Virus record (IMG/VR): IMGVR_UViG_3300010885_053065
Span: 1 to 64,000 of that record
Reading direction: 5' to 3' (one strand)
Length of the DNA: 64,000 bases
Source of the DNA: a virus
In this document: positions 1-64,000 of the stretch, piece after piece
Position numbering within the stretch: position 1 is the stretch's first letter
How the letters are laid out: every line of letters starts with the position of its first letter
The notes under the pieces: model-generated
What the model was told of the DNA's origin: nothing
Database searches by the model: none
The model's input: the letters and a program-made list of their open reading frames with translations, nothing else
Position numbers and translations under genes: made by a program

Positions 1-606
1 AATTGGTGCTTTGTCCCAAGCAGAGTCAGTTAGCTTTTGTCGATCACTCCAATTAACTTGGGTAGAGTTATTAGTTCTCATCCAGTCCATAAATCGCAAA
101 CACTTAAAGCCAGTCCATTGCGAGATAAATCTTGGATAAAAAGGATCTGTTAAGTAGTCTGTCTCATTAGCTATAGGTAATACTCTTATATTTCTAATAT
201 AGTTACCTGTATTATTTGGATCAGTAGCTAGTATCGAGACAAGAAAGTTTCCTTTAGGAGCATTAACTACTAGTCTTCCTTGTGAGCTTTGGCTTGGAGT
301 TATTACTATATTATTAGCTTTAATTCTTAGAGTTCCTTCTCCGTCATAAAGAATGACGAACTGGTTATCAACAAAAGTGTTGAAATAAGCAGAGATAAAA
401 GTATAAGTACGTGATTGATTGTTGAGCGGTGTTAAACTTCTAACCCATCCATTTGCATCTTTATTTAGTTTTGTTTGTTCGCCTGTATTCCAAGTATTGT
501 TAGTCTGAGTTAACCACTGTTGCGAAGTTTTAAAGTGATCTTTAAAAGGAACCTCAGAAGAGTAGTAACTAAGTTGATTTAGATTAGTCCCTATTGGTCT
601 TGGCAT
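1..606 (-). CDS. Putative carbohydrate-active ('cellulose-binding'-type) protein, truncated by the window edge
   Basis: Not in ORF track. Manual translation from ATG at 606 gives MPRPIGTNLNQLSYYSSEVPFKDHFK...DANGWVRSL...YDGEG...NYIRNIRV...RFMDWM, resembling a cyanobacterial family known to me. Confidence 0.6.
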   Translation of the reverse strand, partial: MPRPIGTNLNQLSYYSSEVPFKDHFKTSQQWLTQTNNTWNTGEQTKLNKDANGWVRSLTPLNNQSRTYTFISAYFNTFVDNQFVILYDGEGTLRIKANNIVITPSQSSQGRLVVNAPKGNFLVSILATDPNNTGNYIRNIRVLPIANETDYLTDPFYPRFISQWTGFKCLRFMDWMRTNNSTQVNWSDRQKLTDSAWDKAPI

Positions 607-763
607 ACGATTAATTGTATTATTTTCTTTAACTCTAACAGATTCAGAAAACTAACTTTGAGCTACAACAATTAACCAAATTTATCGGAAAATATCTTTA
701 CTCAAAACAAAAACACCAGAGGGTTTTCCAGTGTTTTTGTTGTTAATCTGAATTTTGAAAACT

Positions 764-1117
764 TTAATCAGTAATAAATTCCAAGTCTTCTATAAGGTTG
801 TCAATTAAATCATACTCTGTTGCTAGAACAAGAGTATGATTGGTTAATGTATTTACCCACCAGTAGTGAGTAAGGTTGGCACTGTCAGGATTAAATACCC
901 ACTCAGATAGTTCTTCTTTTGACACCTCTATACCAGTGTTAAACCAGCAAGAGTTCATTTCATCAACAAGAGAGCTTTTTATATTCTCTTGTTGAGTGTA
1001 TTCATTATCAGTAGTTGGGTCAAGTTCCCAATACTGTGCTATTTTATTGTTTATTTCTTTTATAAGTTCTTTAGGAACTCTTTTTATCTCTAAAACTTTT
1101 TTTACTTCGTTGTTCAT
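764..1117 (-). CDS. Hypothetical protein (promoter-cassette gene)
   Basis: 117 aa ORF directly downstream of a TTGACA-17-TACACT promoter. Confidence 0.6.
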   Translation of the reverse strand: MNNEVKKVLEIKRVPKELIKEINNKIAQYWELDPTTDNEYTQQENIKSSLVDEMNSCWFNTGIEVSKEELSEWVFNPDSANLTHYWWVNTLTNHTLVLATEYDLIDNLIEDLEFITD

Positions 1118-1143
1118 ATCTAAACACCCATTTAACTATTAGT

Positions 1144-1172
1144 AGTGTAACAGTTAACTGGGCGTTTGTCAA
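1144..1172 (-). promoter_or_regulatory. Sigma70-type promoter, member of a repeated family
   Basis: TAAACAC-TTGACA-17 bp-TACACT, same context as copies at 34985, 35500, 54918 and 59897. Confidence 0.7.
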
Positions 1173-1211
1173 GTGTTTATAGATGATAATAACCACCTTA
1201 TATACCAGTTG

Positions 1212-1478
1212 TTATTTGGCTCTTAGACTTGGGTACAATTCGTTAATTTTTTGAGACACGTAACCCAACTGTTCAATCGTTATGTCATTGTTTTCAACTA
1301 TATTGTCTAAGGTTTCTAGATAACTATTTTTAGGTACAACGGTTAAATAAATAACCTTACTCCAATCTTCAATCATGTTAAAAGTATTTTGGTAACTTGA
1401 GCCGTACAAAACAATCGGGACGGCAATCAATGAAGAGTTCATAAGCATACTTAAATGATAATTACAGTTTTCGCTCAT
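1212..1478 (-). CDS. Hypothetical protein
   Basis: ORF overlaps the stop of the upstream gene (ATGA coupling). Confidence 0.55.
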   Translation of the reverse strand: MSENCNYHLSMLMNSSLIAVPIVLYGSSYQNTFNMIEDWSKVIYLTVVPKNSYLETLDNIVENNDITIEQLGYVSQKINELYPSLRAK

Positions 1479-2272
1479 GCATCCAAACTCATGCCAGCAG
1501 CGTGCAAATGTCCTCCTCCCGAATATGCCTTAGCTAAAGCACTAGCATCGCCATCGTCCCGACTACGTACTGAAAATATTTTCTTACTTCCTACCTGATA
1601 CCAACAAGCAGCAATATTAGTATTGTACTCAGACATAATCGCCTGACAGGTTTCAGAAGGATAATTCTGAGTATTGCAAGCTTTGATTGTTTCCCCATTG
1701 GGTAGGGTTAGATCGTATGCTCTTTTTACTTGGGTTTTAATAACTTGGTCTTGTTGTTTGAGGAGGTAAGAACCGGCGTTATATAACGCTTCAAGGGATC
1801 TCCACTCGTCTTCGATTAGTTCATACCAAGTTCTAAAGGTTTTTTCCTCTAACCATAAAGCTGCTGTAATTGCCTTGGTTTCAGGATAGTAAAACCTCCA
1901 TAAATCCCTATCTTCAATATGTCTTAACAATTGGGGAATCTTTTTGTCTAGGTTGAAATATTCCCAAGCAATCACACAGCCTGATCTCTCCATATCAAAT
2001 ACCGAGTCTTTATAACTTAGTAAATCTTGCTGAGCAGTCTTATGGTGGTCTAAAACCACTACTCTCTTGTGTATTTTTTGTTGTATTAGTAGTTGTTCTA
2101 AAGGGTAGCTAAAATCTACTATATAAACTTCAGAACCTATTAGCAAGTTTTCTGGTGGTTCTTGACCATATTGAACAGGGATGTATTCAGCATCGTCGCC
2201 AAACTTGCACCATGCGGCATAAGCGGCACCAAACCCATCTAGACAATTGTCATGATATAGTACATAAATCAT
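1475..2272 (-). CDS. DHH/DHHA1 phosphoesterase
   Basis: YHDNCLDG, VDFS, LDHH and GGGHLHAAG motifs. Confidence 0.9.
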   Translation of the reverse strand: MIYVLYHDNCLDGFGAAYAAWCKFGDDAEYIPVQYGQEPPENLLIGSEVYIVDFSYPLEQLLIQQKIHKRVVVLDHHKTAQQDLLSYKDSVFDMERSGCVIAWEYFNLDKKIPQLLRHIEDRDLWRFYYPETKAITAALWLEEKTFRTWYELIEDEWRSLEALYNAGSYLLKQQDQVIKTQVKRAYDLTLPNGETIKACNTQNYPSETCQAIMSEYNTNIAACWYQVGSKKIFSVRSRDDGDASALAKAYSGGGHLHAAGMSLDA

Positions 2273-2332
2273 TTTGTCTCCTTTGATTGGATAAATAGCC
2301 AGTTTAACGACTTGGCTTAGGTCACATCAATT

Positions 2333-3274
2333 TTAAAACGGTATTGCGTCAAAATCAGGTTGCACTTCCTGATAAGAAACTGACTGCACAGTTTCTTTCT
2401 TGTGAGTGTAAGTAGGGAAGTCAGCAAAAGACTCAAATAAACTTACTATAGTTTGTCCTACTTCGGTATCCTTACCGATATAAAGTTTATCAAAAGCCTC
2501 TGTAGTGGTCTCCACTTGTCTTTCTCTTACTGTTTTAGTAACAGAGATACCAACCTCACCTAGGGTAGGAACTTTATAACTTTGTGGCACAACAAATGCT
2601 GCTTTCTCTCCATTCTTGTGATAACCAAAACTCACGTCAAACACACACAAAGCATGAACAAGATTACTGAACCTTGTTCCTACAGGTTTCTTAGTTAACT
2701 GTGCAATAACTGCATCTACTTGTCCATAAAAATCTTGAAGAGCAGATCCTATACTCCCCCCTGGTCCTTTTCCCATGGGAAGAGATAAAGGCAAAGCATG
2801 CAGAGGTTGATTATTTTGATCTAGTAAAAGAACTAGGTTCCTTGTCTTCATTCTCCACTTTTTTTTAACACCTTGTTGTTCTTTTTCTTCCTTAGCTGCA
2901 TCGGTCAGTTGATCATTGCGATAAGCAAGGTCTTCAAAAACAAAGCGTCCTTGCTCGTTCTTTTTCTCAATCTCTGGAGCAGAGCGATGAAGAAAAACTA
3001 TTCTTGCAGAAGTAGTAATATATCCTTCTATTTCCTTTTCTTCTACTCCTAAAATGGCTGTATATTCAGCCCATTGAGTAGTAGAAGAAAAACCTATTTG
3101 CTCAGCCTGTTTTTTAGGAAGAAATAAACCATAAGGGATGTTACCTCTTTTAATCTCTTTAAGAGTACCTTTAGGGTTGATAAACTGAGCGTAATTTAAA
3201 GACTGTTTTCCAGTAGCTTCTTGACATTCAAAATCTGCAACGTTGACATTGGTAATGACTGCTAAGTTTGACAT
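2333..3274 (-). CDS. DUF5895-like protein, candidate ssDNA-binding protein
   Basis: Resembles cyanobacterial DUF5895. Ends in an acidic SSB-like tail, PDFDAIPF. Confidence 0.5.
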   Translation of the reverse strand: MSNLAVITNVNVADFECQEATGKQSLNYAQFINPKGTLKEIKRGNIPYGLFLPKKQAEQIGFSSTTQWAEYTAILGVEEKEIEGYITTSARIVFLHRSAPEIEKKNEQGRFVFEDLAYRNDQLTDAAKEEKEQQGVKKKWRMKTRNLVLLLDQNNQPLHALPLSLPMGKGPGGSIGSALQDFYGQVDAVIAQLTKKPVGTRFSNLVHALCVFDVSFGYHKNGEKAAFVVPQSYKVPTLGEVGISVTKTVRERQVETTTEAFDKLYIGKDTEVGQTIVSLFESFADFPTYTHKKETVQSVSYQEVQPDFDAIPF

Positions 3275-3373
3275 TTTGTTGACCTCTTTATTGATAAGTT
3301 AGTGATATTTATTTCCCTCTATTTTAACACAACAAATTAACCTATTGAGGGAATAAATAGGTTAATTTACTAA

Positions 3374-3718
3374 CTAAAAAGGGATAGAGAATGTCTCACT
3401 TATTCGGCATTTCCTGGCATACGGTCTACCAGAATTTACCTCTACTCCACGAATAAAAACTACATCTGCTGCTGTACGAAACGTTGATGCGATCTTAATA
3501 GGTACATAGTAGCGTTTCATCCACTTTTCACCATCTCCACATACCCAGTCAGAAATAACTTCTCCTCTTGTTAAATCTGCTGCTGAAATAGAAAAGGTTT
3601 CTTCAGGTGTGTAAGTGTCCCAAGTATTGCTGTATAATTGATGCATGGCTTGTCTCCTTTGTTTTTTGATGTTTATGAGCCATGCCAAGGGATTGTTAGC
3701 GCTTCCCCTTGGCTTCAT
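3374..3718 (-). CDS. Hypothetical protein
   Basis: True start is probably the internal Met after the AAGGAGACAAG RBS (~3646). Confidence 0.55.
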   Translation of the reverse strand: MKPRGSANNPLAWLINIKKQRRQAMHQLYSNTWDTYTPEETFSISAADLTRGEVISDWVCGDGEKWMKRYYVPIKIASTFRTAADVVFIRGVEVNSGRPYARKCRISETFSIPF

Positions 3719-3796
3719 GTTTTATATAATACTCTCGAAACCGATAGATTGTCAATAGGAAAATAAAATATTTTTTATAAAGTTTTGTTAAGGTAA

Positions 3797-4126
3797 ATGG
3801 ATAGTAAGAACATATTAGATCAGGACTTATCAGCTATTATTGGTGTTTGCCAAATAATAGAAAAAGGAATGGCTTTTCCTCCTGAAGGAGTACTTAAGAA
3901 AACTTCTTTGCGTGCTTTACGTATTTATGGACTACTTACGTATGAAGGGAAAAAGGCTTCTGATATTGTTATTGATTACAAAAATCGCTATCAAGAGTCT
4001 ATCGGGCTGGAGAGAGTAATAACTTTACTTTCGTCACTTCAGCAACACGGAGCCCCAATAGCCTGCAACAAAGAACAGGTAGACGGGAAGGGAAGGTTTA
4101 TTAATTTTTGGTTGAAAACTGAATAG
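3797..4126 (+). CDS. Hypothetical protein
   Basis: 109 aa ORF followed by a hairpin. Confidence 0.55.
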   Translation: MDSKNILDQDLSAIIGVCQIIEKGMAFPPEGVLKKTSLRALRIYGLLTYEGKKASDIVIDYKNRYQESIGLERVITLLSSLQQHGAPIACNKEQVDGKGRFINFWLKTE

Positions 4127-4236
4127 ATTTTTTAGACAGAGTAAAACGAGTGTTCGACTAACTAAAACCAATCTAACCCAATCTCTAAAAAGCACCCACA
4201 CAAAACTAATGGGTGCTTTTATTAGTACACACCCCT

Positions 4237-4745
4237 TTAAAAACTTAATTAAGAAAAAGACAACTTAACAAGTAAGTAAGTCCTACTGATTCTAATTTCA
4301 CTTTATTTGAGTCTGTAGGGCTTATTTATTTCTTTTTGGTAGAAAGAATAGCTTAGGTATATTTACCCGTCTTGTAACTCAAATTTAAGTGAGTTAGAGA
4401 GTATTTTAATTGGTTATAGGAATTTAATTAATTTTAAAAATCAAAAGCAGCTGCCGCTCCGGATCTTGTTGTTTGTTAATTTTATTATTTGTTAATAGAT
4501 CGTATTTATATATAAGCTGATCCTGTGCGAGCAGTTTCATGTGCGAGCAGAAGACTACGCACGCACAAAACGTGCGAGCAGTGGGATGTGCTCTAGAGTA
4601 AGGTTCTAGCCAAAGCTCAAAACGCTGTAATCAAAACACTCTCAAAAAAGTCTTGAGACATTCAAATAGGTTTCTATTAGGAAGATTGCTTAATATCAGA
4701 AATTTAATTAAATTTTTAGCCGTGTGTGGAGATGGCTAGTTATTA
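4237..4745. repeat. Dispersed non-coding repeat, copy 1 (inverted relative to copies 2 and 3)
   Basis: Near reverse complement of 54340-54849, with internal GTGCGAGCAG repeats. Confidence 0.95.
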
Positions 4746-4810
4746 ATATCTGAAGAAATTTTGCTATTCAAAAAAAAGACACGCGATAACGAGTGTCTTT
4801 TAAATTACTA

Positions 4811-5227
4811 TTATTTTTTGCTGGCAGCGTATAGGATTGTGCCTGAGATGAAAGCAATCCCACCAATTTCTATCAAATTTCTTTGCTCGTTCATTAAACC
4901 AGTGTTATAGACTTCGCTGAAACTGTCTGTTCTTACTGTTGTTGGTTTAAAGACACCAAAAATAATCAATATAAAGCCACCTAGCATCAGCAATATTCCG
5001 CTACTAGAAGAAGACGTGCTTTTATACTTTTCTATAGGATTTTCTGGGAGAAGATAAATATCTTGCGCTATTTTCCCAGAAACCTGAAAATCCACTGCTA
5101 AATCTTTTACAGGAAAACTAGTTTTGTCTTTCCAGTCGTTGTTAGAAAATGAGTATCTTTTACCGTCAGTGCCCAAGATAACATCCTGATTAGACGCAAT
5201 ATCAAAGGTCAAAACTTTTCCTTTCAT
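4811..5227 (-). CDS. Membrane protein with cold-shock-like N-terminal domain
   Basis: MKGKVLTFD...GTDGKRYSF..W...VDF pattern plus two hydrophobic segments. Confidence 0.6.
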   Translation of the reverse strand: MKGKVLTFDIASNQDVILGTDGKRYSFSNNDWKDKTSFPVKDLAVDFQVSGKIAQDIYLLPENPIEKYKSTSSSSSGILLMLGGFILIIFGVFKPTTVRTDSFSEVYNTGLMNEQRNLIEIGGIAFISGTILYAASKK

Positions 5228-5326
5228 GATTTAGGTGATTTACGTCATATTCCAGTGTTTTTACAGTGGTAGTATTGCAGCTAACTACGTACAGTAGTAA
5301 GAAGCATTATTTTAGTCGAAGCTTTA

Positions 5327-5644
5327 TCAATTCTCTACTAATTTGAGTCCATTCGCTTCCAAGACTCGTTTCCGTTGGTATAGTGTAAGTTCTCTTGCTA
5401 AAAGAGATAAGGGTGGCTTACCTTCTAGAAATCCTTTACATTCTTCTAGTGTCCAGCCTAATGCTGCTGCTAATTGTGCCCAAACAAGTGTAGGACCTGG
5501 ACCTTTGTTGTTAGGGTTCAACCACTTACTAATCGTGCTTTGACCAATACCAACAGCCCTAGCCATTCCGCTTTGGCTTTTGTATTTGGTCTCGATCAAA
5601 TCTATAACAAATTCTCTTACTTCGTTTTTATTGGTCGCAAGCAT
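5327..5644 (-). CDS. XRE-family HTH repressor (CI-like)
   Basis: SQSGMARAVGIGQSTISKWLN HTH, divergent from a small regulator. Confidence 0.8.
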   Translation of the reverse strand: MLATNKNEVREFVIDLIETKYKSQSGMARAVGIGQSTISKWLNPNNKGPGPTLVWAQLAAALGWTLEECKGFLEGKPPLSLLARELTLYQRKRVLEANGLKLVEN

Positions 5645-5659
5645 GTTTCTCCTTAATAT

Positions 5660-5820
5660 ATAGACTGAAAAAAAATGAGTCTTCTATTCAACTATTCAAC
5701 TATTAGACTATTCCATTAGTCTAATAGTCTATTAATCACATTGTATACTTTATTCCTAAATGATAAATCAATTAAAGGAAAATTAGTCTACTCGACTAAT
5801 AGACTAATTGATTATAATGT
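5660..5820. promoter_or_regulatory. Lysis-lysogeny switch region with operator-like repeats
   Basis: Palindromes ATTAGACTA-6-TAGTCTAAT (5702-5725) and AATTAGTCTA-9-TAGACTAATT (5781-5809), 8-bp tandem CTATTCAA, TATAAT near 5813. Confidence 0.65.
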
Positions 5821-5868
5821 AAAAACATTCGGTAGTCAATTAAATCAAACCACATTTTAGAGTCAAAT

Positions 5869-6057
5869 ATGAATATAGAACAGGGTATAGAAAAAGTAAC
5901 GTTCAAGATGCCAGCAGAGTATAAAAAAGCACTCAAGACAATAGCTGTTAGAGACAACACAACTATGGATGAATTGGTACGTTCTTCTATAGTAAAGACT
6001 TATGGTGAAGAAATTGAAAAAATTATTTCAGATATCTACCCCAAAATAAAATCTTAA
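5869..6057 (+). CDS. Ribbon-helix-helix regulator in Cro-like position
   Basis: KVTFKMPAEYKKALKTIAVRDNTTMDELVR RHH pattern. Confidence 0.7.
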   Translation: MNIEQGIEKVTFKMPAEYKKALKTIAVRDNTTMDELVRSSIVKTYGEEIEKIISDIYPKIKS

Positions 6058-6082
6058 GCTATAATGAACATATCTATTCTAC

Positions 6083-7348
6083 TTGCATAGATATGTTGAT
6101 TATAGACTATTTAGGGGGAATATGTCAGTGCAAAGTGTTTACAGGTCAAAAAATCTCTGTAATTTCACACAGATATCTAATCTTTTACTCCAAAGGTGCG
6201 ACCTAGAGATAGAAGAGCTAGGGGTTTTAGCTAAGGTGTTGAGTTTTCCTACTGATTGGCAGTTTAGACTCAACTGGTTTTTAGAGAACTTCAGTATTGG
6301 AAGAACCAAGTTGAAACGCATACTTGATTCACTGAAGTCCAAAGGGTATTTACACGCCTTTCAGGAAAGGTCTGGTAGATTCTTTGGGATGTTTAGGTAT
6401 GTTTTCTTTGAGTCTCCTACACTGAATCCTTATTTCACTAATACATCTAATAGTGTATCGGGATTTAGTGAGCAATCAAACAGTAAGATTACTGAAATCA
6501 GTAATCTTACACCAACCATTGAATGTATTGAATACAAGACAGAGAGTGTAGTCAATAGTTCTGAGAACATTGATAAAGAGAATCAATCGGTTAATAATGA
6601 ATCAATTATTAATACCGATAATTCTACTGAAAACAATGATGAGTTAATAGTTACCGATACGGTATTAATTCCAGAAGTAGAAGAAGAAAAACAGATAGTT
6701 GTAAGTAATCAACCTGATCTTGAGAAAAGTGCTGAATACAGTACTCTGTGGAATTTACAGAGAAGGCTGGGGATTCAGTTAAGAAATGACGCGAGAGAGA
6801 CTTACAGATCTAATGCTCGTAAAGAAAGTGAAGCTACGTATCACTTAGAGTTCTCCCAAGAGGTCAACCGAGATCCAAAGCAGGTAAGAGCAGACTTTCA
6901 AGACTTTCTTTTAAATGCTGTAACTGAACGGAAAGGACCGAATGATCCTGTTAGTTATGCAGCCAAAATACAGCGTTCACTAGTGGATGATCCTGAATCT
7001 GCACAGCTTAATGGGTATTGGGTTGAGTTTAAGGAACTCTACAGAGATGCAATAGATAGTGGGAAGAGGTTTGATTCTATTAAGGCTGCTATTCCCAAGA
7101 CCAAGGAAGAGAAGCTAAAAGAGCTAACTTACGATCAATTATTCTCTTATTGTTCTTCTGCTAAGGGATCTGGCGACATAACAGAATTTTGGGGTAATAA
7201 AGGCGAAGAAGTTAAAAATATTCGGGTTAAATTCCCACATTATGCAGCACCAGTAGATGCATATCATTACGCTGATAAATTAAGGAGCATTTGGAAAAGA
7301 AATGGAGCAGACAAAATATCCTTCGATACCGAAGATGATTTTACCTAG
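6083..7348 (+). CDS. Phage replication initiator (N-terminal wHTH)
   Basis: NFTQISN...LSFPTDW...GRTKLKRILDSLKSKGYL...VFFESP. Start is probably ATG at 6122. Confidence 0.7.
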   Translation: MHRYVDYRLFRGNMSVQSVYRSKNLCNFTQISNLLLQRCDLEIEELGVLAKVLSFPTDWQFRLNWFLENFSIGRTKLKRILDSLKSKGYLHAFQERSGRFFGMFRYVFFESPTLNPYFTNTSNSVSGFSEQSNSKITEISNLTPTIECIEYKTESVVNSSENIDKENQSVNNESIINTDNSTENNDELIVTDTVLIPEVEEEKQIVVSNQPDLEKSAEYSTLWNLQRRLGIQLRNDARETYRSNARKESEATYHLEFSQEVNRDPKQVRADFQDFLLNAVTERKGPNDPVSYAAKIQRSLVDDPESAQLNGYWVEFKELYRDAIDSGKRFDSIKAAIPKTKEEKLKELTYDQLFSYCSSAKGSGDITEFWGNKGEEVKNIRVKFPHYAAPVDAYHYADKLRSIWKRNGADKISFDTEDDFT

Positions 7349-8048
7349 TATTGAAAGTCTGATTCAAGATAGAGAGATAGATACAGCACAGGATTCGATA
7401 CCGAAAAGAACTCTACCTAGAATCGTTATTCCGATTGAAGACAGGGAAATATTTCAACCTAACTGGAATTGTTTCTGCTGTGAGGATAGCGGAATAATTA
7501 AAGAAAGTCTCATGCGCTTGGTAGATCCAAGTTACGATGTCAACTCTCACGGCTACTACCGTTGTGATAATTGTGAGAAGTACAAGGAGACTTACACAAC
7601 TCAAAGAATATCTGAAGGTTCAAAGAAAGGTGGATGTAGTAACCCACCACCAATTGGAACAGATGTCTTGAATGGAAAGAAATTAGACGCGGAGACATGC
7701 CACTCTTTACATAACTTAAATAAAAAGCAGTGGGAAAAGACAGCAAAAGAGCAACAAAAAGAAATTGTTTCCAGAGCCAAGGACGAACAGAAAGAGGTCT
7801 TACCTGACCCAGAAAACAACAAAACGAATTCTCCTATTCTAACAAATCCAGCAGAAACCGAAGACAATATCTGGGCTAACGTTTCAGTACAGAGAAAACT
7901 CTTAATTGAGGAGTATTACTCGATTGTCAACAAACTTGGCAAGACGCCTGCTCCTTTACAACGCTTGATAGATGGTGATTTAAACAAGTTTGCTGACCAT
8001 ATAGACGATTTGAAGAGTAAGTATAGCCAACAGGAGGTACTAGTGTGA
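7302..8048 (+). CDS. Zn-finger protein coupled to the initiator
   Basis: CFCCEDSG and CDNC motifs. Confidence 0.55.
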   Translation: MEQTKYPSIPKMILPSIESLIQDREIDTAQDSIPKRTLPRIVIPIEDREIFQPNWNCFCCEDSGIIKESLMRLVDPSYDVNSHGYYRCDNCEKYKETYTTQRISEGSKKGGCSNPPPIGTDVLNGKKLDAETCHSLHNLNKKQWEKTAKEQQKEIVSRAKDEQKEVLPDPENNKTNSPILTNPAETEDNIWANVSVQRKLLIEEYYSIVNKLGKTPAPLQRLIDGDLNKFADHIDDLKSKYSQQEVLV

Positions 8049-8842
8049 AAACGGTATTATGCTGTGGGCTAGGAGTGGATTCAACAGCTTTACTAATTCT
8101 TTGTAAACAAATCAGTCTAGTTCCAGATTTAATTTTGTTTGCTGACACTGGAGGCGAAAAACCAGAAACCTACCATTTTAAAGAGATTTTAGAGAAATGG
8201 TTAGATGATAATGGGTTTCCTAAGTTAGTAACAGTCAAGGCTCAATACAAAGCTAAAGGAAAAGTAGTTACTACTTTGGAAGAGCAGCTTTTAGAGTGGG
8301 CTAGACTACCTGGCATTGCTTACGGTATCAAACAATGTTCTGTTGAGTGGAAAAAGAATCCATGCGACAAATATTGCAAGTCCACTTATCCTGAGGAAGA
8401 GTTTACTTATCTTATCTCCTATAACGCTGATGAACTAAAGCGTATGGAAGGAAAACAAGAAAAGGTAGGTATTTTCACATATAAGTATCCTTTGATTGAA
8501 GCAGGATGGGGACGGTTAAGATGTTTGGAAGAAATAGCTAAAAGCGATCTTCCCTTCCCTACAAAATCAAGTTGCTTCTTCTGTCCTAGTAGCAAGAAAA
8601 AAGACATCAAACTACTTAATGAAAAGTATCCAAAGTTAATGCAAAGGGCATTAACTTTGGAGGAAAAAGCCAATGACGGAGGAACTGTTGTTGGTCTTGG
8701 TCGCAGGTTTAAGTGGTCAGATTTAATAGAGCAAGAAAACAATCAATACAAATTAGATTTAGATTTTGAATCTAATATCAGTGCCTGTGGCTGTATTGAA
8801 GCAGGAGTAAATATCGACAACTATTGGAATCAATTTGAATAA
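8045..8842 (+). CDS. PAPS reductase-family (PP-loop) protein
   Basis: GLGVDSTAL, FADTGGEKPETY, KSSCFFCP. Confidence 0.85.
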   Translation: MKTVLCCGLGVDSTALLILCKQISLVPDLILFADTGGEKPETYHFKEILEKWLDDNGFPKLVTVKAQYKAKGKVVTTLEEQLLEWARLPGIAYGIKQCSVEWKKNPCDKYCKSTYPEEEFTYLISYNADELKRMEGKQEKVGIFTYKYPLIEAGWGRLRCLEEIAKSDLPFPTKSSCFFCPSSKKKDIKLLNEKYPKLMQRALTLEEKANDGGTVVGLGRRFKWSDLIEQENNQYKLDLDFESNISACGCIEAGVNIDNYWNQFE

Positions 8843-8860
8843 TTAGCAGGAGGTACTACT

Positions 8861-9079
8861 GTGAACTCTTACAGATTTTTATCAAAGTTACAAGAATTAG
8901 TCAAAGAAAAAGGATGGGAGCTAGAAACCCGAAGAGGTGCAACTTCCCATATGGTCTTGAGCTTATATCGAGACAATCGTAGGTTGACGGCACTACTCCC
9001 AATGAAAAAAGGACAAGATTTAAGTTTTGTTCTTGAGAAGAAAATTATCAGAAATCTAGAGCTAAAGGGGATGTTATGA
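8861..9079 (+). CDS. HicA-like small protein
   Basis: GWELETRRGATSH, 72 aa, good RBS. Confidence 0.45.
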   Translation: MNSYRFLSKLQELVKEKGWELETRRGATSHMVLSLYRDNRRLTALLPMKKGQDLSFVLEKKIIRNLELKGML

Positions 9080-9471
9080 CAACAGACGACATGATTAAAA
9101 CCCTACTAGTTGAGTTGAACCAAAAGATCACTCAACTAGAGAAAGAGTACTCAACTACAGAGACAGCAGGGAAGAGAGCTTTAAAGAGCAAATCTAAAGA
9201 GCTTGAAGAAAAGATTGGGTTAGTAAAGAATCGGTTCTCAAGAATCAAATCTAGCTTGCTTCAGTACAGTATTTTCCAACCAGGAGATTTAGTTAAAGAG
9301 ATAAAAAAGCCAGAACTTATGTGGAGAGAACCTTTTAAAGGAAAAGTAACTCAGCTTTACGTCTCTCAAAGTTACCTACCTTGTGTTTACGTTCAATGGT
9401 TCAGTGAGTTTAACGAGTCCGGTATTTCCTACCCAGAGTCACCTTTCAACCTAGAGAAAATAGAGTCATGA
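9076..9471 (+). CDS. Hypothetical protein
   Basis: Coupled ORF within the operon. Confidence 0.6.
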   Translation: MTTDDMIKTLLVELNQKITQLEKEYSTTETAGKRALKSKSKELEEKIGLVKNRFSRIKSSLLQYSIFQPGDLVKEIKKPELMWREPFKGKVTQLYVSQSYLPCVYVQWFSEFNESGISYPESPFNLEKIES

Positions 9472-10358
9472 TTGCAGCAACAGAGTTACAGTTAACCCCA
9501 CCCATAGCACAAGAAGAACAACCAATACAGTTTAAGTATTTAGAAACAATGTTTCTAGGTTTAGAAGAGATAGTTTTATTAGACCAACTGCAATCTAGAG
9601 AGAGAACCAGTGTAGACCATATAAACAGGTTAATTGAACATCTTAACGATGACGGAGAGGTAGATCCTATTAAAGTCTTTGTGGACAGTAAAGGTACTTA
9701 TCACTTAGTAGATGGGTTTCATCGATATCAGGCTTTCAAGTCTTTAGATAAAGATGAAATTGAAGCCCATATATATAGTGGAGACTTGAGAGATGCTGTA
9801 CTTTATTCAGTTGGTGCTAATGGTGAGAATAAAATAGTTTTAGCCAGAACCCGTGGTGACAAAACCAAAGCAGTCAAGCGTTTACTAGATGATCCTCAGT
9901 GGTCTATGTGGTCTACCAAACAGATAGCTGAAGTTTGTCGTGTCTCACCTTCTTTGGTTTCCACATTAAGAAACAAAGACACTAAACGAACAGAAGAAGA
10001 ACTACCTACTAATACAGTCATTCAACCTGATATCTTTAGCCAAAAACCTGCTGTAAGCAACAGATATCAGACAACACCAATTGAAGAAGAAGATTATGAC
10101 TCTGAAGAGTTTTACCAAAAAAGCAGAGCAGATGATCTTAACGATATCTTCAGAAGTTTTAAAGCTAACCTACAATTTTTCTCTGAGGAAAATCTCTTGG
10201 AACTCAGAAAAGAACTAGATAAGGTATCTAAAGACCCCAAGGTTACTGAACTTGAAGAAAAGTTAACTCGTTCTGAGAGTAAAGAAGCTCATCTCAGAAA
10301 TCAGATATCCACTTTATTAGCCAATATCAAGGAGTTAAGAGACTCACGTGGAAAGTAA
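9468..10358 (+). CDS. ParB/Srx N-terminal domain protein with HTH
   Basis: YHLVDGFHRYQA and WSTKQIAEVCRVSPSLV. Confidence 0.8.
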   Translation: MIAATELQLTPPIAQEEQPIQFKYLETMFLGLEEIVLLDQLQSRERTSVDHINRLIEHLNDDGEVDPIKVFVDSKGTYHLVDGFHRYQAFKSLDKDEIEAHIYSGDLRDAVLYSVGANGENKIVLARTRGDKTKAVKRLLDDPQWSMWSTKQIAEVCRVSPSLVSTLRNKDTKRTEEELPTNTVIQPDIFSQKPAVSNRYQTTPIEEEDYDSEEFYQKSRADDLNDIFRSFKANLQFFSEENLLELRKELDKVSKDPKVTELEEKLTRSESKEAHLRNQISTLLANIKELRDSRGK

Positions 10359-10608
10359 AACAGAACTGCTTGAGCGTATTAGTAACCTTGAGGTACAGGT
10401 AAGGCTTTTGACTGAGACTGTATTAGACATGAAGGAAAAAGACTGGTTACCGTTATCTCAGTCAATCTCTTTCCTCAAAAAATCAGACAAAACAATCCGT
10501 AACATGATCCATTCTGGTATAGCCGTCAGAGGAATACATTACAAGAACAGCGGTAGAAAATACCTAATAAACGTGAGTGAATTTTCTAGACTACTTGGAG
10601 GTCAATAA
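10348..10608 (+). CDS. Excisionase-like HTH protein
   Basis: WLPLSQ...KSDKTIRNMI...GIHY...KYLINV. Confidence 0.55.
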   Translation: MESKTELLERISNLEVQVRLLTETVLDMKEKDWLPLSQSISFLKKSDKTIRNMIHSGIAVRGIHYKNSGRKYLINVSEFSRLLGGQ

Positions 10609-10937
10609 TGATTATCAAACTGTACAAAAAAATAGTAACCTCAATAATCACATTCTTTACTGAGGGAGAATACACATTAGCTTATGAAGAAGGAGAAAAT
10701 GAAGAGAGAACAAAATTTCTTTTTATTATCGAACGTCGTATCTTATCTTCTAATGAATTGCTCACTTTCTCTGTAATACAACACAAATTGAATCTAGCTT
10801 CTATGGAAATTTTCAGAGAGAATAATAAGCTTGTAGTTGCTAAAAGATATGAAGGTAAAGCTAATTTCTGTAAAGAAATAAACGAGATTATTACCAAACA
10901 AATAGCTAACTCTACAACAGTTTTAGGAGATAAATAA
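10608..10937 (+). CDS. Hypothetical protein
   Basis: Coupled ORF. Confidence 0.5.
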   Translation: MIIKLYKKIVTSIITFFTEGEYTLAYEEGENEERTKFLFIIERRILSSNELLTFSVIQHKLNLASMEIFRENNKLVVAKRYEGKANFCKEINEIITKQIANSTTVLGDK

Positions 10938-10938
10938 A

Positions 10939-11247
10939 ATGCAACAAACAATTGCTCTTTCAGAAGAAATGACAACTGTAAAAAGTACTTTTATTTATGC
11001 TGATACTTTTGAGTCAGTAAGAATTGAAAGTAATGGAGATATCTTTGGATTTTGGACTGTTAGTTGGGGAGATGTTGATTACCCACAATGTCAATGTATT
11101 TGTAATCACTACAGTCTTTTGATAGTTCATGATGAAGATATCCTCACAAAAGGAGATAACTTTTACGTCTGTGAAAAAGGTGTATTTGTTAGAATAGAGG
11201 AAATAAACGGTCAAAGACTCGTCCAAATTTGGGCAGAAAAAGACTAA
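10939..11247 (+). CDS. Hypothetical protein
   Basis: Coupled ORF. Confidence 0.5.
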   Translation: MQQTIALSEEMTTVKSTFIYADTFESVRIESNGDIFGFWTVSWGDVDYPQCQCICNHYSLLIVHDEDILTKGDNFYVCEKGVFVRIEEINGQRLVQIWAEKD

Positions 11248-11309
11248 TTAAACTCTCCAGAATTATCAGGCACTGCATCTACTTTTAACTCTTCATCAGG
11301 TACAAGATT

Positions 11310-13517
11310 TTGACAACAGTAATAAAACGAGATGGCACTACTGCATTATTAGATATTTCTAAAATAAGAAATGTAATACAGTGGGCGGTAGAAGGGATAA
11401 ATAATGTTTCTTTAATTGAGCTAGAATCTGCATTTAACTTAAGAATAAAAGAAGCAATATCAACTAGAGAAATTCAAGACAACTTAATTAGTAACTGTTT
11501 AGAACTTTGTTCTCCAGAAGAACCTAATTGGCGTTATGTAGCAGGTAGATTACATATCTGGGGTATTTGGAAAGAAGCTAAAGTAAAACGTAGAATATCT
11601 AATGATGATGATATTTATAGCCGTAGTTATGAAGTAATCATGAGGAAAATTAATGACGGTATTTATCCTCATGTACTGGCTCTAGAATATTCCCTAAACG
11701 ATATTAGAGAGGCTTGTAGTTACCTAAATAGTGAGTTAGATAAAGATTACGATTATGCAGGAGCAAAACTTCTCTCTAATCGTTATTTGTTAGAAGATGA
11801 ATTACCTCAAGAAGCATTCTTGGTTTGTGCCTTACTATTAGCCATCCCTAGTTATGCAGATAAAACATTCTTACGTAGTCCATTAGGTTTGGTTAAAAGA
11901 ATTTATGACGCAATTTCACAAAGAAAGATTTCTCTTGCTACTCCAATACTTGCTAATCTTCGCACTCCTAATTCTTCAGTAACAAGTTGTTTTATCGCTT
12001 CAATAGAAGATAACTTAAAATCTATATTCTCAGTACTAGGGAAATGTGCAGACATATCTAAACATGGTGGTGGCTTAGGAGTATATTTTTCTAAAATCCG
12101 TGCTACAGGTTCTTGGGTTAACGGGAGAGCTAATAGTTCAGGAGGTGTACTTCCTTGGATTAAGATTTTTAACGATACTGCAATAGCTGTTAACCAAGGA
12201 GGAAAGCGATCAGGTGCTCTAACTGTTGCGCTTGATATCTGGCACCTAGATATCCCTGAGTTTCTAGAGATGCAGACAGAGCATGGAGACCAACGTAGAA
12301 AAGCTTATGACGTTTTCCCTCAAATAGTTATTCCTGACCTCTTTATGTATCGTGTGCAAAGTGAATCAGATTGGACACTATTTGATCCTTATGAGGTTCG
12401 CACTAAGTACGATACTGAACTAGCTAATCTATATGGAGACGAGTTTAATAATCTTTATCTTCAGTTAGAAGAAGATGTCTCTAAAGGGAAAATCAAACTT
12501 TACAAAACACTCAAAGCCAAAGACCTGTTTAAACAGATAATGCGCTGCCAGATAGAAACTGGTTTACCATATTTGGCGTTTAAAGACACTATTAATCAAG
12601 CTAACCCTAATAAAAAGCTTGGTATTATACCTTGTACTAACCTTTGTATCGAATCGTTTAGTAATGTGTCAGAGAATGAGATACATTGTTGTAACCTAGT
12701 AAGTCTCAATCTAGCCAATATTAATACAGATAGTAAAGAGTTACAACAGTTGTGTGAACTGGCTGTAGAGATACTAGATAACACGATTGATATTGGTATC
12801 CCACCAGCAGAAGAAGCGAGAAATCATAACTACAAGTATCGTACTCTTGGTATTGGGGTAATGGGTTTAGCTGATTGGTTAGCTAAAAACAGACTTAAGT
12901 ATAGCGACCTACCTTATATTAGTAGTCTTTTTGAGGACATATCTTACTTTAGTTATCTGGCATCCTCTCAACTAGCTAAAGAGAGAGGTACATTCCCTAC
13001 CTACAAACAGTCTACTTGGAATGAAGGACTTATTAACTGTAAAGATAGAGAGTGGTATAAAGTCAATGGTCGTAGAGATTGGGAACCATTATTTGATGAA
13101 ATAAAAGAGTCTGGGATGAGAAATAGCCAAATTCTTGCTATAGCACCTAATACCTCTTCCTCTCTAATCCAAGGCTGTACAGCTAGTATTTTACCTACTT
13201 ATAGTCGTTTCTTTTACGACAAAGCTAAGGGTAACGTACCAATAGCACCACCATTTTTAGATTCTTGTTTTTGGTATTATCAAGAGAACAAGAATCTAGA
13301 CCAAAAAGTAATAGTTAATGCTACTGCCACTATTCAGAAGTGGATAGATACAGGTATAAGTATGGAGTTGTTATTTAACCTTAATAACGACATTACTGCC
13401 AAAGATATTTACGAGACATTGATATTAGCTTGGGCTAATAATGTTAAAGCTATTTATTATATTCGGTCCGTCCAGAAAGACAGTTTTACAGAAGAATGCT
13501 CAACCTGCGCTAATTAG
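11310..13517 (+). CDS. nrdA: Ribonucleotide reductase class Ia, alpha subunit with ATP cone
   Basis: VIKRDG cone, ATPILAN, SSVTSCF, NQGGKRSGA, TNLCIE, APN, YY and C-terminal CSTC. Confidence 0.95.
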   Translation: MTTVIKRDGTTALLDISKIRNVIQWAVEGINNVSLIELESAFNLRIKEAISTREIQDNLISNCLELCSPEEPNWRYVAGRLHIWGIWKEAKVKRRISNDDDIYSRSYEVIMRKINDGIYPHVLALEYSLNDIREACSYLNSELDKDYDYAGAKLLSNRYLLEDELPQEAFLVCALLLAIPSYADKTFLRSPLGLVKRIYDAISQRKISLATPILANLRTPNSSVTSCFIASIEDNLKSIFSVLGKCADISKHGGGLGVYFSKIRATGSWVNGRANSSGGVLPWIKIFNDTAIAVNQGGKRSGALTVALDIWHLDIPEFLEMQTEHGDQRRKAYDVFPQIVIPDLFMYRVQSESDWTLFDPYEVRTKYDTELANLYGDEFNNLYLQLEEDVSKGKIKLYKTLKAKDLFKQIMRCQIETGLPYLAFKDTINQANPNKKLGIIPCTNLCIESFSNVSENEIHCCNLVSLNLANINTDSKELQQLCELAVEILDNTIDIGIPPAEEARNHNYKYRTLGIGVMGLADWLAKNRLKYSDLPYISSLFEDISYFSYLASSQLAKERGTFPTYKQSTWNEGLINCKDREWYKVNGRRDWEPLFDEIKESGMRNSQILAIAPNTSSSLIQGCTASILPTYSRFFYDKAKGNVPIAPPFLDSCFWYYQENKNLDQKVIVNATATIQKWIDTGISMELLFNLNNDITAKDIYETLILAWANNVKAIYYIRSVQKDSFTEECSTCAN

Positions 13518-13522
13518 GAGGC

Positions 13523-14071
13523 GTGAAGATGGTAACTAAAGCGGAATACTTAAGACAGAATACCTTTTGTGAGTATGTAGATCTCTCCCTAATTTCTGAA
13601 GATGTACTTGACAATGCAGTAAAAACAGTTAACAGGGTTAAGGATTTATTTAGTAAGTCAAAGTGGGTTTACAAACCACGTATCCTTGAGTGCTATGTTA
13701 TTACAGAAAAGAACCTAATTACCTTTTCTATTAATAGAGTAGATGGCAAAGGTAAAGCTGAATTTAGAATGGATGGTGTTGACTTAGTTTATAAACTTTG
13801 TGTAGATGATCAAGATATTCTACCTAAAGAAATAAATGGATTAGATGATGTTATTTATTGGATACTATCTGATTCAACCAAAAAGAATTCAGGTCCTAAT
13901 ATTCCTTGGATAGACTTTAGTTTGACAACCGAACAAGAATTTGAGATAGCAAAAATGTCTAAAGTTGTCGCTTTACTAACACCTAAAGAAACAGAGCAAA
14001 TGATTAAGTTTTATATGGCTCAATTTTTTGTCTACCAAAATAACTTTAGAAAAGTAGTAGAAGGGAAATGA
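13523..14071 (+). CDS. Protein with a C-terminal NblA-like segment
   Basis: SLTTEQEFEIAKMSKVVALLTPKETEQMIKFYMAQFFVYQNNFRKVV fits the NblA LxLEQxF helix-loop-helix pattern. Confidence 0.55.
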   Translation: MKMVTKAEYLRQNTFCEYVDLSLISEDVLDNAVKTVNRVKDLFSKSKWVYKPRILECYVITEKNLITFSINRVDGKGKAEFRMDGVDLVYKLCVDDQDILPKEINGLDDVIYWILSDSTKKNSGPNIPWIDFSLTTEQEFEIAKMSKVVALLTPKETEQMIKFYMAQFFVYQNNFRKVVEGK

Positions 14072-15093
14072 AAATCAACCCTATATTTAACCCTCAAGGA
14101 GATGACAGCAAAGGTGTTAGAAAGATATGGGAAGGTAATCCTACTAACTTATGTCAGTTAAATGATGTTAAGTACACTTGGGCAAGGTTGTTATACAAAC
14201 AGATGAGAAACAACTTTTGGATACCTCAAAAGTTAGATGTTTCCTCTGATAAAAATGACTACCCCAATCTAACAGAATCAGAGAGAAACGCATACAACAT
14301 GATACTAGGGTTTCTTGTTTTTCTTGACTCAATACAGGTTGCTAACATCTCTAATGTTAAAAGCACCGTTACTGCATCAGAGGTTACAGCTTGTCTAGTA
14401 GAACAAGTAAGTCAAGAGCAGATGCATTCAGAGTCTTATCAATACTTAATAGAGACAATACTTCCAGAAGAAGATAGAGCAAAGATATATGAGTTATGGA
14501 GAACTGATAACATACTCAGAGAACGTTGTAACTATATTGCAGGTCAATACCAACAGTATCAAGATGATAGTAATACAGACAACTATCTCTATGCTCTTGT
14601 GAGTGACTATATTCTAGAGGGATTGTACTTCTATAACGGGTTTGTGTTCTTCTACAACTTAGTTAGTCGTCATTTAATGCCAGGTACAGCAGATATTATT
14701 AAGCTTATCCACAGAGATGAGGTTACGCATACCAGACTGTATCAAGAACTAATATTAGAGGCTAAGAGACAGTACCCAGATAGTGAAGTATGGGAAGATG
14801 TACCATGGATGTTTGACAATGCTGTAGAGAATGAAATCAATTGGACAACACACGTTACACAAAATCAGATATTAGGGATTACTCCAATATCTACAGAACA
14901 ATATACTAATTACCTAGCCAGTACTAGACTAAAAGCAATTGGTTATAAGGTTAGTGAAAATGTTGTTAACCCATATAAGCACCTAGATAGATTTAGCGAT
15001 GTTTCCAGTGAGGCTACAACTAAAGCTAATTTCTTCGAGACTGGAGTAACTTCTTACCAAATGAGTTCAGTAGTTAGTAAATGGGATTTTTAG
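14068..15093 (+). CDS. nrdB: Ribonucleotide reductase beta subunit
   Basis: FLDSIQ, EQMHSESY, LEGLYFYNGF, RDEVTH, NFFE. Confidence 0.95.
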   Translation: MKINPIFNPQGDDSKGVRKIWEGNPTNLCQLNDVKYTWARLLYKQMRNNFWIPQKLDVSSDKNDYPNLTESERNAYNMILGFLVFLDSIQVANISNVKSTVTASEVTACLVEQVSQEQMHSESYQYLIETILPEEDRAKIYELWRTDNILRERCNYIAGQYQQYQDDSNTDNYLYALVSDYILEGLYFYNGFVFFYNLVSRHLMPGTADIIKLIHRDEVTHTRLYQELILEAKRQYPDSEVWEDVPWMFDNAVENEINWTTHVTQNQILGITPISTEQYTNYLASTRLKAIGYKVSENVVNPYKHLDRFSDVSSEATTKANFFETGVTSYQMSSVVSKWDF

Positions 15094-15183
15094 ATATGGA
15101 ACTATTCTTTTGCTATTTCATGATTATGTTTGCCTCTGTAATTTTTCTACTTGTTGTTTGTTTATAACGAAAAGGAGTAAAAC

Positions 15184-15357
15184 ATGTTTGTTTGTTTAGT
15201 TTTGTGTATCACTTTATCGATTGTGTCTGTATTGTCTGCAATGGTTTATGGTAGCTATAAAAAAAGTTACGGCAACATGCCAAGCTTTAAAGACTATCGA
15301 GTAGACAATTTTGTGGAGAGTACAGACTGTCCTGACTTTGTAGAAGTTGAGGAATAG
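15184..15357 (+). CDS. Small membrane protein (57 aa)
   Basis: AAGGAG RBS and hydrophobic N-terminus MFVCLVLCITLSIVSVLSAM. Below the ORF-track cutoff. Confidence 0.55.
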   Translation: MFVCLVLCITLSIVSVLSAMVYGSYKKSYGNMPSFKDYRVDNFVESTDCPDFVEVEE

Positions 15358-15359
15358 TT

Positions 15360-16811
15360 ATGAAGTACGTAGCAAAGTACAAACCTAATCAGGTAATTTG
15401 TGGTGAAGGTGACACTGTTGTAGTTACTGGCTGGACACCTAAAGAATCTGTCAAAAAGAGACTAGATAAGCTTGGGCTGAGTTACGGGGCTATAGGCAAC
15501 CTTTATAGCCCGACTAGGGGAATATCTTTTTTAGTCAGAAACCTTCTTTACAACCCTCAGATTAAGAATATTTTGATTATTGAAGCTACTAAGGAGGATA
15601 CTAATTCTAGAGCATGTCTTTGTCTAAAAGATTTTTTCTTGCACGGATTCAAGAGAGGAAAAACATCTACAGGTAGAAAAACTTGGTTAGTTGATTCTTC
15701 AGTAGAAGGATATATAGACTCAGAGATAAGTTATCTAGATTTAGATGAGTTACGTAGTTCAGTTTTTATTAAGCCAATTGATTCTCTAGATAAGATTGAA
15801 GAGAGTTATAAATGGTTTGAGACTAGAACTAAATCAGATAATACTAGAGTGCAAAAAGTCTATGAAGATCCAGAGAGTCTGATGCCAACAGTATTACCTG
15901 GCACCAGATACGGTCATAGAATTGAAGGTAAGACAATAGCTGAAACTTGGGTTAAAATCCTCCACAGAATCAAATCTACTGGAACAATTAGACCGACTGG
16001 TTATGACGGACAGTGGCAAGAGTTGATTGATTTAACTGCTGTAGTTACAGATGAACCAAAAGAGTTTTATTTTCCAGAACCAAATTACTTACCAATAGAT
16101 AGAGATTTCTTGACAAACTATATTCCTCAGATACTAGAGGATGCACCTTATAAAGAAGGTGTTAAGTACACTTACGGACAGAGGTTGAGAAGCTGGTTTA
16201 AAGTTGACCAAATAGAACAGGTAATACAGAAACTAATAAAAGAGATAGATGCAGCTAGTGCGGTCATGTCTTTGTGGGACACTCAAGACCATATTAAAGG
16301 TGGGAGTCCTTGCCTAAACCATATTTGGCTAAGGGTAGTAGATAATGAACTGTCTCTTACAGCTACCTTTAGGAGTAATGACATGTTTGGTGCTTGGGTA
16401 GCTAATGCCATGGGTTTAAGAGCCTTACAGGTCTATATTAGGAATGAAATAGCTACTCGTTCTGATTATGATCTTTCGATTGGTCCACTAATTACTATTA
16501 GCCAGAGTGCACACATCTACTCAGATACTTGGGAGCATGCTGATCAAGTAATCGATAAACACTATAGATTTAGACCAGAGTATTCTGATCCAGTTGGTAA
16601 TTTCTTAGTAGAAAAAAGAGGTAAGGATATAGTTGTTAATCAAACTAATCTTTGTGGAGAGATTATCAAAAGTTACTCAAGTGAGAATGCACTTAAATTA
16701 ATTAGAGAGATAACTCAAGATAATCCATCTATACAGCCTTATCATGTTGGCTACCTTGGAATAGAACTAGAAAAAGCTTTTAGTTCTGGTAGTGAGTATG
16801 TTCAGAAATAA
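15360..16811 (+). CDS. thyA: Thymidylate synthase, cyanobacterial multi-domain type
   Basis: YTYGQRLR, SPCLNHIW, FRSNDMF, SAHIY. Confidence 0.85.
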   Translation: MKYVAKYKPNQVICGEGDTVVVTGWTPKESVKKRLDKLGLSYGAIGNLYSPTRGISFLVRNLLYNPQIKNILIIEATKEDTNSRACLCLKDFFLHGFKRGKTSTGRKTWLVDSSVEGYIDSEISYLDLDELRSSVFIKPIDSLDKIEESYKWFETRTKSDNTRVQKVYEDPESLMPTVLPGTRYGHRIEGKTIAETWVKILHRIKSTGTIRPTGYDGQWQELIDLTAVVTDEPKEFYFPEPNYLPIDRDFLTNYIPQILEDAPYKEGVKYTYGQRLRSWFKVDQIEQVIQKLIKEIDAASAVMSLWDTQDHIKGGSPCLNHIWLRVVDNELSLTATFRSNDMFGAWVANAMGLRALQVYIRNEIATRSDYDLSIGPLITISQSAHIYSDTWEHADQVIDKHYRFRPEYSDPVGNFLVEKRGKDIVVNQTNLCGEIIKSYSSENALKLIREITQDNPSIQPYHVGYLGIELEKAFSSGSEYVQK

Positions 16812-16884
16812 TTGTTTGTAATCAAATAACCGTCAAATGTATCAGGATATCTCATGATTTAAAGGTTTTGAATTACCTAACACA

Positions 16885-17118
16885 TTATTTGTCATCCAAA
16901 GTATGTTCTTTTATAGCATTGTCTATCTCTTGTTTATTTTCTTGATAATACTTCCAAGCGTCGGTTAGATCTTCAGGAGAAATATCAGAACATTCTGTTA
17001 GCATTTCTGAATCGCTCATACCGTCCATATGAAGAGAGACTAAACGCCAAACAGTAAATCTAGTATTTTTAATTACTGCTCGTCCACCGCATACATCCTT
17101 CACTTTTTCTATTCTCAT
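16885..17118 (-). CDS. DUF433 family protein
   Basis: VCGGRAVIKNTRFTV...ISPEDLTDAWKYY. Confidence 0.85.
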   Translation of the reverse strand: MRIEKVKDVCGGRAVIKNTRFTVWRLVSLHMDGMSDSEMLTECSDISPEDLTDAWKYYQENKQEIDNAIKEHTLDDK

Positions 17119-17166
17119 TTTTGGTTTTATTGTAGGAAAATTAGGATTAATTGATTAGTTACAATA
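17111..17166. repeat. 56-bp direct repeat, left flank of the type V cassette
   Basis: 54/56 identical to 19250-19305. Contains the DUF433 start codon and its upstream region. Confidence 0.9.
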
Positions 17167-17192
17167 ATAGTAGTATAGAACACATAATAGGA

Positions 17193-17512
17193 GTCACCTA
17201 ACACATCACTTGTCATAGCTTTGGTAACATTATTATTAAGGCTTACTTGGTTGACGGTCTTAAACCGTCACCTAACACATCACTTGTCATAGCTTTGGTA
17301 ACACTTTCGCGTAAGACTTACCAGATCTTGTCACCTAACACATCACTTGTCATAGCTTTGGTAACTGCTTTGAGAGGATGCCTTGCTGGTTGAGGTGGTC
17401 AGCTAGTCACCTAACACATCACTTGCCATAGCTTTGGTAACTAACTTAGCCTTATCTACTAACTCGAAAAATCTAGGTCACCTAACACATCACTTGTCAT
17501 AGCTTTGGTAAC
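17193..17512 (-). CRISPR. CRISPR array, 5 x 36-bp repeats (GTTACCAAAGCTATGACAAGTGATGTGTTAGGTGAC on -), 4 spacers
   Basis: Repeats at 17193, 17267, 17330, 17406 (one substitution) and 17477. Spacers are 38, 27, 40 and 35 bp. Orientation inferred from the leader and effector side. Confidence 0.97.
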
Positions 17513-17650
17513 CCCTCCTATCCGAAGCCTTGCTATGAGCTGATTACAACACCAGTTTGCGAGGGATAGAGTTTCATTTATTAACATCCAGCAATAAAGT
17601 ATAAACAAAATGGGCGAAAACCTTGCTAGGTAATGTCGCGAGGGATTATA
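17513..17650 (-). promoter_or_regulatory. CRISPR leader
   Basis: Non-coding stretch next to the first repeat, with two GCGAGGGAT motifs resembling cyanobacterial leaders. Confidence 0.55.
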
Positions 17651-17659
17651 AAGAAACAA

Positions 17660-17770
17660 GAGTTAGTTACAAAAGGTATGACAAGTTTTGTGTCTTCTCG
17701 CTTTGGAATAATCCTCTACGAATAAAGGCGGTAGGAGCGACCACCTATCAAGTTAATTGACTCGATATAT
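17660..17770 (-). ncRNA. Putative tracrRNA (ends approximate)
   Basis: Anti-repeat at 17666-17693 matches 24/28 nt of the repeat in opposite orientation. A TATAAT lies just after the effector stop codon. Confidence 0.75.
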
Positions 17771-17780
17771 CTATTATAGT

Positions 17781-19184
17781 TTATTCAAAAATATCAGATT
17801 TATTGATATTTTTGAAAACTTCTATTGCTGCTGTAGCTGAAGATTCAGTAGAGGATTTAGTTATCCTAACAACCTCTTTCTTTTTGCTGACAACAGGGAA
17901 TATTTCTAAACCAACTCTTTTTATATTGATTCCGGCATTAATATCTCTATCGATAAAAAGTTCTAATTCTTTATCAAAATACTCTCTAATTGAGCAATCA
18001 GTAAATACAAGCTCATCTCGATAGGAAAGTAATTGAGAAGTATATGCAGGATTAACTTTAACTACTTTAGCGTCATATTTTTGAGCAACCCATGTCAATA
18101 TCTCAACAAATTGTCCAAAAGCTGCATCTTGCCATGATTTATTTAAACCAGATTTAGATGATTGACCGTTAGGTAAATACGTTCCATCTTTATCTTGTTT
18201 GGCTTTATTTCTTTTTGTTAATCCTTTTAGATTTAAGTCTTCAACAAAGAATACTTTTTTGCCAGTTCTACACAAAGCATGAGCAATTTTATATTGAAAA
18301 TCTTTTCTTTGTCTAGCTATATGTTTATGAAGTTTAGCTTCTTTTATAGCTGCTTTTTTTCTTCGATTAGACCCTTTTTGTTTTTTAGCTTTTTCCTTAG
18401 AAATCTCAGCTAATTTATCTTGAGACTTCCTAAAAGCTTTCAATGAGTTGAGTTTTTCGCCTTCTGATGTTGCTAAATAAACATCATCTTTTAATACAGC
18501 ATCCAAGCCTATGGAATTATCCCAAGTTGGTAAAATTTCATCATCAATCTTGGTAGTAGTATGATCATCAATAATAAGCAATATATACCAACCATCTAGT
18601 TCTTTAGTGATACCAATCTGCTTAAGAATAAAACTTTCTGGTAATGGTCTATGAAGGTTAATTTTTACGTTCCCTATTTTTGGGATTCTAATTAACTTTT
18701 GTTTATTACTAATGTCCTCTTTTAACCAATTATCTTTAACGTTCTCAAAAAATAACGTTGTGTAGTCCTTACTTCCTTTGAACTTAGGTCTACCACTACG
18801 ATTGCCACTAGAATCTCCTTTAAGAAATCTTGTAAAAGCTAAATCAACTCTTTTACAAACGTTTTGCATTACAGAAGAATGTGGTTTAGCAAAATCTAGT
18901 ATTTCTCCTGAATGTTGAACAGCTACAGGAGATTTGTTTAATACAGCTATTTGTCTTTTTTGACTGTAATAATTCGGGCTATCTATCTTTGCTGATATTG
19001 AACAAGTAAGCGGACATCTATCAATTAAACAACTGTTATGACGTATGTTATTCTCTTCATACCAAGCAAAACGTTCACCAATCATTTTGTTATACCAATA
19101 TCGGCATATTCTCAACCAAATATTAAGTTCTTCTTCTTGTTCTTTTGTTTCAAATTCAATGAGGTATTTACGAGTGAGAATCAT
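17781..19184 (-). CDS. Compact TnpB-derived type V CRISPR effector (C2c8 / V-U2-like)
   Basis: RuvC motifs GLDAVL, FVEDL and DRDINAG. The TnpB Zn finger is replaced by TSQLLSYRDELVFTDCSIREY. Adjacent to anti-repeat and array. Confidence 0.85.
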   Translation of the reverse strand: MILTRKYLIEFETKEQEEELNIWLRICRYWYNKMIGERFAWYEENNIRHNSCLIDRCPLTCSISAKIDSPNYYSQKRQIAVLNKSPVAVQHSGEILDFAKPHSSVMQNVCKRVDLAFTRFLKGDSSGNRSGRPKFKGSKDYTTLFFENVKDNWLKEDISNKQKLIRIPKIGNVKINLHRPLPESFILKQIGITKELDGWYILLIIDDHTTTKIDDEILPTWDNSIGLDAVLKDDVYLATSEGEKLNSLKAFRKSQDKLAEISKEKAKKQKGSNRRKKAAIKEAKLHKHIARQRKDFQYKIAHALCRTGKKVFFVEDLNLKGLTKRNKAKQDKDGTYLPNGQSSKSGLNKSWQDAAFGQFVEILTWVAQKYDAKVVKVNPAYTSQLLSYRDELVFTDCSIREYFDKELELFIDRDINAGINIKRVGLEIFPVVSKKKEVVRITKSSTESSATAAIEVFKNINKSDIFE

Positions 19185-19249
19185 TGATGTTTCTGATATC
19201 TATTAAATTAAATCCTTGTCAATGCTGACACTGACTTTAATTTTACTTC

Positions 19250-19305
19250 ATTCTCATTTTTGGTTTTATTGTGGGAAAATTAGAATTAATTGATTAGTTA
19301 CAATA
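19250..19305. repeat. 56-bp direct repeat, right flank of the type V cassette
   Basis: Copy of 17111-17166. Its ATG reads only MRMK-stop. Confidence 0.9.
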
Positions 19306-19332
19306 GATATGAAAACTTACTAATTAGTATTT

Positions 19333-19515
19333 ATGATACCTAATTTATCAGACATTATAAAAGCAGTAACTCCTTTATTAATAGCTAGTTGTGCCACTGC
19401 CATATCTCTAGTCGCTATGGCAAACAATATTAAAGATCCTCAAGTTTGGGCTATAGCTAGTACTGGTTTTACTGTTGCAGGAGCATTATCTTCTCCTTCT
19501 GTACCAAAAAGTTAG
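19333..19515 (+). CDS. Small membrane protein
   Basis: 60 aa with two hydrophobic segments. Confidence 0.55.
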   Translation: MIPNLSDIIKAVTPLLIASCATAISLVAMANNIKDPQVWAIASTGFTVAGALSSPSVPKS

Positions 19516-19547
19516 AAATTAAAGTTAACCAATTAATAGATTATCAA

Positions 19548-20120
19548 ATGTCAATAATAGTTATTGAAGGAATAGATGGTGTAGGAAAAAGTACCCTAGC
19601 CCAAGGATTAGCTGAGAAAATAAAAGCAGAAGTAAGACATTTACCTACTCCTTGGTTCTATGAAAACGCTAAAAGAGCAGATAGCAACCTAGGGAAAAGA
19701 GCCTTATATGTTTTAGATTTTCAAAGAGCTAGACATAAGCAGAGAAATGTTTATATTTATGACCGTCATATCCCTTCACAATTGGCTTATGACCTCTTAA
19801 ACCCTACTCTGTCTATGGAAGATTGGTATTCATGTTACGGAGAAGAGATCAGAATACCTCTAGTTACTTTTTACTTAGACTGTCCAATTAATACTAGTTG
19901 GAAGAGGATTAATGAACGTCAAAAAAATATAGACGATGAGTATGAGCAATTAGAAAAACAAGAAAAACTGAAAAAGAATTATGAAGATCATGTAATACCA
20001 TTCTTGTTAAATAAAGGCTGGAATATTCAATCTATTAAAGCGGAAGAAGATACAGATACTGTTTTATATAATGTTTTTTCATTACTTTGTTCTGATGCAT
20101 TGTTTAAGAAACAAGTTTAA
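19548..20120 (+). CDS. tmk: Thymidylate kinase
   Basis: IEGIDGVGKST P-loop, DR motif, SQLAY. Confidence 0.85.
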   Translation: MSIIVIEGIDGVGKSTLAQGLAEKIKAEVRHLPTPWFYENAKRADSNLGKRALYVLDFQRARHKQRNVYIYDRHIPSQLAYDLLNPTLSMEDWYSCYGEEIRIPLVTFYLDCPINTSWKRINERQKNIDDEYEQLEKQEKLKKNYEDHVIPFLLNKGWNIQSIKAEEDTDTVLYNVFSLLCSDALFKKQV

Positions 20121-20445
20121 CTTCTTCTAGAGCTTCCAACAAATTTAACCTTAATTCTTGAGTATCTTTAGTTAAATCTTCTGGTTTAGCTAAAGCGTAT
20201 TCTAGCCACATCATGACAATTTGCTCGTTAATGTCAACTATTAATTCTTCTCTTGTGTAAGCAAAAACAAATAGATCGATGACAGGGTTTTCAGCTATCA
20301 GAACCCTGTCATATTTACACCTTATACATGATCCTCCATACGGTTTATCTGTATAAGGTGTAACTTTAATCGGTTCTTTAAACTGTAAATTTATTGCTCC
20401 CCAAGAGATTTTGTCTAGCAGAATGGGTGATATGTTGTTGTCCAC
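20104..20445 (-). CDS. Hypothetical protein (HicB-like fold possible)
   Basis: VFAYTREELIVDINEQI resembles a HicB N-domain. Confidence 0.45.
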   Translation of the reverse strand: MDNNISPILLDKISWGAINLQFKEPIKVTPYTDKPYGGSCIRCKYDRVLIAENPVIDLFVFAYTREELIVDINEQIVMMWLEYALAKPEDLTKDTQELRLNLLEALEEVKLVS

Positions 20446-20503
20446 AAAATTAAGTCCTTGGTATAGTGATACTTAAATTATAAAAAATAAAAGAAAACAA
20501 ATA

Positions 20504-22330
20504 ATGACTAACGCTTCAATCCCTATTAACCCAAGAGACTGTGTCAAAAGTTCTACAACAAAGATAGAAGTTGATCTTGACAAATTAGACCTTAGCTATC
20601 AACCAGAACAAGAGATTCAGTCGTGGGAGCCTACCAAAAAGTTAACAGCATACTCAACCAAAAGTAAGGTTTATTTAGATATTGAGACTACTGGATTAGA
20701 CTCTAGAACCAATAGAGTAATCATGGTAGGACTCAAAACTCACCAAGGAGAAGTAACTATCTTTGATGATGAGAAAGAGCATATACTACTAGAGAAGATA
20801 ATTGAATATATAACTGACAAGAAACCGTACTTATTGATTGGTCATAATCTTTTTAACTTTGACTTACCTTTCCTGATGACTCGTTGTGAGAAGTATGGGA
20901 TTACTCATAACTTCAAGTTTGGAGACATGGACAGGAACATAACTTCCTCTAGTTTTAACGGTCAACCAATCAGATTTAGACCAGTTAACTTACCCAAAAC
21001 AAATATAGTAGACACATTCCATCAGATAGCTATTTGGGATAAATCAGCCAACAAACTAACCTCCTATAACCTTAAGTCATCTGTCATAGCCCTAGGATTG
21101 AGGGATGAGAAGCGACTAGAGCTATCTAACAATCAGATTCAAGCTTGCTATCAGAATAAGGATTTTGAAACGATTAAGACCTATTTAGAGTATGACCTTG
21201 ACGATACTGAACTACTGGCTAACTACTTAATCCCTGTAGTCTACTTCCAGTTAAAGATAGTACCTAATATTACTCTTCAAGAATTAGCTATAGGTTCTCC
21301 TGCTTTAAAGGCTCAAAAGATACATCAGTCCTTGATTAAAGAGGAACATACAGCAGATAATAAAGTTTCTTATGAAGGTGGTAAGGTTACTCTACACAAA
21401 GCAGGTCTACACAGGGATGTAGCAAAGATTGACGTTAGTTCTCTTTACCCTTCAATAATGCTTAGGTATCAATTATGTAGTAGAAAAGATACTGATAAGC
21501 TTTTCCTAGGTGTTCTTAAGTACATGAAGGATGAGAGGATTAGGCTTAAGCAGTTAGCTAAAGAAGGTAATAAACAAGCTGATATAGAACAGAATGCTTT
21601 AAAGATTCTGATTAACGGTTCCTATGGATATTTTGGGACTGGTGGTTATGGCTTTAATGATTATGAAGTTGCTGCATTAATAACCGCTATAGGAAGAAAG
21701 ATTTTAAAAGTTATGGAAGACTTTATTGTTAAGAATAATGGAGTCTTGATTGAGTCAGACACTGATGGGGTAATCTTCTCACACAATGATCCAGTTACTC
21801 TAGTTAATAATTTGTCTCCTGAATTACCATCTGGAATAGAAGTTGATTTGGAGTATAAGAATTGTGTTGCTTGTGTTCCTAAAGCCAAGAATTACATAAT
21901 ACTAAAACCAGACGGTAAAGTTATTTCTAAAGGTGTTAAACGGGCTGATATACCTCTAATTAAAGAGTTTAGAGTTGAATATATTAAGGCTTGGAAAAAC
22001 AACCCTGATGACGCTAAAACCTATCAGAGAACAGTTAATAGTAGTCTAGCTTCTGGCAACTATCCAATTGATAAGTTAACTATTACTAGAAAGATTGCTA
22101 AGAGCGAGAAAAATTTAGTTGATTTAGGGATAGGACAGATAGGTGAAACTGTTACCTACTATTACGGTTTGGGTAATCTAGCAACTAAAACAAAAGTTAA
22201 TAAAGTTCCACAAGAAGTAACTAGTGGACCATACTTTGCACAGCTTTATATTGACAAGATTAATGAATTGGTGGATGAGATGAATCCTCCACCAATAACA
22301 AGTATTCAGACTAGTCTTTTTGACGTTTAG
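20504..22330 (+). CDS. polB: Family B DNA polymerase
   Basis: DIETTG exonuclease, DVSSLYPS, KILINGSYG, ESDTDG. Confidence 0.95.
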   Translation: MTNASIPINPRDCVKSSTTKIEVDLDKLDLSYQPEQEIQSWEPTKKLTAYSTKSKVYLDIETTGLDSRTNRVIMVGLKTHQGEVTIFDDEKEHILLEKIIEYITDKKPYLLIGHNLFNFDLPFLMTRCEKYGITHNFKFGDMDRNITSSSFNGQPIRFRPVNLPKTNIVDTFHQIAIWDKSANKLTSYNLKSSVIALGLRDEKRLELSNNQIQACYQNKDFETIKTYLEYDLDDTELLANYLIPVVYFQLKIVPNITLQELAIGSPALKAQKIHQSLIKEEHTADNKVSYEGGKVTLHKAGLHRDVAKIDVSSLYPSIMLRYQLCSRKDTDKLFLGVLKYMKDERIRLKQLAKEGNKQADIEQNALKILINGSYGYFGTGGYGFNDYEVAALITAIGRKILKVMEDFIVKNNGVLIESDTDGVIFSHNDPVTLVNNLSPELPSGIEVDLEYKNCVACVPKAKNYIILKPDGKVISKGVKRADIPLIKEFRVEYIKAWKNNPDDAKTYQRTVNSSLASGNYPIDKLTITRKIAKSEKNLVDLGIGQIGETVTYYYGLGNLATKTKVNKVPQEVTSGPYFAQLYIDKINELVDEMNPPPITSIQTSLFDV

Positions 22331-22389
22331 TAGAATATTTCTTATTGTTAAAATACAAAATACATGTAAATTATAAAGGTTAAATTAAT

Positions 22390-22899
22390 ATGAAAGAAGT
22401 AGCAGAGCAACTAATACTTAGTTCAGCAAACGAGATAAAAACAAAAAGAGAACGGACAGAAAGAGAAATAAGAGAAAAAAGAAAAAAAGAAAGAGAAAAA
22501 TACGGTGATATAGATTTCGGTGATCACCTTATTGGTGAATATAAAATTAGTAAATATCTACAAGACAAATTAGGTGGACAAACAGAGGTAAATACACCAA
22601 CAGGAAAAATAGATTTATTAACTGATTCTTTGTTGATAGAAATAAAGGAATTTGCTAACTGGAAAACAGGTATTGGACAATTATTTGCTTATGGATATTT
22701 TTACCCATCACACAAAAAAGTTTTATATTTTTACGGCAGACTTGGTGATTACTTTAAAATAGATTTAGTCGTAGAAATCTTATCATCTCTTGGTATCGAG
22801 CCTATGTTTGTTTACAAAAGCGAATTCGATAAATACTTAGAGCTTACGCCTTTTCCGAATGAGATGATTGTTTGTAATGTTTGTTGTGTAGAACTTTAG
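22390..22899 (+). CDS. PD-(D/E)xK nuclease-like protein
   Basis: EVNTPTGKIDLL...IEIK...GIGQL. Confidence 0.7.
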   Translation: MKEVAEQLILSSANEIKTKRERTEREIREKRKKEREKYGDIDFGDHLIGEYKISKYLQDKLGGQTEVNTPTGKIDLLTDSLLIEIKEFANWKTGIGQLFAYGYFYPSHKKVLYFYGRLGDYFKIDLVVEILSSLGIEPMFVYKSEFDKYLELTPFPNEMIVCNVCCVEL

Positions 22900-22909
22900 G
22901 TATTTACTA

Positions 22910-23000
22910 TAGTATAATAAAAGAAATACCCTCTCGCGGGTGAGTGCGACCAACACTTGAACCCCAGAGGGAGTAAACCTTAAAACGGAAGGCTCACACT
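22910..23000 (+). promoter_or_regulatory. Promoter plus structured 5' leader, copy 1
   Basis: TAGTATAAT then a CCCTCT...AGAGGG stem, homologous to 39536-39629. Confidence 0.65.
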
Positions 23001-23684
23001 ATGAATAATAGCAATAAAGCTATTGTAGCGAAAGTAGATTTCGGATTCACTCAAGTAGATGGTCTCATGCTTCCTGATGGAACATATGCTATCGCGATGG
23101 CTCAAGCAAATAAATTATTAGTATTTTCATCCTCTACTCAAAACGCATTAAAATCGCTAAAACTCTTACTAGGTAAAGACTCTGAACTTATACGAGCAAA
23201 AACAGAATTAGCAAATAACCCTGCATATATTCTGACAATTCCGCAATTCAGAACTCTAATCAGAGAATTGGACAAACGCGGTAATGCTACAGCTACAGCA
23301 TTTATCGATGCAGTCCTAGAAGAAGCTATAGAAAGACGCTTTGATACCGCATTTTGTAAGACGGTAGAAGAAGCTGAAAGAAACGCTTTATTAGCTCAAA
23401 GGATGAACAGACTTCTTGCGAGAAAGCAATGGACTGACTGCATCAGAGACCGTCACCTTGAGTTATACGGAACAAAGCCAACACCTAACCAATATAAGCA
23501 GTGGACAATTCAGGTTAACTTAGTCCTTTTTGACAAGAAACACTTTAACTGCAATCGTGACAATATGGCATTTGAGGAACAAAGAGTTATTGAGAACTTT
23601 GAGTTTACGTGTGTCAGAAAATCTAAACAGTTCCCTTTGGCTAACCCTGAAGAAATTTTAGAAAGAACTCTAGCTAACTTCTAA
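23001..23684 (+). CDS. Antirepressor-like DNA-binding protein
   Basis: VDGLMLPDGTY N-terminus typical of cyanobacterial phage regulators. Confidence 0.5.
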   Translation: MNNSNKAIVAKVDFGFTQVDGLMLPDGTYAIAMAQANKLLVFSSSTQNALKSLKLLLGKDSELIRAKTELANNPAYILTIPQFRTLIRELDKRGNATATAFIDAVLEEAIERRFDTAFCKTVEEAERNALLAQRMNRLLARKQWTDCIRDRHLELYGTKPTPNQYKQWTIQVNLVLFDKKHFNCNRDNMAFEEQRVIENFEFTCVRKSKQFPLANPEEILERTLANF

Positions 23685-23717
23685 TCATTTCCTCTTGATG
23701 TGAGGCTAACCAAAACC

Positions 23718-25223
23718 TCACATCCCTCCCCACATACCCAGATTCTCAGGATAGAAAGAGTAAGCCAAGGCATCAGCAAAGTCTGGAGACTCTAGTCCAC
23801 GCTTACGCATATCGTCTTTACTCTCTACTAGAATCTTTCCTGTAGTAGCCCACTTCCTAATAGGTTGTGAGATTTGCTGTATTAAAGTAGGATGGTTTGG
23901 AATTGAGATCATCTCTTCTGGTTCATGTATTTTAATACCGTGAGTATGGTCATAAGTATTCTTAAACCTCCAAGCTAAGACTCCCCACCATTCAGCACGA
24001 GCGTTAGAAAACTTATCTTTACTAGTCTTCTCTTCTCCTTCCCACCAATGCGACGATCCAGAAGCTGCACCATGCAAAGCGTTAACGATAAAAGGTAAAT
24101 AACCAGCGTTAGCAAGAGTACCAGCTACACCAGCCCCAACTCCATCAGCATCAAAATTGAGTACTGAAACACCATACTGATTACATAGTTCTATTACTTT
24201 GAACCCTGTTTGAGTAGTATCAAGTCCTGACCATTGCTCAATATGTATTATTTTAGAACCACGTCTTAACATAAAGACATTTAAGCATTTCCCACTAGTG
24301 GCAACATCCAAAGAAGCAATAGTTCTACTATCCTCTGGTAGAAAAAAGTTTATGGCAGAGAGAACGTGTTCGTTAGGGATAAAGATACCCTCTACAGAGG
24401 CTCCATAATCTATATCAATCTCACTAGCTATTGTTACTGAGTCAAATTGAGCACATTTCTTCTGATACCACTCGTCATCTTTCCTTGGATCATCTCTCCA
24501 ATGAAATCTAAAAATTTGTTCAGGAGCTAAAGTACTTCTCTTCTTGTAAAAGAAGTTATGTCCGTTTACAGTACTTGTATAAAAGATTACATCTGAGTTT
24601 CCAGATAAAGCTGCTTCTGCTTTGATTGGTTGATCAGCAAAGGCTACCTCATCCCAATCGTATACAGAAGACCGACCACCCCTACCTATGTTGTCCCCAA
24701 TCTCTCCAGTAATAGTAGAACTATTTTGTGGGTTGATCAACTTCATAGAATTGTCATGCTTATTCCAATCAAAGCCTTCAGGAAGTAACCAGAACGGTAA
24801 CAGCCTTAACATAATCCTTAGCTTCTCAAAGATGCTAGAAGGGTTACCACGTTGGTCTACAAGCTCCTGTTTCCTTGAAGCAAAAGCTCCTGCATAACCA
24901 TGTTCAAAGAGCCAGTAATGTAGTTGATCTGCACAATTCATCCAACTAGCCCCACTATCCCTACTCTTCTCAAAGAGACCATGCTGTTTAAGTAAACGTC
25001 TTTCACGTCTCCATAGAATATAATCTCTCTGTTTAGGGAATAACAAGAAAGGGATATATTTATACTCTAGTCTTGGGTCATAAGTCCATACCCAATTCTC
25101 TATAAAGTACAGTACGTCTAGTGCACACATCTTTTTGATAACTGACTGCAAGTTAGTATCTTTCTTGGCTTTAGCAGTTATCTCTACTCTTTTAGCGATG
25201 GCTTGAACTAAATCAGCAGGCAT
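23718..25223 (-). CDS. terL: Terminase large subunit
   Basis: EKSRDSGASW Walker A, YDWDE Walker B, RNase H-like LDVA, FDADGVG, SPDFADAL. Confidence 0.92.
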   Translation of the reverse strand: MPADLVQAIAKRVEITAKAKKDTNLQSVIKKMCALDVLYFIENWVWTYDPRLEYKYIPFLLFPKQRDYILWRRERRLLKQHGLFEKSRDSGASWMNCADQLHYWLFEHGYAGAFASRKQELVDQRGNPSSIFEKLRIMLRLLPFWLLPEGFDWNKHDNSMKLINPQNSSTITGEIGDNIGRGGRSSVYDWDEVAFADQPIKAEAALSGNSDVIFYTSTVNGHNFFYKKRSTLAPEQIFRFHWRDDPRKDDEWYQKKCAQFDSVTIASEIDIDYGASVEGIFIPNEHVLSAINFFLPEDSRTIASLDVATSGKCLNVFMLRRGSKIIHIEQWSGLDTTQTGFKVIELCNQYGVSVLNFDADGVGAGVAGTLANAGYLPFIVNALHGAASGSSHWWEGEEKTSKDKFSNARAEWWGVLAWRFKNTYDHTHGIKIHEPEEMISIPNHPTLIQQISQPIRKWATTGKILVESKDDMRKRGLESPDFADALAYSFYPENLGMWGGM

Positions 25224-25698
25224 CGTCTTGTATTAAGGTTTTGTAATAAGTTAGTAGTTCATCAGGAGACATATTCTCAACTACTTTGTCAGAAGTAGTG
25301 CTAGAAGACTCTTCTTGTTCCTCTAGAATGTGCTTAGCTGTATCGCGTCTAAGTTTAATTAAATCGATATACCCCTTAGCTGCTGCTACTTGTGCAGATG
25401 GGGGACACTCAGGATTAGATATTATGCGGTCAAAAAGACGTTCAGCCTTAATAAATAAGGTCTCTTGTCTTTTACCACTAATTAAGATTAAGTTGCTTCT
25501 AATATCTGTCTGATCGGGAGGCTTGTATTCAAGATCCTTATCAAACATATGTCTTTCTTTTAGGTATTTGTCATGCCAGTTTCTTATCGTTTTAGGAGGG
25601 ACATCGCTGAACTCTTTATAGATATCAACCGGTTTCTTCCCTTCTTTGAATCTTAATAGTATAATGTCTTTATAGCAGTCTCCCTTACTAATACGCAT
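25213..25698 (-). CDS. terS: Terminase small subunit (putative)
   Basis: N-terminal HTH, directly upstream of and overlapping terL. Confidence 0.65.
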   Translation of the reverse strand: MRISKGDCYKDIILLRFKEGKKPVDIYKEFSDVPPKTIRNWHDKYLKERHMFDKDLEYKPPDQTDIRSNLILISGKRQETLFIKAERLFDRIISNPECPPSAQVAAAKGYIDLIKLRRDTAKHILEEQEESSSTTSDKVVENMSPDELLTYYKTLIQDDAC

Positions 25699-26197
25699 AT
25701 TTTGTACCCCAATAATAGCTATATGGTACCATCTTTAATATAGTATATTTCTTTACATATGGACATAATTAATAATTTTCTTTTTCCAGTTCTCCTATTT
25801 TTCTTCTATTTTTGTCTTGGCTACAATCTATTTGTTCCAAATAAAACTAATAAGGTAGAACCTCAATTAATTGCCATACCAGTTAGTATTCAATCTGATT
25901 TCTATACACAAACAAAAGAACTATTTAATTCTTTCTAGCTTTCAGTAGCCCACTTTAAAACCTCTTTACAGGTTGAGTGCTCACTATCTGACAATCCACT
26001 AGAGCAAAAACCATCTTTTATATCAAAAAAGAATTTAGTTTGAGAGTATTTTCTAGCTTGATTTTTTGATAGTCCTAATAGACTGGATACTGATAAGTAA
26101 ACTCTTTTTTTTGTGTTTAAAGCAAGTAAGTTGAACTAATACACTTTATAATCCTTACTCAGTAAAGGTTTTAAAATATTAGTGTCCGAGATATTTG

Positions 26198-26538
26198 TTA
26201 TTGAAATATTTGAGATAAGACTATTTCTGAGTAACAACCAACCTCACCATATCTTGGATCGGACATCTTCTCAACGGTTAGGTCTAGTTGTTTTGATAAT
26301 CTGGTTGCCATTCTTCCTAATTTAGCGGCTTCTTTAACAGCTAGAGTTTTTAATCCTTTTAGCTTGGCGTAACCACGAATTGTGTAATAATCTCCGTCTG
26401 GCTTAAATATACGATCAAGTTCTGCATCGTGAGCTTGAACTATTTCTGTTAATTCTGTAGTTCTTTGAGCTTCTAGTGCTAATTGCTGCTTGAGTAGTTC
26501 CTGTTCTTTTTCTACCTTGACTAGCTGCTCTGCATACA
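26198..26538 (-). pseudogene. 3' half of a BRO-N antirepressor split by an IS
   Basis: Joins in frame to 27877-28240 when the IS is removed (…EMLL-M-YAEQ…). Confidence 0.8.
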
Positions 26539-27876
26539 GTGAACTACCCGTCGCTCTAGGAGCGCGGGCTTCCAATTTCAATAGGAATAACGTCTAACAA
26601 AACCGAAGTTTTACCAGCCCGACTTACATTCCCTCCATTGGCAGTGTCGCTAGTTCCTAACGACAATAATCGCAAGCCTTCTTCTCTTATGTTTATCGCT
26701 GCATTTATATCTCTATCGTGTTGAGTATGGCAGCTAGGGCACTCCCAATGTCTTACATCTAAGGGCATTTCCGACACTTTGTACAAGCAATTACTACAAG
26801 TCTTAGAGCTAGGAAACCATCTATCTATCTCTAGATAAACCTTTCCTTCTTTCTCTGCTTTGTACTTGAGCATTGTCCCAAACTTACCCCAACTAACATC
26901 ACTAATAGCTTTAGCTAATTTATGGTTGCGTACCATCCCTTTGACATTTAGATTTTCTACGACAATCACTTGGTTATCGTTGACTATCTTGCGAGATAGC
27001 TTGTGTAAAAAATCTTCCCTACAGCGACTTATTTTTGAATGTACTTTAGCTACTAATTTTCTAGCTTTATTTCTTGAGTTACTTCCTTTTTTCTTCCTAT
27101 TAAGTTTCTGTTGCTTCCTCTTAAGGTTCTTCTGATGTTTCTTGAAGTGTTTAGGATTATCGTATTTACTGCCATCACTGGTAATAGCAAAATGATTTAA
27201 TCCTACGTCTATTCCTATAGCTTTCCCTTCGATTATTGTAGTAGTAGAAGATTCTAATCCATTGTCTGTCAGAATAGAAGCAAAGTATTTACCATCTGGA
27301 TTCAGTGAGATAGTTACAGTTTTAATACTGCCCTCTATTGGTCTATGAATCTTACAGTAAATCTCTCCTATCTTAGGAAACTTAATCGCCTCATCTAATA
27401 TAGTTACTCGCTGAGGATAGCTAATAGATTGTTTACCATGCTTGGATTTGAAACTAGGTAAACCCGCACGTTTCTCAAAGAAGTTTTTGTAAGCAGTAGA
27501 TAAATTGAGTGCTACTACTTGGAGACATTGAGAGTAAGCATCAGACAGCCATTCATATTCTTTCTTTAGATTAGGTAATAAACCCTGAATAACTCCTCTT
27601 GATAGACCTTTACCTGTAGTCTTATAGGTTTCCTGACAAAGATTCAAGCTATAGTTCCAATACCACCTTACACATCCAAACGCCTTTGCTAGTTGCGTTT
27701 GCTGTTCATTAGTAGGATAGATTCTGAACTTATAGGCTTTATACATTTATCAGTTTTCTGTATTACTGCTACAAGTCTAGCGCAACAAAAGGAAGATTGC
27801 CAAAGATTCTAGACAATGGTTTGCTGTCAAAATTCATCCCGACGCTTATTAAGCGCGGGACTTCTTTTGGATTGAG
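26539..27876 (-). mobile_element. IS200/IS605-family tnpB-only element (IS1341-like)
   Basis: Subterminal hairpins CCCGCGCT…AGCGTCGGG and CCCGCGCT…AGCGACGGG. Left end follows TTAA, right end is …GTTCAC. No target duplication. Confidence 0.88.
26556..27746 (-). CDS. tnpB: RNA-guided endonuclease TnpB
   Basis: KAYKFRIYP, GIDVG, VVENL, CSNC…CPSC, DRDINAA. Confidence 0.95.
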   Translation of the reverse strand: MYKAYKFRIYPTNEQQTQLAKAFGCVRWYWNYSLNLCQETYKTTGKGLSRGVIQGLLPNLKKEYEWLSDAYSQCLQVVALNLSTAYKNFFEKRAGLPSFKSKHGKQSISYPQRVTILDEAIKFPKIGEIYCKIHRPIEGSIKTVTISLNPDGKYFASILTDNGLESSTTTIIEGKAIGIDVGLNHFAITSDGSKYDNPKHFKKHQKNLKRKQQKLNRKKKGSNSRNKARKLVAKVHSKISRCREDFLHKLSRKIVNDNQVIVVENLNVKGMVRNHKLAKAISDVSWGKFGTMLKYKAEKEGKVYLEIDRWFPSSKTCSNCLYKVSEMPLDVRHWECPSCHTQHDRDINAAINIREEGLRLLSLGTSDTANGGNVSRAGKTSVLLDVIPIEIGSPRS

Positions 27877-28240
27877 TTAACAGCATCTCAGCAGGTGACT
27901 TAGCTTGAATTGAGTAGCTACCAATTTTTCTGATTGAAGGAATGACCTCAGATGTTAGCCATTTTTTAAAAACTTTGGCTTCTGGCTTGCGAGAAGTTAG
28001 GACTAGTGAATATAATCCAGATTCTGAAATCGTTAATATATCTCGGTTTTGACCTGCTACGAATAATGTTCGGATCAGCTTTTCATCTTCATCGAGCCTT
28101 TCGGAAGTTTTGCTAACATCTGTTAACTCAAGAACTTCACAAACATCTTTAGCCACAAACCAAGGCTCATTATTTACAACTACTACTCGTACTTGATTGT
28201 CGTTAAAATTAAAAACTGTTAAATTGTTCATTGGGGTCAA
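27877..28240 (-). pseudogene. 5' half of the BRO-N antirepressor
   Basis: EPWFVAKDVC…ISESGLYSLVLTSRKPEAK BRO-N domain. Confidence 0.85.
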
Positions 28241-28380
28241 CCTACTCCATTAGGTTAATTCAAGTCGTCTTCTAAAGTATTTCGAGTGCTTTAGGAGGCG
28301 CATTTCTTATATTATACTACATTCTCTTAGACAAGTACTAAGTTAAAGATATTGGCTACTATAGATTCACACATTAAGTA

Positions 28381-28737
28381 GTGAATTTTAATATGAGTAC
28401 ATCAAGATTAGAGTATAAATTCTTGAATCTATTGCAAGCTTATTATCCTCAGATTGAATTTTCCCAAGAATACAAGAATATAATTCCTAATCGTAGATTT
28501 ATCTTTGACTTTTGCTTTCCTCAATCAAAAGTTGCTATAGAAATTAGTGGTCAGATTTGGAGAAAAGGCGGTCATACTTCTGGCAAAGGTGTACAAAGAG
28601 ATTATGAAAAGATTAACCTTGCTTTGCTAGAAGGTTGGATAGTTTTTCAGTTGTCAGAGGAAATGATTACAAAAGAATGGCTAGATAAAATAATTAGTTC
28701 TGTTAAGTTAAGAGAAACTAAATCGGTTATCTGTTAA
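28381..28737 (+). CDS. DUF559/Vsr-like endonuclease
   Basis: RRFIFDFCFPQSKVAIEISG…H…RDYEKINLA…GW. Confidence 0.75.
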   Translation: MNFNMSTSRLEYKFLNLLQAYYPQIEFSQEYKNIIPNRRFIFDFCFPQSKVAIEISGQIWRKGGHTSGKGVQRDYEKINLALLEGWIVFQLSEEMITKEWLDKIISSVKLRETKSVIC

Positions 28738-28857
28738 AATAAGATTGAAGCATAAAGCTCACACTCTAACTTCCTCATTGGTTAGAGTGTTTTTTATTTA
28801 AAATACTTAATTGACACTTGTTAGAATGGTAATCAATATATAAATTAAATAACCTTA

Positions 28858-31800
28858 ATGCAATTAGAATTAAGCTTTTCTGGGACACTTACTGAAGGAA
28901 ATAAAACAATTCAAGTAGCCAAAATATTGCTTGAACTATTAAAGAAATCTATAAAAATAACAACAAAAGATTTACAAGAGTTAATGACTACTGCTTACGG
29001 TGGTAGCGATGCAGAAGGCTTATGGATATGGAAAGACGCTTATGAGGCTCTAGAATGTGCCTGTGTTTTATATATTAAGTATTTATATGAAATTAGGGCT
29101 CAAGCTATCTATGGAGATGCTAGAGATAATTTAAAGTTCTTTACAGAGTTAGAAAGTCTATTACCTACACACACTAGACGCTCTGCTGATCAACTAAATT
29201 ATCAGCAATTCTCTACTCCTTTACCTCTATCTGTATTGGTTATGGTAGCAGCAGAAATTAAAAAAGAAGATATTGTTTTAGAGCCTAGCGCTGGCAATGG
29301 ATTGTTAGGTGTTTGGGGTGATTTATGGGGAAAACAATTAATACTAAATGAGATTGACGATAACAGAAGAAATAACTTAACTAAACTTTTTCCTGATGCA
29401 AAAATATTTAATCATAATGCTGAACAGATAAACGATTATTTAGATTTGTCAATTACTCCTTCTGTCTGTTTAATTAACCCTCCTTTTTCTAGTGCTTTAA
29501 AGATAGAAAGACGTAGCCCTATTACTACGTGGAAACATATTACCTCTGCTTTAAATAGATTGCAGGATGGTGGCAGGCTTGTAGCGATTACTGCTGATTG
29601 GTGGTCAGAAGATAATCCTAAGTGGAAAGAACACTTTGAAGCACTAAAAGATACAAGTACAACTGTCTTTAGTATTCCTATTGCTGGTAAGTATTACTAC
29701 AAACATGGTACTAATATGGACACTAGATTAACTGTGATTGATAAAGTGCCAGACAATGGCAAGAGAAAAAGGTTTATCTATAGTTCAGATAGCGAATTTA
29801 AGTCTTTAAACGATATTCTTTCTAAGATACTTAAGCATTTACCTTTAAGGTGCGAGCTAGGCTCAATTGATCCTGTAGTAACAAAACAAGCTACTAAAAA
29901 GACTAAAGCTAAAGCAGTTGAACTAGTTAAATCAATTAAAGAGATTATTGATTGGAACAATATCGTTGAAGTTGAGTACACAGCTATAGAGAAATTAGCA
30001 CAATCAGAAGACTTACCAGAGGCTATCTACAGCACTTATAGACCACAGAGAATAGCAATCAAAGGAGCTAAAGAACATCCTTCTCCCTTGGTAGAATCTG
30101 CAGCCATGAACTCAGTTCTGCCTCCTTTACCGAGTTATCGACCCAAACTCCCTAAGCAAGTAATAGAACAAGGCATACTATCTGAACCACAATTAGAGAC
30201 AGTAATCTATGCAGGCGAGTCACACCAAAAGTTTTTAAGTTACTACTATCTAGTAGATAATACATTAGATAGTTTATTAATAACCTCAGAAACTACTACC
30301 GATGCAGTTAGATTTAGAAGAGGATATAGCTTAGGAGATGGTACAGGGGTAGGGAAGGGGAGACAAGTTAGTGGGATTATTTTAGATAATTGGCTACACG
30401 GTAGAAAAAAAGCTTTGTGGATATCTAAAAACGATACCTTACTAGAGGATGCTAGGAGAGATTTTAGTGCTTTAGGAGGGAATAAAGAACAGATAGTCCC
30501 TTTATCTAAATTTAAGCTAGGAGAGCCAATAAACCTAGAAGAGGGTGTGTTATTCCTAACTTACTCAACTCTCAGACAAGTAGAAAAGGGTGAGAAGATA
30601 TCTAGACTACAGCAGGTACTCAATTATCTGGGTAAAGACTTTGATGGCGTGATAATCTTTGATGAGTCTCATGCTATGGCTAACGCTACTTCAGAAAAAG
30701 CAGCTAGAGGTATTAAAGCACCATCTCAACAGGGTTTAGTAGGTTTAAGGATACAAAGAGCCTTACCTAACGCTAGAGTTGTCTACGTCTCTGCAACAGG
30801 TGCTAGTAAGCTTGAGAATTTAAGTTATATGGAAAGATTGGGGTTATGGGGTTCAGATAATGTTCCTTTTATTGATAGAGACGATTTTATTAATCACGTC
30901 TCTACAGGGGGTGTCGCTGCTGTAGAGGTAGTCGCTAGGGATCTTAAAGCTTTAGGTCTTTATACAGCAAGGTCTCTATCTTTTGAGGGAGTAGAGTATC
31001 AAGTATTAGAGCATGAACTAACTAGCCACCAAATAGAAGTTTATAACCAGTATGCAGATGCTTACAAAATAATACATACTAACATTAGAGATGCCTTAAA
31101 ACATATTAATGTTAACGACCAATTTGGTAAGGTTCGTAATGGTAGAGCTAGTTCTGCTGTCTATGCTGCCTTTGAAAATGCTAAACAAAGATTCTTTAGC
31201 CATGTACTTAGTAGCCTAAAGTCTAGTACTTTAATTAAAGCTATCGAGAAAGACTTAGAAAACGGATATTCAGCAATAATACAGGTTATTTCTACTGATG
31301 AAGCTTTACTGGATAGGAGACTCGCAGAGATACCGCCTAGTGAATGGAATGATATCAACGTAGATGTTACCCCTAGGGAGTACTTATTTGATTATCTTTA
31401 TAATGCTTTCCCTGTGCATCTTCATGAGGTCTACTCGGATGAAAATGGTAGGCAATATACTAGACAAGCTTTAGATGAAAACGGTAATCTGGTATTATCT
31501 CAATCAGCTTTAAAAGCAAGGGACGCTCTAATCAAAGAACTAGCCTACCTACCTCCTATCCATTCTCTATTAGATCAGGTAATTCATTATTTTGGGGCTA
31601 AACAGGTAGCAGAGATTACAGGTAGAACTAAGAGGATATTAAGAGAAGAGGATAGACTCTTTATTGATAAAAGACCTTCTAACGCTAATATAGCTGAGAC
31701 TCAAGCCTTCCAAGATGATCACAAAAAGATTCTTATTTTCTCTAACGCTGGCAGTACTGGCAGGTCTTACCATGCTGAGATGAGTGCTAAAAACCAAAGA

Positions 31801-33150
31801 TTAAGAAAACACTATATCTGTGAGTTTGGATGGGAAGCACATGTCACAGTACAGGGTTTAGGTAGAACAAATAGAAGTAATCAGAAACAACCTCCTATTT
31901 ATATCCTTGTTACCACAGATGTTAAGGGAGAAAAAAGATTTACTAGTAGTATTGCTAAAAGATTGGATACCTTAGGAGCTATAACCAAGGGAGAGAGAAA
32001 GACAGGTGGTCAAGGGTTGTTTAGAGAATCAGATAATTTAGAGTCTTTGTATGCTAAAACTGCACTAACTAATCTCTATAGAACGCTTAATTGGGGAGGT
32101 TTGAATTGTATCAAGTTGAAAGAGTTTCAAGACCTAACGGGACTGAGACTACAAACCGAAGACGGCATCGTTCTAGAGGAACAGCCACCAATGAAAACTT
32201 TTCTTAATCGTATTCTGGCTACTCCTATCGAGTTTCAGAACGATATTATGTCAGAATTACAAGCGAGAATCGATACCAATATAGAGCAAGCGATAGAGTC
32301 TGGTAGCTACGACATTGGTGTAGAGGTCATACGTGCTCATAAGATGTCTGTATTAGACAAGATAGAGATTTATAAAGATAAAAATAGTAATGCAGCCACA
32401 TATGCACTCAAGATAGAGCGTACAAATAAAGTTAATTTCAACACCTTTGAGTACGCTAAAGACTTAGTAGAAGGGAATCAAGGCGGTTATATTCACAACG
32501 ATACTACTAAGAAGGTTGCTGTATTACTTCCTACAAATAGTATTGTTGATAAAAATGGTGACAATATTGAAAGGTTTAAACTTGTTACTCCTACTTGGGA
32601 AAGAAAAATTAGTCAAAGCGAGTATAGAAAGACTAGTTGGGGTGGCATTGGCTCAATTAATCTCTTTAAGGATTTGTGGGAAAAAGAGCTATCAGAAAAA
32701 CAAGAGTACAAAGTAGATACTTTCTTTGTTATTACTGGTTTACTGTTGCCTATTTGGAAGAAACTAGATCAATCAAATCTTAAGGTTTATAGACTTAATA
32801 TCGGTAATAGTGAGCAGTTTCTAGGGAGATTAATTGAGCCTAGAGTGTGGGAAATTATCTCAGAGACCTTTGGAGTGAACTACAAGCTTACAGGTGCTGA
32901 AATCTATAGAATATGGCAGCATCCAGGTAGTTTTACGCCAATCAGCCTAACTTACGCAATTAAGCTAAAACAATCAGTTGTCTCTGGCTTAAAGAGAATG
33001 GAGTTGATCGGGAACTTTACTCCAAAGGATTACGAAAAACTAGAGGCTATAGGATGTTTCTTAGAGATAGTTCAGTATAGACCTAGAATATTTATTCCTA
33101 CTACAGAAGCTTGTATTCCAATAATCGACAAGATTAGAAACAATGCTTAA
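28858..33150 (+). CDS. Strawberry-notch family methyltransferase-helicase fusion
   Basis: QQFSTP, VLEPSAGNG, NPPF, GDGTGVGKGR, DESH, SATGA, QGLGRTNR. Confidence 0.9.
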   Translation: MQLELSFSGTLTEGNKTIQVAKILLELLKKSIKITTKDLQELMTTAYGGSDAEGLWIWKDAYEALECACVLYIKYLYEIRAQAIYGDARDNLKFFTELESLLPTHTRRSADQLNYQQFSTPLPLSVLVMVAAEIKKEDIVLEPSAGNGLLGVWGDLWGKQLILNEIDDNRRNNLTKLFPDAKIFNHNAEQINDYLDLSITPSVCLINPPFSSALKIERRSPITTWKHITSALNRLQDGGRLVAITADWWSEDNPKWKEHFEALKDTSTTVFSIPIAGKYYYKHGTNMDTRLTVIDKVPDNGKRKRFIYSSDSEFKSLNDILSKILKHLPLRCELGSIDPVVTKQATKKTKAKAVELVKSIKEIIDWNNIVEVEYTAIEKLAQSEDLPEAIYSTYRPQRIAIKGAKEHPSPLVESAAMNSVLPPLPSYRPKLPKQVIEQGILSEPQLETVIYAGESHQKFLSYYYLVDNTLDSLLITSETTTDAVRFRRGYSLGDGTGVGKGRQVSGIILDNWLHGRKKALWISKNDTLLEDARRDFSALGGNKEQIVPLSKFKLGEPINLEEGVLFLTYSTLRQVEKGEKISRLQQVLNYLGKDFDGVIIFDESHAMANATSEKAARGIKAPSQQGLVGLRIQRALPNARVVYVSATGASKLENLSYMERLGLWGSDNVPFIDRDDFINHVSTGGVAAVEVVARDLKALGLYTARSLSFEGVEYQVLEHELTSHQIEVYNQYADAYKIIHTNIRDALKHINVNDQFGKVRNGRASSAVYAAFENAKQRFFSHVLSSLKSSTLIKAIEKDLENGYSAIIQVISTDEALLDRRLAEIPPSEWNDINVDVTPREYLFDYLYNAFPVHLHEVYSDENGRQYTRQALDENGNLVLSQSALKARDALIKELAYLPPIHSLLDQVIHYFGAKQVAEITGRTKRILREEDRLFIDKRPSNANIAETQAFQDDHKKILIFSNAGSTGRSYHAEMSAKNQRLRKHYICEFGWEAHVTVQGLGRTNRSNQKQPPIYILVTTDVKGEKRFTSSIAKRLDTLGAITKGERKTGGQGLFRESDNLESLYAKTALTNLYRTLNWGGLNCIKLKEFQDLTGLRLQTEDGIVLEEQPPMKTFLNRILATPIEFQNDIMSELQARIDTNIEQAIESGSYDIGVEVIRAHKMSVLDKIEIYKDKNSNAATYALKIERTNKVNFNTFEYAKDLVEGNQGGYIHNDTTKKVAVLLPTNSIVDKNGDNIERFKLVTPTWERKISQSEYRKTSWGGIGSINLFKDLWEKELSEKQEYKVDTFFVITGLLLPIWKKLDQSNLKVYRLNIGNSEQFLGRLIEPRVWEIISETFGVNYKLTGAEIYRIWQHPGSFTPISLTYAIKLKQSVVSGLKRMELIGNFTPKDYEKLEAIGCFLEIVQYRPRIFIPTTEACIPIIDKIRNNA

Positions 33151-33249
33151 ACAAAAAGGAGGTGTCACTACCTCCTTAAAAATTCCTTTACCTGTGTCTT
33201 AGTACTAATATTGATTTAGTTCTATTTTCCAGATTACTAATATTTTAAC

Positions 33250-34356
33250 TTATTTGATAATACTTACTGGCATAACCAAGAATATCGTTTTACTACTATC
33301 AAGAGGTTCAATGATCACGGGACTAACTGGTGTATTCAGACTAAACCTTACTGAGTCAGAAAGCATTGTCTTTAGTCCGTCTATTAAGTACTTACAGTTG
33401 AACCCTACCTTGATATCATTCCCACTAAGTTCTATTGCTAGACTATCCTCTCCTTTACCTATATCCTGTCCCTCAGCAGAGATAGTTAGTTTTTCTTCCA
33501 CAAAACTAAAGACGGTTAAGTGATTACCTTGATTAACAATAGTAGAGACTAACTCTAGCTTTCTGATTAACTCCTTTCTAGGAATTGTGGCAGTAGTAGT
33601 AAAAGATTTAGGGATTAACTGTTGATAAGCAGGGTATTTGCCTTGTAACACACGTCCAATAACTGTATAGTCACCACAAGTAAAAAAGGTTGTAGACTCG
33701 TTAATTTTAAGATAGATATTCTCTTCTCCCTTACACTCACTTAAGACTTTTTCTAGTGTCTTAATTGTGTGTAGAGAAATAGTAACGGGTTTAGCTGTAT
33801 CTCCTAAATCATGCTCTATTCTTGTAACACTCAACCTGTGTGAGTCAGTTGCAGCAAACTCTACACTATCTAATTCAGGTTTGATATGTATCCCTGTTAA
33901 AATCATTTTTGTCTCTTCAGTACTAGCAGCAAAAGAAACAGCTTTTAGAGACTCTGTAAACTCAACTAACGGGATAAAAATTGACTCACTTTCAGGAACA
34001 TCTGGAAACTCAGGATAATCTGTAGCTGGCATTGTGCCGATATCAAAGTGACCTGATTCAGTGGTAATAGTCGCTCTATTATCTTTTATTTCAATCGTTA
34101 TTTCTTCAGATTGAAGTTTACTAATAATGTTATTTAATATAGTTGCAGGAATAGTAATTAAACCCGATTCTTGTGTAATTGATTGGATTGAAGTTTTAAT
34201 TCCAATCACAGTATCAAAACCAATTATTGTTAATTTGTCTTCTGTCGCCTCTATAAAAAAATTATTCAGTATAGGATGAGTAGCACGGCTAGGGACAGCC
34301 GTGCCAACTATAGATAAAGCCTTTTTAAAACTAGTTTGGTTAACGGTAAACTTCAC
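33250..34356 (-). CDS. dnaN: DNA polymerase III beta sliding clamp
   Basis: PSRATHPIL, AATDSHRL, YPAYQQLIP, FNCKYLIDGL, LVMPV. Confidence 0.95.
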   Translation of the reverse strand: MKFTVNQTSFKKALSIVGTAVPSRATHPILNNFFIEATEDKLTIIGFDTVIGIKTSIQSITQESGLITIPATILNNIISKLQSEEITIEIKDNRATITTESGHFDIGTMPATDYPEFPDVPESESIFIPLVEFTESLKAVSFAASTEETKMILTGIHIKPELDSVEFAATDSHRLSVTRIEHDLGDTAKPVTISLHTIKTLEKVLSECKGEENIYLKINESTTFFTCGDYTVIGRVLQGKYPAYQQLIPKSFTTTATIPRKELIRKLELVSTIVNQGNHLTVFSFVEEKLTISAEGQDIGKGEDSLAIELSGNDIKVGFNCKYLIDGLKTMLSDSVRFSLNTPVSPVIIEPLDSSKTIFLVMPVSIIK

Positions 34357-34557
34357 TCTGAATACTCCTTAATTTCCTTACAATTTTAACAAAAACTATA
34401 TTTGCTTCTAATAGATAAGGCTCAATTACTCCTACCAAAATTAACTTATTTTTGCCAACAAAACTTTTTCTCTAACAGGAAATGGAGATTAAGTAGCTTA
34501 TTGATTTTTAGACATAAAAATAGACTAGTACTAAAACCGAAGGCTAGACCCCTCTTG

Positions 34558-34938
34558 TAGAGCACATCCCACTGCTCGCACGTTCTGTGCGTGCGCAGTC
34601 TTCTGCTAGCACAAATTATCGCTCGCACAGGATCAGCAGACATATAAATACGATATATATACAAATAAGAAAAATAACAAACAACAAGATCCGGAGCAGC
34701 AGTTGCTTTTGATTTTTAAAATTAATTAAATTCCTATAACCAATTAAAATACTCTCTAACTCACTTAAATTTGAGCTACAAGACGGGTAAATACACCTAA
34801 CTTACTCTTTCTACCAAAAAGAAATAAATAAGCCCCATAGACCAAATTTAAGTGAAATTAGAATCAGTAGGACTTATTTACTTGTTAAGTTGTCTTTTTC
34901 TTAATTAAGTTTTTAATGGTCGGCTGGTGCTTTTGTTT
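34558..34938. repeat. Dispersed non-coding repeat, copy 2 (partial)
   Basis: Direct match to ~54490-54869. Confidence 0.93.
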
Positions 34939-34984
34939 TATAGTAAATGTGCTCAATAAACATTTTTATTTATAGTCTAAACAC

Positions 34985-35013
34985 TTGACACTCACCCAAT
35001 AAAATGTTATACT
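34985..35013 (+). promoter_or_regulatory. Sigma70-type promoter
   Basis: TTGACA-17-TATACT. Confidence 0.8.
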
Positions 35014-35091
35014 GTATGTATACAAAAGGTTAAGAAATGACTTAACCAAGCACCTAGAAAACTTAACCATAAAAACAAAGGAGACAAAATC

Positions 35092-35394
35092 ATGCTTCAG
35101 TTTCTAATGATCGATGTAGTTAACATTAGTTCCAAAGTTTCAAGAGAAATCTTTCCTGAGACTGAGTTAGAAAAAATGGCTAACATTATTCTTCAGACAG
35201 GCGGTCTTCTAAGACCTCTAATTTTAAAGAAAGTAGGGTTTGAAAAGTACGAAGTTGTAGACGGACATTTTGAATACTACGCTTCCCTCAAAGCATTTGA
35301 AAAAGACATCGTTAAGGGAGAGATGGTTAACTCCTTTATCCTAGAAGAAAAACAAATAGAGCCAGCCAAAGAGCAAATAGCTCAATGGTTCTAA
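35092..35394 (+). CDS. Stand-alone ParB-like N-terminal domain
   Basis: GGLLRPLIL…YEVVDGHFEY. Confidence 0.7.
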   Translation: MLQFLMIDVVNISSKVSREIFPETELEKMANIILQTGGLLRPLILKKVGFEKYEVVDGHFEYYASLKAFEKDIVKGEMVNSFILEEKQIEPAKEQIAQWF

Positions 35395-35399
35395 TACTA

Positions 35400-35428
35400 A
35401 AAGAGAGGCTTTTCAACCTCTCTTTTTT
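35400..35428 (+). terminator. Rho-independent terminator
   Basis: AAAAGAGAGG…CCTCTCTTTTTT. Confidence 0.75.
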
Positions 35429-35499
35429 ACTGCCCGTAAAAATACTAATTTACTTTAGTAAATGTGCTCAATAAACATTTTTATTTATAGTCTAAACAC

Positions 35500-35528
35500 T
35501 TGACATTTACCCAAATAATTGTTATATT
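35500..35528 (+). promoter_or_regulatory. Sigma70-type promoter
   Basis: TTGACA-17-TATATT within a duplicated upstream block. Confidence 0.8.
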
Positions 35529-35593
35529 AAGTATATAAGGTTAAGAAATTAACCAGCACCTAGAAAAACAAATAAAACAAAGGAGACAAACCG

Positions 35594-36022
35594 ATGGAAG
35601 CGCTAGAAATGTTAACCCAAGCTGTTCTATTTTTGATTAACTCTTGTGATGGATGCCGTTCTCAGGATGGTAAAGGTTTTGACCGAACAGACCTTTACAA
35701 GTCAAGAGGAATAAAAGCAGAGATAGAAGAAAATGGGTACATTACCGAAAACAGTTTAATCTGGGCTAAGAAGGTGGTAGTCAAATACCACAGACAGCTA
35801 ACAAACTTCGATCTCAAGCTGATGCTACAAGCTGAGAAAAAGCCCAGAAAGATTCAAACTCTTGAGTACGATTCCAGAAGGAAACACCTCTGTGTAATCT
35901 ACCCATGTGGTGATTACCGGATGTATAAGACACCTGAGCTACCAGAGTCTCTAATAGAAGAAGCCAGAGAAATCTGGCGAAGAGCAAAAAGAGAGGAAAT
36001 TCCAATCTTAATCTTTGACTAA
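35594..36022 (+). CDS. Hypothetical protein
   Basis: AAGGAG RBS, CDG…DGKGF motif, terminator follows. Confidence 0.65.
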   Translation: MEALEMLTQAVLFLINSCDGCRSQDGKGFDRTDLYKSRGIKAEIEENGYITENSLIWAKKVVVKYHRQLTNFDLKLMLQAEKKPRKIQTLEYDSRRKHLCVIYPCGDYRMYKTPELPESLIEEAREIWRRAKREEIPILIFD

Positions 36023-36055
36023 AAACAAAAGCACTCAGAAACGGGTGCTTTTTTC

Positions 36056-36502
36056 ATGCCCACAATTATGTTATTATTCGATCAAAAAGGAGATAGAGCC
36101 ATGACGGTAGACAGAAAGCCATGTCCTCACTGTGGTAGTGAAAATGTTCGTAAGAACGGGGTTAACGACTCTGGTAACCCTAGATTATTTTGTAAGGATT
36201 GTAGAAAGAGTTTCTCTTTGATTGACGGAAAAACGATGATCACAGAGATTTTATGGAAACCCAAGAAAGATCTATACGACGAGGGCAAGAAACCATGTCC
36301 TCATTGTGGTAGTGGCAATATTAGTAAAAAAGGTAAGGATGAGTCAGGTAACCCTAGACTAGTTTGTAACGACTGTAAAAGGCAGTTCTCTTTAGAGGTA
36401 AACCCAAAGGGAGCTAAGACTATACTTCCAGATAGACCTCTAACTGGTTACGAAAGAGTAAAGAGATGTTTAGAAAAGAAAAAAAGTTTGAAAAATCTTT
36501 AA
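36056..36502 (+). CDS. Tandem InsA-like Zn-ribbon protein
   Basis: Two CPHCGS…KxG…SGNPRLxCxDC repeats. Start is probably 36101. Confidence 0.75.
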   Translation: MPTIMLLFDQKGDRAMTVDRKPCPHCGSENVRKNGVNDSGNPRLFCKDCRKSFSLIDGKTMITEILWKPKKDLYDEGKKPCPHCGSGNISKKGKDESGNPRLVCNDCKRQFSLEVNPKGAKTILPDRPLTGYERVKRCLEKKKSLKNL

Positions 36503-36598
36503 AAGTTCAGTGTTTATACGGATACACAAATAAAAATATCGGGTTATTATAAGAGTATAGAAAAACAAAAAAGCCGAGAGGCTAAAGGAGACAAGCAA

Positions 36599-36871
36599 AT
36601 GACTACTAAATTTTATGGCAATTCTACCGAAACTTATTGTGTAGTTGAAGGAAAAATCTACTTAATTCAATCAGTAGATCAACCAATCTTTACTCCAATT
36701 GACTACACTAACTGGGGTATGCCTCACAATGTGGAAGAAGTAGTTGACTTAAAAAATGATTCAGATTTTGTTGAAATCGTTAAAATGTGCGAAGATCCAT
36801 CTTATGAACGTGAAGATTTATATCAATTCCATGTCGGAACAACCTTTCAGACTATTCCACTAACTAAATAA
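36599..36871 (+). CDS. Hypothetical cassette protein
   Basis: Preceded by a duplicated promoter/RBS block. Confidence 0.65.
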   Translation: MTTKFYGNSTETYCVVEGKIYLIQSVDQPIFTPIDYTNWGMPHNVEEVVDLKNDSDFVEIVKMCEDPSYEREDLYQFHVGTTFQTIPLTK

Positions 36872-37060
36872 TTTTCCTTCATTCGTTCCCCTAGAGCTTT
36901 AACTCTAGGGGATTTTGTTATATGTATTATCCTGTAAAGTTCAGAAAGAAAAAACTACAAAATCTATAAAAGTTCAGTATTTATACGGATACACAAATAA
37001 AAATATCGGGTTATTATAAGAGTATAGAAAAACAAAAGCCGAGAGGCTAAAGGAGACAAG

Positions 37061-37414
37061 TTGACTAACGCAACTACAGCTATTCAATATTTCACAGTTG
37101 AATTTTACGGAACAGAACTAACAGCCGCTATTGATTACGAAGAAAAAGTGATCGGTTTAACAGACCCCGATCAAGTAGCAAATACAATTGATGGTATACT
37201 CGAAGAAAAAGGAATAAAAGAAACAATTGAGATAATCGACGACGAAACACAACAATCTTTTATTATTGAAAACCAAGAGTATGAGCACGCTCTAGACATT
37301 CTAAGACAAGAGTTATTTGAAAGCTTCGAGGCTTACGTCCTCAACCGATTTGGTTTTACTTTAGAACCAGATAATTGCATTCTTGAATCAGGAATACCTG
37401 ACTACCATTTCTAA
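37061..37414 (+). CDS. Hypothetical acidic cassette protein
   Basis: Same upstream block as the 36599 ORF. Confidence 0.65.
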   Translation: MTNATTAIQYFTVEFYGTELTAAIDYEEKVIGLTDPDQVANTIDGILEEKGIKETIEIIDDETQQSFIIENQEYEHALDILRQELFESFEAYVLNRFGFTLEPDNCILESGIPDYHF

Positions 37415-37462
37415 AAATAGTTAATTAACCTCCCCTAGAGTTGACTCTAGGGGTTTTGTTAT

Positions 37463-38044
37463 ATGTATTATCCTGTAGAGTTCAGAAAGAAAATACTAGA
37501 ATACTGGTTAGCCACTAACAAAAGCTGTAGACAGATTGGTAGAGAGTTTGGTGTGTCTGGCTCCTTTGTTGCTGATCTTGTTAATAGATATCAAGAGGCA
37601 GGCAATATTGATATAAAACCTTTTAAACCAAATAAAAAGAGTGCCTTAACTGAGGAACAAATTGATATTTTAATAGGCTTGATGATTGATTATTATGACA
37701 AACCTATCCCTTGGATTAAAGAAAAGTTTTTACAAGACACGGGAGTAGATTTTGCTAATGCAAGCATTCAGTATTATAGAGACAAGCTAAAGGGAAAGTA
37801 TGGAGCAATTGAATCTAAGAGGGTTCTACCCGAATCAGATCTCCCTACAAACCTTGACTCAACCAATCAGTTACAGCAGGGAAAGTGGAAATTAACATCA
37901 AAAGAGAAAGATATTTTAAAAGAAATAATAACTAGTAATCCAGATTCCAAGCTAAGAGAAATAGTTAGTTTTTTTAAACTGAAGACTGGTAAGGAGATTA
38001 CTACAGGTGCGGTTTGCTACTACAGGAAGAGGATTAACTCCTAA
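37463..38044 (+). CDS. HTH protein (IS630 N-domain-like, no catalytic domain)
   Basis: YPVEFRKKIL…SCRQIGREFGVS. Confidence 0.65.
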   Translation: MYYPVEFRKKILEYWLATNKSCRQIGREFGVSGSFVADLVNRYQEAGNIDIKPFKPNKKSALTEEQIDILIGLMIDYYDKPIPWIKEKFLQDTGVDFANASIQYYRDKLKGKYGAIESKRVLPESDLPTNLDSTNQLQQGKWKLTSKEKDILKEIITSNPDSKLREIVSFFKLKTGKEITTGAVCYYRKRINS

Positions 38045-38909
38045 CTTACAGTTAGTTAAAATATTAAAGTACACTAGCTTAATATTTATGGTTTTCCTGC
38101 CTTGGTGCAGAGCAGCACTTATCACAAGAACTGATGGGGTTACGGTATCTGTAACTGACTTTGACGATCAGTTTACTTACAACGGAAATGATTACAGTCC
38201 AATAAATAGTATAGCTGCAACTGCTGTAAATCAATCTCAAGAGCTTACACCTAGCAATATAGAGGTTGTGACAATAATCTCTGATATTTTCACAGAACAA
38301 GATTTATTACTAGATAGATACTACAACGCTACGATTGAGATATTTATCTACGACTGGATGGCTGGAACAAAGGTTAAAACGCTTTTCCTAGGCTATTTAG
38401 GAGAGGTAGGAATTGACTATGACCGCAATGGTGCACACAAGTTTACTATTAAAGCTCAGTCCTTAGCAATGCGACTAGAACAGAAAAACACACTAGTCAC
38501 AACACGTAATTGTAGACACGTCTTTGCTGAGAACAAACCAGGTTCTTGTAGGTTAAATATTAGCTCTAGTCAAGCTAGTTATACTGTTGCCAGTGTTCCA
38601 GATAGTGCTAGTATACAAGTTAATTCAATTGGACAAATTGATAGTTACTATAGGCTTGGTAAATTAACTTTTACTTCGGGAGTCTTGAACGGAATTTCAA
38701 ACAGTATTAGCTCTCACGATAATCAAACCTTTACCCTATCTTTACCTTATCTATATCTCCCTTCTGTAGGAGACACTTTTGTAGTCAATATAGGTTGCAA
38801 CAAAACCCTAGCTAGGTGTGTAGAATTAGGTAACGTATTAAATTATGGTGGATTCCCTTATCTACCTGGTTGGAATTTAGTTATTCAAGGAAGTACTACA
38901 CAGCTATGA
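38007..38909 (+). CDS. Baseplate hub / tail protein (DUF2163, BR0599-like)
   Basis: ITRTDG…TDFD, GCNKTLARC…NVLNYGGFPYLPG. Start is probably 38088. Confidence 0.85.
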   Translation: MRFATTGRGLTPNLQLVKILKYTSLIFMVFLPWCRAALITRTDGVTVSVTDFDDQFTYNGNDYSPINSIAATAVNQSQELTPSNIEVVTIISDIFTEQDLLLDRYYNATIEIFIYDWMAGTKVKTLFLGYLGEVGIDYDRNGAHKFTIKAQSLAMRLEQKNTLVTTRNCRHVFAENKPGSCRLNISSSQASYTVASVPDSASIQVNSIGQIDSYYRLGKLTFTSGVLNGISNSISSHDNQTFTLSLPYLYLPSVGDTFVVNIGCNKTLARCVELGNVLNYGGFPYLPGWNLVIQGSTTQL

Positions 38910-39265
38910 CACAAGAAATAATGCAAAGAGTCTTTAACAGGAAGAAATACACTTGTTGGGAAGAGTTTTATTCTGACGATTCTCTAGAACTACTCAAGCA
39001 CTACATATCTGTCAAGAAGCACAATCCCGAAGACTTAGTATTGATGTTCAATGAGCAGATTGAGAAAATAAGCAAGATATTGTCAGCCCATTTTAATAAT
39101 TATCTGAATCCAGACGCTACCAAAGAGTTAAAGAGGATGATTAGTAACGACTCTAAACATCTTATTAAGCAACGAAAAGTTTACAGAGAGATGGTTACGT
39201 ATCTTGAAGAGAAGGTGATACCTCAGGTAAAAAAGTCCCTAGTTCTAGAGAGTATGTCAGCCTAA
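38870..39265 (+). CDS. Hypothetical protein
   Basis: Likely starts at ATG 38906. Confidence 0.55.
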   Translation: MEFSYSRKYYTAMTQEIMQRVFNRKKYTCWEEFYSDDSLELLKHYISVKKHNPEDLVLMFNEQIEKISKILSAHFNNYLNPDATKELKRMISNDSKHLIKQRKVYREMVTYLEEKVIPQVKKSLVLESMSA

Positions 39266-39535
39266 CTCCTAGACAAGTTTGTTACTCAGAAATTGTTGTT
39301 AAATTAGCTAAAGATTATTATGCAATTACTGACAATACTGATGTTATTTTTGATGTTTTAATTAAACAGATTGCCAAGATTGAAAACATAATAATTCAAC
39401 TGTGGGATGCTCGTGAAAACGAGGCTGTGGCTAATCAGATAACCTATATGGAGCAATCTAAAGCTGTTTATTATTCTGTTATGAATTACGTTTTAGAGCA
39501 CTACGTTAAGTGACAAATTGAAGTTATTTGTTATG

Positions 39536-39629
39536 TAGTATAATGGAAGAAATACCCTCTCGCGGGCAAGTGTTGTAGCACTTAAACCCCAGAGGGAGTA
39601 ACTAACCTTAATCCAAGTAAGGAGTCACA
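39536..39629 (+). promoter_or_regulatory. Promoter plus structured 5' leader, copy 2
   Basis: Homologous to 22910-23000. Confidence 0.65.
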
Positions 39630-40340
39630 ATGACAAATTTAACACGATTCGACAAAGACGGAATCGAGATATTAATTGACACTCAGACAGGCGAAAGTTT
39701 TGCTAGTATTTCTGGTTATGCACGGATGGCTAACATCTCAAAACAAGCTATATCTAAAAGATGTACCGTCAACCAATCAGTCCTTAAAACGGCTGAAATA
39801 GATACTACAAGCGGAATTAGAACCGTCAACCTAATTACAGAAGATACTATATGTGAATGGATAATTAAAGACAATCCATTTATGGCAAGTCAACTGCTTA
39901 AACTTGGAGTAAGAATGTTTCTTCATCAATTAGCAGGAATTGAAAAAGAATCTATTACACACACACCTCAATTAACAACAAAAGCAACAGCTATAGAATG
40001 GGGTAAGCATTGCCTATCATTGGGGATACACAACGATGGTTATATTCACGAATTGCTTAAGCAGTTAACCATACAAGAATTATCTTTAGTTCAAAATACA
40101 AAGCAATTAACTTCTACTGTAGAACCAATTAAAGATGTTACTATTTGTACTGTGAGAGCTAATGAGCTTGGTTATACACCTCAACAGTATGGTAATGGAG
40201 CTGCTTTAGGAGCATTTGTTAAAAAAAGAATAACACCAGTTTTCAAAAAGCGTATAGGTCAATTTGCAACATGGCACTATGAAGTTAATAACGAACTAGA
40301 TCATGCAATTCATCAATACTTTAAACAGAAATCATGCTAA
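39630..40340 (+). CDS. Antirepressor-like DNA-binding protein
   Basis: DTQTGESFASISGYARM…SKQAISKR HTH-like region. Confidence 0.6.
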   Translation: MTNLTRFDKDGIEILIDTQTGESFASISGYARMANISKQAISKRCTVNQSVLKTAEIDTTSGIRTVNLITEDTICEWIIKDNPFMASQLLKLGVRMFLHQLAGIEKESITHTPQLTTKATAIEWGKHCLSLGIHNDGYIHELLKQLTIQELSLVQNTKQLTSTVEPIKDVTICTVRANELGYTPQQYGNGAALGAFVKKRITPVFKKRIGQFATWHYEVNNELDHAIHQYFKQKSC

Positions 40341-40759
40341 CTAAAAGAGAAGAAGTAGTAATTGAGGCTAGAAAGTGGCTTGGTACTCAGTGGAACCATG
40401 CTCAAAGCACTCAAGGTGTTCAGGTAGATTGCGTTAACTTTGTTTATGGAGTCGCTAAAGCTTGTGATATTGATTGTGGTAATTTACCTGAAGAATACCC
40501 AAGGTTAAGTGACGGCAAAGAGTTAATAAAGTATTTAGATACCTACTTTAAAGAGACTACTCTTGAAAACGCTAAAATAGGAGATATTCTAGTGTTTAAG
40601 TTCTTTGGTGTTCCTCACCACCTAGGGATTCTAACTAACCTCTTAGGGTATCCAAGTGTCATACATTCCTCAGCAGAATTTATGAAAGTTGTAGAGCATA
40701 TTTTAGATAGTAAGTATGTTAGAGTCTTATCAGGAGTATATAGTTTAGGTTATGAATAA
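40334..40759 (+). CDS. NlpC/P60 tail-associated peptidase
   Basis: ARKWLGT…VDCVNFV…GDIL…HLGI…IHS. Confidence 0.9.
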   Translation: MLTKREEVVIEARKWLGTQWNHAQSTQGVQVDCVNFVYGVAKACDIDCGNLPEEYPRLSDGKELIKYLDTYFKETTLENAKIGDILVFKFFGVPHHLGILTNLLGYPSVIHSSAEFMKVVEHILDSKYVRVLSGVYSLGYE

Positions 40760-41105
40760 AATGTCTGATCAAGTTATACATATAAAAGTTCAAAGAGCTA
40801 ATAAAGAAGACAAGATTTTGGTTGTATCAACAAAAGCAGATAATGATTTAGAGATAGAAAAAATTCCTTTTTCAGGTCGTCTTATTTCCGATGATCCTGA
40901 TTATTGGTTAGATCATTTTTATTTTATTAAAGGACAAAACGTAGGCAATAATCTTGCACAAATAATTGAAAATAACAGAAATTGGATCAAGGAAATACAA
41001 CAGTTAGAAGATTTAGATAATAACTTGCATGGTGAGTCTTCTGAGTCATCATTTTGGTCGGAAATGGAAAATGGGGAAGAGAAGATTAAAAGGGTTAGTT
41101 TATGA
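40752..41105 (+). CDS. Hypothetical protein
   Basis: ORF flanked by a 15-bp direct repeat. Confidence 0.55.
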   Translation: MNKMSDQVIHIKVQRANKEDKILVVSTKADNDLEIEKIPFSGRLISDDPDYWLDHFYFIKGQNVGNNLAQIIENNRNWIKEIQQLEDLDNNLHGESSESSFWSEMENGEEKIKRVSL

Positions 41106-41434
41106 ATAAAATGTTTTTAAGTAAGTTATTTAGTGTCAAAAAACTAGCAAATCTTGTTAAAAAAAGGCTGAAAAAAAGTAGAGAGATTATAGAAGAATCT
41201 AACGGAAGTGAAGGATATTGTGACACAGTGGTTATGTCAGATCCTGTACTCACTTCAATAACTGGATTATCAGAAGATAACAGATGTATTGGTTGTAGTT
41301 ACTACTCAACTAACGGACTCTTACGCTGTGCGGTCAACCCTACACTAGCTGAAAATATTGGTGCGTACTCAATTAATAATTGTGTTGATTTCAAAAGAAG
41401 AGAATTTAAACCCTTTTTCACTACGGTTAAATAA
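41102..41434 (+). CDS. Cys-rich protein (DUF6464-like)
   Basis: CIGCSYY…LRCAVNP…C. Confidence 0.55.
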   Translation: MNKMFLSKLFSVKKLANLVKKRLKKSREIIEESNGSEGYCDTVVMSDPVLTSITGLSEDNRCIGCSYYSTNGLLRCAVNPTLAENIGAYSINNCVDFKRREFKPFFTTVK

Positions 41435-44163
41435 TGGCTGAGTCTTTAGTAATCTCGCTTGCTATAAGTACTGCTGTTGGCTTTATTGGTTCGTTACTTA
41501 CTCCAAAGAAAAAGCCAACACTACCAGATATACCAGGTAGTCAATACGGAAAGACTTTAATTAGGGGTTTTGGTACCTTTGCTGTTGAGGGAAATATGAT
41601 CTTTCCTGAAACTGCTAACCAAGCTTTTAGGATTAGTAGAAGCCGTTCTAAAGGAGGTAAAGGGATACCTCAAAGTCAGTCAGAGAGAGTGTACGGTAAG
41701 TTCATGGCTGTGTTCTGTCAAGGTCAAACTACCTTTGATACTCTCTGGATAAATGGAGTTACTCATGGTGGTAACGGTAGTTACGACGGGTACATGACTC
41801 AGCAAGGGTTTGATTTTTTTGATGGCAGACCTTTGACTATTAACGGAGGTGCTCAACTGCCATGGTCAGATGCTCAAGCCATTAACGGAGCTAATAATAC
41901 ACCTGCTTATACTGGTTTAACTTGTGCGGCTTTCTCTAATCTTGATTTAACCAAGTTAGGGAACACTTTCCCTACTCAGTTCAAGATGAAATTGGTAGAT
42001 GTTGAACTTGGTGCAGAACCATCTTTAGGTGCTGTTGTCAAGGCTATTTGTAAGTTATCAGGATTATCAGATAGTCAGGTTGACACTAGTGATCTTGCTG
42101 GATTTCAGATAGTTGGGTTCGTTATGGATCAATCTGGAGGTTCTTATAAGGATTCAATTAGTCAATTAGCGTCAGCATGGTTGTTTTATCACACTGAGTT
42201 ACAGGATGGTACATTAGCCTTTAGATTCTTTGATAGGAGTTTTACGGGAGATAGCCCATTAATTATTCCTGCTGACGAATTAGGAGCTTATGACGGGGTT
42301 GAGAGCAATTTTCCTTTTAATATTCGTAGAGATTTTATAGATCCACTAGAACTTCCCTCTAAGATATGGTTGACCTTTACTAACCCCAATATTGGTTTCT
42401 ATAGAGATACGGTAGTAGGTGAAGCTCAGTGGGCTAAGCATAAAAATGAACTAAATATAGACTGTTCTAATTGCATCATGACAGCAGGACAGGCTATAAC
42501 CCAAGTCAGCAGAATGATGCAACAGTTCTGGGTGCAAAGAAACAAGTTTAAGTTTACACTGCCTCCTGTCAGTCCTAGTAGTGGGTTTAAGTATATTAAT
42601 CTATCAGTTGGTAACTTACTAGAATTACCTACAGGTGAGGTGGTTCAGATTGAGAAGATTGATATAGGTCTCAATTATATAGTTGAGATAGTTGCACACG
42701 GATATGGTAAATCATCTTCTATTACTGCTGGATCAGGTTCTAGTTCAAGTGTCAGCCCTCCTAGAAGCAATTCAGAGTATACAGACAATATTCCTGTTGG
42801 ATCAACTTCAAATAAGCTAACAATACTCGACATTAATACAATATCTGATAGCGACTCAGAAAGAGGTGTTTATGTTACTGCCTCTGGCTCTAATGTCAAT
42901 GTTCTAGTTTCTATCGATAATGGTACTTCTTACTCAAAAGCTACAACCTTAACTACTCCTGGAATTGTTGTCAATAACGTAACAGGAACGCTAATTAGTT
43001 GGAGTGATACAACAGCAACTGACACGACTAGTACTTTAACAATCCCTCAATCAGTAGGAACTATCTCAAGTATCACTAGTGGTCAAGCAGCTACTCTCAC
43101 AGAGAATGTCGCTTTTGTTGGTTCTACTACAACCGTTAACGGCACTTCAGTCTATAGAGGGGAGATAGTTGTTTTTACTACTGTTACCGTCTCTGGCTCA
43201 AATTATGTTTTGAGTAACTTTACTAGAGGGGTTAGAGGAACAGAGTCTTATATGTCTACTCACGGCACCAATACAGACACTTTTGTCTTATTGAATGGTG
43301 TTGGTGCTAACGTTTCTAGAATCTCGATAGACGATCAATATATTGGAACTAATCTATATTTTCAGACAACTAATAATGACTGGCAAACCTCCTATTCAGA
43401 TCCTTCTGCTACTCAATTTAGTTATCAGGCTATTGGCTTAAAGCCTTACCAACAGAAGAATATAGCGTTTAACTACGATTCTGCACAAAACATTGTTATC
43501 AGTTGGACTAAAGTCCCTAGAGGGATGGCATTAACAACAGGAGAGTTAATTGATTCTTATTCTCTAGATATCCTAAACAATAGTAATGCTGTTGTAAGAA
43601 CCTTAACTAGTGCTTCTCCTGTAGCTATCTACTCCAAGGCTCAGCAGATAACCGACTTTGGTTCAGTCCAAACTAGCTTAAAAGTTAATTTATATAAAGT
43701 TTCTAGTATTGTTGGCAGAGGTTATGTAAGAAGTTTATCAACTACTGTAGCGAGTGCAGGTAGCAGTACTTCTATAGTAGGTGACACAAGTACAGATAGT
43801 TTTAAGGCTACTAAAACCATTACAGCAAACTATACTGTTTTGACTACTGATAATGGTTATTGGATAGTTGTCAATAACGCAAGTCTTACAGGGAGTGTAT
43901 CAATTACAATAACAGTTAGTAATGCGCTCCCATTAGGTTTTAGATGCTATTTTGTTAATCCTTTACCAGTATCTGGCAACAATGTTATTCTTACTTTTGT
44001 GTCTTCTACAAGTGAGCCATTTTATACAACAAATACCCTAAAACCTGATTCAGTTGGCTTATTGTATTTTCATGGTTCAAGTTGGACTTTGAACTCAGGA
44101 AAAGCAGAGTCTGTAGGTGGTTCAGGATTCACTGATATAGAACAATTGAGATTTTTATTATGA
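41434..44163 (+). CDS. Tail tip / host-specificity protein
   Basis: SQYGK..IRGFGT..GNMI, PAYTG, RGVRGTE. Follows the hub and NlpC genes. Confidence 0.85.
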   Translation: MAESLVISLAISTAVGFIGSLLTPKKKPTLPDIPGSQYGKTLIRGFGTFAVEGNMIFPETANQAFRISRSRSKGGKGIPQSQSERVYGKFMAVFCQGQTTFDTLWINGVTHGGNGSYDGYMTQQGFDFFDGRPLTINGGAQLPWSDAQAINGANNTPAYTGLTCAAFSNLDLTKLGNTFPTQFKMKLVDVELGAEPSLGAVVKAICKLSGLSDSQVDTSDLAGFQIVGFVMDQSGGSYKDSISQLASAWLFYHTELQDGTLAFRFFDRSFTGDSPLIIPADELGAYDGVESNFPFNIRRDFIDPLELPSKIWLTFTNPNIGFYRDTVVGEAQWAKHKNELNIDCSNCIMTAGQAITQVSRMMQQFWVQRNKFKFTLPPVSPSSGFKYINLSVGNLLELPTGEVVQIEKIDIGLNYIVEIVAHGYGKSSSITAGSGSSSSVSPPRSNSEYTDNIPVGSTSNKLTILDINTISDSDSERGVYVTASGSNVNVLVSIDNGTSYSKATTLTTPGIVVNNVTGTLISWSDTTATDTTSTLTIPQSVGTISSITSGQAATLTENVAFVGSTTTVNGTSVYRGEIVVFTTVTVSGSNYVLSNFTRGVRGTESYMSTHGTNTDTFVLLNGVGANVSRISIDDQYIGTNLYFQTTNNDWQTSYSDPSATQFSYQAIGLKPYQQKNIAFNYDSAQNIVISWTKVPRGMALTTGELIDSYSLDILNNSNAVVRTLTSASPVAIYSKAQQITDFGSVQTSLKVNLYKVSSIVGRGYVRSLSTTVASAGSSTSIVGDTSTDSFKATKTITANYTVLTTDNGYWIVVNNASLTGSVSITITVSNALPLGFRCYFVNPLPVSGNNVILTFVSSTSEPFYTTNTLKPDSVGLLYFHGSSWTLNSGKAESVGGSGFTDIEQLRFLL

Positions 44164-44489
44164 CGATCACATATACTCCAAAGACTAAAGCAGCAGTAGC
44201 AACTAGTTCTCTTACTACTATCTATACTGTACCAAGTGACACTACAACTAGAGTAGAGAAAATTACTATTACAAATGGTGCAACAGCAGGTACAGTCACG
44301 CTTAAATTTTACGATGCAAGTGCTACCACATCTTATTTTTTAGCTTGTAACGCTTATCCAATAGCTGCTAACGCACTAAGGGAAATAGCGGGTGAGATAC
44401 TAGAAACGGGCGATTATCTTCAAATTAGTGCAGCTACTACAACCGATCTGACTGTTAAACTGAACTACGTAGAGGCGGTTGTAAGCTAA
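44160..44489 (+). CDS. Putative virion structural protein
   Basis: Thr-rich beta protein with TIYTVP and LETGD motifs. Confidence 0.6.
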   Translation: MTITYTPKTKAAVATSSLTTIYTVPSDTTTRVEKITITNGATAGTVTLKFYDASATTSYFLACNAYPIAANALREIAGEILETGDYLQISAATTTDLTVKLNYVEAVVS

Positions 44490-45265
44490 TGTTTTTAAGA
44501 TCTCCTAGACCTGATTTACTAGAGACTAGAGATAACTTTGGGATTGTGGCAAGTAGTTTAGGTGACAATAATTTAAAAAGCAATTTGCTAAGTTATTGGG
44601 ATCTAACACCTGCCTCTAGTTATAATGATCTAACAAATAATGGTAGTAACTTAACGTTAATTAATTCTCCTAGTGGAGATAATACAAATGGTGTATTATT
44701 AAATGGTACTAATCAATATTTATCGGTTGCTAGTAATTCGTATCTTCAATTTACTAGTAGCGATTTTACTATAGCTGGTTGGATCAATCCAACTTCTTTA
44801 GCTGCCAACGGAAGTTACAATTTTATTGTTTGCCAAGACAATATTGGGGTTGGTAGAAATTGGGGGGTTATTTATGATCCGACTACTGCAGATACTAAAT
44901 TAAATTTTCAAATTTTTAACTCATCTGGATCAGCTTTCTCTGTTAAATCAAACTTTCAACCAACAATAAATAATTGGTATTTTTTAGTTGCAACACACTC
45001 TACCTCTGCAAAAAAAATTACATTTATTGTTTTTGAAGGGTCTACCACTACACCTGTTTACGCAGGTGTAGTGACTTACACAGGAACTTTGGCAACAAAT
45101 TCTTTACTAACTACTTTTGGTTGCGTTTTAATTTCTGGTAGTCCAAATTTTTATTTTAATGGTAGGTTAAAGCAATGGGGTATTTGGTCTAGAACATTAA
45201 CAGGATCAGATATTCTGCAACTGCATAATAGCGGTAATGGGTTATTTTTTTCTTCGCTAGATTAG
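44489..45265 (+). CDS. LamG/concanavalin A-like tail protein
   Basis: LNGTNQYL, FTIAGWI, WYFLVAT, FNGRL…IWSRTLT. Confidence 0.85.
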   Translation: MFLRSPRPDLLETRDNFGIVASSLGDNNLKSNLLSYWDLTPASSYNDLTNNGSNLTLINSPSGDNTNGVLLNGTNQYLSVASNSYLQFTSSDFTIAGWINPTSLAANGSYNFIVCQDNIGVGRNWGVIYDPTTADTKLNFQIFNSSGSAFSVKSNFQPTINNWYFLVATHSTSAKKITFIVFEGSTTTPVYAGVVTYTGTLATNSLLTTFGCVLISGSPNFYFNGRLKQWGIWSRTLTGSDILQLHNSGNGLFFSSLD

Positions 45266-45273
45266 AGTTAATA

Positions 45274-45960
45274 TTAATCAACATCTGATTGGTTGGATTG
45301 AGCAATATAAGAGATTAACTCAAGAAATCTACCACCACGCTTAGTAGATATCAATTGCTCTGTTGAGTGAAAATCTAATACTGAGTAGAGTTTAAATAGA
45401 TTCTGAGATTTGTAGACACCTGATAGTATCTCTGTCTTAGTGCATCCAAGAGACATTAACAGTTCAAAATAACCTAAAAACTCTATTAGCTCTTGTCTAT
45501 TTATAGTAAGTAGATTTATCTCAAAAAGTACAGGAAATATTTCTCTACTATTAGCTTCTTTAGCTAAGAATAAAATATGCTTTTGTCCAGATTCAGCTAT
45601 AGCAATAGTAAAAGGCGGTTCAGGAGGGTTAACAAGCCATTCTCTAATCTGTGGTCTTGTGGGTAAGTCGGTTACTCTATCACCTTCAATCTTAGGGTAA
45701 GACTCTTTCTCTGAAATTAACCAAGACCAACAACGACCAAATAATAGTACTTCTTTTTGACTATGTGGATTATAGTATTTAAGTCTTAGAGGGATAACGT
45801 AATGACAACGATCACATAACTTATCAGAGGTTGGAGACTTAGCTGAACTGTGAGCCGTGAAACTGTCTTTTAGTATTCCTTCTTTAGGTTTGGTGGCAGG
45901 AATTGAACCACAGAGATAGCATGAGTCTTTTATTTTAGTGTCACTAGTCACGTCACTCAC
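45274..45960 (-). CDS. csf1: Type IV CRISPR large subunit Csf1 (Cas8-like)
   Basis: CYLCG…LCDRC Zn finger and NPPEPPF…SGQKH. Confidence 0.8.
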   Translation of the reverse strand: MSDVTSDTKIKDSCYLCGSIPATKPKEGILKDSFTAHSSAKSPTSDKLCDRCHYVIPLRLKYYNPHSQKEVLLFGRCWSWLISEKESYPKIEGDRVTDLPTRPQIREWLVNPPEPPFTIAIAESGQKHILFLAKEANSREIFPVLFEINLLTINRQELIEFLGYFELLMSLGCTKTEILSGVYKSQNLFKLYSVLDFHSTEQLISTKRGGRFLELISYIAQSNQSDVD

Positions 45961-46046
45961 CTTGGCTTTGGTAATAGTTCTCTTGGAGAGTTGGGAGATT
46001 TGTGTGCTATGTCACTAAACACGACACTTGCCTTGGCTTTGGTAAT
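45940..46046 (-). CRISPR. Mini-array: repeat (46011-46046), 35-bp spacer, repeat (45940-45975)
   Basis: Two 36-bp degenerate repeats. The 46011 copy is 28/36 identical to the main array repeat. Confidence 0.7.
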
Positions 46047-46319
46047 ACTAAAATTGTGAACTGCATAAAGAGAAGTGACATCCTCAAAAATGATTTTCTC
46101 TTTAATTTTGAGATCTTCTAGGCTATCGTAATCTACAGGCTCTCCATCTTCGGTGAGCAAGAATATATCCTGAGCGCCTATTCTGAGTGCATAAACTACA
46201 TCAGGACGACTAGGCAGTGAGACGCTGTAAAGGGTATATTGTCCCATACTAATAAGGCTTAAAACAGCATCTGGGAGTTTACTGAGACGACTTTTTGGGA
46301 TGGACGAAGTGGTGATCAT
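45957..46319 (-). CDS. Hypothetical protein whose C-terminus reads through the mini-array
   Basis: GAGAGGA RBS, 120 aa, lies between repeats. Confidence 0.5.
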   Translation of the reverse strand: MITTSSIPKSRLSKLPDAVLSLISMGQYTLYSVSLPSRPDVVYALRIGAQDIFLLTEDGEPVDYDSLEDLKIKEKIIFEDVTSLYAVHNFSITKAKASVVFSDIAHKSPNSPRELLPKPR

Positions 46320-46496
46320 GGCTCTATCCTCTCTTTATTAGCTAATCTCAAAGTTGTAACAGATTACCAACTTGTTACCAAAAGATGATGGTGGCTAAAG
46401 TGAAGTAAATGGGTATTAATGGTTAACTAAGCATTATGCTCAATTTATGGATTACATTCTACCTACAATCTAGCTCACTAAAAATATTTATTTCTG

Positions 46497-46532
46497 GTCA
46501 CTAAACGCGTCACTTACCTTGGCTTTAGCAGT
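46497..46532 (-). repeat. Third CRISPR-like repeat
   Basis: GTCACTAAACGCGTCACTTACCTTGGCTTTAGCAGT (+), related to the 46011 copy. Confidence 0.7.
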
Positions 46533-46546
46533 AGCCTGTCTTTAGT

Positions 46547-46807
46547 TCAAGAGTAGATCAATTCAGCTATTCGTTTTTCCTCAGCCAGAAATTTTAATAA
46601 GTTATCGGGAAGCGGAACAGCTTGTAACTCAATCCAGTACAAACAATGTCTTGGCGCAAATTCTATATCACGATCTGTAGAAGATCCTACGGGAAAGCCA
46701 TTCATGTCTAAATATCTCAACACATCAAACAACTCCTCTTTGTCTTTTGTCCTAAATATCAACTTTGAAGAATTGCGAGGTGACTGCAAATATATTTCAT
46801 ACATCAT
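46547..46807 (-). CDS. Hypothetical protein
   Basis: 86 aa ORF. Confidence 0.5.
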   Translation of the reverse strand: MMYEIYLQSPRNSSKLIFRTKDKEELFDVLRYLDMNGFPVGSSTDRDIEFAPRHCLYWIELQAVPLPDNLLKFLAEEKRIAELIYS

Positions 46808-46809
46808 TT

Positions 46810-47165
46810 TTACCTTAATAGATGATAAACTTTATTGTTACACAACAAAAAACTTTTACCTATTTTCTCCAAACCTTTATTTAATATGTTGATTGCTGCA
46901 TTTTGATCCCTATCTAAAACACATTGACAGTGTGGGCATTGATGCAGTCTTACACTTAAAAGTTTTGGCACTTTTTCACCGCAACTTGAGCAATTCTGAG
47001 AAGTGTTGTGGGGGTTAACTTCTATTACTTGAACTCCAAACTTAGAAGCTATTTCCTTTAGTCTTAAAACAAAATAACCCCATGCTGCATTAGAAATAGC
47101 TTTAGAAGGATTTTCACAGTAAATTTTTGCATAACAGGATCGGTAGAGCCAAAACTTTTTTCATA
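46810..47165 (-). pseudogene. tnpB: Internally deleted tnpB remnant
   Basis: Manual translation: IYCENPSKAISNAAWG…EVNPHNTSQNCSSCGEKVPK…QCPHC…DRDQNAAINI. No in-frame start. Upstream hairpin GCCTAGA-TTAC-TCTAGGC. Confidence 0.85.
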
Positions 47166-47232
47166 TGACACTCCGATAGTTTTTATTAGCGAGAAATCAA
47201 AAAGCCTAGAGTAATCTAGGCTGATAGTGTGG

Positions 47233-47297
47233 TTTAGTATTCCTTCTTTAGATTTGGTGGCAGGAATCGAACCACAAAGATAGCAAGAGTCTTTCAC
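47233..47297 (-). pseudogene. Truncated duplicate of the csf1 5' end
   Basis: 47233-47294 is 58/62 identical to 45869-45930 (KDSCYLCGSIPATK.KEGIL). Confidence 0.9.
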
Positions 47298-47311
47298 GCA
47301 ATCTACAAATA

Positions 47312-47671
47312 TTATTTAAGTTTTTTCTCTATTGTAGTGGTGATGGTCTGATTGATAATCATAAGCTCTTTCTTGTTTTCGGTAATAGTTATAGTATGTT
47401 TGGTATCTTCTCTTACAGAATTTACTTCTGTATCATCTCTATTGGTATTAATAACTTTTTTAGAATAATCTACATCATACTCAATTCTTTTTATGTTGCA
47501 TGTTTTAGGTTGTAAATTACAACTGGGTTGAATACTGGTAGAGCATCTATTTAAATTTGATATTTTGCAAGCTGGCGTGTTTTTAAGAGTCTCAAGATCT
47601 TCTGCTAGCACACTATTTGTATTTACTTCTAATGCAATAAAAAGTAATAAAATAAACAATGAAATACGCAT
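47312..47671 (-). CDS. Secreted hypothetical protein
   Basis: N-terminal signal peptide and four Cys. Confidence 0.55.
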   Translation of the reverse strand: MRISLFILLLFIALEVNTNSVLAEDLETLKNTPACKISNLNRCSTSIQPSCNLQPKTCNIKRIEYDVDYSKKVINTNRDDTEVNSVREDTKHTITITENKKELMIINQTITTTIEKKLK

Positions 47672-47789
47672 AAGTTAAACCCCTGTTTCTTTATGATTTA
47701 TTAATATTTTAACAACAAAATATAGTTTTCTGTATACACTTTTCATTGTTTTAAGATATTCTCGTTTTATATTTAATAGTTCCGATAAT

Positions 47790-48374
47790 TTAAACAAACA
47801 CTCCACAACCTAACTTGTGTTTACCGCCAATACCTGACACTTGAAGCTTAATAGAATCTTCTTTACTTAAGTTAAATGCTTTAGCTTTAAACCCTACTAC
47901 AGTATAATTCCTCTCACTTCTTGGGATGCGTATTGTCAGTCTTTCTAATACTTCAATATCTGCTTTAATCTCTAACTTATCTAGTTGTTTATCTGCTGCT
48001 ATTTTAAATAGCTCTGGAGTGACAGCATTCTTGATTACAACCAATCTAGCTATTAACTCTGTTTTACCTTCTAGCATCCTATATAAAGGGTTTCCTAGCC
48101 TTATTTGGTAGCGCATTATCTTAAGGTTAGAGTCTTTAAGTTTAGTAAATAACTTGGCGTTATCTATAGTTGTTCTGATTAACAAAGTAGATTTATCTGT
48201 TAATTTAATCTCTCCATTGTTGTTAGGGAGTCCAGTTATTGTGTTAATAAAAACTTCCTCTAGACTATGGAGTTCTTGTATTTTTGAACACAAAGCAGAG
48301 TATAGATAATAATTATGGTCAGCATAGAGAGACTGACCATAAACAGGGAATAGAATATCAACAAATTGAGACAA
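47790..48374 (-). CDS. cas6: Cas6 endoribonuclease (Myxan/Cmx6-like)
   Basis: VDILFPV…ADHNYYLYSAL and C-terminal G-loop GIGGKHKLGCGVF. Confidence 0.9.
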   Translation of the reverse strand: MSQFVDILFPVYGQSLYADHNYYLYSALCSKIQELHSLEEVFINTITGLPNNNGEIKLTDKSTLLIRTTIDNAKLFTKLKDSNLKIMRYQIRLGNPLYRMLEGKTELIARLVVIKNAVTPELFKIAADKQLDKLEIKADIEVLERLTIRIPRSERNYTVVGFKAKAFNLSKEDSIKLQVSGIGGKHKLGCGVFV

Positions 48375-48393
48375 GTTAAATTAATTTCTCCAG

Positions 48394-49161
48394 TTACTGT
48401 AGAGACAAACTAACCAAGTTAAGTTTGTCTCTAGTCTCGTTCAAATCTTTTTCTATGTAATCTGAGACTGGAAAATCACTAAAAATATCAACAGAGTTTA
48501 CTCCTATATTCCAAGCTTTAACAATGCGCTCAGTTTTAAAATAATCAACTCCTTGTGCTTCTAAAAATATCTGTAGTTGCTCCAACAATAGAATAGGAGG
48601 ATTGCAGCGATTTATCATTCCTTCTTCAAAAGCAATTATTTCTAGTTCTCCTTGTACTGTAGTAGGAACATCTAGTAATATATGGTGAAAATCATGAACC
48701 AAGATATAGCTAGACGGAAACATTGATGGTTTATCTACTGTTGCTACGTTTCCATTATTTTGATAATACTGGTGTAGAGCATATCCTACTGTTCCCTTCT
48801 TACAAAAAGGAAGTTTTTTAAAAAGTTTTATATTTTCTGGGTTAGGAGTTAATGATTCTAAGAAATAGCTTTTGAGTCCAATTAATTTATCTTTTAAAGA
48901 CATAAAAGGCAATATTTTTGGCATTGTTTGTGTCCTTAAAGTACAAGTTGGTCTTACGTATTCAAACCTTATTCGGCTAAAGATCTGCCATAAATTAGCA
49001 GAAGTAACACCTAGTAAATTAACTGGTGTCAGTAAACTTACTACATCGATTTCTGGTTTAACTAATTTAATAATTTCTTCTCTATTTTCTGCTTGAATAA
49101 TTCGATTAAATAGATTATTATCGGTCAAAACTTGTTCAAGAAAATTAAGTTCAACAGTCAT
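48394..49161 (-). CDS. Coq4-like metalloprotein
   Basis: GTVGYAL and HDFHHIL…GELEIIAF (HDxxH…E). Confidence 0.7.
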   Translation of the reverse strand: MTVELNFLEQVLTDNNLFNRIIQAENREEIIKLVKPEIDVVSLLTPVNLLGVTSANLWQIFSRIRFEYVRPTCTLRTQTMPKILPFMSLKDKLIGLKSYFLESLTPNPENIKLFKKLPFCKKGTVGYALHQYYQNNGNVATVDKPSMFPSSYILVHDFHHILLDVPTTVQGELEIIAFEEGMINRCNPPILLLEQLQIFLEAQGVDYFKTERIVKAWNIGVNSVDIFSDFPVSDYIEKDLNETRDKLNLVSLSLQ

Positions 49162-49882
49162 AAAATGCCTCAGTTACATTCTGTTTTAAATATGAGTATA
49201 ACATAGGATTAAATCGCTTCATGTTCTCTAAAGAGGTTTTCTGTAAGGATTTGTTTTTGTTAGCAGAATACCAATAATTAGCATGAGCATTGGTTCTACT
49301 TGTTTTACGGTCTAATTTGTCATACAAGTCCAAGTAAGGAATATCATAATAAAAAAGATAAGCCCAAACATCCTGCCATGACCACCATGCAAGAGGACAT
49401 ACTCTATAGTATCCTTTATGTTTTCCTGTTTGGTATTGATGAATTAACCCGTATTTTTTTAGAGATCTTCTTCTATTAATACTTTCTTCTGCTCTTAGCC
49501 CAACAAAAGCCACACTGTAATCAACTACTGCATTTATCCTGTCTTGGACTGTATCAGAAGTAGCAGCATTCTCTTTTTGAGCTTTAATATCTAAATACTT
49601 AGTTGGAAATTTCTCACAATACCTAGAGATTGTTTCCGAGTAATTAGAAACATAATCTTGCTCTATTGAGCTATAACAAACTGCAGCAATATCAGGTTTA
49701 ATTTGTTGGCAAAGGTGCAACATTACGGTTGAATCTTTGCCCCAACTAATAGCTACATAAGAGTCACCAATCTCTAGAGCTTCAGAAATTATTTGCTTGG
49801 ATTTCTCTACTCTTTTTTTAAAGCTATCTAGTAGCGCATAACCTCTATAGGCTTGATATTCTGGATCATCTTTTAAAAGCAA
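49151..49882 (-). CDS. CysH-like PAPS reductase-family protein of a type IV-B locus
   Basis: SWGKDS, GLRAEESINR, PLAWWSWQDVWAY. Confidence 0.88.
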   Translation of the reverse strand: MLLKDDPEYQAYRGYALLDSFKKRVEKSKQIISEALEIGDSYVAISWGKDSTVMLHLCQQIKPDIAAVCYSSIEQDYVSNYSETISRYCEKFPTKYLDIKAQKENAATSDTVQDRINAVVDYSVAFVGLRAEESINRRRSLKKYGLIHQYQTGKHKGYYRVCPLAWWSWQDVWAYLFYYDIPYLDLYDKLDRKTSRTNAHANYWYSANKNKSLQKTSLENMKRFNPMLYSYLKQNVTEAFYDC

Positions 49883-49885
49883 CTG

Positions 49886-50584
49886 TCAATTAGCATTGGT
49901 TTTTAACCTAGGCTTCTCCTTAATCTGTCTTACATTGTCTTTTGGTATATAACACAGTACTTGATTCTGATGCATCCATGATGGTGTTTTCCAAGCCACA
50001 ACCATCATGTCATGCACCTCTAAATCTAGTTGCTGTGCCATCTCTAAAGGAATTGGTCTTGTGACACGTCTTTCTTTCTCAAACGACCAGTCATAGTCAA
50101 TTTCTTTAACTGACCACTCAGAGACATAAGCAAAGCCGTAGGATCTCTTTTTCCCTAAGTGAGTAACTGTAGATAGAGCTAACTTTATCTGCTCTTTATC
50201 TCCTACTACAAACCAGTCAATCCTTTCAGTAAGCTTCAAGAATAGAGGTAGATCATAAGACTTGAATTGACCATCTGAGCCAGAAAACTTAGCCTTCTTC
50301 TTACCCCAATCAAGATGCTCACTTTGATAATCCCACCGTTTTCTATATCTATCAGTACTCTCTATAGAGTATAAGTAGTGAGGACTAGAAGCTTGATAGA
50401 AACCTAGTTCATGCTTTTTAATTGGTAACTCAATCTCAGTTAAAGTCTCAAAGGTTACGTTAGTGTCAAGTCTACCAGTTGATTCTCTAACTGAGTACTC
50501 TATTATCCCTGTGATATCAGGAGAAAGATTGTCTGTTACAGCAATAGGTCTAGCTAGATTAGCTGTTATTTGTAAAGGAATCAT
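49886..50584 (-). CDS. csf3: Type IV Csf3 (Cas5-like)
   Basis: PLQITANL, WFVVGDKEQI, LGKKRSYGF, RPIP. Confidence 0.85.
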   Translation of the reverse strand: MIPLQITANLARPIAVTDNLSPDITGIIEYSVRESTGRLDTNVTFETLTEIELPIKKHELGFYQASSPHYLYSIESTDRYRKRWDYQSEHLDWGKKKAKFSGSDGQFKSYDLPLFLKLTERIDWFVVGDKEQIKLALSTVTHLGKKRSYGFAYVSEWSVKEIDYDWSFEKERRVTRPIPLEMAQQLDLEVHDMMVVAWKTPSWMHQNQVLCYIPKDNVRQIKEKPRLKTNAN

Positions 50585-51144
50585 GGCTTACTTAAATCCA
50601 ATTGATTACAAAGTTTATCTATTACCAAGTGATAAACAGTACCACTAGAGCCAGACTCATGTGTGTTAATTAATAGTTCAACTAAAGCAAAAAAACTTAA
50701 AGGTCCTTGAAGCGTTACGTCCAACTGCAAAGAAGAAATAACATTTTTTATCTTCTCAGCAAGAACGTTTAGTAGACACTTTTTAATCGAGATTCTTGAT
50801 GGCTCAAAAAGATGTACTGATAGATAAATATAGGCAGCAACTAGGTCAATTAGTGAGTGTTCTTCTGACTCAATATCAGTTGCTTCTGTTGTGGATAATA
50901 CTGATTCAATTGTTGTCATTTCTACCTGATTAATTATTTCTATTTGTTGTGATTCTTCTATTTTATCAATTGTCTCTTCTTGCTCAGTAATCCCAATACC
51001 GTGCTCATTTAGATATTTCAAATACCAATTACGCATCGTTTTAGGAGGAACCAAAGGGAAATCTTTATAAAGTCTTCTAGGTTGACTTCCATTTCTAAAC
51101 CTATTTAATATCTCTGACTTGTACTTGTCTCCTCTACTAGCCAT
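50581..51144 (-). CDS. HTH protein paralogous to the TerS N-terminus
   Basis: YKDFPLVPPKTMRNW versus YKEFSDVPPKTIRNW in 25213-25698. Confidence 0.7.
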   Translation of the reverse strand: MASRGDKYKSEILNRFRNGSQPRRLYKDFPLVPPKTMRNWYLKYLNEHGIGITEQEETIDKIEESQQIEIINQVEMTTIESVLSTTEATDIESEEHSLIDLVAAYIYLSVHLFEPSRISIKKCLLNVLAEKIKNVISSLQLDVTLQGPLSFFALVELLINTHESGSSGTVYHLVIDKLCNQLDLSKP

Positions 51145-52307
51145 TATCCAAATACTCCCTTGATTTCACTGTTATTACTTTTAATAAACTCTCGATAATC
51201 AGCCAGATAAGATTTATATCTCTCTTGCTGTAGACTAGCTCTACTTTCTAATACTTGATGTCCATCTTTAATTGATATCCAACTACCTGCTTCTTCTCCA
51301 CTAGAGTAATAAATCTCTACAGCAACTCTACCGAAACCTGTATTACTCATCCCTCCTAAATAAGGATTCTCTGCCCAATTGCTAATAGCATCAGCTATAA
51401 ACCCTTCCTCAATATCAGTAACGTTAGCATCCCACCGAGAGTAGAGTTTTGCTCCTTGCTGTATTAACCATGCACCCATAATCATTTGATTAGACTTTTG
51501 TTTCTCTTCTTTTTTCTCTGTACTATCTCCAAATAAAGATTGTTGTCCTTCTTTAGATGCAGCAGGCAATAAGTACTTAACAAGAGAAGGATCATGGTGT
51601 GAGTCCATTCTTACCTTTTGGTTATAGGTTAACCAGTGTGGGTAAGGTCTGAGAATCTCTTGTAGGTAGGGTAGCCAATACTTTAGAGTTTCTTTGTAGC
51701 TAGTATCGTCTAGCGTCTGTTCTCTCTTAAAGAGGAAATTAGAGACTCTTGTTTCCTCTAAATCTTTTTTAGCTTGAGAGATAGCTTTTAACCCCTCTAA
51801 AGCAGCTGCAGGTAAAGCAGGTTGAAATATTTGAAACTGATTTAAGGCTGACTCGTAACAAATAAGCATTGCATCGCCAACATTAATCCGACCTGGAATC
51901 ATTTGAGCATCTTTACCACCAAAGACTCCTTTAGGTTTAGCTGTTCCTAGTACTGATATAGGAGGTAAAAACTGTCTTATCTTTTTATCAAGCTCTAGAT
52001 CATTAGCTGTACCACCATCAATTGCACCACCACAGAACAAAGTATGATGCAAGATTGGAGATACCTGTATCCCTAGTTCACTTAAGAAAGAATCGACTCC
52101 TACACGTCTTAATATTCTGTTCCTTAGTGCGTTACCTGAGAGACAAAATACTTGGCTAGGATTGCCTTCTATATCGGTTATAGCTAGAGTTTTGAGGTTA
52201 GCTTGATTGCCTACTGATTCTCCAATATGGGATAGAGGTGACAAAGTTTCTATTACTAAGTGAAAAGTAATTCTGTGGCGTTGGTTCGGGTTGTAATTAT
52301 TTGGCAT
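51144..52307 (-). CDS. csf2: Type IV Csf2 (Cas7-like)
   Basis: TLSPLSH, SGNALR…LRR, LFCGG, PPISVLG, LGGMSNTGFG. Confidence 0.9.
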   Translation of the reverse strand: MPNNYNPNQRHRITFHLVIETLSPLSHIGESVGNQANLKTLAITDIEGNPSQVFCLSGNALRNRILRRVGVDSFLSELGIQVSPILHHTLFCGGAIDGGTANDLELDKKIRQFLPPISVLGTAKPKGVFGGKDAQMIPGRINVGDAMLICYESALNQFQIFQPALPAAALEGLKAISQAKKDLEETRVSNFLFKREQTLDDTSYKETLKYWLPYLQEILRPYPHWLTYNQKVRMDSHHDPSLVKYLLPAASKEGQQSLFGDSTEKKEEKQKSNQMIMGAWLIQQGAKLYSRWDANVTDIEEGFIADAISNWAENPYLGGMSNTGFGRVAVEIYYSSGEEAGSWISIKDGHQVLESRASLQQERYKSYLADYREFIKSNNSEIKGVFG

Positions 52308-52616
52308 TTAACTATTAATTATCTCCTCTTCATCTGGATAAACCTTTGTGGTCTTTTCACTTACGTAATAAATTTCAAGATTTGGACAAAGAGACAATAT
52401 TTTGTCTGACTCTTCTTGTCGTCTTTGTTTTTCATACTCAATCATTTTATCTATTAACAATTCTTCATCTTTTTCTTGATGAGCGTCTACAAGGAACTTA
52501 GCTACTTTATCTAAATTTCTACTTATTTCATTGGGATTATTACAATCAATAGACTCTACAAACAATCGTCCTGCATCATCTGGAGTCAACTTCTCTATCG
52601 CCTTTTTAGACATCAA
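52308..52616 (-). CDS. Hypothetical protein in the type IV operon
   Basis: Coupled ORF. Confidence 0.5.
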   Translation of the reverse strand: MMSKKAIEKLTPDDAGRLFVESIDCNNPNEISRNLDKVAKFLVDAHQEKDEELLIDKMIEYEKQRRQEESDKILSLCPNLEIYYVSEKTTKVYPDEEEIINS

Positions 52617-53118
52617 TTACATCCTCATCTTCTTGTTTATTGAGCCATAAAGCTTTATCTTCTTCATGTTTTAAGCGAACATATAAAGCGACAATTTGTG
52701 ACTTTTCTAGACACTGTCTTAATACGGCTCTATCGGTTATTCCAAACTGAATAGACCACCGTTTTATTATATCTTCCCAAGATTCCCACACTAAAGACTG
52801 ATCTGAGTCAATCTGTTGTATTTCTCCTACATTTCCATCCTCAGCTTTAGCTGCTCTTAAAATTACTTGTTGAGGTTGAACTAATCTAGTCCACTCTTTA
52901 GGTTTAAGTGTTGGAACAACCAATCTTTTAGAGAGATAGTGAATATAGTCGTTTAAGTTTCTAGAGGGAATAGCAGCATTTTCTATTGATGTTTGAACAT
53001 ACTCCCAAGTCTTAATTCCGTTAGCAGGAGAACGTTGTTTGTCACGGCATCTAAATACCCAATAAGTTAAGGCGCTAGCTAAAGCTATTGGTTTGTCTTC
53101 TGTATTAATTCCTAACAA
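52606..53118 (-). CDS. Putative Cas11 small subunit
   Basis: Small helical protein upstream of csf2. Call rests mainly on position and the W…I..AA…L..Y pattern. Confidence 0.6.
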   Translation of the reverse strand: MLGINTEDKPIALASALTYWVFRCRDKQRSPANGIKTWEYVQTSIENAAIPSRNLNDYIHYLSKRLVVPTLKPKEWTRLVQPQQVILRAAKAEDGNVGEIQQIDSDQSLVWESWEDIIKRWSIQFGITDRAVLRQCLEKSQIVALYVRLKHEEDKALWLNKQEDEDVIDV

Positions 53119-53393
53119 ATTCTTGTCCCTATTTCTATTAATAATTTTCCGTCAGAATCTAATTGATATTCTATAAATTCTAACTTACGGTAAACAATTT
53201 GATTACCTGTGTGATAACACTTGTTTATCTTTATACACATATATTCAATTGACGGAGATTTGTATTTTTTTAAATGATTCTGTAAACGCTTTTTACAATC
53301 TTCTAGATTATAAAAATTTCTTCGTTCAATACAATACTCTGTTTTTTTAGAGATTAAATCTACTTTAATATACTCAAAATAATAAAAAAACAT
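53112..53393 (-). CDS. Hypothetical AT-rich inserted gene
   Basis: Flanked by an exact 16-bp direct repeat (53100-53115, 53409-53424). Confidence 0.5.
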   Translation of the reverse strand: MFFYYFEYIKVDLISKKTEYCIERRNFYNLEDCKKRLQNHLKKYKSPSIEYMCIKINKCYHTGNQIVYRKLEFIEYQLDSDGKLLIEIGTRIC

Positions 53394-53514
53394 ATTTTTT
53401 TTTATTTCCTGTATTAATTCCTAATATTAGTTTTTTGATTCATTGGCTTTAAAAACACACAACATACTAGGGATCGGGGTAAATAAACAAAATACCCCAA
53501 TAGAACGATAATAC

Positions 53515-54234
53515 TTAAGCAAAGAAACGAGTGATTGCTAACTCTAATTCTTCGCTATCTTCGTACACATTAATATCTCTTAATTGACCATTACAAAGGC
53601 GACTTTCTTTAGAAGAAATCAACCCTTGTGCTGAGACAAATTTACCTAACCTGACTCGATTCTTGCTTGTGACCTTGTAACCCATCTCTTCAGCCTTTTG
53701 AGCAGCACCCACTAATCGAGCAGAAGGCAACACGGTTGTTGTAGTCTGTCCACTTAATTCACACAACTGATCGCCTAACTGATCTCTCAGTAGTTGAATC
53801 ATTGCAGCAGGTAGCCGACCCTCTAAAAAGACTAAATCTTTGGAAGCATTGATTAGGTCAACTGCATCTCTTTTAGGTGGCAGCTTTTGAACAGGAATTG
53901 CTGTTGAATAAGATCCAACTTTGCGAATGCTAGGGATGACTTCAGAGGTTAACCACTTTTTAAAAGCTTTGGCTTCTGGCTTACGAGAAGTAAGAACTAG
54001 TGAATATAGTCCAGACTCTGAAATAACCGACATACTTTGAATACGATTCATGGCGTCGCTAATACCGACATCATCTTTTTCGTCATCATCTAATCGTGTT
54101 AAAGCATCTCGACTATTAGATATCTCCAAAACTTTGCACACATCTAATGCAACAAACCAAGGCTCACCATTAATTACTATTACTCGTACTTGATTCTCGT
54201 TGAAGCTAAAAATTGATAGACTGTGATCAGTCAC
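53515..54234 (-). CDS. BRO-N antirepressor
   Basis: EPWFVALDVC…ISESGLYSLVLTSRKPEAK. Confidence 0.9.
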   Translation of the reverse strand: MTDHSLSIFSFNENQVRVIVINGEPWFVALDVCKVLEISNSRDALTRLDDDEKDDVGISDAMNRIQSMSVISESGLYSLVLTSRKPEAKAFKKWLTSEVIPSIRKVGSYSTAIPVQKLPPKRDAVDLINASKDLVFLEGRLPAAMIQLLRDQLGDQLCELSGQTTTTVLPSARLVGAAQKAEEMGYKVTSKNRVRLGKFVSAQGLISSKESRLCNGQLRDINVYEDSEELELAITRFFA

Positions 54235-54339
54235 TTTCTTTCCCTCCTAAGGAGTAAGTTGATTAGTCCTAGCACCTAAAGTTTTGACGGCTTTTAGTTG
54301 CTAGGCATTTTTTTATTATACCAAATTTACTTTAAATCC

Positions 54340-54849
54340 TAATAACTAGCTATCTCCACACACGGCTAGAAATTTAATTAAATTTCTGATATTGAGCAGT
54401 CTTTCTAATAGAAACCTATTTGAATATCTCAAGACTTTTTTGAGCGTGTTTTGATCACAGCGTTTTGAGCTTTGGCTAGAACCCTACTCTAGAGCACATC
54501 CCACTGCTCGCACGTTTTGTGCGTGCGCAGTCTTCTGCTAGCACATAAAACTGCTCGCACAGGATCAGCTTATATATAAATACGATCTATTAACAAATAA
54601 TAAAATTAACAAACAACAACTACCGGATCGGCTGTTGCTTTTGATTTTTTAAAATTAATTAAATTCCTATAGCCAATTAAAATACTCTCTAACTCACTTA
54701 AATTTGAGCTATAAGACGGGTAAATATACCTAAGCTACTCTTTCTACCAAAAAGAAATAAATAAACCCTACAGACTCAAATAAAGTGAAATTAGAATCAG
54801 TAGGACTTATTTACTTGTTAAGTTATCCTTTTCTTAATTAAGTTTTTAA
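54340..54849. repeat. Dispersed non-coding repeat, copy 3
   Basis: Inverted copy of 4237-4745. Confidence 0.95.
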
Positions 54850-54917
54850 TGGTCGGCTGGTTCTTTTGTTCTTTAGTAATCCTGCTCAAAATAAATTGAG
54901 TTTCTTTATATAAACAC

Positions 54918-54946
54918 TTGACAATTACCCAATAAATTGTTATATT
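54918..54946 (+). promoter_or_regulatory. Sigma70-type promoter
   Basis: TTGACA-17-TATATT. Confidence 0.8.
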
Positions 54947-54986
54947 AAGGATATAGAAAACAAAAACAAAGGAGACAAAACAAACA

Positions 54987-55235
54987 ATGATTACTTTTTA
55001 CTTAGATTCAAAAAACACAAAACTTTATGCTATTCCAAATGGAAGTAATGAAGTTTATGAGGTTGATTATACTTATGAAAAAAACTTTGAAGTTATAAAT
55101 CCTGATGCAATTTTGCCGTCTAGTGCGAATATTTTTCATGATTTGCACAACAGTAAACTTATAGGTGACGCAATAGCAGATGTTCTTTTGTATTATCTTC
55201 AAAAGAAGCAAAAAGAAAGAATCTTTAGTAAATAG
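54987..55235 (+). CDS. Hypothetical cassette protein
   Basis: Promoter and RBS upstream, terminator at ~55245-55272. Confidence 0.65.
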   Translation: MITFYLDSKNTKLYAIPNGSNEVYEVDYTYEKNFEVINPDAILPSSANIFHDLHNSKLIGDAIADVLLYYLQKKQKERIFSK

Positions 55236-55278
55236 CTAAAGTAGAACCCTCTGATTAAGTTCAGAGGGTTTTTGTTGT

Positions 55279-56370
55279 CTAAGAATCTGTTGCTCTACTC
55301 CAAGCATCAATTAGGCTTTGTTCGCCTATATGCCGTTTATAACTGTTATGGTGCACTTGTAAAGAGTGACCCATCATGCGAGCGGTTATACCTGATTCAA
55401 TACCTAATACAGAGCATCTAATGGCATAAGCATCTCTTAGATGGTAGGCTGTCCAAGGGAGTTGAACTCTTATTTTTAATCCGTGGGTTACTCTGTGCCC
55501 TAAATCCTTATTACCTACGTTCTTGTCTTGAAAGTTAGGAAAACGATAATCTGTCAGTTCCCACCTATCAACCCACTCTCTTAGTACTGGGAGTACTGTC
55601 CTACAACCTGTTTTAGTCGCGTCTTCTATTTGCAGAACGGGAACCTTTTCACTAAGTCTAGAGGTATCTAGGTAAAAGATTTCATGTGGACGTAAACCAA
55701 AAGTAGCTAATATAGCCACAACATACTGCCAACGCTTATTTTCTATATTGTCTACTACCTGCTCAATTTCAGTATCACTAGGTATAGTTCGTAAAGGTGG
55801 TTTGTAGTTTCCTTTATATCTAGATATCTGATTGGGAACTTTGGCAAACGACAAGAGAGCAGATAGAGCGTGAATATAATTACAACGCTTAGCAGTATCA
55901 GGTTCAGTATTAGTTAACAAAAACTCTTGAATTGTATCAAGAGTTAATGGTTCAGACATTGGTAACTTATCAAAAACATAATTGTACCGACATTTGTAAG
56001 TTGTTAGCCTCCTATCACTTTTAGAGTTCTTATGCCAGTACTCTTGCTCAAACTTCTTTAGCCAGTTTTCAATACTTTCCTCTGTTCCGACTAACTCTTG
56101 CTCTCTTTTTAACTCAGTTGGTCTAGTCCAATCTTGCCAGTTAAAGCGATCTAACATTAGATCTGACTCTAGCTTCTTGGCTTTACCTTCAGCTATCTGT
56201 AAGCCTTGGAGTGTGGCAACTGCTCCTGTTCTTAAATCTTGAGCCTTCTTTCCAGCTCCTTCTTTATTGGGGACAGTAGCTCTTATATAGAGCCTGTTAC
56301 CTTTTTGCTTGATTGAGCAAAGGTGTAAACGACTATTAGTTTTCCTGATAACGTCCTCAAAACTTTTCAT
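55279..56370 (-). CDS. int: Tyrosine integrase
   Basis: FGLRPHE, TKTG, YHLRDAY, MMGHS, HHNSY. Confidence 0.9.
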   Translation of the reverse strand: MKSFEDVIRKTNSRLHLCSIKQKGNRLYIRATVPNKEGAGKKAQDLRTGAVATLQGLQIAEGKAKKLESDLMLDRFNWQDWTRPTELKREQELVGTEESIENWLKKFEQEYWHKNSKSDRRLTTYKCRYNYVFDKLPMSEPLTLDTIQEFLLTNTEPDTAKRCNYIHALSALLSFAKVPNQISRYKGNYKPPLRTIPSDTEIEQVVDNIENKRWQYVVAILATFGLRPHEIFYLDTSRLSEKVPVLQIEDATKTGCRTVLPVLREWVDRWELTDYRFPNFQDKNVGNKDLGHRVTHGLKIRVQLPWTAYHLRDAYAIRCSVLGIESGITARMMGHSLQVHHNSYKRHIGEQSLIDAWSRATDS

Positions 56371-56604
56371 ACTAACCTCCTGAATAACTAGGGATATTTT
56401 AACTTTTTCCCTTATTCTTCCCTAAAACAATTACCAGATACTACCAAGTAATAAGGAAATATCTGGTAATATCTGGTAAAGACAAGGCTTTGAAAGGTTA
56501 ATCTACCGTTATACAGTCTTTTGTACCCCTCTCATCAAGGATGGGGTGCAAATAACGAAACCCTTACTAGTTAAGGGTTTCTGTGTATGGTTTCTAAGCT
56601 TTCC

Positions 56605-58173
56605 CTAATTTTGAATCTGTTGTAAAAATATCTCTAACTCTTCTAGCGTCAAAGAATCAACTCTTTCACTAGGGATTCCAGATAATCTAGCTACTTGGTT
56701 GTAAAGTCCTCTTAATTTATTCTCAGTAAAAGTACTAACAAGAGAATCACTATTTTCTTTTTCTTCTGCTACTGGTTTTCCCTCTTCTACCTCAAGAGGA
56801 TTATCTGTTTTAGTATCTACAGCTTTATCTAGAGCAGTCTGTGGTTTCAAGTCCTCAGCATTAGTATTTTTGTCTAGAGTGATATTCATATCAAAAATAG
56901 ATTGAGCGTAGTGACTATCTCTAGCTTCTTGACTGCTGTAAATACCGTTTCTGATATTCGCCTCATCAGCCCTTGAACTAGCTTCTCTAATGCCTGCTTC
57001 CTCTGTTGGGGTAAGGCTATATATGCTTTTCCACTCCCAAGAATAGTCGGTAGGTAGCTTCCCTTTTGTTACAGAATCTTGTGATAAGAAATATAGTTCA
57101 ATATCCTCTAAGATATTTTCTCCCCATTTTTGTTCACAGAGAGCCAGAATTGAGTTAGCTTCTGCTAGTCTTTCACTTTCTCCTGTAGCTGCTAGTCCTG
57201 CAGGGTGCTCTTGATAAAATTGTGGTTTAGTTAGTCCACTTGCACCGATCATTTCATCTTTGAGTCTATCTAGAATATCTGACACTCCTCTAAATTGTCG
57301 ACCAATTATATTAACCTCTTCAGTTTTTCTGTCTAGTGCAAAAAATCTTAAAGCTGATAGAGTTTTTTGATTTAACAGCATTCTCCTTTTAATCTCGTTC
57401 TCGCCTTGTAAGGTTCTAGTTCTATCGAACAGATTATCTATAGAGTGAGCAATTATCTCAAAGGTTTTTAGAGCTTCTCCTGAGTACCCTAGACCTGTTA
57501 GGTGACGCATTAAAGGATCTAGGAATCCGACTAACACAGAGTCTTCCCAACCACTATTTAATTTTTGGTGGTAAGGAGGTAAATAAGAACCTCTGAACCT
57601 AAGTATTCTTGATTTGTGGATTCTATATTGATTGGCTAGTAATTTATTTTGGTAGTCGTTACTATACCCACTACTAGAATAAAAAAGATAGTAATCTGGA
57701 TTAACAGAATCAATTGATATACTATAAGAATCTGGTAGTATATACCATCTATCGTAAAGCTGAGAGTATCTAACGGTTTTGATGTTTTCTCTATCGATAG
57801 GTTGATCTGGTTTCTGACCGTCATCAACTAATCGAATAGCAGTAGCCCCACCATATAGATTAGCTAATACTTGACCTTTCTCATAAATCTTTTTAAGTTT
57901 GTGTATTGCTTTGTTAGCTTGTTCTATTACTTCTGGAGAACCAGAACCTAGGGTAACTTTCCCCCAAGATCTGTGCATCATAAAGGGTAAGTACTCACAA
58001 ACTTTTCTAGCTTGCCAAAGAGACTTAAAAGCTGAGTCTAGGTAGCCTCTATTTCTATAAAACCCGTAAGCTGGATTAATAAAGTTACTTGTAATAGAAT
58101 CAGTTCCTTGTACACCTAAGCCAGTCAACTGATTTGCTACGTTAATATAACTGTCAAAATTAGATATGTCCAT
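56605..58173 (-). CDS. Portal protein (DUF1073-like)
   Basis: ANLYGG, IHKSRILRFRG, GWEDSVL, PAGLAATGESE. Confidence 0.85.
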   Translation of the reverse strand: MDISNFDSYINVANQLTGLGVQGTDSITSNFINPAYGFYRNRGYLDSAFKSLWQARKVCEYLPFMMHRSWGKVTLGSGSPEVIEQANKAIHKLKKIYEKGQVLANLYGGATAIRLVDDGQKPDQPIDRENIKTVRYSQLYDRWYILPDSYSISIDSVNPDYYLFYSSSGYSNDYQNKLLANQYRIHKSRILRFRGSYLPPYHQKLNSGWEDSVLVGFLDPLMRHLTGLGYSGEALKTFEIIAHSIDNLFDRTRTLQGENEIKRRMLLNQKTLSALRFFALDRKTEEVNIIGRQFRGVSDILDRLKDEMIGASGLTKPQFYQEHPAGLAATGESERLAEANSILALCEQKWGENILEDIELYFLSQDSVTKGKLPTDYSWEWKSIYSLTPTEEAGIREASSRADEANIRNGIYSSQEARDSHYAQSIFDMNITLDKNTNAEDLKPQTALDKAVDTKTDNPLEVEEGKPVAEEKENSDSLVSTFTENKLRGLYNQVARLSGIPSERVDSLTLEELEIFLQQIQN

Positions 58174-58204
58174 AAATACTAAATAATAATTATCTCTATT
58201 CTAA

Positions 58205-58987
58205 CTAATAATACATTTTTTTTCTAGACCTTGTTAGATTTTCGTGTGAAGTAATTAACCTTAGTTTAGCGTGTTTATCATGATATTTTTGCCAATCTTC
58301 TTTTATTTTTTTGTCTACAATTGTTCGTTTAGATTCCCCAATATGTTTAATTTCAACATCTTCTAATTTTAGATTATACTCTTGGCAAAAATTATGTAAA
58401 ATTTCAACAAAAGGAATTATATGATCTACATGCATACCAGCTATTGAATTAATTAAACTATCACTTAATTGCTGAGTCCTGAAACTAATTATTTGGTCTA
58501 ATATGGAGTATCTAAAAGCTTCTTTAATATCTTCTTTGTGTTGGAATGACTGGTCTAATCGCAAAGCTTTATTGAATGAAAAATCTTCCCAGTTTTTGTC
58601 AACCATTTTAACGTAAAAACAATTATATTTAGATCTTCCATCATTATCAATTTTTAATTCAATTTGTTCTGGAATTAATTCTTGTTTTCTTCGCAAAGCT
58701 AATGCTGCTATAAGTTTTATGTTATAAAGAGAAGATAAACTTTTATTTTTTAGAGAATTTTGACAAATTTCTTTTATTTTAGACTTGGTAATTTTTTCAC
58801 CATTAAAAAAAGTTCCATTGGTAGACACATTTAATTGTGGAACTTCTGATTTATTAATAATATAGATTTGTTGATTCTTCTTAATCATTGTATTTACAAA
58901 TATTATTTCTATTCTAACTATTATGATACAATTATCAATCCTGCATTTAGACGCAAAAACAAGAGAAGACCTAACATGGAACGACAA
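58205..58987 (-). CDS. DCL/DUF3223-like protein with HNH-like C-terminus
   Basis: CFYV…EDFSF…KEAFR, HVDHIIPF…HENL. True start is probably 58888. Confidence 0.55.
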   Translation of the reverse strand: MSFHVRSSLVFASKCRIDNCIIIVRIEIIFVNTMIKKNQQIYIINKSEVPQLNVSTNGTFFNGEKITKSKIKEICQNSLKNKSLSSLYNIKLIAALALRRKQELIPEQIELKIDNDGRSKYNCFYVKMVDKNWEDFSFNKALRLDQSFQHKEDIKEAFRYSILDQIISFRTQQLSDSLINSIAGMHVDHIIPFVEILHNFCQEYNLKLEDVEIKHIGESKRTIVDKKIKEDWQKYHDKHAKLRLITSHENLTRSRKKMYY

Positions 58988-59612
58988 TATTAAGCGTTAT
59001 GTGTACACAGGTTCTAATAAAACTGTCTCTAGCAGAGAGATGTACAAACTTATCAAAAGAGAGCAGGTTGGGATTAAGTCTGATCTAGACTCTTTAGTAA
59101 CTGCTTTACTTAGTAATCAAATAAGCCTAGAACAGTGGCAAAAAGATTCAGCTTTGATAATTAAAGACTCTCATGTAAACGCTGCTAGGCTTGGTAGAGG
59201 CGGTAAAGAGAACACATATGGCATTCACTATCTAGAGGTAGCTAACGAGCTTAGAAAGAATCAATATCCGGCTTTTAGAAAATTAGCAGAACAAATGACC
59301 AAAGGAGAACTTAGTGAAGCTCAAATAAGAGCTAGAGTAGCTTCTTATGCTGACTCTAGTAAAATATCTTACGAGAAAGCATCTCTTACTCAAGCAAGAG
59401 ACAAAGGAGAAGTTTGGGCACGTAGGCGACTAGGTACTTGTGCTCCCCATTGTGATCAGTGTATTGAATACGCTTCTAGAGGTTGGGTAAGGTTGCAAGA
59501 AGTTGTCCCCCCTGGTGTTGATTGTGCCTGTAGGGGTAACTGCTGCTGTAGTGTAGAGACTAGTAGGTTTAGAAAAAGAGAAAGTACTAGCCTCTACGAA
59601 AAAAGCAACTAG
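58923..59612 (+). CDS. Head morphogenesis (minor capsid) protein
   Basis: RRRLG…HCDQC…PPG..CACRGNCCC. Confidence 0.7.
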   Translation: MIQLSILHLDAKTREDLTWNDNIKRYVYTGSNKTVSSREMYKLIKREQVGIKSDLDSLVTALLSNQISLEQWQKDSALIIKDSHVNAARLGRGGKENTYGIHYLEVANELRKNQYPAFRKLAEQMTKGELSEAQIRARVASYADSSKISYEKASLTQARDKGEVWARRRLGTCAPHCDQCIEYASRGWVRLQEVVPPGVDCACRGNCCCSVETSRFRKRESTSLYEKSN

Positions 59613-59794
59613 ACCACCTTCTCTCGTTCCTCAACCTCGTTCTCTTTAGCTTGCCTGAGACCTTTAACAAAGGCTCTTAGTACTGCAGTAGGGTATATCC
59701 CTAAACTATCTGAGTAGTTTTTAAGCCACGTCATATCAGACTGTTCAAGCTCTAAATGCAAGCTAACTCTATTTTCTATTCTTTTCTTAGGCAT
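59609..59794 (-). CDS. RHH-like regulator
   Basis: 61 aa with a beta-alpha-alpha pattern. Confidence 0.5.
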   Translation of the reverse strand: MPKKRIENRVSLHLELEQSDMTWLKNYSDSLGIYPTAVLRAFVKGLRQAKENEVEEREKVV

Positions 59795-59896
59795 TTCTTT
59801 TGATTAAAATAAGTTCCTATTCTATTTTAATCTATGTATCCGTATCCTCTGTAGTAAGTTTGCTCAAAACACTTTTTATTTTCTTGTTATAAACAC

Positions 59897-59925
59897 TTGA
59901 CACACACCCAAATAATTGTTATATT
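59897..59925 (+). promoter_or_regulatory. Sigma70-type promoter
   Basis: TTGACA-17-TATATT. Confidence 0.8.
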
Positions 59926-59979
59926 ATATATATGGTTAAGAAGTTAACCAAGCACCTAGACAAGTAAATAAGGAGGGAA

Positions 59980-60324
59980 ATGCAAGGAAGTCAAGGTTTC
60001 TTTTGTTATTCCAATAAGAAGAAAAAAGTCTTCAAAGGAATAATGAAACAAAAAAGACCGATTGAGTGGATACGAGTTCTAGATTGTCGACCAGAATGCG
60101 GTCTAACACTGGTAACGACACCTTGGGATTTAGGGATCTACTTTCTAGACACACAGTTGTTTAGTTATCCCAGAACCCACTATCAAAAAGAAGTCCTCAA
60201 AAACTTCTGGAGTTTAGAAGGCTCTCAAGTTTCTGAGGAGGATAGACTCTTCCTGCTCTCTTTATATGAAGAACGCCTACCAGCGATTCTAAAATATCGA
60301 GAGTTCTTTAAAATTCCCTTCTAA
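59980..60324 (+). CDS. Hypothetical cassette protein
   Basis: AGGAGG RBS, terminator at ~60336-60364. Confidence 0.65.
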   Translation: MQGSQGFFCYSNKKKKVFKGIMKQKRPIEWIRVLDCRPECGLTLVTTPWDLGIYFLDTQLFSYPRTHYQKEVLKNFWSLEGSQVSEEDRLFLLSLYEERLPAILKYREFFKIPF

Positions 60325-60397
60325 CGCTTAATTAAGAGAGTCTAGTTATCTAGACTCTCTTTTTGTTACAATATCCCAAATAGCTAGAGGTGTTTAC

Positions 60398-60727
60398 ATG
60401 AAATATAACGAATTAGCTCCGTCAAGATTAAGAACCTATCCCTTTGTCTTTATCTCAAATTGGACTAACGTTGCTACTAGAGAGGTAGCTGAAATCCTTT
60501 GGACAGAGGAAAGGTTAAAGCCTTTTTTAAACTCAATATTTGAGCTATCTTCTCAACTAGATTTTGAGGAGCATCAAGACTGGAAGTTGTCAGTCAAAAG
60601 AATAGAAGCTTACTTACAAACTAACCTACCTGACTATATTGATCTAAAAGGAGAGATAGGTTACAGAGAACTAGCAATATGTTTTACCAAGGATAACCTT
60701 AAATGTTTCCTTGGTATTGGTGCATAG
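60398..60727 (+). CDS. Hypothetical protein
   Basis: GAGG RBS, 109 aa. Confidence 0.55.
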   Translation: MKYNELAPSRLRTYPFVFISNWTNVATREVAEILWTEERLKPFLNSIFELSSQLDFEEHQDWKLSVKRIEAYLQTNLPDYIDLKGEIGYRELAICFTKDNLKCFLGIGA

Positions 60728-60745
60728 ACTATAGCTAGTCTTTAC

Positions 60746-60937
60746 CTACTTTCTGCACCGACTTTGCAGGTATAGGGCTATAATCAGAGTTACTACTAAT
60801 ACGTTACTAGGTTCGGGAACAGCTACCGATACTATATGCGATTGCTGTTTAATCAATTCATTATCCTTAGCATTTTGAGAAAAGTTTAAACCGAACGCTA
60901 AGCTTAATCCAATCAAAGTTAATAGTATAGCTGACAT
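60746..60937 (-). CDS. Miniature PEP-CTERM protein
   Basis: Signal peptide, VPEPS, transmembrane helix and basic tail. Confidence 0.7.
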   Translation of the reverse strand: MSAILLTLIGLSLAFGLNFSQNAKDNELIKQQSHIVSVAVPEPSNVLVVTLIIALYLQSRCRK

Positions 60938-61665
60938 TATTTTTTAAGAGGTTGCAACCAAGCGTTGACATAAGACTGAGCACCTAAAACTCCATCAATA
61001 TCAAGACAAAACTCCTTCTGAAAGTCGGTAAGAACGTTAGCATCTATTTGGGTAAAAATAGACGTTCCTTCTGGATCTAGTCTTGACCATCCTCTTTCAA
61101 TCATTTGGTTTCTCCACTTGATAACTAGACTAGATTTCTTATTCTTTTCTACTGGTGTACCTATCCAAGGATAAATTTCACCATAGTAATCAACAGCAGG
61201 ATTAAATTTAGGTCTACCATATCCAGCTACTAAATGTTTGGCTCTTTTCTTTCTAGCAACTGTCCCACCATTAGACCAATTGCTATCAGAAGTGTTCCCT
61301 TCAATAGTTAATACAAAGTCATCTAGTACTTGTGTGACTATACCAACATGATCTGATACTCCGTCTCTTTGCCAATCAAAGAAAACAATATCTCCTATCT
61401 TTGGTGTACTTCTATAAAAAGCTCCTTGATTTTTATACCAATTAATCCCACTAGGACAATAAGCAAAGCCAATTTTACCTTTGTCTTGCATCTCGTCTGT
61501 AAAGCCACAGGCATAGAGACAATAAGAAACAAATTGAGCACACCAAGGAACCCCGTTAAAGCCGTACCATTTACCGAAAGGGTTCCTCTTACCTGCTTTT
61601 TCTCGATAGCCAACAAAGATATTAGCAAAATCAACGAAATTATTACTTAAGACCATATTGTGCAC
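60937..61665 (-). CDS. CHAP-domain endolysin with PG-binding domain
   Basis: PWCAQFVS, GDIVFFDW, HVGIV, TIEGNT, FQ…DGVLG. Confidence 0.9.
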   Translation of the reverse strand: MHNMVLSNNFVDFANIFVGYREKAGKRNPFGKWYGFNGVPWCAQFVSYCLYACGFTDEMQDKGKIGFAYCPSGINWYKNQGAFYRSTPKIGDIVFFDWQRDGVSDHVGIVTQVLDDFVLTIEGNTSDSNWSNGGTVARKKRAKHLVAGYGRPKFNPAVDYYGEIYPWIGTPVEKNKKSSLVIKWRNQMIERGWSRLDPEGTSIFTQIDANVLTDFQKEFCLDIDGVLGAQSYVNAWLQPLKK

Positions 61666-62476
61666 CTATTAAACTTAATTGTTCTAATCTCTTAATTAAT
61701 ACAACACAGCCCAACTGAGCATCTATAGCATCAGGATTATAGTGACCGTCTGAAGTGTACTTACCTCCATTATACAGTGACGTACCAGCCCAAAGATAAG
61801 GAGATAGTAAGCCTTTCATCTTATAGCCAAGTCCGTTGTACCCTTCTAGTCGTTTCAAAGCTGAGGGAATAGACCAATCAGTTACTTTATCTAATCCGTC
61901 ATACTGAATAGCGTCTATAGCTGATTCTGTCCAACTATAAGGCGGTTCTCCCTTAACTGGTCTACCTTTTGGCTCATTTTTAGTGCGTTTAGCTAAAGAA
62001 TCACCATTATGAAGGTGTGTCTTAAAGTCACAAGTGGCTTCTCTATAGTGGATACAGAATATTATATGTGATGGTACTTTGGTGGTATTACTAACAAGAT
62101 TATACTTAGAAATATTGTTAACGTATAAGTTTATTGCTGTATTGATTTGGTTTGTTTTATCTGTATCGACAATAGCTTTCTTGTATAGGTCTTGATATTT
62201 AGCTAATTCACTATCTAATCCCACAGGAAGTGCTTTAACTAATCTTTCTAGTACTTCTAGAGATCCTGCTCCGACTATATTCCAATTGGCTTGCATGTAA
62301 TCTTTCTTAAAGCTTCCCCATGCAGCAGCAGTTTTTATACCATATATGCCATCTACTGGTACGGTATAATACCCTAATAGTTTTAATTTAGTTTGTATTT
62401 CTTTTAACAATTCTTTATCTGCTTCAGCAAGAATTATTACAGAATTGTGTTCAATAACTTCCCTGATTGTGGTCAT
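61643..62476 (-). CDS. PG-binding plus lysozyme-like hydrolase
   Basis: VDGIYGIKT, IHYRE, LHNGD, EGYNGLGY, SPYLWAG. Confidence 0.85.
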   Translation of the reverse strand: MTTIREVIEHNSVIILAEADKELLKEIQTKLKLLGYYTVPVDGIYGIKTAAAWGSFKKDYMQANWNIVGAGSLEVLERLVKALPVGLDSELAKYQDLYKKAIVDTDKTNQINTAINLYVNNISKYNLVSNTTKVPSHIIFCIHYREATCDFKTHLHNGDSLAKRTKNEPKGRPVKGEPPYSWTESAIDAIQYDGLDKVTDWSIPSALKRLEGYNGLGYKMKGLLSPYLWAGTSLYNGGKYTSDGHYNPDAIDAQLGCVVLIKRLEQLSLIGAQYGLK

Positions 62477-62647
62477 ATTTTTAAATAGATAATAATGTTC
62501 TCTGTCTAAATTATATCTAATTGATTTTAAATATTAAAAAAAGACGACTAAAGAGCCGTCTTCAAATAAAAGCTGAAAGGATTTACATACTATAAACAAA
62601 ATAAAGCAATTTGGACAGTAGTAGAGTCTCCGCTAAGGTTAATCCAT

Positions 62648-63690
62648 CTATTTTAACCTATCCACTAAATCACTTTTTAAGAAACTCTTCTCTACAAAGG
62701 CAGGAATTTTACCGGATTTCTTGAGCCTAGTAAATATCTCAATTGCTTTTCTAGAGACTGGAGGTAAACTCTCTTTTTTATCCTCTTCTGGGAAAGGAAG
62801 ATATCTACTTAAATCAAGTTTGACTTTATCGCTAGAACCTCCAAAGCTAGAGAAGCCTAGTTCTAGAAGAATTGACTGCTTAGCAATAGCAATAGATTGG
62901 AAGTTCAATTCAGTCTGTTTCCTTTTAATCTGACCATTCCAAAGTTCTAGAATAAAGTGACAGGACTGAGAAAGAAACCAATCTAATTGTTGTGGAGTGC
63001 ATATTTTCCAGAAGACAAAATCTTGAAAGATTTCTCCCCAATTGATTTCAGACGTTAAGGACTTGGCACGGTTCCTGTAGATATCAATCCAATCTTTCCC
63101 TCACTTTCGGGATTAATAGTAATAAAGTCTTCTTCTTCTTGAGTTTTCCACCCAGTTGACTCACCTTCAAAATAAGCTAGAAACTGCTCAGATAGTGAAG
63201 CAGGAATCTCTAGAGTCCATTCAAGTTTCCAATCTTTTATTAATCTTTGTTGGATAACTGTTGTTACTTGCCTAGCAGCCAAAGAGGTTTCAGTTGATTC
63301 AGCTAAAGCTGCTGTAAAGAAGCTATTTAGTTTCTCTTGTAATTCATCAGGAAGTTTAACCCACTCAGCTTGATTTACAAAGGTCTTTTCGGCATTGGCT
63401 AGACTGCATTGTTTAGCTTCTCCAATAGCAGCAATAAGTTCTTTTCTTCGAGCATCGTTAAAGCGATCATTTCTAAAGCCTAGATTCTCTTTAACAGAAA
63501 GGTCGCCCATTTTAACGAGTTTAATAACTTTTTTACCTTCAAAATCTTCTAAAACATTATTTATTTTCTCAGCAATATTACCTCTCCCTTGACGAATTAG
63601 AAAGAGGAGACTTTGCGCTGTGACTTCTATATAATAAAATTCTTGCTTAGCTGCTTTCTCAATTAGAGAAGTAAAATCAAATCCAGACAT
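62648..63690 (-). CDS. Tail assembly chaperone pair (G: 63055-63690; GT via -1 frameshift to 62648)
   Basis: Slippery G-GGA-AAG at 63100-63094. The -1 frame is open from there into the 62648-62908 ORF. Confidence 0.8.
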
Positions 63691-63839
63691 ATTGTTAAAT
63701 ACTACAGGTTTACCTATCTATTTTAGCCTAAGCGTATTTGTGGTTTACCAAAAAACCTACTGTAGTATAATAGAAAAAGGAAGGTAGCCAAGATTTACAG
63801 TCTACTACCCTCCCCACTCATCCTATCTAGAAAATAAAG

Positions 63840-64000
63840 ATGAATAAATTAAACGTTAACACAGTAAACGAGACTCTTGTTGTAGATTCGAGATTAATTG
63901 CTTCTGAACTTGGAATAGGTCATGAGCCATTTATCAGAACAATTAGAAAATATTCAGACGAAGTAGAACAGTTTGGAATACTCCGTTTTGAAAACGGGAC
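63840..64000 (+). CDS. Rha-family regulator, truncated by the window edge
   Basis: LVVDSRLIASELGIGH…IRKY…FGILRFE. Confidence 0.8.
   Translation, partial: MNKLNVNTVNETLVVDSRLIASELGIGHEPFIRTIRKYSDEVEQFGILRFENG

Follow-up and report, generated by a model that had tools for sequence, protein, structure and literature searches.

A type IV-B-style Csf operon with its own Cas6 in a freshwater virus, next to repeats that look like the remains of a TnpB-type cassette

The locus described here is a type IV-B-style effector operon in a freshwater virus, cyanophage-like and probably temperate, whose genome is complete at 89,719 bp (~89.7-kb); the window is the whole stretch of DNA that was analysed, the first 64,000 nucleotides of record IMGVR_UViG_3300010885_053065. 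Searches with PADLOC, Pfam and NCBIfam placed cas11, csf2, csf3, a cysH-like gene, a Coq4-like gene, cas6 and csf1 on the minus strand, where all other features given below also lie. Eight genes, from cas11 through cas6, form a packed run in which the coordinates leave overlaps or gaps of at most 19 nt and which includes three additional ORFs (orf102, orf187 and the Coq4-like gene), and csf1 is split off from cas6 by a 1.8-kb cassette. The six genes named in the original prediction (cas11, csf2, csf3, cysH-like, cas6 and csf1) were all recovered with family matches, co-oriented and at the predicted positions. Of these, csf1, cas11, csf2, csf3 and the cysH-like gene make up the gene set of subtype IV-B, and neither Cas1 nor Csf4/DinG was found in the complete genome. 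The NCBIfam type IV models scored under their cut-offs (44.8 bits for csf2 with TIGR03115, below its 130-bit cut-off). Each of the seven Cas-related ORFs has its full length and retains conserved motifs, and the operon is a real, intact Csf effector operon of type IV-B style.

The first recognised gene of the run, cas11 (52606-53118; PADLOC typeIV_Cas11, 4.6e-13), encodes the type IV small subunit and has homologues in 54 of the 56 loci compared; a PDB sequence search with it gave no match. Its end is overlapped by 11 nt by orf102 (52308-52616), which abuts csf2 and had no match in Pfam, PADLOC, NCBIfam or PHROGs; none of the 55 related loci carries a homologue. The type IV Cas7 gene csf2 (51144-52307; PADLOC Csf2_0_IV, 5e-43) has 236 homologues, and a profile of it matched in the PDB the 'Cas7c' structure 11fs (1.4e-6), IV-B Csf2 7jhy (1.5e-5) and IV-A Csf2 8rc2 (1.6e-5). 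Between csf2 and csf3, which it overlaps by 1 and 4 nt, respectively, lies orf187 (50581-51144), again with no family match in the same four collections and no homologue in the other loci of the 56; both orf102 and orf187 are thus unique to this phage and sit within its operon. The N-terminus of orf187 is possibly HTH-like, with Atlas feature matches reaching at most 0.82 and HTH families being a lead only. The type IV Cas5 gene csf3 (49886-50584; PADLOC Csf3_0_IV, 1.2e-38) is followed by the gene for a cysH-like (CasCysH-like) PP-loop protein (49151-49882; Pfam PAPS_reduct, 4.5e-16), present in 50 of the 56 loci; across 38 distinct homologues, conservation of its SxGKDS and GxRxxES..R motifs is 90% or higher, and a conserved C-terminal Cys is absent. 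The Coq4-like gene (48394-49161; Pfam Coq4, 2.5e-5, 24.1 bits with a cut-off of 22.9) overlaps the end of cysH by 11 nt, and its translation retains an HDxxH-x11-E motif. A homologue is present in nine loci, in eight of them after cysH, and comparison with the Atlas gave weak Coq4 leads only.

The final gene of the packed run is cas6 (47790-48374), which is of the MYXAN/I-B type (Pfam Cas6, 7.1e-51; PADLOC Cas6b, 1.1e-53; NCBIfam cas6_cmx6, 154.6 bits with a cut-off of 98.85) and whose top PDB match is the type I-B Cas6 8fcj_B (1.3e-22). Of 35 positions conserved to 95% or more among 20 cyanobacterial homologues, the protein retains 31, including the glycine-rich loop; the predicted MYXAN-type Cas6 is intact and lies inside the operon. 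In the Csf2 tree, this phage belongs to a clade of six members (100% SH-aLRT), all of which have cas6. Of the 42 related phage loci that could be assessed, 23 have cas6, which sits at several places within the operon depending on the sub-clade. The Cas6 tree pairs the protein with that of L028, the closest Csf2 relative (94% support), which fits joint inheritance. The Csf2 clade carries cas6 routinely, without arrays being routine as well, and the locus is not a lone exception; cas6 is a genuine operon member with clade-wide presence. Among 401 cyanobacterial genomes, 43 have Cas6 homologues, with up to 46% identity; of 12 such loci that were inspected, 10 have one common repeat family. The phage Cas6 proteins have long branches and at most 46-47% identity to any relative, so their RNA specificity may now differ from that of the host enzymes.

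The cassette downstream of cas6 contains, in order, an orphan copy of the csf1 5' end, a hairpin, a TnpB remnant and repeats, and runs into csf1, which starts inside repeat 1. Before the orphan copy lies orf119 (47312-47671), a small ORF whose translation has a hydrophobic N-terminus and had no match in family searches including PHROGs. The orphan copy (47222-47297, about 25 codons) was recognised as a direct repeat of 73 nt with 89% identity to 45858-45930, and an 8-bp hairpin with a T run after it (47203-47222) stands at its exact break point; the hairpin is terminator-like, and since four such sites were found where 3.3 are expected, it is weak evidence by itself. Only the C-terminal part of TnpB remains (46810-47160; RuvC-II, zinc finger and part of RuvC-III; Pfam Cas12f1-like_TNB, 4.1e-7), and this remnant is 44% identical to the IS-type TnpB of the phage and 40.5% identical to the array-linked effector described below, while its nucleotide sequence is 68-89% identical to many sites in cyanobacterial genomes. 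Between the remnant and repeat 3 lies orf86 (46547-46807), which had no match in family searches including PHROGs, and orf120 (45957-46319; weak PHROG match, 0.0028), which spans repeats 2 and 1, may not be a real gene. The cassette ends in an intact csf1 (45274-45960; PADLOC Csf1_0_IV, 2.3e-25), which encodes the type IV small Cas8-like subunit of 228 aa, with 60% identity to its L008 homologue across residues 8-228. As the gene is displaced and its GTG start codon lies within relic repeat 1, its expression is uncertain.

The three repeats predicted at 45940, 46011 and 46497 are real and 36-38 nt long, and were placed at 45939-45976 (repeat 1), 46010-46047 (repeat 2, 87% to repeat 1) and 46496-46533 (repeat 3, 79% to repeat 1). 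They match one another at 29-31 of 36 positions, and a degenerate 18-nt motif derived from them hits only these three sites and a distant array in the 89,719-bp genome, where the same motif read backwards had zero matches. Repeats 1 and 2 are spaced at 71 nt and repeats 2 and 3 at 486 nt, so that only the former pair is array-like; a search of 20 related records and 51 loci with the 33-nt spacer of this two-repeat mini-array (45977-46009) gave no match. Structure prediction leaves the repeats almost unfolded on both strands, and on either strand they bear no significant likeness to the repeats of the nearest cyanobacterial Cas6 homologues (z 0.4-2.8, compared with 0.4-3.1 for unrelated phage repeats).

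The distant array, 28 kb away, has five 36-nt repeats (17193-17512), four of them identical and the fifth differing by one change. Its spacers are 38, 27, 40 and 35 nt long, and target searches with them gave no match; the relic repeats 1, 2 and 3 agree with its repeat at 25, 28 and 24 of 36 positions, respectively. The array belongs to a V-U2-like unit whose 467-aa TnpB/Cas12f/Cas12u2-like effector (17781-19184; PADLOC Cas12f, 1.6e-44, and Cas12u2, 2e-43; Pfam OrfB_IS605, TNB and HTH) carries RuvC and owns the intact array. Between effector and array lies a tracrRNA-like anti-repeat (17666-17693), complementary to the array repeat at 24 of 28 positions and to the relic repeats at only 15-20 of 28. 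An effector and anti-repeat of its own imply that this array matures without Cas6. A TnpB-type cassette appears to have inserted into the csf1 5' end, and the three repeats by csf1 look like its degenerate array end, akin to this separate unit; they do not look like a dedicated guide source. Of the two missing parts that the locus had been proposed to supply, Cas6 is present in the operon; the analysis gave no evidence that the repeats, as the tail of a cassette with a TnpB remnant, fill the second role.

Across 20 related virus records, 10 with and 10 without cas6, arrays were found in four of the cas6-positive and seven of the cas6-negative records, and a TnpB-like gene adjoins the array in 9 of the 11 array-bearing records. 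The linkage of cas6 to repeats that had been sought among related phages was not borne out; it is TnpB-like genes that accompany the arrays. Two of the four complete cas6-bearing genomes have no array (G002, 96% complete, and G006, 100%), and a cas6-negative sister clade has long arrays 1-6 kb from the IV-B operon. The cas6-positive G011 (71% complete) has hairpin-repeat arrays with no recognised adjoining class 2-like gene, and phage-borne arrays may thus feed the complex in some lineages. No host-type Cas6-linked repeat was found in the phage genomes examined, which fits capture of host RNA and equally some other substrate.

These features can be set against known systems. Consistent with the background of the original prediction, subtype IV-B is described as lacking both Cas6 and arrays (for arrays, PMC12669027, PMC11656645 and PMC8175902), and Cas6 in IV-B loci is given as 'rare exceptions: only 12 instances' by Pinilla-Redondo et al. 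2020 (PMC7038947), who thereby report the same combination of IV-B set and Cas6. The only solved IV-B complex, from Mycobacterium sp. JS623 (PDB 7JHY), is reported to bind heterogeneous, non-CRISPR RNA (PMC7937560). Its locus has the same five signature genes as the present operon (PMC7937560, PMC8175902), is likewise described without adaptation genes, DinG or nuclease, and has a CysH-like protein that is also a PP-loop protein without the conserved catalytic Cys; the present operon differs in its internal Cas6, in the Coq4-like gene after cysH and in being carried by a phage, not a plasmid. The present Csf2 is remote from that of 7JHY (0.0023 alone, 1.5e-5 as a profile), with IV-A and 'Cas7c' structures at least as near. 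Fuxiviridae, viruses of Bathyarchaeia, are reported to carry an atypical IV-B locus with csf1, csf2, csf3 and a cysH-like gene and a repeat-spacer-repeat unit for which, as here, the protospacer was not found (PMC10848311); unlike here, their host is archaeal, 'cas6' has 0 occurrences in the main text of that paper, and the present mini-array is joined to a TnpB remnant, with a related array elsewhere in the genome that has an effector to itself. Subtype IV-A (csf1-3, Cas6/Csf5, array and DinG) shares the type IV backbone and a Cas6, an enzyme type that there is reported to mature crRNA and to be required for complex formation (PMC7038947), whereas the present genome has no DinG/Csf4, its Cas6 is of the I-B/MYXAN family and not Csf5, and cas11 and cysH mark the operon as IV-B. 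Among 50,697 deposited phages, the top match to the portal protein is that of Aphanizomenon phage vB_AphaS-CL131 (26.9% identity, 7e-35), for which a TnpB-like gene by a short array, called V-U, is described with no other cas genes nearby (PMC6293099); 'csf', 'cas6', 'type IV' and 'cysH' are absent from the main text of that paper, and tblastn of the present Csf2 against the whole collection gave zero matches.

Our tentative preference, somewhat short of an even chance, is for an intact IV-B-style operon in a nearly phage-only clade, with a Cas6 that derives from cyanobacterial I-B/MYXAN systems and is inherited as a regular part of the operon, and with repeats that are the remains of a TnpB cassette. 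We consider it unlikely that the guides come from the csf1-adjacent repeats, the five-repeat array or both, which Cas6 would cut so that the Csf complex could direct CysH by their spacers to a defined target. The repeats do lie within the locus in the orientation of cas6 and csf1, the two repeat types of this one genome match at 24-28 of 36 positions, the virus-borne IV-B mini-array of PMC10848311 was read likewise, and the cas6-negative sister clade keeps long arrays near its operon. Yet the relic repeats are degenerate where the intact array is nearly uniform, are unevenly spaced and come after a TnpB remnant, and a RuvC-bearing effector and an anti-repeat belong to the intact array itself; moreover, the lack of predicted structure, of likeness to host Cas6-linked repeats, of association between cas6 and arrays across the 20 records and of any spacer target in the searches all weigh against this reading.

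It is similarly improbable, in our analysis, that the Cas6-Csf particle acts without target recognition, either as an anti-CRISPR sponge for pre-crRNA of the host or other RNA, or in another unguided role. The non-CRISPR RNA in the solved complex (PMC7937560), the host type of Cas6 and the two complete cas6-positive relatives with no array would agree with such a role, and neutralisation of crRNA by IV-B has been raised as possible, though deemed unlikely (PMC7038947). However, an operon of seven to eight genes with a conserved PP-loop enzyme would be a costly sponge, and the presence of CysH in 50 of 56 loci with conserved nucleotide-binding motifs argues for an enzymatic output. That the module is decaying in this phage, the TnpB cassette having cut csf1 from the operon and left a non-working system, appears very unlikely: the cassette between cas6 and csf1, the orphan csf1 copy left behind, the csf1 start inside a repeat and the two phage-specific ORFs wedged in the operon point that way, but none of the seven Cas-related ORFs is truncated, their motifs are conserved, csf1 is 60% identical to relatives over nearly its whole length, and matching pieces were recovered from a second freshwater metagenome, two of them inside the cassette. 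In the complete relatives G006 and G007, csf1 is about 50 kb from the operon, and adjacency is therefore not needed.

For the preferred reading, of an intact operon with an inherited Cas6, the sequences suggest a mechanism in which repeat-bearing RNA of the infected cell would be cut and held by Cas6. The first candidate source would be host CRISPR transcripts, the most general one since half of the complete cas6-bearing relatives have no array, and the second the phage's own type V-style transcripts. A Csf2-Cas11 filament would then form on this RNA, capped by Csf3 and Csf1, and the complex would bind complementary nucleic acid without cutting it. The target would thereby be blocked, or the CysH-like PP-loop enzyme and its Coq4-like partner would be brought to it.

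All the operon genes named in the original prediction are present, with family matches and coordinates in agreement, and the packed run holds three further genes, orf102, orf187 and a Coq4-like gene. From cas11 (52606-53118) to cas6 (47790-48374), each gene either overlaps the next by 1-11 nt or lies at most 19 nt from it. PADLOC models matched Csf2 (5e-43), Csf3 (1.2e-38), the Cas11-like small subunit (typeIV_Cas11, 4.6e-13) and Csf1 (2.3e-25), the last being encoded by an intact ORF of 228 aa located 1.8 kb away from cas6. The window proteins score under the cut-offs of the NCBIfam equivalog type IV models, so that Csf2 and Csf3 are distant members of type IV, and the Csf2 profile is about equally remote from solved IV-B, IV-A and 'Cas7c' proteins (1e-5 to 1e-6). 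The cysH-like gene (Pfam, 4.5e-16) retains the PP-loop and GxRxxES motifs in 38 distinct homologues, across which the C-termini are variable and no conserved C-terminal cysteine was found; the description of CasCysH as a PP-loop protein without the catalytic cysteine, in PMC8175902, agrees with the window protein. The Coq4-like gene (48394-49161) overlaps the end of cysH, keeps an HDxxH-x11-E motif and may encode a second enzyme partner of IV-B.

Among 56 surveyed loci, nine have a Coq4-like gene (the window and the fetched viral loci L028, L031, L033, L036, L045, L056, L068 and L076), and it directly follows the cysH-like gene in eight of these, with a short gap in L068. The products of orf187 (50581-51144, 187 aa) and orf102 (52308-52616, 102 aa) are unique to this phage; their genes are inserted among cas11, csf2 and csf3 with overlapping stops and starts. 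Atlas look-ups returned weak leads only, for orf187 (HTH-like) and for the Coq4-like protein.

Type IV-A has the DinG (Csf4) helicase, whereas the complete genome of this virus gave no match to Csf4/DinG in a search whose control was positive in 11 of 14 genomes. The complete genome likewise gave no match to Cas1, and family searches of the operon ORFs matched none of them to RecD or Cas10. By gene content the locus is subtype IV-B with a Cas6, and judged by its sequences a distant member. Standard IV-B is without Cas6; here a MYXAN-type Cas6 is the final gene of the packed operon, and by this the locus departs from the standard and counts as a variant.

The window covers the initial 64 kb of a virus record of 89,719 bp, which has direct terminal repeats and was assessed as 100% complete by CheckV. 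Genes around the operon and in the genome encode a portal, an integrase, an Ant-type anti-repressor, tail proteins, a family B-like DNA polymerase and a ribonucleotide reductase, with Ant, integrase and tail genes as the neighbours of the operon. A filamentous cyanobacterium is the likely host, for three reasons. Of 50,697 deposited phages, Aphanizomenon phage vB_AphaS-CL131 has the portal that matches best (26.9% identity, 7e-35). In a set of 185,579 species with one genome apiece, the Csf2 family matched a single cellular sequence, a contig of 4.6 kb from a Dolichospermum MAG. Finally, a TnpB remnant near csf1 has 68-89% nucleotide identity to many genome sites in the order of that MAG. Csf2 had no match in the 50,697 deposited phage genomes, and neither did the IV-B region as DNA in the phage collection. 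When positions 36001-56000 were compared with 401 genomes of the MAG's order, no match was counted as a host spacer against the phage. The matches lay mostly in the TnpB remnant, with a few at the cas6 3' end, the Ant gene and csf1, and a handful of 37-44-nt matches at 84-87% identity had E-values at about chance level. Of two DNA runs whose contigs were compared with the window, one may be its source and the second contains fragments identical to parts of it; none of the contigs spanned the 1.8-kb stretch between cas6 and csf1.

Cas6 scores 154.6 bits against TIGR02807 (cut-off 98.85), and its nearest solved relative is the type I-B Cas6 8fcj_B (1.3e-22). Homologues occur in 43 of 401 sampled cyanobacterial genomes, at up to 46% identity. 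Of 35 positions with at least 95% conservation across 20 cyanobacterial homologues, the phage protein keeps 31, including the glycine-rich loop. Starting from 236 Csf2 homologues, almost all of them unnamed metagenome proteins, 55 viral loci were fetched, and iterative HMM searches of these and the window (56 loci) identified cas11 in 54, csf3 in 53, cysH in 50, csf1 in 38 and Cas6 in 23, two of the Cas6 matches (L046, L075) being 57-aa fragments. Of the 55 rows in the Csf2 tree, 23 have cas6 and 19 are without it, the other 13 being left unjudged where a contig end was too near, and the cas6 label needs at least five changes. The window Csf2 belongs with those of L028, L007 and L008-L010 to a six-member clade (100% SH-aLRT), every member of which has cas6. 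In a Cas6 tree that included 20 cyanobacterial homologues, the window protein groups with the one from L028, the locus nearest to it by Csf2 (94% support), and the phage Cas6 proteins sit on long branches compatible with a single origin. The place of cas6 varies by sub-clade: it may follow cysH or the Coq4-like gene, separate csf3 from cysH or csf2 from csf3, or stand upstream of a csf1 that is divergent.

Going by its distribution in the clade, the two trees and the conserved positions, Cas6 is a component that these operons inherit, and it is probably active. The original prediction had proposed that Cas6 and the repeats together may make this locus a guided IV-B variant, with a Csf2 phylogeny as a check. 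Cas6 does stand as a real operon member; the locus is no lone exception, since cas6 is routine in its clade. At the nucleotide level, the 3' end of the phage cas6 (47779-47906) has 72-83% identity over 48-103 nt to cas6 of several cyanobacterial genomes, which fits a host origin. In two loci of the clade (L008:8250-8400 and L009:7890-8040), a conserved promoter-and-RBS-like leader lies just after cas6 and is followed by differing small ORFs, which suggests swappable gene cassettes; the 0.5-0.9-kb gap after cas6 in these loci holds variable small ORFs and no repeats.

The repeats next to csf1 belong to a cassette that separates it from cas6. On the minus strand, the order 3' of cas6 is orf119, a 73-nt duplicate of the start of csf1 (47222-47294, with 89% identity to the original), a hairpin and T run positioned precisely at the break of this duplicate, a TnpB remnant (46810-47160), orf86 and repeat 3 (46496-46533), then 448 nt with orf120, repeat 2 (46010-46047), a 33-nt spacer, repeat 1 (45939-45976) and csf1, the GTG start of which falls within repeat 1. 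The remnant corresponds to the C-terminal third of TnpB (Pfam TNB domain, 4.1e-7).

A five-repeat array lies 28 kb away (17193-17512), with spacers of 27-40 nt; four of its 36-nt repeats are identical and the remaining one differs by one change. The array is directly downstream of a 467-aa TnpB/Cas12f/Cas12u2-like gene (17781-19184) whose translation shows all three acidic RuvC motifs and none of the zinc-finger cysteines, and a 28-nt anti-repeat between this effector and the array is complementary to the repeat at 24 of 28 positions. The V-U2-like unit (17111-19305) lies between two copies of a 56-nt sequence (54/56 identical) that comes from the beginning of the DUF433 gene downstream, and looks like a cassette inserted in one piece. 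Array and leader (17150-17800) had no match in phage or plasmid collections. When all four repeats were folded, each strand had an energy that differed from shuffles by no more than about one standard deviation; the repeats are predicted to be almost unstructured, and the array orientation is not fixed by this comparison.

The csf1-adjacent repeats share 29-31 of 36 positions among themselves and 24-28 of 36 with the distant array repeat, and pair with the distant anti-repeat at just 15-20 of 28 positions; within their own cassette no anti-repeat was found, the best local matches being 7-10 nt. In both units a TnpB-type gene lies directly upstream of the repeats, the effector before the array and the remnant before the relic repeats. 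Most simply, the three repeats can be read as what is left of the array of another cassette, broadly similar to the distant unit. Searches of 20 related records and 51 loci with each of the four array spacers, with the 33-nt spacer and with the 448-nt stretch returned self-matches only.

Two other origins were considered and rejected. The remnant is 40.5% identical to the array-linked effector and 44% to the IS-type TnpB of the phage; it is not regarded as a copy of the effector, as it has the zinc-finger cysteines absent there and is slightly nearer to the IS-type TnpB. The repeats were also rejected as IS ends, being without likeness to the flank of the IS-type TnpB or to eight cyanobacterial TnpB loci. 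The IS-type gene itself is full-length (26556-27746, 396 aa; PHROG transposase, 1.1e-135) and has no adjoining repeats.

The association of repeats with TnpB-like genes recurs among the relatives. In a survey of 20 whole virus records (labelled G, with this virus as G000), CRISPR-like arrays were present in 11, nine of which have the array directly beside a TnpB-like gene (G000, G007, G013, G014, G015, G017, G019, G023 and G024; the 'array' in G019 is only a repeat pair). In G001, a phage that also has an IV-B operon with cas6, arrays of one repeat family (42033-42565 and 44463-44889) flank a 457-aa RRXRR-plus-HNH, IscB-like protein (43073-44446, equal to L014:3073-4446). IscB genes with arrays are generally rare. 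In G011 no class 2-like effector was recognised near the arrays. This record, which has IV-B and cas6, has inverted arrays (G011, locus L090; 6066-6427 and 14649-15118) that have a common 36-nt repeat with a strong GC hairpin and bracket about 8 kb including an integrase-family gene.

Arrays were found in four of the ten cas6-positive records versus seven of the ten cas6-negative ones. Eight records are at least 95% complete, four of them with cas6; arrays occur in G000 and G007, both beside TnpB-like genes, and the cas6-bearing G002 and G006 yielded no array even in a looser two-repeat search. Mini-arrays were absent from G002, G012 and G025, and G006, G004, G008, G005, G027 and G010 yielded only repeats of apparent tandem or coding type. 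A run of short GC hairpins in G010 (36840-37240), with a period of about 37 nt and located 2.8 kb from cas11, was rejected as CRISPR and is considered a tandem hairpin array in which some 'spacers' are identical. A cas6-negative clade has long arrays flanked by 585-656-aa Cas12u2-like genes at 1-6 kb from the IV-B operon. Arrays in this sister clade (G013, G014, G015, G017 and G023) reach about 38 repeats (L059:14188-20849), and L059/G015 has a pair of convergent effector genes that enclose two distinct repeat families placed back to back. Considering the TnpB and IscB neighbours and the cas6-bearing records without arrays, most arrays in these phages therefore come with a small class 2-like effector of their own, and cas6 is independent of a phage-borne array. 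The survey proposed earlier, for cas6 plus repeats linked to IV-B operons, returned arrays that accompany TnpB-like genes and not cas6.

The repeats were also compared with those accompanying Cas6 in cells. Of the 12 best cyanobacterial Cas6 loci, 10 have a 36-37-nt repeat no more than 10 kb away, and these repeats belong to a single family; the type accompanying the cellular homologues is taken to be 36 nt long with a short GC stem. On either strand, the phage repeats reached z values of 0.4-2.8 against this family, not significant beside the 0.4-3.1 of six unrelated phage repeats, and a position weight matrix of the host repeat found no copy in G000, G001, G002, G006, G007 or G011 (maxima of 5-13 versus 38-55 for true repeats). 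These comparisons give no sign of a tie between the window Cas6 and the phage repeats, although so diverged a Cas6 may still act on them.

The gene set, its packing and its conservation are established here, as is the absence of nuclease, helicase and adaptation genes. By analogy with well-characterised class 1 systems, we infer that Cas6 would cut repeat-bearing RNA and stay on its 3' end, that Csf2 and Cas11 would polymerise on this RNA with Csf3 and Csf1 at one end, and that the particle would bind a complementary target. The output could be a steric block or the action of the CysH-like PP-loop enzyme and its Coq4-like partner. As the RNA source we would rank host CRISPR transcripts first, because complete cas6-bearing relatives are without an array and Cas6 is of host type, and phage type V-style transcripts second.

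Our overall reading, which includes this proposed mechanism and to which we give slightly less than an even chance, is a Cas6-bearing IV-B operon beside which the repeats are a decayed TnpB-type cassette. In the original prediction, the local repeats and Cas6 might supply the guide of the Csf complex and CysH might be brought to a defined target. The repeats do lie directly beside csf1, and Cas6 is a real member of the operon; a guide role for them was not borne out, the repeats being TnpB-tied, degenerate and unlike the host Cas6-linked repeats, and we regard local repeats or the array as an unlikely guide source. An unguided or sponge role of the Cas6-Csf particle seems equally doubtful to us. 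That the module is decaying in this phage we hold to be quite improbable; csf1 is split from cas6 by the inserted cassette, and both its ORF and the packed run are intact.

The Cas6-bearing IV-B operon with a decayed neighbouring cassette could also accommodate crRNA piracy, in which a host-derived Cas6 would cut host CRISPR transcripts and load a nuclease-free IV-B particle. We offer this as a speculative possibility with a rather low chance of being correct. If true, host immunity would be disarmed, host spacer memory could be turned on rival phages through the CysH-like and Coq4-like enzymes, which would be directed to the nucleic acid that the spacer matches, and the complete cas6-bearing relatives without arrays would be explained.

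In the literature, IV-B is described as being without Cas6 and arrays, and its function and RNA partner are given as open questions (PMC8175902, PMC11656645, PMC12669027). Twelve exceptional IV-B loci with Cas6 are cited in PMC7038947 and listed in its Supplementary Data S1. Bathyarchaeia viruses provide a published virus-borne IV-B with a mini-array, in a paper whose main text does not contain 'cas6' (PMC10848311), and an Actinomyces plasmid region combines an IV-B locus with an inactivated Cas12b3 and a mini-array, no functional link between them being stated in the sections consulted (PMC12669027). The literature searched, outside subscription journals, gave no account of this cyanophage clade, of a MYXAN-type Cas6 in IV-B or of a Coq4-like partner.

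Since the arrays of these phages are as a rule part of small units derived from TnpB or IscB, nearby repeats should not be taken as the guide of IV-B by default. The analysis brings to light a large clade of IV-B operons, numbering dozens, with a dedicated RNA-processing enzyme, and because the operons carry this enzyme, the RNA partner of IV-B becomes experimentally approachable.

Follow-up and report, generated by a model that had tools for sequence, protein, structure and literature searches.

The three 36-nt repeats that precede csf1 in the type IV-B-like module of a tailed phage are probably a decayed array, left by a second TnpB-plus-CRISPR cassette that entered the csf1 5' end in the lineage of this phage. 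The complete phage genome of 89.7 kb combines a TnpB-like nuclease, an anti-repeat and an array with a type IV-B-like module that carries cas6; the window analysed here is a stretch of 64,000 nt (IMG/VR record IMGVR_UViG_3300010885_053065, positions 1 to 64,000). According to this explanation, both cassettes would have entered by the same type of recombination, duplicating the 5' end of the target gene, the second would then have lost its nuclease and decayed, and its repeats would not be expected to act as RNA. Insertion of a nuclease-plus-array unit seems to have happened twice, on both occasions with a duplicated 5' end of the next gene as bracket, which suggests that minimal units of this type V-like kind are mobile as cassettes.

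The repeats are found on the minus strand and are designated M1 (45940..45975), M2 (46011..46046) and M3 (46497..46532). Their description as one family of three 36-nt copies upstream of csf1, put forward in the initial annotation, was confirmed by a repeat search of the window, which returned a single three-copy family at 45939-45976, 46010-46047 (87%) and 46496-46533 (79%). A pattern built as the consensus of the positions that M1-M3 and the array have in common has eight sites in the window, namely the five array repeats and M1-M3, all on the plus strand, compared to none in 100 shuffles, and the whole 89.7-kb genome contains the identical eight sites and no further ones. M1-M3 match the only CRISPR array of the phage (17193-17512), located at a measured distance of 28.5 kb (previously given as 29 kb), in 24-29 of 36 positions and in the same orientation, while the best unrelated genomic 36-mers reach 21-23/36. 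M2 is nearest to the array repeat, with the 28/36 identity noted before and 29/36 to the fourth array repeat; the degenerate copy M1 reaches 25-26/36 and the solitary degenerate copy M3 24-25/36. Among themselves, the copies share 31/36 (M1-M2), 30/36 (M2-M3) and 29/36 (M1-M3) positions, i.e. 5-7 differences as opposed to 0-1 among the array repeats (35-36/36 identity). Unit spacings are 71 and 486 nt, with a gap of 450 nt between M3 and M2, compared to 63-76 nt in the true array; M1-M3 are thus not the near-identical, regularly spaced direct repeats expected of a functional CRISPR array. M2 and M1 do enclose the 35-nt 'spacer' described earlier (45976..46010, strand unassigned). In a separate study, a second freshwater metagenome yielded contigs that reproduce 46279-46653, including M3, with 0 differences; they do not cover 46010-46210, hence M2 is outside the re-observed part. 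A potential fourth copy at 47372-47398 (70-74% over 27 nt) was missed by both blastn and nhmmer and is treated as a chance match, and a candidate sixth array repeat past the DUF433 gene (16872-16907) shows 21/36 identity, which is within background.

M1-M3 are part of a 1.29-kb segment (47221 to 45931, minus strand) placed between two copies of csf1 codons 2-25. This bracket is a 73-nt direct duplication of 89% identity (47294-47222 and 45930-45858): the downstream copy belongs to the intact gene (45858..45930, minus strand), and the upstream copy (47222..47297, minus strand; 89% identical) retains a native-type GTG at 47297. The truncated copy opens a 77-aa ORF (47064..47297, minus strand), which departs from the csf1 sequence after codon 25, and is immediately followed, at the duplication boundary, by a terminator-like hairpin with T-run (47203..47222, minus strand). 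On the minus strand, the segment consists of this hairpin, a 5'-truncated TnpB gene, an 86-aa ORF, M3, a small gene, M2, the spacer and M1. The TnpB fragment (46810..47160, minus strand) comprises 116 open codons without a start and encodes the C-terminal RuvC and zinc-finger part, as is characteristic of a remnant of an IS200/IS605-type element. In tblastn searches (region 47160-46813; E = 3e-12 and 8e-10), it shows identities of 44% and 40% with the phage's two full TnpB-family genes. The 44% match spans 81 aa of the full TnpB at 26556..27746, including the CxxC...CxxC and DRDxNAA motifs; the 40% identity is to the array-linked nuclease, which is devoid of the zinc-finger cysteines present in the fragment. 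Regarding the ends of such an element, the hairpin at 47222-47203 abuts the duplication boundary, and no right end was definable. The gap between TnpB fragment and M3 is occupied by the 86-aa ORF (46547..46807, minus strand), to which no function is assigned and for which no relatives were found in IMG/VR; M3 follows 277 nt past the stop of the fragment and 14 nt past this ORF.

Order and spacing of the insertion are those of the intact cassette (17111..19309, minus strand), which contains a TnpB/C2c8-like gene (17781..19184, minus strand), an anti-repeat (17666-17701) and the 5-repeat array. From nuclease stop to first repeat, 277 nt are counted in the insertion and 268 nt, including the anti-repeat, in the intact cassette, with the same polarity. 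Beside M3, no intact RuvC effector gene is present, just the 116-codon fragment, and no anti-repeat was found between fragment and M3. The intact cassette is likewise bracketed by a duplication of the start of the next gene, in this case 56-60 nt of the DUF433 gene start region (17111-17169 and 19250-19309). Whether the array should be named after C2c8, as proposed previously, is a separate matter: a TnpB/C2c8-like gene indeed adjoins it, but the label itself is unproven, since the predicted product scores 131 bits with the NCBIfam model V_cas_c2c8 (cut-off 350), while the generic guided_TnpB model passes (186.8 versus a cut-off of 100). This nuclease has no close relative in IMG/VR.

Some observations complicate the derivation from a second cassette. 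As the fragment is 40% alike and the repeats are about 70-80% alike, fragment and repeats may have come separately, and two apparently real small genes inside the 'cassette' make it a mosaic rather than a simple decayed copy. Moreover, the bracket signature is not specific for TnpB, as it also occurs in a related locus discussed below (L013) and around further small ORFs of the phage. A frame-shifted LPNLKKEY match within the 73-nt duplication was considered as an N-terminal TnpB piece; this match is weak (E 0.03 in a 3-kb search) and was dropped because it is in the csf1 frame that Csf1 homologues have their CYLCG N-terminus. Homing by a TnpB-style guide was likewise rejected, as the sequence right after the last repeat does not match the insertion site. 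The first 9 nt past M1 and the first 23 nt past the last array repeat are outside the duplications and unlike the native upstream sequence. Further scans of the DNA gave no additional features: predicted promoter sites were no more numerous than in shuffles, no Rfam family reached its gathering threshold in the window and two snoRNA matches below threshold in 45200-47400 were regarded as chance, no tRNA was detected by a tRNA scan, a protein atlas gave no usable match for the two small ORFs, and no similar DNA was found in GenBank phages or PLSDB plasmids.

The insertion has affected the beginning of csf1 (type IV Cas8-like, 228 aa; 45274..45960, minus strand). As claimed before, the plausible start codons are located inside the last repeat: the only canonical ones, GTG at 45960, which opens the frame, and the in-frame GTG at 45951, are both within M1, and no other ATG, GTG or TTG occurs in the csf1 frame upstream of the conserved CYLCG motif. 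M1 encodes an N-terminal extension of 9-12 residues, with the first Cys at residue 14 here compared to residue 4-5 in 105 of 120 Csf1-family proteins; in the truncated upstream copy this spacing is normal. At the native start position, the intact csf1 reads ATA at 45933, whereas the truncated copy has kept GTG. The intact gene has therefore presumably lost its native start, and translation, if any, would begin at a GTG in M1 as a by-product of the insertion. Initiation may occur by coupling to the 120-aa ORF, the TGA stop of which also falls within M1 and overlaps the csf1 start as GTGA, or at the second GTG, downstream of an AAGGTGA Shine-Dalgarno-like run contained in M1 on the minus strand. 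The intact csf1 reading frame and the orderly look of GTGA overlap and AAGGTGA run count against a mere relic. No match of the csf1 protein was obtained in GenBank phages.

The 120-aa ORF (45957..46319, minus strand) itself is composite. Its residues 1-91, apparently a real small gene, have a 99-aa homologue with 88% identity, and homology stops at codon 92, the first codon of M2; a weak PHROG match covers residues 7-89 only. Residues 92-120 are read through M2 (codons 92-103), the spacer and M1. M3 and M2 lie on either side of the gene, and no relatives of the ORF were found in IMG/VR or JGI metagenome contigs.

The remaining module, encoded on the same minus strand, consists of cas6 (Cmx6-like; 47790..48374) upstream of the insertion and, within 49151..52307, csf2 (51144..52307), an unknown 187-aa ORF, csf3 (49886..50584) and a cysH-like gene with PAPS-reductase domain (49151..49882). 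PADLOC profiles of type IV Cas8, Cas7 and Cas5 matched with E-values of 2e-25, 5e-43 and 1e-38, the PAPS_reduct domain with 4.5e-16, and Cas6 with 173 bits on the Pfam model and a score above the TIGR02807 cut-off, while no helicase profile matched any ORF from 45274 to 54234. With csf1, csf2 and csf3, an adjacent cysH-like gene and no DinG/RecD helicase, the module resembles type IV-B; this type is usually described as being without cas6 and array, while the present module has cas6. In the published accounts, as far as available, the type IV-B set is given as csf1, cas11, csf2 and csf3 plus a cysH-like gene (PMC7937560, PMC8175902). The present module likewise has csf1, csf2, csf3 and a gene with PAPS-reductase domain, without helicase, nuclease or adaptation genes; unlike the systems in the available parts of these accounts, it resides on a tailed phage, has the order csf2, csf3, cysH-like, csf1, contains cas6 and has no cas11 recognised by any profile.

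The repeats were not recovered in 52 related viral loci, among which no close relative of the insertion was present. No locus has a repeat differing from either type by at most 10 substitutions, a single match with 11 substitutions (in L051) being at chance level, or a tblastn match to the 120-, 86-, 119- or 77-aa ORFs. Hence, the idea of a repeat family common to the type V and type IV systems can be retained in so far as the same family occurs at the array and upstream of csf1, but not as a matter of design, given the insertion scar and the absence from 52 of 52 loci. M-type repeats are also missing from all five whole records of cas6-bearing relatives, one of which is 96% complete. In 25 of the 52 loci, csf1 is located within 150 nt after cysH, a 255-aa gene or csf3. 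One relative (L013) has cas6 in the csf1 5' end; the beginning of this cas6 is a copy of that csf1 end with 32/33 identity, a scar of the same kind with cas6 as cargo. The csf1 5' end is thus a recurrent landing site, and such scars show how accessory genes join and rearrange phage type IV modules.

It is unlikely that the repeats serve the type IV-B-like system as a working mini-array instead. In this case, M3, M2, the spacer and M1 would be co-transcribed with the 120-aa ORF and csf1 and cut by Cas6 to give one crRNA for the Csf complex, with Csf1 synthesis being throttled because a cut in M1 removes both GTG starts, which is the feedback originally proposed. cas6 is indeed encoded on the same strand 1.3-1.9 kb upstream, a point that also counts against a relic, both csf1 starts are inside M1, and M1 and M2 are identical in their first 16 and last 7 nt (minus strand). 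Furthermore, true arrays are present in a related 74-kb phage with cas6, at a great distance from the type IV genes, so array use is possible for the type IV modules of phages in this clade. The repeats of that relative, however, have a clear hairpin, whereas M1-M3 share no conserved hairpin or common fold, their weak folds differing between copies. Some Cas6 enzymes bind unstructured repeats. In addition, M1-M3 are degenerate and missing from the relatives, as outlined above, and the terminator-like hairpin separates cas6 from the region. A published survey, in its available parts, also saw no enrichment of repeat-like sequences at type IV loci (PMC10120712).

A mini-array would further be expected to carry a spacer with a target, but for the 35-nt spacer the searches, which covered the genome of the phage itself, GenBank phages, IMG/VR and 1.06 Mb of related loci, gave no match above chance level. 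The search for a spacer target suggested earlier therefore gave none within the phage and viral collections. In the own genome, the best ungapped identity was 21/35, equal to shuffled controls, and no 14-nt spacer seed with up to 2 mismatches was detected near a cas gene, the longest exact word being 10 nt. GenBank phages yielded only 17-20-nt chance matches (E about 4), a pattern scan of IMG/VR 0 matches and the protospacer search of related loci at best 21-25 of 35-40. When the array region was compared to phages, one 28-nt match to a Helicobacter phage was obtained (E 0.1). Array spacer 1 has a 16/17 match inside csf2 of four related loci (L037-L040), which does not extend.

Quite improbable is a role of the dispersed repeats as homology patches of a recombination module, by which small genes are captured or exchanged like gene-sized 'spacers'. 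The 120-aa gene does sit between M3 and M2 with its homology ending exactly at M2, and several small ORFs of the phage are bracketed by 50-90-nt direct duplications; yet this is a single case, seen in no relative, and the putative sixth copy at 16872-16907 is at background level.

Equally doubtful is a still live mini-array that is transcribed with the 120-aa ORF and csf1 and cut within M1 by Cas6, or by the TnpB-like effector with anti-repeat RNA, to release a crRNA-like RNA at the expense of the GTG starts. If true, the large-subunit level of one CRISPR system would be governed by the RNA processing of another within the same phage, and any processing of these repeats would represent a rare cross-talk between two CRISPR types. 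Feedback control of csf1 by repeat processing is not supported, given the scar with its TnpB fragment, the lack of the repeats in 52 of 52 related loci, the degenerate units, the weak pairing and the targetless spacer. As for a regulatory crRNA-like RNA, Shmakov et al. 2023 (PMC10120712) described mini-arrays and cr-like RNAs with regulatory roles in CRISPR-cas loci, and the present units share with them one or two degenerate repeats and a single spacer between cas genes. According to the available parts of that paper, however, the spacer of a regulatory mini-array partly matches a cas or toxin promoter, whereas the present spacer has neither a seed nor a full match in the genome, nor does it partly match the promoter or 5' region of any cas or toxin gene there. 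Moreover, these parts report no excess of regulatory mini-arrays in type IV loci, while here type V-like repeats are found inside a type IV operon.

Very improbable, in turn, is a trans-acting substrate joining both systems. Pairing of M2 with the anti-repeat RNA from the intact cassette might allow the TnpB-like protein to load the 35-nt spacer, or to bind or cut the csf1 leader, and the orientation of the units is that of the array. Co-folding, as suggested initially, provided mixed evidence. With the 46-nt anti-repeat, the array repeat gave a duplex energy of -30.3 kcal/mol (reached by 0/300 shuffles), M2 -19.3 (0/300), M3 -17.4 (10/300) and M1 -12.8 kcal/mol (52/300). M2, with roughly two thirds of the pairing energy retained, thus exceeds all 300 shuffles, a result that also counts against a pure relic, but its pairing is 11 kcal/mol weaker than that of the array repeat. 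M1, on the start codon, pairs worst, and against the entire 268-nt region M1-M3 equal shuffles, with 82, 141 and 166 of 300 reaching the observed value. Pairing with the anti-repeat is lost in M1 and down by a third or more in M2 and M3, and the spacer would again have no target.

An RNA decoy, finally, by which solitary units such as M3 would mimic a host repeat and soak up host Cas proteins in the manner of the phage-borne solitary repeat units and mini-arrays (Racrs) described in PMC10651486, is the most doubtful of all, as Racrs, in the available parts of that paper, mimic host repeats, while the present units, though likewise repeat-like and outside a regular array, match the array of the phage itself and no known host array. 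The repeat pattern gave no array in 185,579 species-representative genomes (one single GC-rich chance match) or in JGI metagenomes (two chance matches) and 0 matches in IMG/VR, with the limit that such scans would miss diverged repeats. A pattern of the 3' repeat half gave 18 single matches, all regarded as chance, the best (L084) in unrelated coding DNA.

On the best reading, i.e. the decayed array of a second cassette, the units are an orphan CRISPR remnant and thus an already known kind of object. In Francisella, a degenerate and a solitary repeat remain after loss of a V-A locus, likewise marking the site of a former effector plus array (PMC10120712). Different from this remnant, as far as the available parts describe it, part of the nuclease gene survives here, the scar is situated in the operon of another CRISPR system and a cas gene now starts in one of the repeats. 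For the intact cassette, the closest counterpart in our comparison is CL131 (PMC6293099), which likewise comprises a phage-borne TnpB-like gene of ~466 aa, a same-strand gap of ~250 nt downstream and an array of 36-nt repeats with uneven spacers (26-45 nt there, 27-40 nt here), without adaptation genes. The available parts of the CL131 paper report no tracrRNA, whereas the present array repeat has a clear anti-repeat, and they report neither a second decayed copy nor type IV genes, the terms 'type IV', 'Csf' and 'Cas6' being absent. The CL131 repeat, taken from the GenBank record, is unrelated to the present one (under 22/36), and the CL131 protein is 29% identical to the present TnpB-like protein over 307 aa.

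At and upstream of the csf1 start lie three 36-nt repeat-like units, M1 (45940-45975), M2 (46011-46046) and M3 (46497-46532), of which M2 and M1 enclose 35 nt. The only true CRISPR array of the phage (17193-17512) is composed of five 36-nt repeats mutually differing at 0-1 positions and separated by spacers of 38, 27, 40 and 35 nt. The pattern of positions common to the M units and the array is present at exactly eight sites of the window, always on the plus strand; it was matched in none of 100 shuffles, and a scan of the whole genome gave no further site. Identity to the array repeat is highest for M2 (28-29/36), followed by M1 (25-26/36) and M3 (24-25/36), with unrelated 36-mers of the genome reaching at most 21-23/36, while the three units are 29-31/36 identical to each other, i.e. 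5-7 of 36 positions differ. These identities, the 35-nt spacing and the location of GTG codons (45960, 45951) in M1 bear out what the initial annotation had described: three units at 45940-46532, one of them 28/36 like the array repeat and in the same orientation, a 35-nt spacer between two of them, and the sole plausible csf1 starts inside the last repeat. Searches for the repeat family in IMG/VR, species-representative genomes and JGI metagenomes returned only single GC-rich or coding chance matches.

The stretch separating cas6 from csf1 represents an insertion scar. On the minus strand, cas6 is followed by a 119-aa signal-peptide ORF, and 14 nt past it GTG 47297 starts a copy of csf1 codons 1-25, which leads into unrelated sequence (a 77-aa ORF) and a terminator-like hairpin (47222-47203). 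This 73-nt duplication (47294-47222) is 89% identical to 45930-45858, corresponding to codons 2-25 of intact csf1. Between both csf1 copies follow, in this order, a TnpB fragment, an 86-aa ORF, M3, a 120-aa ORF, M2, the spacer and M1, which is separated from intact csf1 by 9 nt. The TnpB fragment (47160-46813, minus strand) consists of 116 open codons with no start and comprises the RuvC and zinc-finger end; its identity to a full TnpB (26556..27746) amounts to 44% over 81 aa, compared to 40% for the array-linked nuclease. That full TnpB is the second complete one in the window (396 aa with zinc finger), and a 64%-identical relative of it adjoins csf1 in locus L009.

In the csf1 frame on the minus strand, the first GTG (45960) and the second one (45951) both fall into M1, and no other canonical start is found upstream of the conserved CYLCG motif. 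Hence, csf1 translation, if it occurs, would initiate within M1; an AAGGTGA run, seen by direct reading of the sequence, is located 5 nt upstream of the second GTG. At the native GTG position, the intact csf1 copy carries ATA, and its first Cys is residue 14 compared to residue 5 in the truncated copy and residue 4-5 in 105/120 Csf1 family members, which indicates that intact csf1 lost its own start during the rearrangement. The TGA of the 120-aa ORF overlaps the first csf1 GTG (as GTGA). The one homologue of this ORF (99 aa, 88% identity over 95 residues) matches only up to residue 91, residue 92 being the first M2 codon, and a weak PHROG match covers residues 7-89 on a profile of 101 positions. 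Thus, the ORF derives from a real gene, about 95-100 aa long, whose end has been replaced by read-through into M2, spacer and M1.

A comparable organization is displayed by the cassette at 17111..19309 (minus strand). Here, the TnpB-family gene (17781..19184, minus strand) scores above the cut-off of a generic guided-TnpB model but below the curated C2c8 cut-off (131 vs 350 bits). Between gene and array (17513-17780), an inverted repeat copy (17666-17701, 26/36 identical) can pair with the array repeat at -30.3 kcal/mol, a value reached by 0/300 shuffles against the anti-repeat segment and by 1/300 against the whole 268-nt interval. Pairing of this kind is characteristic of a tracrRNA-type anti-repeat, which makes the TnpB-like gene the most likely partner of the array. 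With so clear an anti-repeat, this minimal phage system probably employs a tracrRNA-like RNA. The putative V-U2 locus of cyanophage vB_AphaS-CL131 is similar in its 36-nt repeats, uneven spacers and TnpB-like protein of ~466 aa, although its repeat is unrelated, its protein is 29% identical, and its published description reports no tracrRNA (PMC6293099). The two minus-strand stretches 19309-19250 and 17169-17111 hardly differ (56/56 ungapped at 96%; 56-60 nt); they correspond to the upstream region of a DUF433 gene together with its first 8 nt, as if TnpB-like gene, anti-repeat and array had moved as one cassette. Additionally, array spacers 1 (17229-17266) and 3 (17366-17405) and the post-array stretch 17513-17534 have a common motif of ~15-20 nt and thereby resemble variants of a single target, for which no match was found.

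Both units follow the same plan: a duplicate of the target-gene 5' end, a nuclease gene, 268 nt (intact cassette) or 277 nt (csf1 unit), repeats in matching orientation, a gap of 23 or 9 nt, respectively, a second 5' copy and then the intact target gene. With moderate confidence, we therefore take the M units to be the degraded remains of an array from a second nuclease-plus-repeats cassette, inserted into the 5' end of csf1, which would account for the position of M1 on the csf1 start. This cassette would by now have become a mosaic including two small genes. Repeat remnants marking lost effector-array units have been described (PMC10120712), and it is this kind that the M units fit best. A counterpoint is that the TnpB fragment is only 40% like the array-linked nuclease, whereas the repeats are 70-80% alike.

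The initial annotation had instead suggested that repeat processing would cut the csf1 mRNA at its initiation site and thereby give feedback control. We consider a live mini-array of this sort, processed by Cas6 of the type IV system and feeding back on csf1, unlikely. Regulatory mini-arrays acting on cas genes are well described and have spacers matching cas promoters (PMC10120712); in contrast, the M2/M1 spacer lacks seed matches in the vicinity of the phage's cas genes. Searches with the spacer gave no target beyond chance, neither in the phage's own genome (best 21/35, equal to shuffled controls) nor in GenBank phages, IMG/VR and 1.06 Mb of related loci. For type IV loci, PMC10120712 reports that regulatory mini-arrays were not in excess.

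Related loci were collected by a csf1 protein search, resulting in 52 loci from IMG/VR with up to 8 kb on each side, contig permitting; in the protein collection, 119 csf1 homologues were found among the best 120 listed. In the 52 loci, every 36-mer differs from both repeat types by more than 10 substitutions, one 11-substitution match being at chance level. Likewise, tblastn with the 120-, 86-, 119- and 77-aa ORFs gave no match in these loci. csf1 starts at most 150 nt from cysH, a 255-aa gene or csf3 in 25/52 loci, is divergent from the gene preceding csf2 in three, and has an upstream gap of 0.4-1.8 kb in five; no upstream module gene was matched in the other 19 (other gene orders or short contigs). 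Five relatives with cas6, scanned as whole records and including one that is 96% complete, also lack the repeat family at ≤3 mismatches, and the closest complete relative has no arrays. G004, the 74-kb record of locus L031, has terminal repeats and a type IV module that includes cas6. Its two arrays (6066-6427 and 14612-15118) run in opposite directions, are built from an ordinary 36-nt hairpin repeat and lie about 40-50 kb away from the type IV genes.

A parallel event is apparent in locus L013, where the cas6 ORF (1964-2596) opens with the csf1 N-terminus and 1973-2005 matches the csf1 start (3228-3260; csf1, 3219-3866) at 32/33 positions. This duplicate reveals that a 1.25-kb cassette of cas6 and two ORFs interrupts the csf1 5' end and is accompanied by a duplication like that described above, and cas6 is predicted to be fused to the first ~14 csf1 codons. 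Hence, cassettes have landed repeatedly in the 5' end of csf1, and the duplication goes with cassette gain in these phages rather than with TnpB cargo. Further small ORFs of the window also lie between 50-90-nt duplications. At 34941-37501, several are each flanked by direct duplications, 52-92 nt long, in which upstream or 5' sequence (regulatory or start regions) is repeated. A gene-capture module mediated by the repeats themselves, with small genes placed between repeat copies, appears improbable. Nuclease-plus-array units recur alongside the type IV module: in L042 (8757-8848) and L045 (12567-14565), a TnpB-like gene 28-29% identical to that of the window is found beside arrays with a 37-nt repeat unlike the window's, the two-repeat array of L042 immediately following csf1.

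Use of the M units in trans by the TnpB-like system is more doubtful still. On co-folding with the 46-nt anti-repeat, M2 (-19.3 kcal/mol, compared to -30.3 for the array repeat, -17.4 for M3 and -12.8 for M1) pairs more strongly than all 300 shuffles; when the full 268-nt region is used, M1-M3 do not outdo shuffles. No anti-repeat was found between TnpB fragment and M3, an interval occupied by the 86-aa ORF, for which the intact cassette has no equivalent. M1-M3 have no common fold and match no Rfam family. The decoy RNA offered as another option is the least probable reading.

The type IV module itself, assigned by profiles and encoded on the minus strand, comprises csf2 (51144..52307), csf3 (49886..50584), a cysH-like gene with PAPS-reductase domain (49151..49882), cas6 of the Cmx6 kind (47790..48374) and csf1 (45274..45960), and is thus type IV-B-like with cas6 added. 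The missing cas11 may be either a 187-aa ORF between csf2 and csf3 (50581-51144), with no profile match and no tblastn match at E ≤ 1e-4 in the 52 loci, or a 170-aa ORF upstream of csf2 (52606-53118), also lacking a profile match and kept in most relatives. The module of 170-aa gene, csf2, csf3, cysH-like gene and csf1, which in some cases includes cas6, is widespread among viral contigs (40-95 kb) from metagenomes (L009-L060). A tblastn search of 50,697 GenBank phage records with csf1 gave no match. Metagenomes seem to be the only known source of type IV-B-like systems of this clade that are carried by phages. The IMG/VR record (89,719 bp, of which the window is the first 64 kb) has direct terminal repeats, is rated 100% complete and includes tail, portal, integrase and DNA-polymerase genes, and identical pieces of the window occur among the contigs of another freshwater metagenome, which belongs to a different study.

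Follow-up and report, generated by a model that had tools for sequence, protein, structure and literature searches.

The csf1 gene of a freshwater phage is split within its first 22 codons by a 1,364-bp patchwork of gene and repeat fragments, which stands between two slightly different copies of the gene's own start. It is the last gene of a type IV-B-like operon in the 64,000-nucleotide stretch that we analysed (hereafter the window; positions 1 to 64,000 of IMG/VR record IMGVR_UViG_3300010885_053065). We could observe this structure and both of its junctions, the parts of the insert are fragmentary, and the footprint recurs around the phage's type V cassette and in related loci. Our preferred reading, which we hold to be moderately probable, is that the patchwork was recombined into the 5' end of csf1 by out-of-register or circle-mediated recombination between related phages, and that the downstream csf1 was restarted. 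The region contains the following features, listed from upstream to downstream.

47233 to 47297, minus strand: upstream csf1 fragment, the native GTG (47297-47295) plus codons 2-22 (repeat comparison; family pattern in 26 relatives)
47064 to 47297, minus strand: 77-codon ORF, 22 csf1 codons followed by 55 codons without csf1 homology (ORF list)
47203 to 47222, minus strand: terminator-like hairpin, AGCCTAGA-TTAC-TCTAGGCT and then a T-run, directly after the upstream repeat copy (folding)
47114 to 47164, minus strand: 16-codon ORF MKKVLALPILLCKNLL (frame translation)
46860 to 47106, minus strand: C-terminal TnpB fragment of about 82 aa with the end of RuvC-II, a CxxC...CxxC zinc finger and RuvC-III (Pfam, alignments)
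46547 to 46807, minus strand: ORF86, an orphan small ORF that starts 3 nt after the stop of the TnpB frame (ORF list)
46496 to 46533, minus strand: repeat 1, solitary, 448 nt from repeat 2 (repeat search)
45957 to 46319, minus strand: ORF120 (homologue P0001; phrog_30138)
46010 to 46047, minus strand: repeat 2 (repeat search)
45977 to 46009, minus strand: spacer-like interval of 33 nt between repeats 2 and 3 (target search)
45939 to 45976, minus strand: repeat 3, with GTG 45960, GTG 45951 and an AAGG(TGA) stretch (repeat search)
45869 to 45930, minus strand: downstream 62-nt csf1 copy (codons 2-22), preceded by ATA at the native start (repeat comparison)
45274 to 45960, minus strand: csf1 (type IV Cas8-like), full-length frame of 228 codons from GTG 45960 (PADLOC PDLC01721)

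In the repeat search, the two copies of the csf1 start appear as a direct repeat of 73 nt with 89% identity (45858-45930 versus 47222-47294); when the genome's first 84 kb were shuffled 10 times by mononucleotides, no local direct repeat exceeded 26 matches. The core of the duplication (45869-45930 versus 47233-47294) is identical at 58 of 62 positions, with a longest common exact run of 19 nt. Beyond the core the next 11 nt match at 7 positions, and after codon 22 the upstream copy has no csf1 homology, so that the gene beginning at GTG 47297 is indeed interrupted, as a preliminary description of the locus had proposed. Its count of one amino-acid change also held on recomputation: the four differences comprise three synonymous exchanges (TCT/TCA, CTT/CTC and TCG/TCA) and one non-synonymous exchange (TCT/CCT, Ser/Pro). 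The upstream stub encodes M-K-D-S-CYLC after its GTG, which fits the pattern in 26 relatives. The 77-codon ORF that it opens had no match in Pfam or PADLOC and is probably a non-functional by-product.

The window derives from a metagenome and the two copies differ as strain variants do, so that a chimeric joining of two variants by the assembler has to be considered. We regard the chance of this as negligible. A Logan contig of 17,507 nt from run X1, probably the source sample of the phage, is a separate assembly and spans positions 44500-49000 with 0 differences. A 371-nt contig from run X2, another sample in another study, covers 47150-47520, likewise with 0 differences, and bridges the left junction; the right junction (45931) is bridged in X1 only, since the X2 contigs leave parts of the stretch, this junction included, uncovered. 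The copies have no exact run above 19 nt in common, and ORF86 is found on three contigs. As the left junction is identical in both runs, the duplication is real and the earlier concern about an artefact can be set aside.

Inserts whose ends lie between direct copies of a homologous segment are known from homology-facilitated illegitimate recombination and from Campbell-type single-crossover integration. The csf1 insert resembles these in being tied to short homology on one of its sides, and where the copies differ they can be read as donor and recipient alleles; it differs in that neither donor nor recipient was found, the route being read from the footprint alone. According to our preferred reading, the cassette would have entered the first 22 codons of csf1 either by an out-of-register crossover of two related phages or, after excision of the cassette as a circle, by integration of that circle through some 62 nt of homology to csf1. 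Both routes would leave two slightly different copies of codons 2-22, spaced 1,364 bp apart, around the insert. The upstream copy would keep the native GTG and then run into the hairpin and unrelated sequence as a dead stub. It counts against this route that no uninterrupted close ancestor or donor was found, the best csf1 relatives being only 61–64% identical.

It is conceivable, although improbable in our view, that the duplication arose in tandem within a single genome, by slippage or unequal sister exchange, and that an IS, small genes and an array fragment then inserted one after the other, filling and degrading the interval. The two copies in the window are each other's nearest sequences (50/54), the patchwork between them implies several events, and in the related locus L171 the cas6-csf1 interval has gathered cargo without any duplication. 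However, this course requires more steps. Both Ser and Pro occur among relatives at the variable site and are thus natural variants, and three of four differences being synonymous fits alleles under selection better than the decay of a dead stub. In locus L201, moreover, the upstream copy is nearer to another lineage's allele, that of L016, than to its own downstream copy (45/54 versus 38/54), which fits two copies from two parents.

The synonymous excess itself (3:1, P(≥3 of 4) = 0.045–0.074) is marginal. It had been taken as a sign of a functional replacement N-terminus; a complete csf1 body does follow the second copy, but with only three differences against one the argument from divergence is thin, and two pre-diverged alleles meeting by recombination explain the excess equally well.

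The insert itself is a collection of pieces. At the break, the hairpin (47222-47203) has an 8-bp stem and a 4-nt loop followed by TTTTTGATTT, with a stability of -11.5 kcal/mol (z = -3.64; none of 200 shuffles was as stable). It reads as an intrinsic-terminator-like stem-loop. The preliminary description was right to place a hairpin here, but its label "IS-like" found no support in anything tested, and we rejected the idea of an IS end because the hairpin has no similarity to the flanks of TnpB relatives. By eye, the 16-codon ORF looks like the first codons of a gene for a lipoprotein or secreted protein, cut off by the TnpB fragment.

The deleted tnpB proved to be real. Its stop-free frame extends over 47160-46810 and the C-terminal 82 residues or so are left, which match PF07282 (TNB zinc-finger domain, E = 4e-7) and align to residues 284–366 of a 408-aa TnpB; about 300 N-terminal residues are missing. 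Its closest relatives, 60–69% identical, are multi-copy TnpBs of filamentous cyanobacteria. The fragment thus shares with IS200/IS605 TnpB elements the TNB zinc finger, the C-terminal RuvC part and nearest relatives that are multi-copy within single cyanobacterial genomes, but it keeps only about 82 of some 400 residues and is not full length. Judged from its sequence, such a remnant cannot be active.

Of the two small ORFs and three repeats, all of which were confirmed at the positions listed above, ORF86 was found in a search of 5.8 billion proteins only as the identical sequence on three contigs, the longest of 89,732 bp, and it had no match in Pfam, PHROG or PADLOC. Neither ORF86 nor ORF120 had a relative in viral contigs, and the ESM Atlas gave no usable lead for either. 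ORF120 has one homologue, the 99-aa protein P0001 (88% identity), encoded on a 2,386-bp contig and itself without a relative in metagenome contigs; residues 7–89 of ORF120 also match phrog_30138 (E = 0.0028). The homology to P0001 ends exactly where repeat 2 begins, and the tail of ORF120 (residues ~92–120) reads through repeat 2 and the spacer into repeat 3. Residues 1–91 of ORF120 are, by their sequence, a real small phage gene.

The three repeats are 79–87% alike (repeats 2 and 3, 87%; repeat 1, 79%) and about 75% like the repeats of the phage's type V array. None of them folds into a stable hairpin (z between -1.1 and +0.9), and an Rfam search gave only a sub-threshold snoRNA-like match, which we read as chance. 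The 33-nt spacer had no target in the genome or the fetched loci at up to 6 mismatches, nor did its 25-nt core match viral contigs. Virus-borne mini-arrays and solitary repeat units (SRUs) are a known kind of system. The phage locus resembles them in its succession of repeat, 33-nt interval and repeat plus one solitary repeat; it differs in that its repeats are degenerate, overlap two coding frames and enclose a spacer without a detectable target. In the excerpt of Pinilla-Redondo et al. (2020, PMC7038947) available to us, the term SRU is used and none is found near IV-B loci. We would describe the cassette as gene debris of mixed origin, with a terminator, the first 16 codons of a gene, the C-terminal fragment of a cyanobacterial TnpB, the orphan ORF86, ORF120 as a real small gene and the decayed relic of three repeats, akin to those of the phage's type V array.

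The preliminary description had seen in the insert a parallel to the C2c8 cassette, and had suggested that a TnpB-plus-repeat element may have donated an array to the type IV operon. As a full model, one mobile element of this kind would have inserted into csf1 and given the operon a working array and a replacement csf1 N-terminus. The intact type V cassette (C2c8 / V-U2-like, 17193-19184) consists of cas12, an anti-repeat and a five-repeat array; with a length of 2,139 bp it lies between 56-nt direct repeats (54/56 identical) made up of 48 nt upstream and ATGAGAAT of a DUF433 gene. The parallel stands insofar as both cassettes are flanked by a 56–62-nt duplicate of the downstream gene's start. 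In addition, a TnpB-family fragment precedes three same-strand repeats, its stop is 277 nt from repeat 1, close to the 267 nt between the cas12 stop and its array, the repeats are similar to type V repeats, and the operon encodes a Cas6. The rest of the parallel did not hold. The nuclease is truncated, and its identity to the Cas12 of this phage is only 40%, below that to cyanobacterial TnpBs. While the intact cassette has an anti-repeat (24/28, score 20 versus a shuffle maximum of 13), the best score in the insert was 8, the shuffle mean, and the two stop-to-array intervals have no homology. All 60 blastn rows against the 117 loci fetched with the fragment fall within 47106-46865, so that DNA homology is confined to the coding fragment and neither element ends nor a guide-RNA region could be recognised. 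Neither repeat type occurred in any of these 117 loci, or in any of the 169 loci fetched in total, at up to 9 substitutions. Furthermore, the repeats have diverged and lack a stable hairpin, a gene separates repeat 1 from repeat 2, and the single spacer is without a match. Intact versions of the insert were looked for and none was found: searches with ORF86 and ORF120 in viral contigs and with P0001 in metagenome contigs gave no relative, IUPAC patterns built on the 5' segment of csf1 and on the csf1-adjacent repeat had 0 matches in viral contigs, and a megablast of 45000-53200 against a phage collection was empty. We thus do not retain the suggestion of an array-donating element, and consider it very doubtful.

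The second csf1 copy continues as a full gene, as had been stated earlier. The frame of 228 codons is open and matches the Csf1 profiles PDLC01721 (E = 2.3e-25, residues 13–189) and PDLC01574 (E = 1.5e-21), and the cysteine pairs CYLC and CDRC are present as in the 26 inspected relatives. The body is complete because the insert brings its own copy of codons 2–22. The 5' end, however, is only in part the replacement that had been claimed. In 26 of 26 inspected relatives, csf1 starts with ATG or GTG 2–6 residues before CYLC; the upstream stub starts in this way at GTG 47297, whereas the downstream copy reads ATA at the native start and has no ATG, GTG or TTG within that distance. For this copy, the closest GTGs stand 10 and 13 codons ahead of the first Cys, both within repeat 3, which is its sole source of standard start codons. 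The TGA of ORF120 overlaps GTG 45960 (GTGA), and the second GTG has a Shine-Dalgarno-like stretch, AAGG(TGA), upstream of it. Following our preferred reading, csf1 would now be translated from a repeat-3 GTG (45960 or 45951), coupled to the ORF120 stop, and the predicted Csf1 would have 7–10 extra N-terminal residues. In this reading, csf1 would also continue to function.

It is possible, but unlikely to our mind, that csf1 has been cut off from its start codon and operon and is now a silent, undecayed relic; the insertion route may then be the same as the one we favour. The ATA at the native start and the terminator-like hairpin after the stub fit silencing equally well, promoter-like sites between the hairpin and csf1 are not above background (10 found, 13.2 expected), and the N-terminal extension would differ from all 26 inspected relatives. 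Simple pseudogenisation is less easily reconciled with the intact frame and its full-length HMM match, the intact remaining operon, the start signals next to the ORF120 stop and the 100% identity of the structure in the second sample, X2. The open frame weighs little here, since by a rough estimate an unselected stretch of 687 nt at about 3% divergence per copy stays open in about one third of cases.

The rest of the type IV-B-like operon lies upstream of csf1, at 47312 to 53118 on the minus strand (ORFs, Pfam, PADLOC).

52606 to 53118, minus strand: cas11
Between cas11 and csf2 in operon order, minus strand: orf102
51144 to 52307, minus strand: csf2
Between csf2 and csf3 in operon order, minus strand: orf187
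49886 to 50584, minus strand: csf3
49151 to 49882, minus strand: cysH-like gene
48394 to 49161, minus strand: Coq4-like gene
47790 to 48374, minus strand: cas6 (PF09559, E = 7e-51)
47312 to 47671, minus strand: orf119

The gene set of subtype IV-B is thus present, with cas11, csf2, csf3 and csf1 and an adjacent cysH-like gene. No model of a helicase (DinG/RecD) matched the operon ORFs scanned with PADLOC and Pfam; the PADLOC scan covered 45274-53118 except for orf93. According to the same excerpt (PMC7038947), IV-B systems are found mainly on actinobacterial plasmids and typically have neither cas6 nor a CRISPR array, with rare exceptions; 12 Cas6-bearing instances are reported there, which may already include loci of this kind. 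Measured against that account, the phage locus agrees in having cas11, csf2, csf3, csf1 and a PAPS-reductase-like gene in a single operon on a mobile element. It departs from it by the presence of a Cas6, a Coq4-like gene, three internal CRISPR-like repeats and a split csf1, and by its carrier, a complete 89.7-kb phage genome with 132 related phage or metagenome loci. The host group of these phages is probably cyanobacterial.

A comparison of csf1 loci of related phages, which had been proposed as a check, covered these 132 loci. ORF119, ORF120, ORF86 and the TnpB piece were present in none of them, but the footprint was. In two loci, L006 and L201, cas6 carries at its 5' end an in-frame fusion to a second copy of csf1 codons 1–14 or 1–20. 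The Pfam Cas6 profile sets in at residue 20 or 22 of the fusion, and 1.26 or 2.07 kb farther downstream the full csf1 follows. As these two loci probably go back to one event, the recurrence at the 5' end of csf1 is documented by no more than two lineages, that of the window and that of L006/L201. Six loci had more than one C[YF]LC motif; we dropped L015, L029, L199 and L216 because the additional motif in each lies on the other strand, in a frame with stop codons. In L016 it is the 3' end of csf1 that is present three times. In the closest relative, L171, cas6 and csf1 are 4 kb apart, and the interval contains five ORFs and an intact TnpB of 408 aa; this TnpB belongs to another subfamily than the window fragment and occupies the same operon position. 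In this large phage group, csf1 ends are recurrent recombination junctions at which cas6, small genes, IS copies and repeat units have been inserted. The position of the junctions near gene ends may reflect the survival of harmless recombinants and not a mechanism. A csf1-5'-specific nuclease or guide-directed homing was dropped as a candidate, as no spacer or guide matches csf1 and the L016 footprint is at the 3' end.

To our knowledge, type IV-B is the least understood CRISPR-Cas subtype, and we know of no described route by which Cas6 or arrays are gained or lost. The locus and its relatives give a concrete picture of such gain and loss: on two occasions a duplicated csf1 start remains beside the insert, and one lineage has this copy joined in frame to cas6. 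The csf1 scar is ordinary phage mosaicism, and its value lies in documenting a route, not in a new mechanism. A more far-reaching idea, to which we give little credence, is that the first ~60 nt of csf1 serve as a portable landing pad. Cassettes with a copy would excise as circles and integrate into related IV-B operons, array-less phage IV-B systems would so have gained cas6 (L006, L201) and repeat units (window), and repeat 3 would supply the csf1 start. If this were true and Cas6 cut repeat 3, Cas6 would set the level of Csf1, and crRNA processing and effector assembly would be linked by feedback. The locus is a simple test case for whether Csf1 tolerates an altered N-terminus or depends on it, and for whether an mRNA-internal repeat couples Cas6 activity to csf1 expression.

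A comparable process is found in T4-type phages, where, as outlined in the accessible part of Arbiol et al. (2010, PMC2839356), PeSL repeats mediate modular shuffling and form mini-circles. As far as that outline goes, the likeness is that direct repeats flank non-essential ORFs, and that recombination between repeats inserts, deletes and circularises cassettes. The repeat at csf1, in contrast, is coding sequence from the start of the downstream gene and not a promoter with a stem-loop, its hairpin is on one side only and promoter-like sites are not enriched. No circles or excised forms were seen among the contigs, which drop rare variants, and the phage need not be T4-like. Closer to PeSL are repeated intergenic promoter-like units elsewhere in this genome, at 34941/35456 (66/71) and 36492/36959 (77/79). 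Further direct repeats were found at 36909/37450 (46/49) and, with a length of 20 nt, at 40745/41095, where they include the ATG of both flanking genes.

The 5' end of csf1 is indeed duplicated around an insert, as the preliminary description had it. A direct repeat of 73 nt (45858-45930 and 47222-47294) matches at 89%, with a core (45869-45930 and 47233-47294) identical at 58 of 62 positions; in 10 genome shuffles the best local direct repeat had at most 26 matches. The region is organized as follows.

Minus strand, csf1 stub (the upstream copy): GTG at 47297 and csf1 codons 2-22, after which homology is lost
47222-47203, minus strand: terminator-like hairpin (-11.5 kcal/mol, z -3.6)
47114-47164, minus strand: 16-codon ORF MKKVLALPILLCKNLL, GGAG ahead of it, between hairpin and TnpB fragment
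Minus strand, next: C-terminal TnpB fragment, ORF86, repeat 1
Minus strand, next: non-coding stretch of about 175 nt, ORF120, repeat 2, 33-nt interval, repeat 3
Minus strand, next: eight bases, the last three ATA, then the second copy of codons 2-22, continuing as full csf1 (the downstream copy)

A hairpin does follow the stub directly; it resembles a terminator, and no support was found for the IS-like nature noted earlier. The 16-codon ORF resembles the truncated beginning of a lipoprotein gene. A Logan contig from sequencing run X1 (possibly the source sample) crosses 44500-49000 with no differences, and a contig from run X2 (another sample and study) covers 47150-47520, again without differences, and bridges the left junction; the right junction is bridged in X1 only. 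The longest exact run common to both csf1 copies is 19 nt. These contigs, together with the lack of a longer shared exact run, rule out an assembly artefact as the source of the duplication.

The full record is 89,719 bp long, has direct terminal repeats and is rated complete; the window is its first 64 kb. Beyond the window, at 84,400-87,500, lies a long and highly repetitive coding region with many internal repeats of 100-330 nt, which is probably a fibre-like gene. The type IV-B-like operon runs on the minus strand from 53118 to 45274.

cas11, minus strand, first gene (PADLOC, E 4.6e-13)
orf102, minus strand, after cas11
csf2, minus strand, after orf102 (E 5e-43)
orf187, minus strand, after csf2
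csf3, minus strand, after orf187 (E 1.2e-38)
PAPS-reductase/cysH-like gene, minus strand, after csf3 (Pfam, E 4.5e-16)
Coq4-like gene, minus strand, after the cysH-like gene
cas6, minus strand, after the Coq4-like gene (Pfam PF09559, E 7e-51)
orf119, minus strand, between cas6 and the split csf1 region
csf1, minus strand, last gene, after the insert (PADLOC Csf1, E 2.3e-25)

Pinilla-Redondo et al. (PMC7038947) describe IV-B as cysH-associated, without helicase or CRISPR array and, save for 12 exceptions, without Cas6.

The insert contains the deleted tnpB, the two small ORFs and the three repeats that had been noticed in it. Of the tnpB, only a C-terminal piece is left, alignable from about 47106 to 46860; its counterparts are residues 284-366 in a 408-aa TnpB and 348-427 in the Cas12 (467 aa) of the phage itself. 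Its closest relatives on viral contigs (37 loci) are 45-55% identical. GTDB genomes contain 367 stretches coding for a relative; among the best 80 of these, filamentous cyanobacteria (Okeania, Dapis, Trichodesmium, Microcoleaceae) stand on top with 60-69%, with many loci in each genome, the signature of an insertion sequence. A blastn comparison of the whole insert with 117 loci fetched with the TnpB fragment gave 60 rows, all within 47106-46865, and revealed no surviving element ends or guide-RNA region around the piece. ORF86 had no relative besides itself in searches of viral contigs and of 5.8 billion proteins. ORF120 is a genuine small gene: a 99-aa homologue (P0001) shares 88% identity with residues 1-95 and stops eight residues past the point where repeat 2 starts in the window, and residues 7-89 weakly match a PHROG of unknown function. 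A good GAGAGGA site precedes ORF120. The three repeats resemble one another at 79-87% and, at about 75%, the 36-nt repeats of the type V array of this phage (17193-17512). No stable fold was found in them, nor any anti-repeat within the insert such as the type V cassette has, and neither repeat type occurs at up to 9 substitutions in any of 169 fetched loci (1.57 Mb). Taken together, the TnpB, ORF86, ORF120, repeat and anti-repeat results show the insert to be a patchwork of five or more unrelated pieces, not the proposed single TnpB-plus-repeat element that donated an array.

Is csf1 still a gene? The downstream frame of 228 codons is unbroken, and Csf1 models match most of it, so that a rebuilt csf1 holds as far as the frame is concerned, but not for the native start position, which reads ATA. 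The 5' end was inspected in 26 relatives; in all of them csf1 opens with an ATG or GTG placed 2-6 residues ahead of CYLC, a pattern to which the stub (M-K-D-S-CYLC) conforms. The only in-frame standard starts for the downstream copy are GTG 45960, which overlaps the TGA of ORF120 (GTGA), and GTG 45951, with AAGGTGA five bases upstream; both lie within repeat 3. A promoter scan before csf1 stayed at background level. We infer that csf1 could be translationally coupled to ORF120 and start in the CRISPR-like repeat 3, which would give a Csf1 with 7-10 extra residues. The divergence between the copies, which had been taken as a sign of a functional replacement, is mostly synonymous (3:1 over replacement changes). 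At P 0.045-0.074 under neutrality, however, the argument for selection is weak; since both residues of the variable Ser/Pro site occur in natural relatives, two functional alleles joined together fit as well as selection after the event.

A similar footprint is found elsewhere in this genome, where the type V cassette (2,139 bp) sits between 56-nt direct repeats that are identical at 54 of 56 positions.

17111-17166 and 19250-19305: 56-nt repeats, each made up of 48 upstream nt together with ATGAGAAT, the first 8 nt of the DUF433 gene
16885-17118: DUF433 gene, with the cassette 8 nt into its start
17193-17512: five-repeat array
17666-17693: anti-repeat, between cas12 and array
17781-19184: cas12

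The anti-repeat matches the reverse complement of the repeat at 24 of 28 positions (score 20, shuffle maximum 13) and is a candidate tracrRNA. The "spacers" (17193-17550) measure 27-40 nt and match nothing in the genome or the fetched loci. A GCCTTGCTGGTTGA-like stretch recurs in spacer 1, in spacer 3 and past the last repeat, and the period given by TRF is 147; duplication of two-unit blocks, not spacer uptake, seems to have enlarged the array. More local direct repeats, 19-79 nt in length, surround small ORFs (34941/35456, 36492/36959, 36909/37450, 40745/41095, 58189/58902), some holding TTGACA...TATA-like promoter motifs. The 20-nt pair at 40745/41095 includes the ATG of two successive genes, while 34941/35456, 36492/36959 and 36909/37450 are longer and intergenic. 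As described by Arbiol et al. (2010, PMC2839356), T4-type phages shuffle modules between short repeated units and also form mini-circles. The cassettes of this genome are likewise flanked by short repeats, but the csf1 repeat, unlike those described there, is coding sequence.

The interpretation first given to the locus finds partial support. The csf1 duplication and its insert are best read as a recombination scar, for which there are two candidate routes. Two related phages could have crossed over out of register, joined by homology at csf1 and illegitimately at the opposite side, or an excised cassette circle carrying about 62 nt of csf1 could have integrated by a single crossover. Either route would leave the insert between two slightly different csf1 copies, with homology beginning exactly after the start codon and stopping at the cargo. 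Neither donor nor recipient of the csf1 cassette was found. The scar is a further example of known phage mosaicism, in an interesting operon. That junctions cluster in the first 22 codons may be due to harmless stubs surviving and not to a hot spot.

Our csf1 searches, a comparison that had been proposed earlier, returned 52 viral and 80 metagenome loci (best 61-64% identical); ORF119, ORF120, ORF86 and the window's TnpB piece are present in none of these 132. Most relatives have csf1 directly after cysH or the Coq4-like gene. The closest locus overall, L171 (cysH 68%, Coq4-like 53%, cas6 46%, csf1 63%), carries 4 kb between cas6 and csf1 (2035-5995), with five ORFs and, on the opposite strand, an intact 408-aa TnpB (HTH, OrfB_IS605, TNB) of another subfamily than the window's, its 5' end 160 nt from the csf1 start. 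This content marks the cas6-csf1 interval as a cargo hot spot.

A second copy of the csf1 start, the footprint also found in the window, was seen in only two of the 78 loci with a recognisable csf1 start (132 examined). In both (L006, 1964-2596; L201, 59-697), the copy spans 14 or 20 codons (32/33 and 39/44 nt) and runs in frame into cas6. The fusions have a complete Cas6 domain, with position 1 of the Pfam Cas6 profile at residue 20 or 22. Small ORFs (one to four) and a hairpin come next, and full csf1 lies 1,255 or 2,066 bp downstream. The two duplications probably share one event. The upstream copy of L201 agrees with csf1 of another relative, L016, at 45/54 positions, against 38/54 with the downstream copy of L201 itself, which points to two parental alleles. 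L016 itself has the last ~75 nt of csf1 (encoding EASE.VIASKRG.RL.DLVSYV) three times, at 5243, 6580 and 7242, around two inserted segments downstream of csf1. With this triplication at the 3' end and the duplications at the 5' end, junctions are thus found at both ends of csf1, and it is there that cas6 and other cargo repeatedly enter phage IV-B loci.

A terminator-like hairpin (AGCC.TCC...GG..GGCTTTTGCC) lies just before the csf1 start in L006 (~3190-3218), L012, L013 and L201; csf1 may often be transcriptionally apart from the upstream genes in these relatives. Regular CRISPR arrays occur a few kb downstream of csf1 in the IV-B-bearing phages L029 (9653-10103 and 16039-16354), L033, L034, L037 and L038. 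Their repeats differ from those of the window, having either GTTGAAAC at the end or a GTTTCC...GCAAG pattern.
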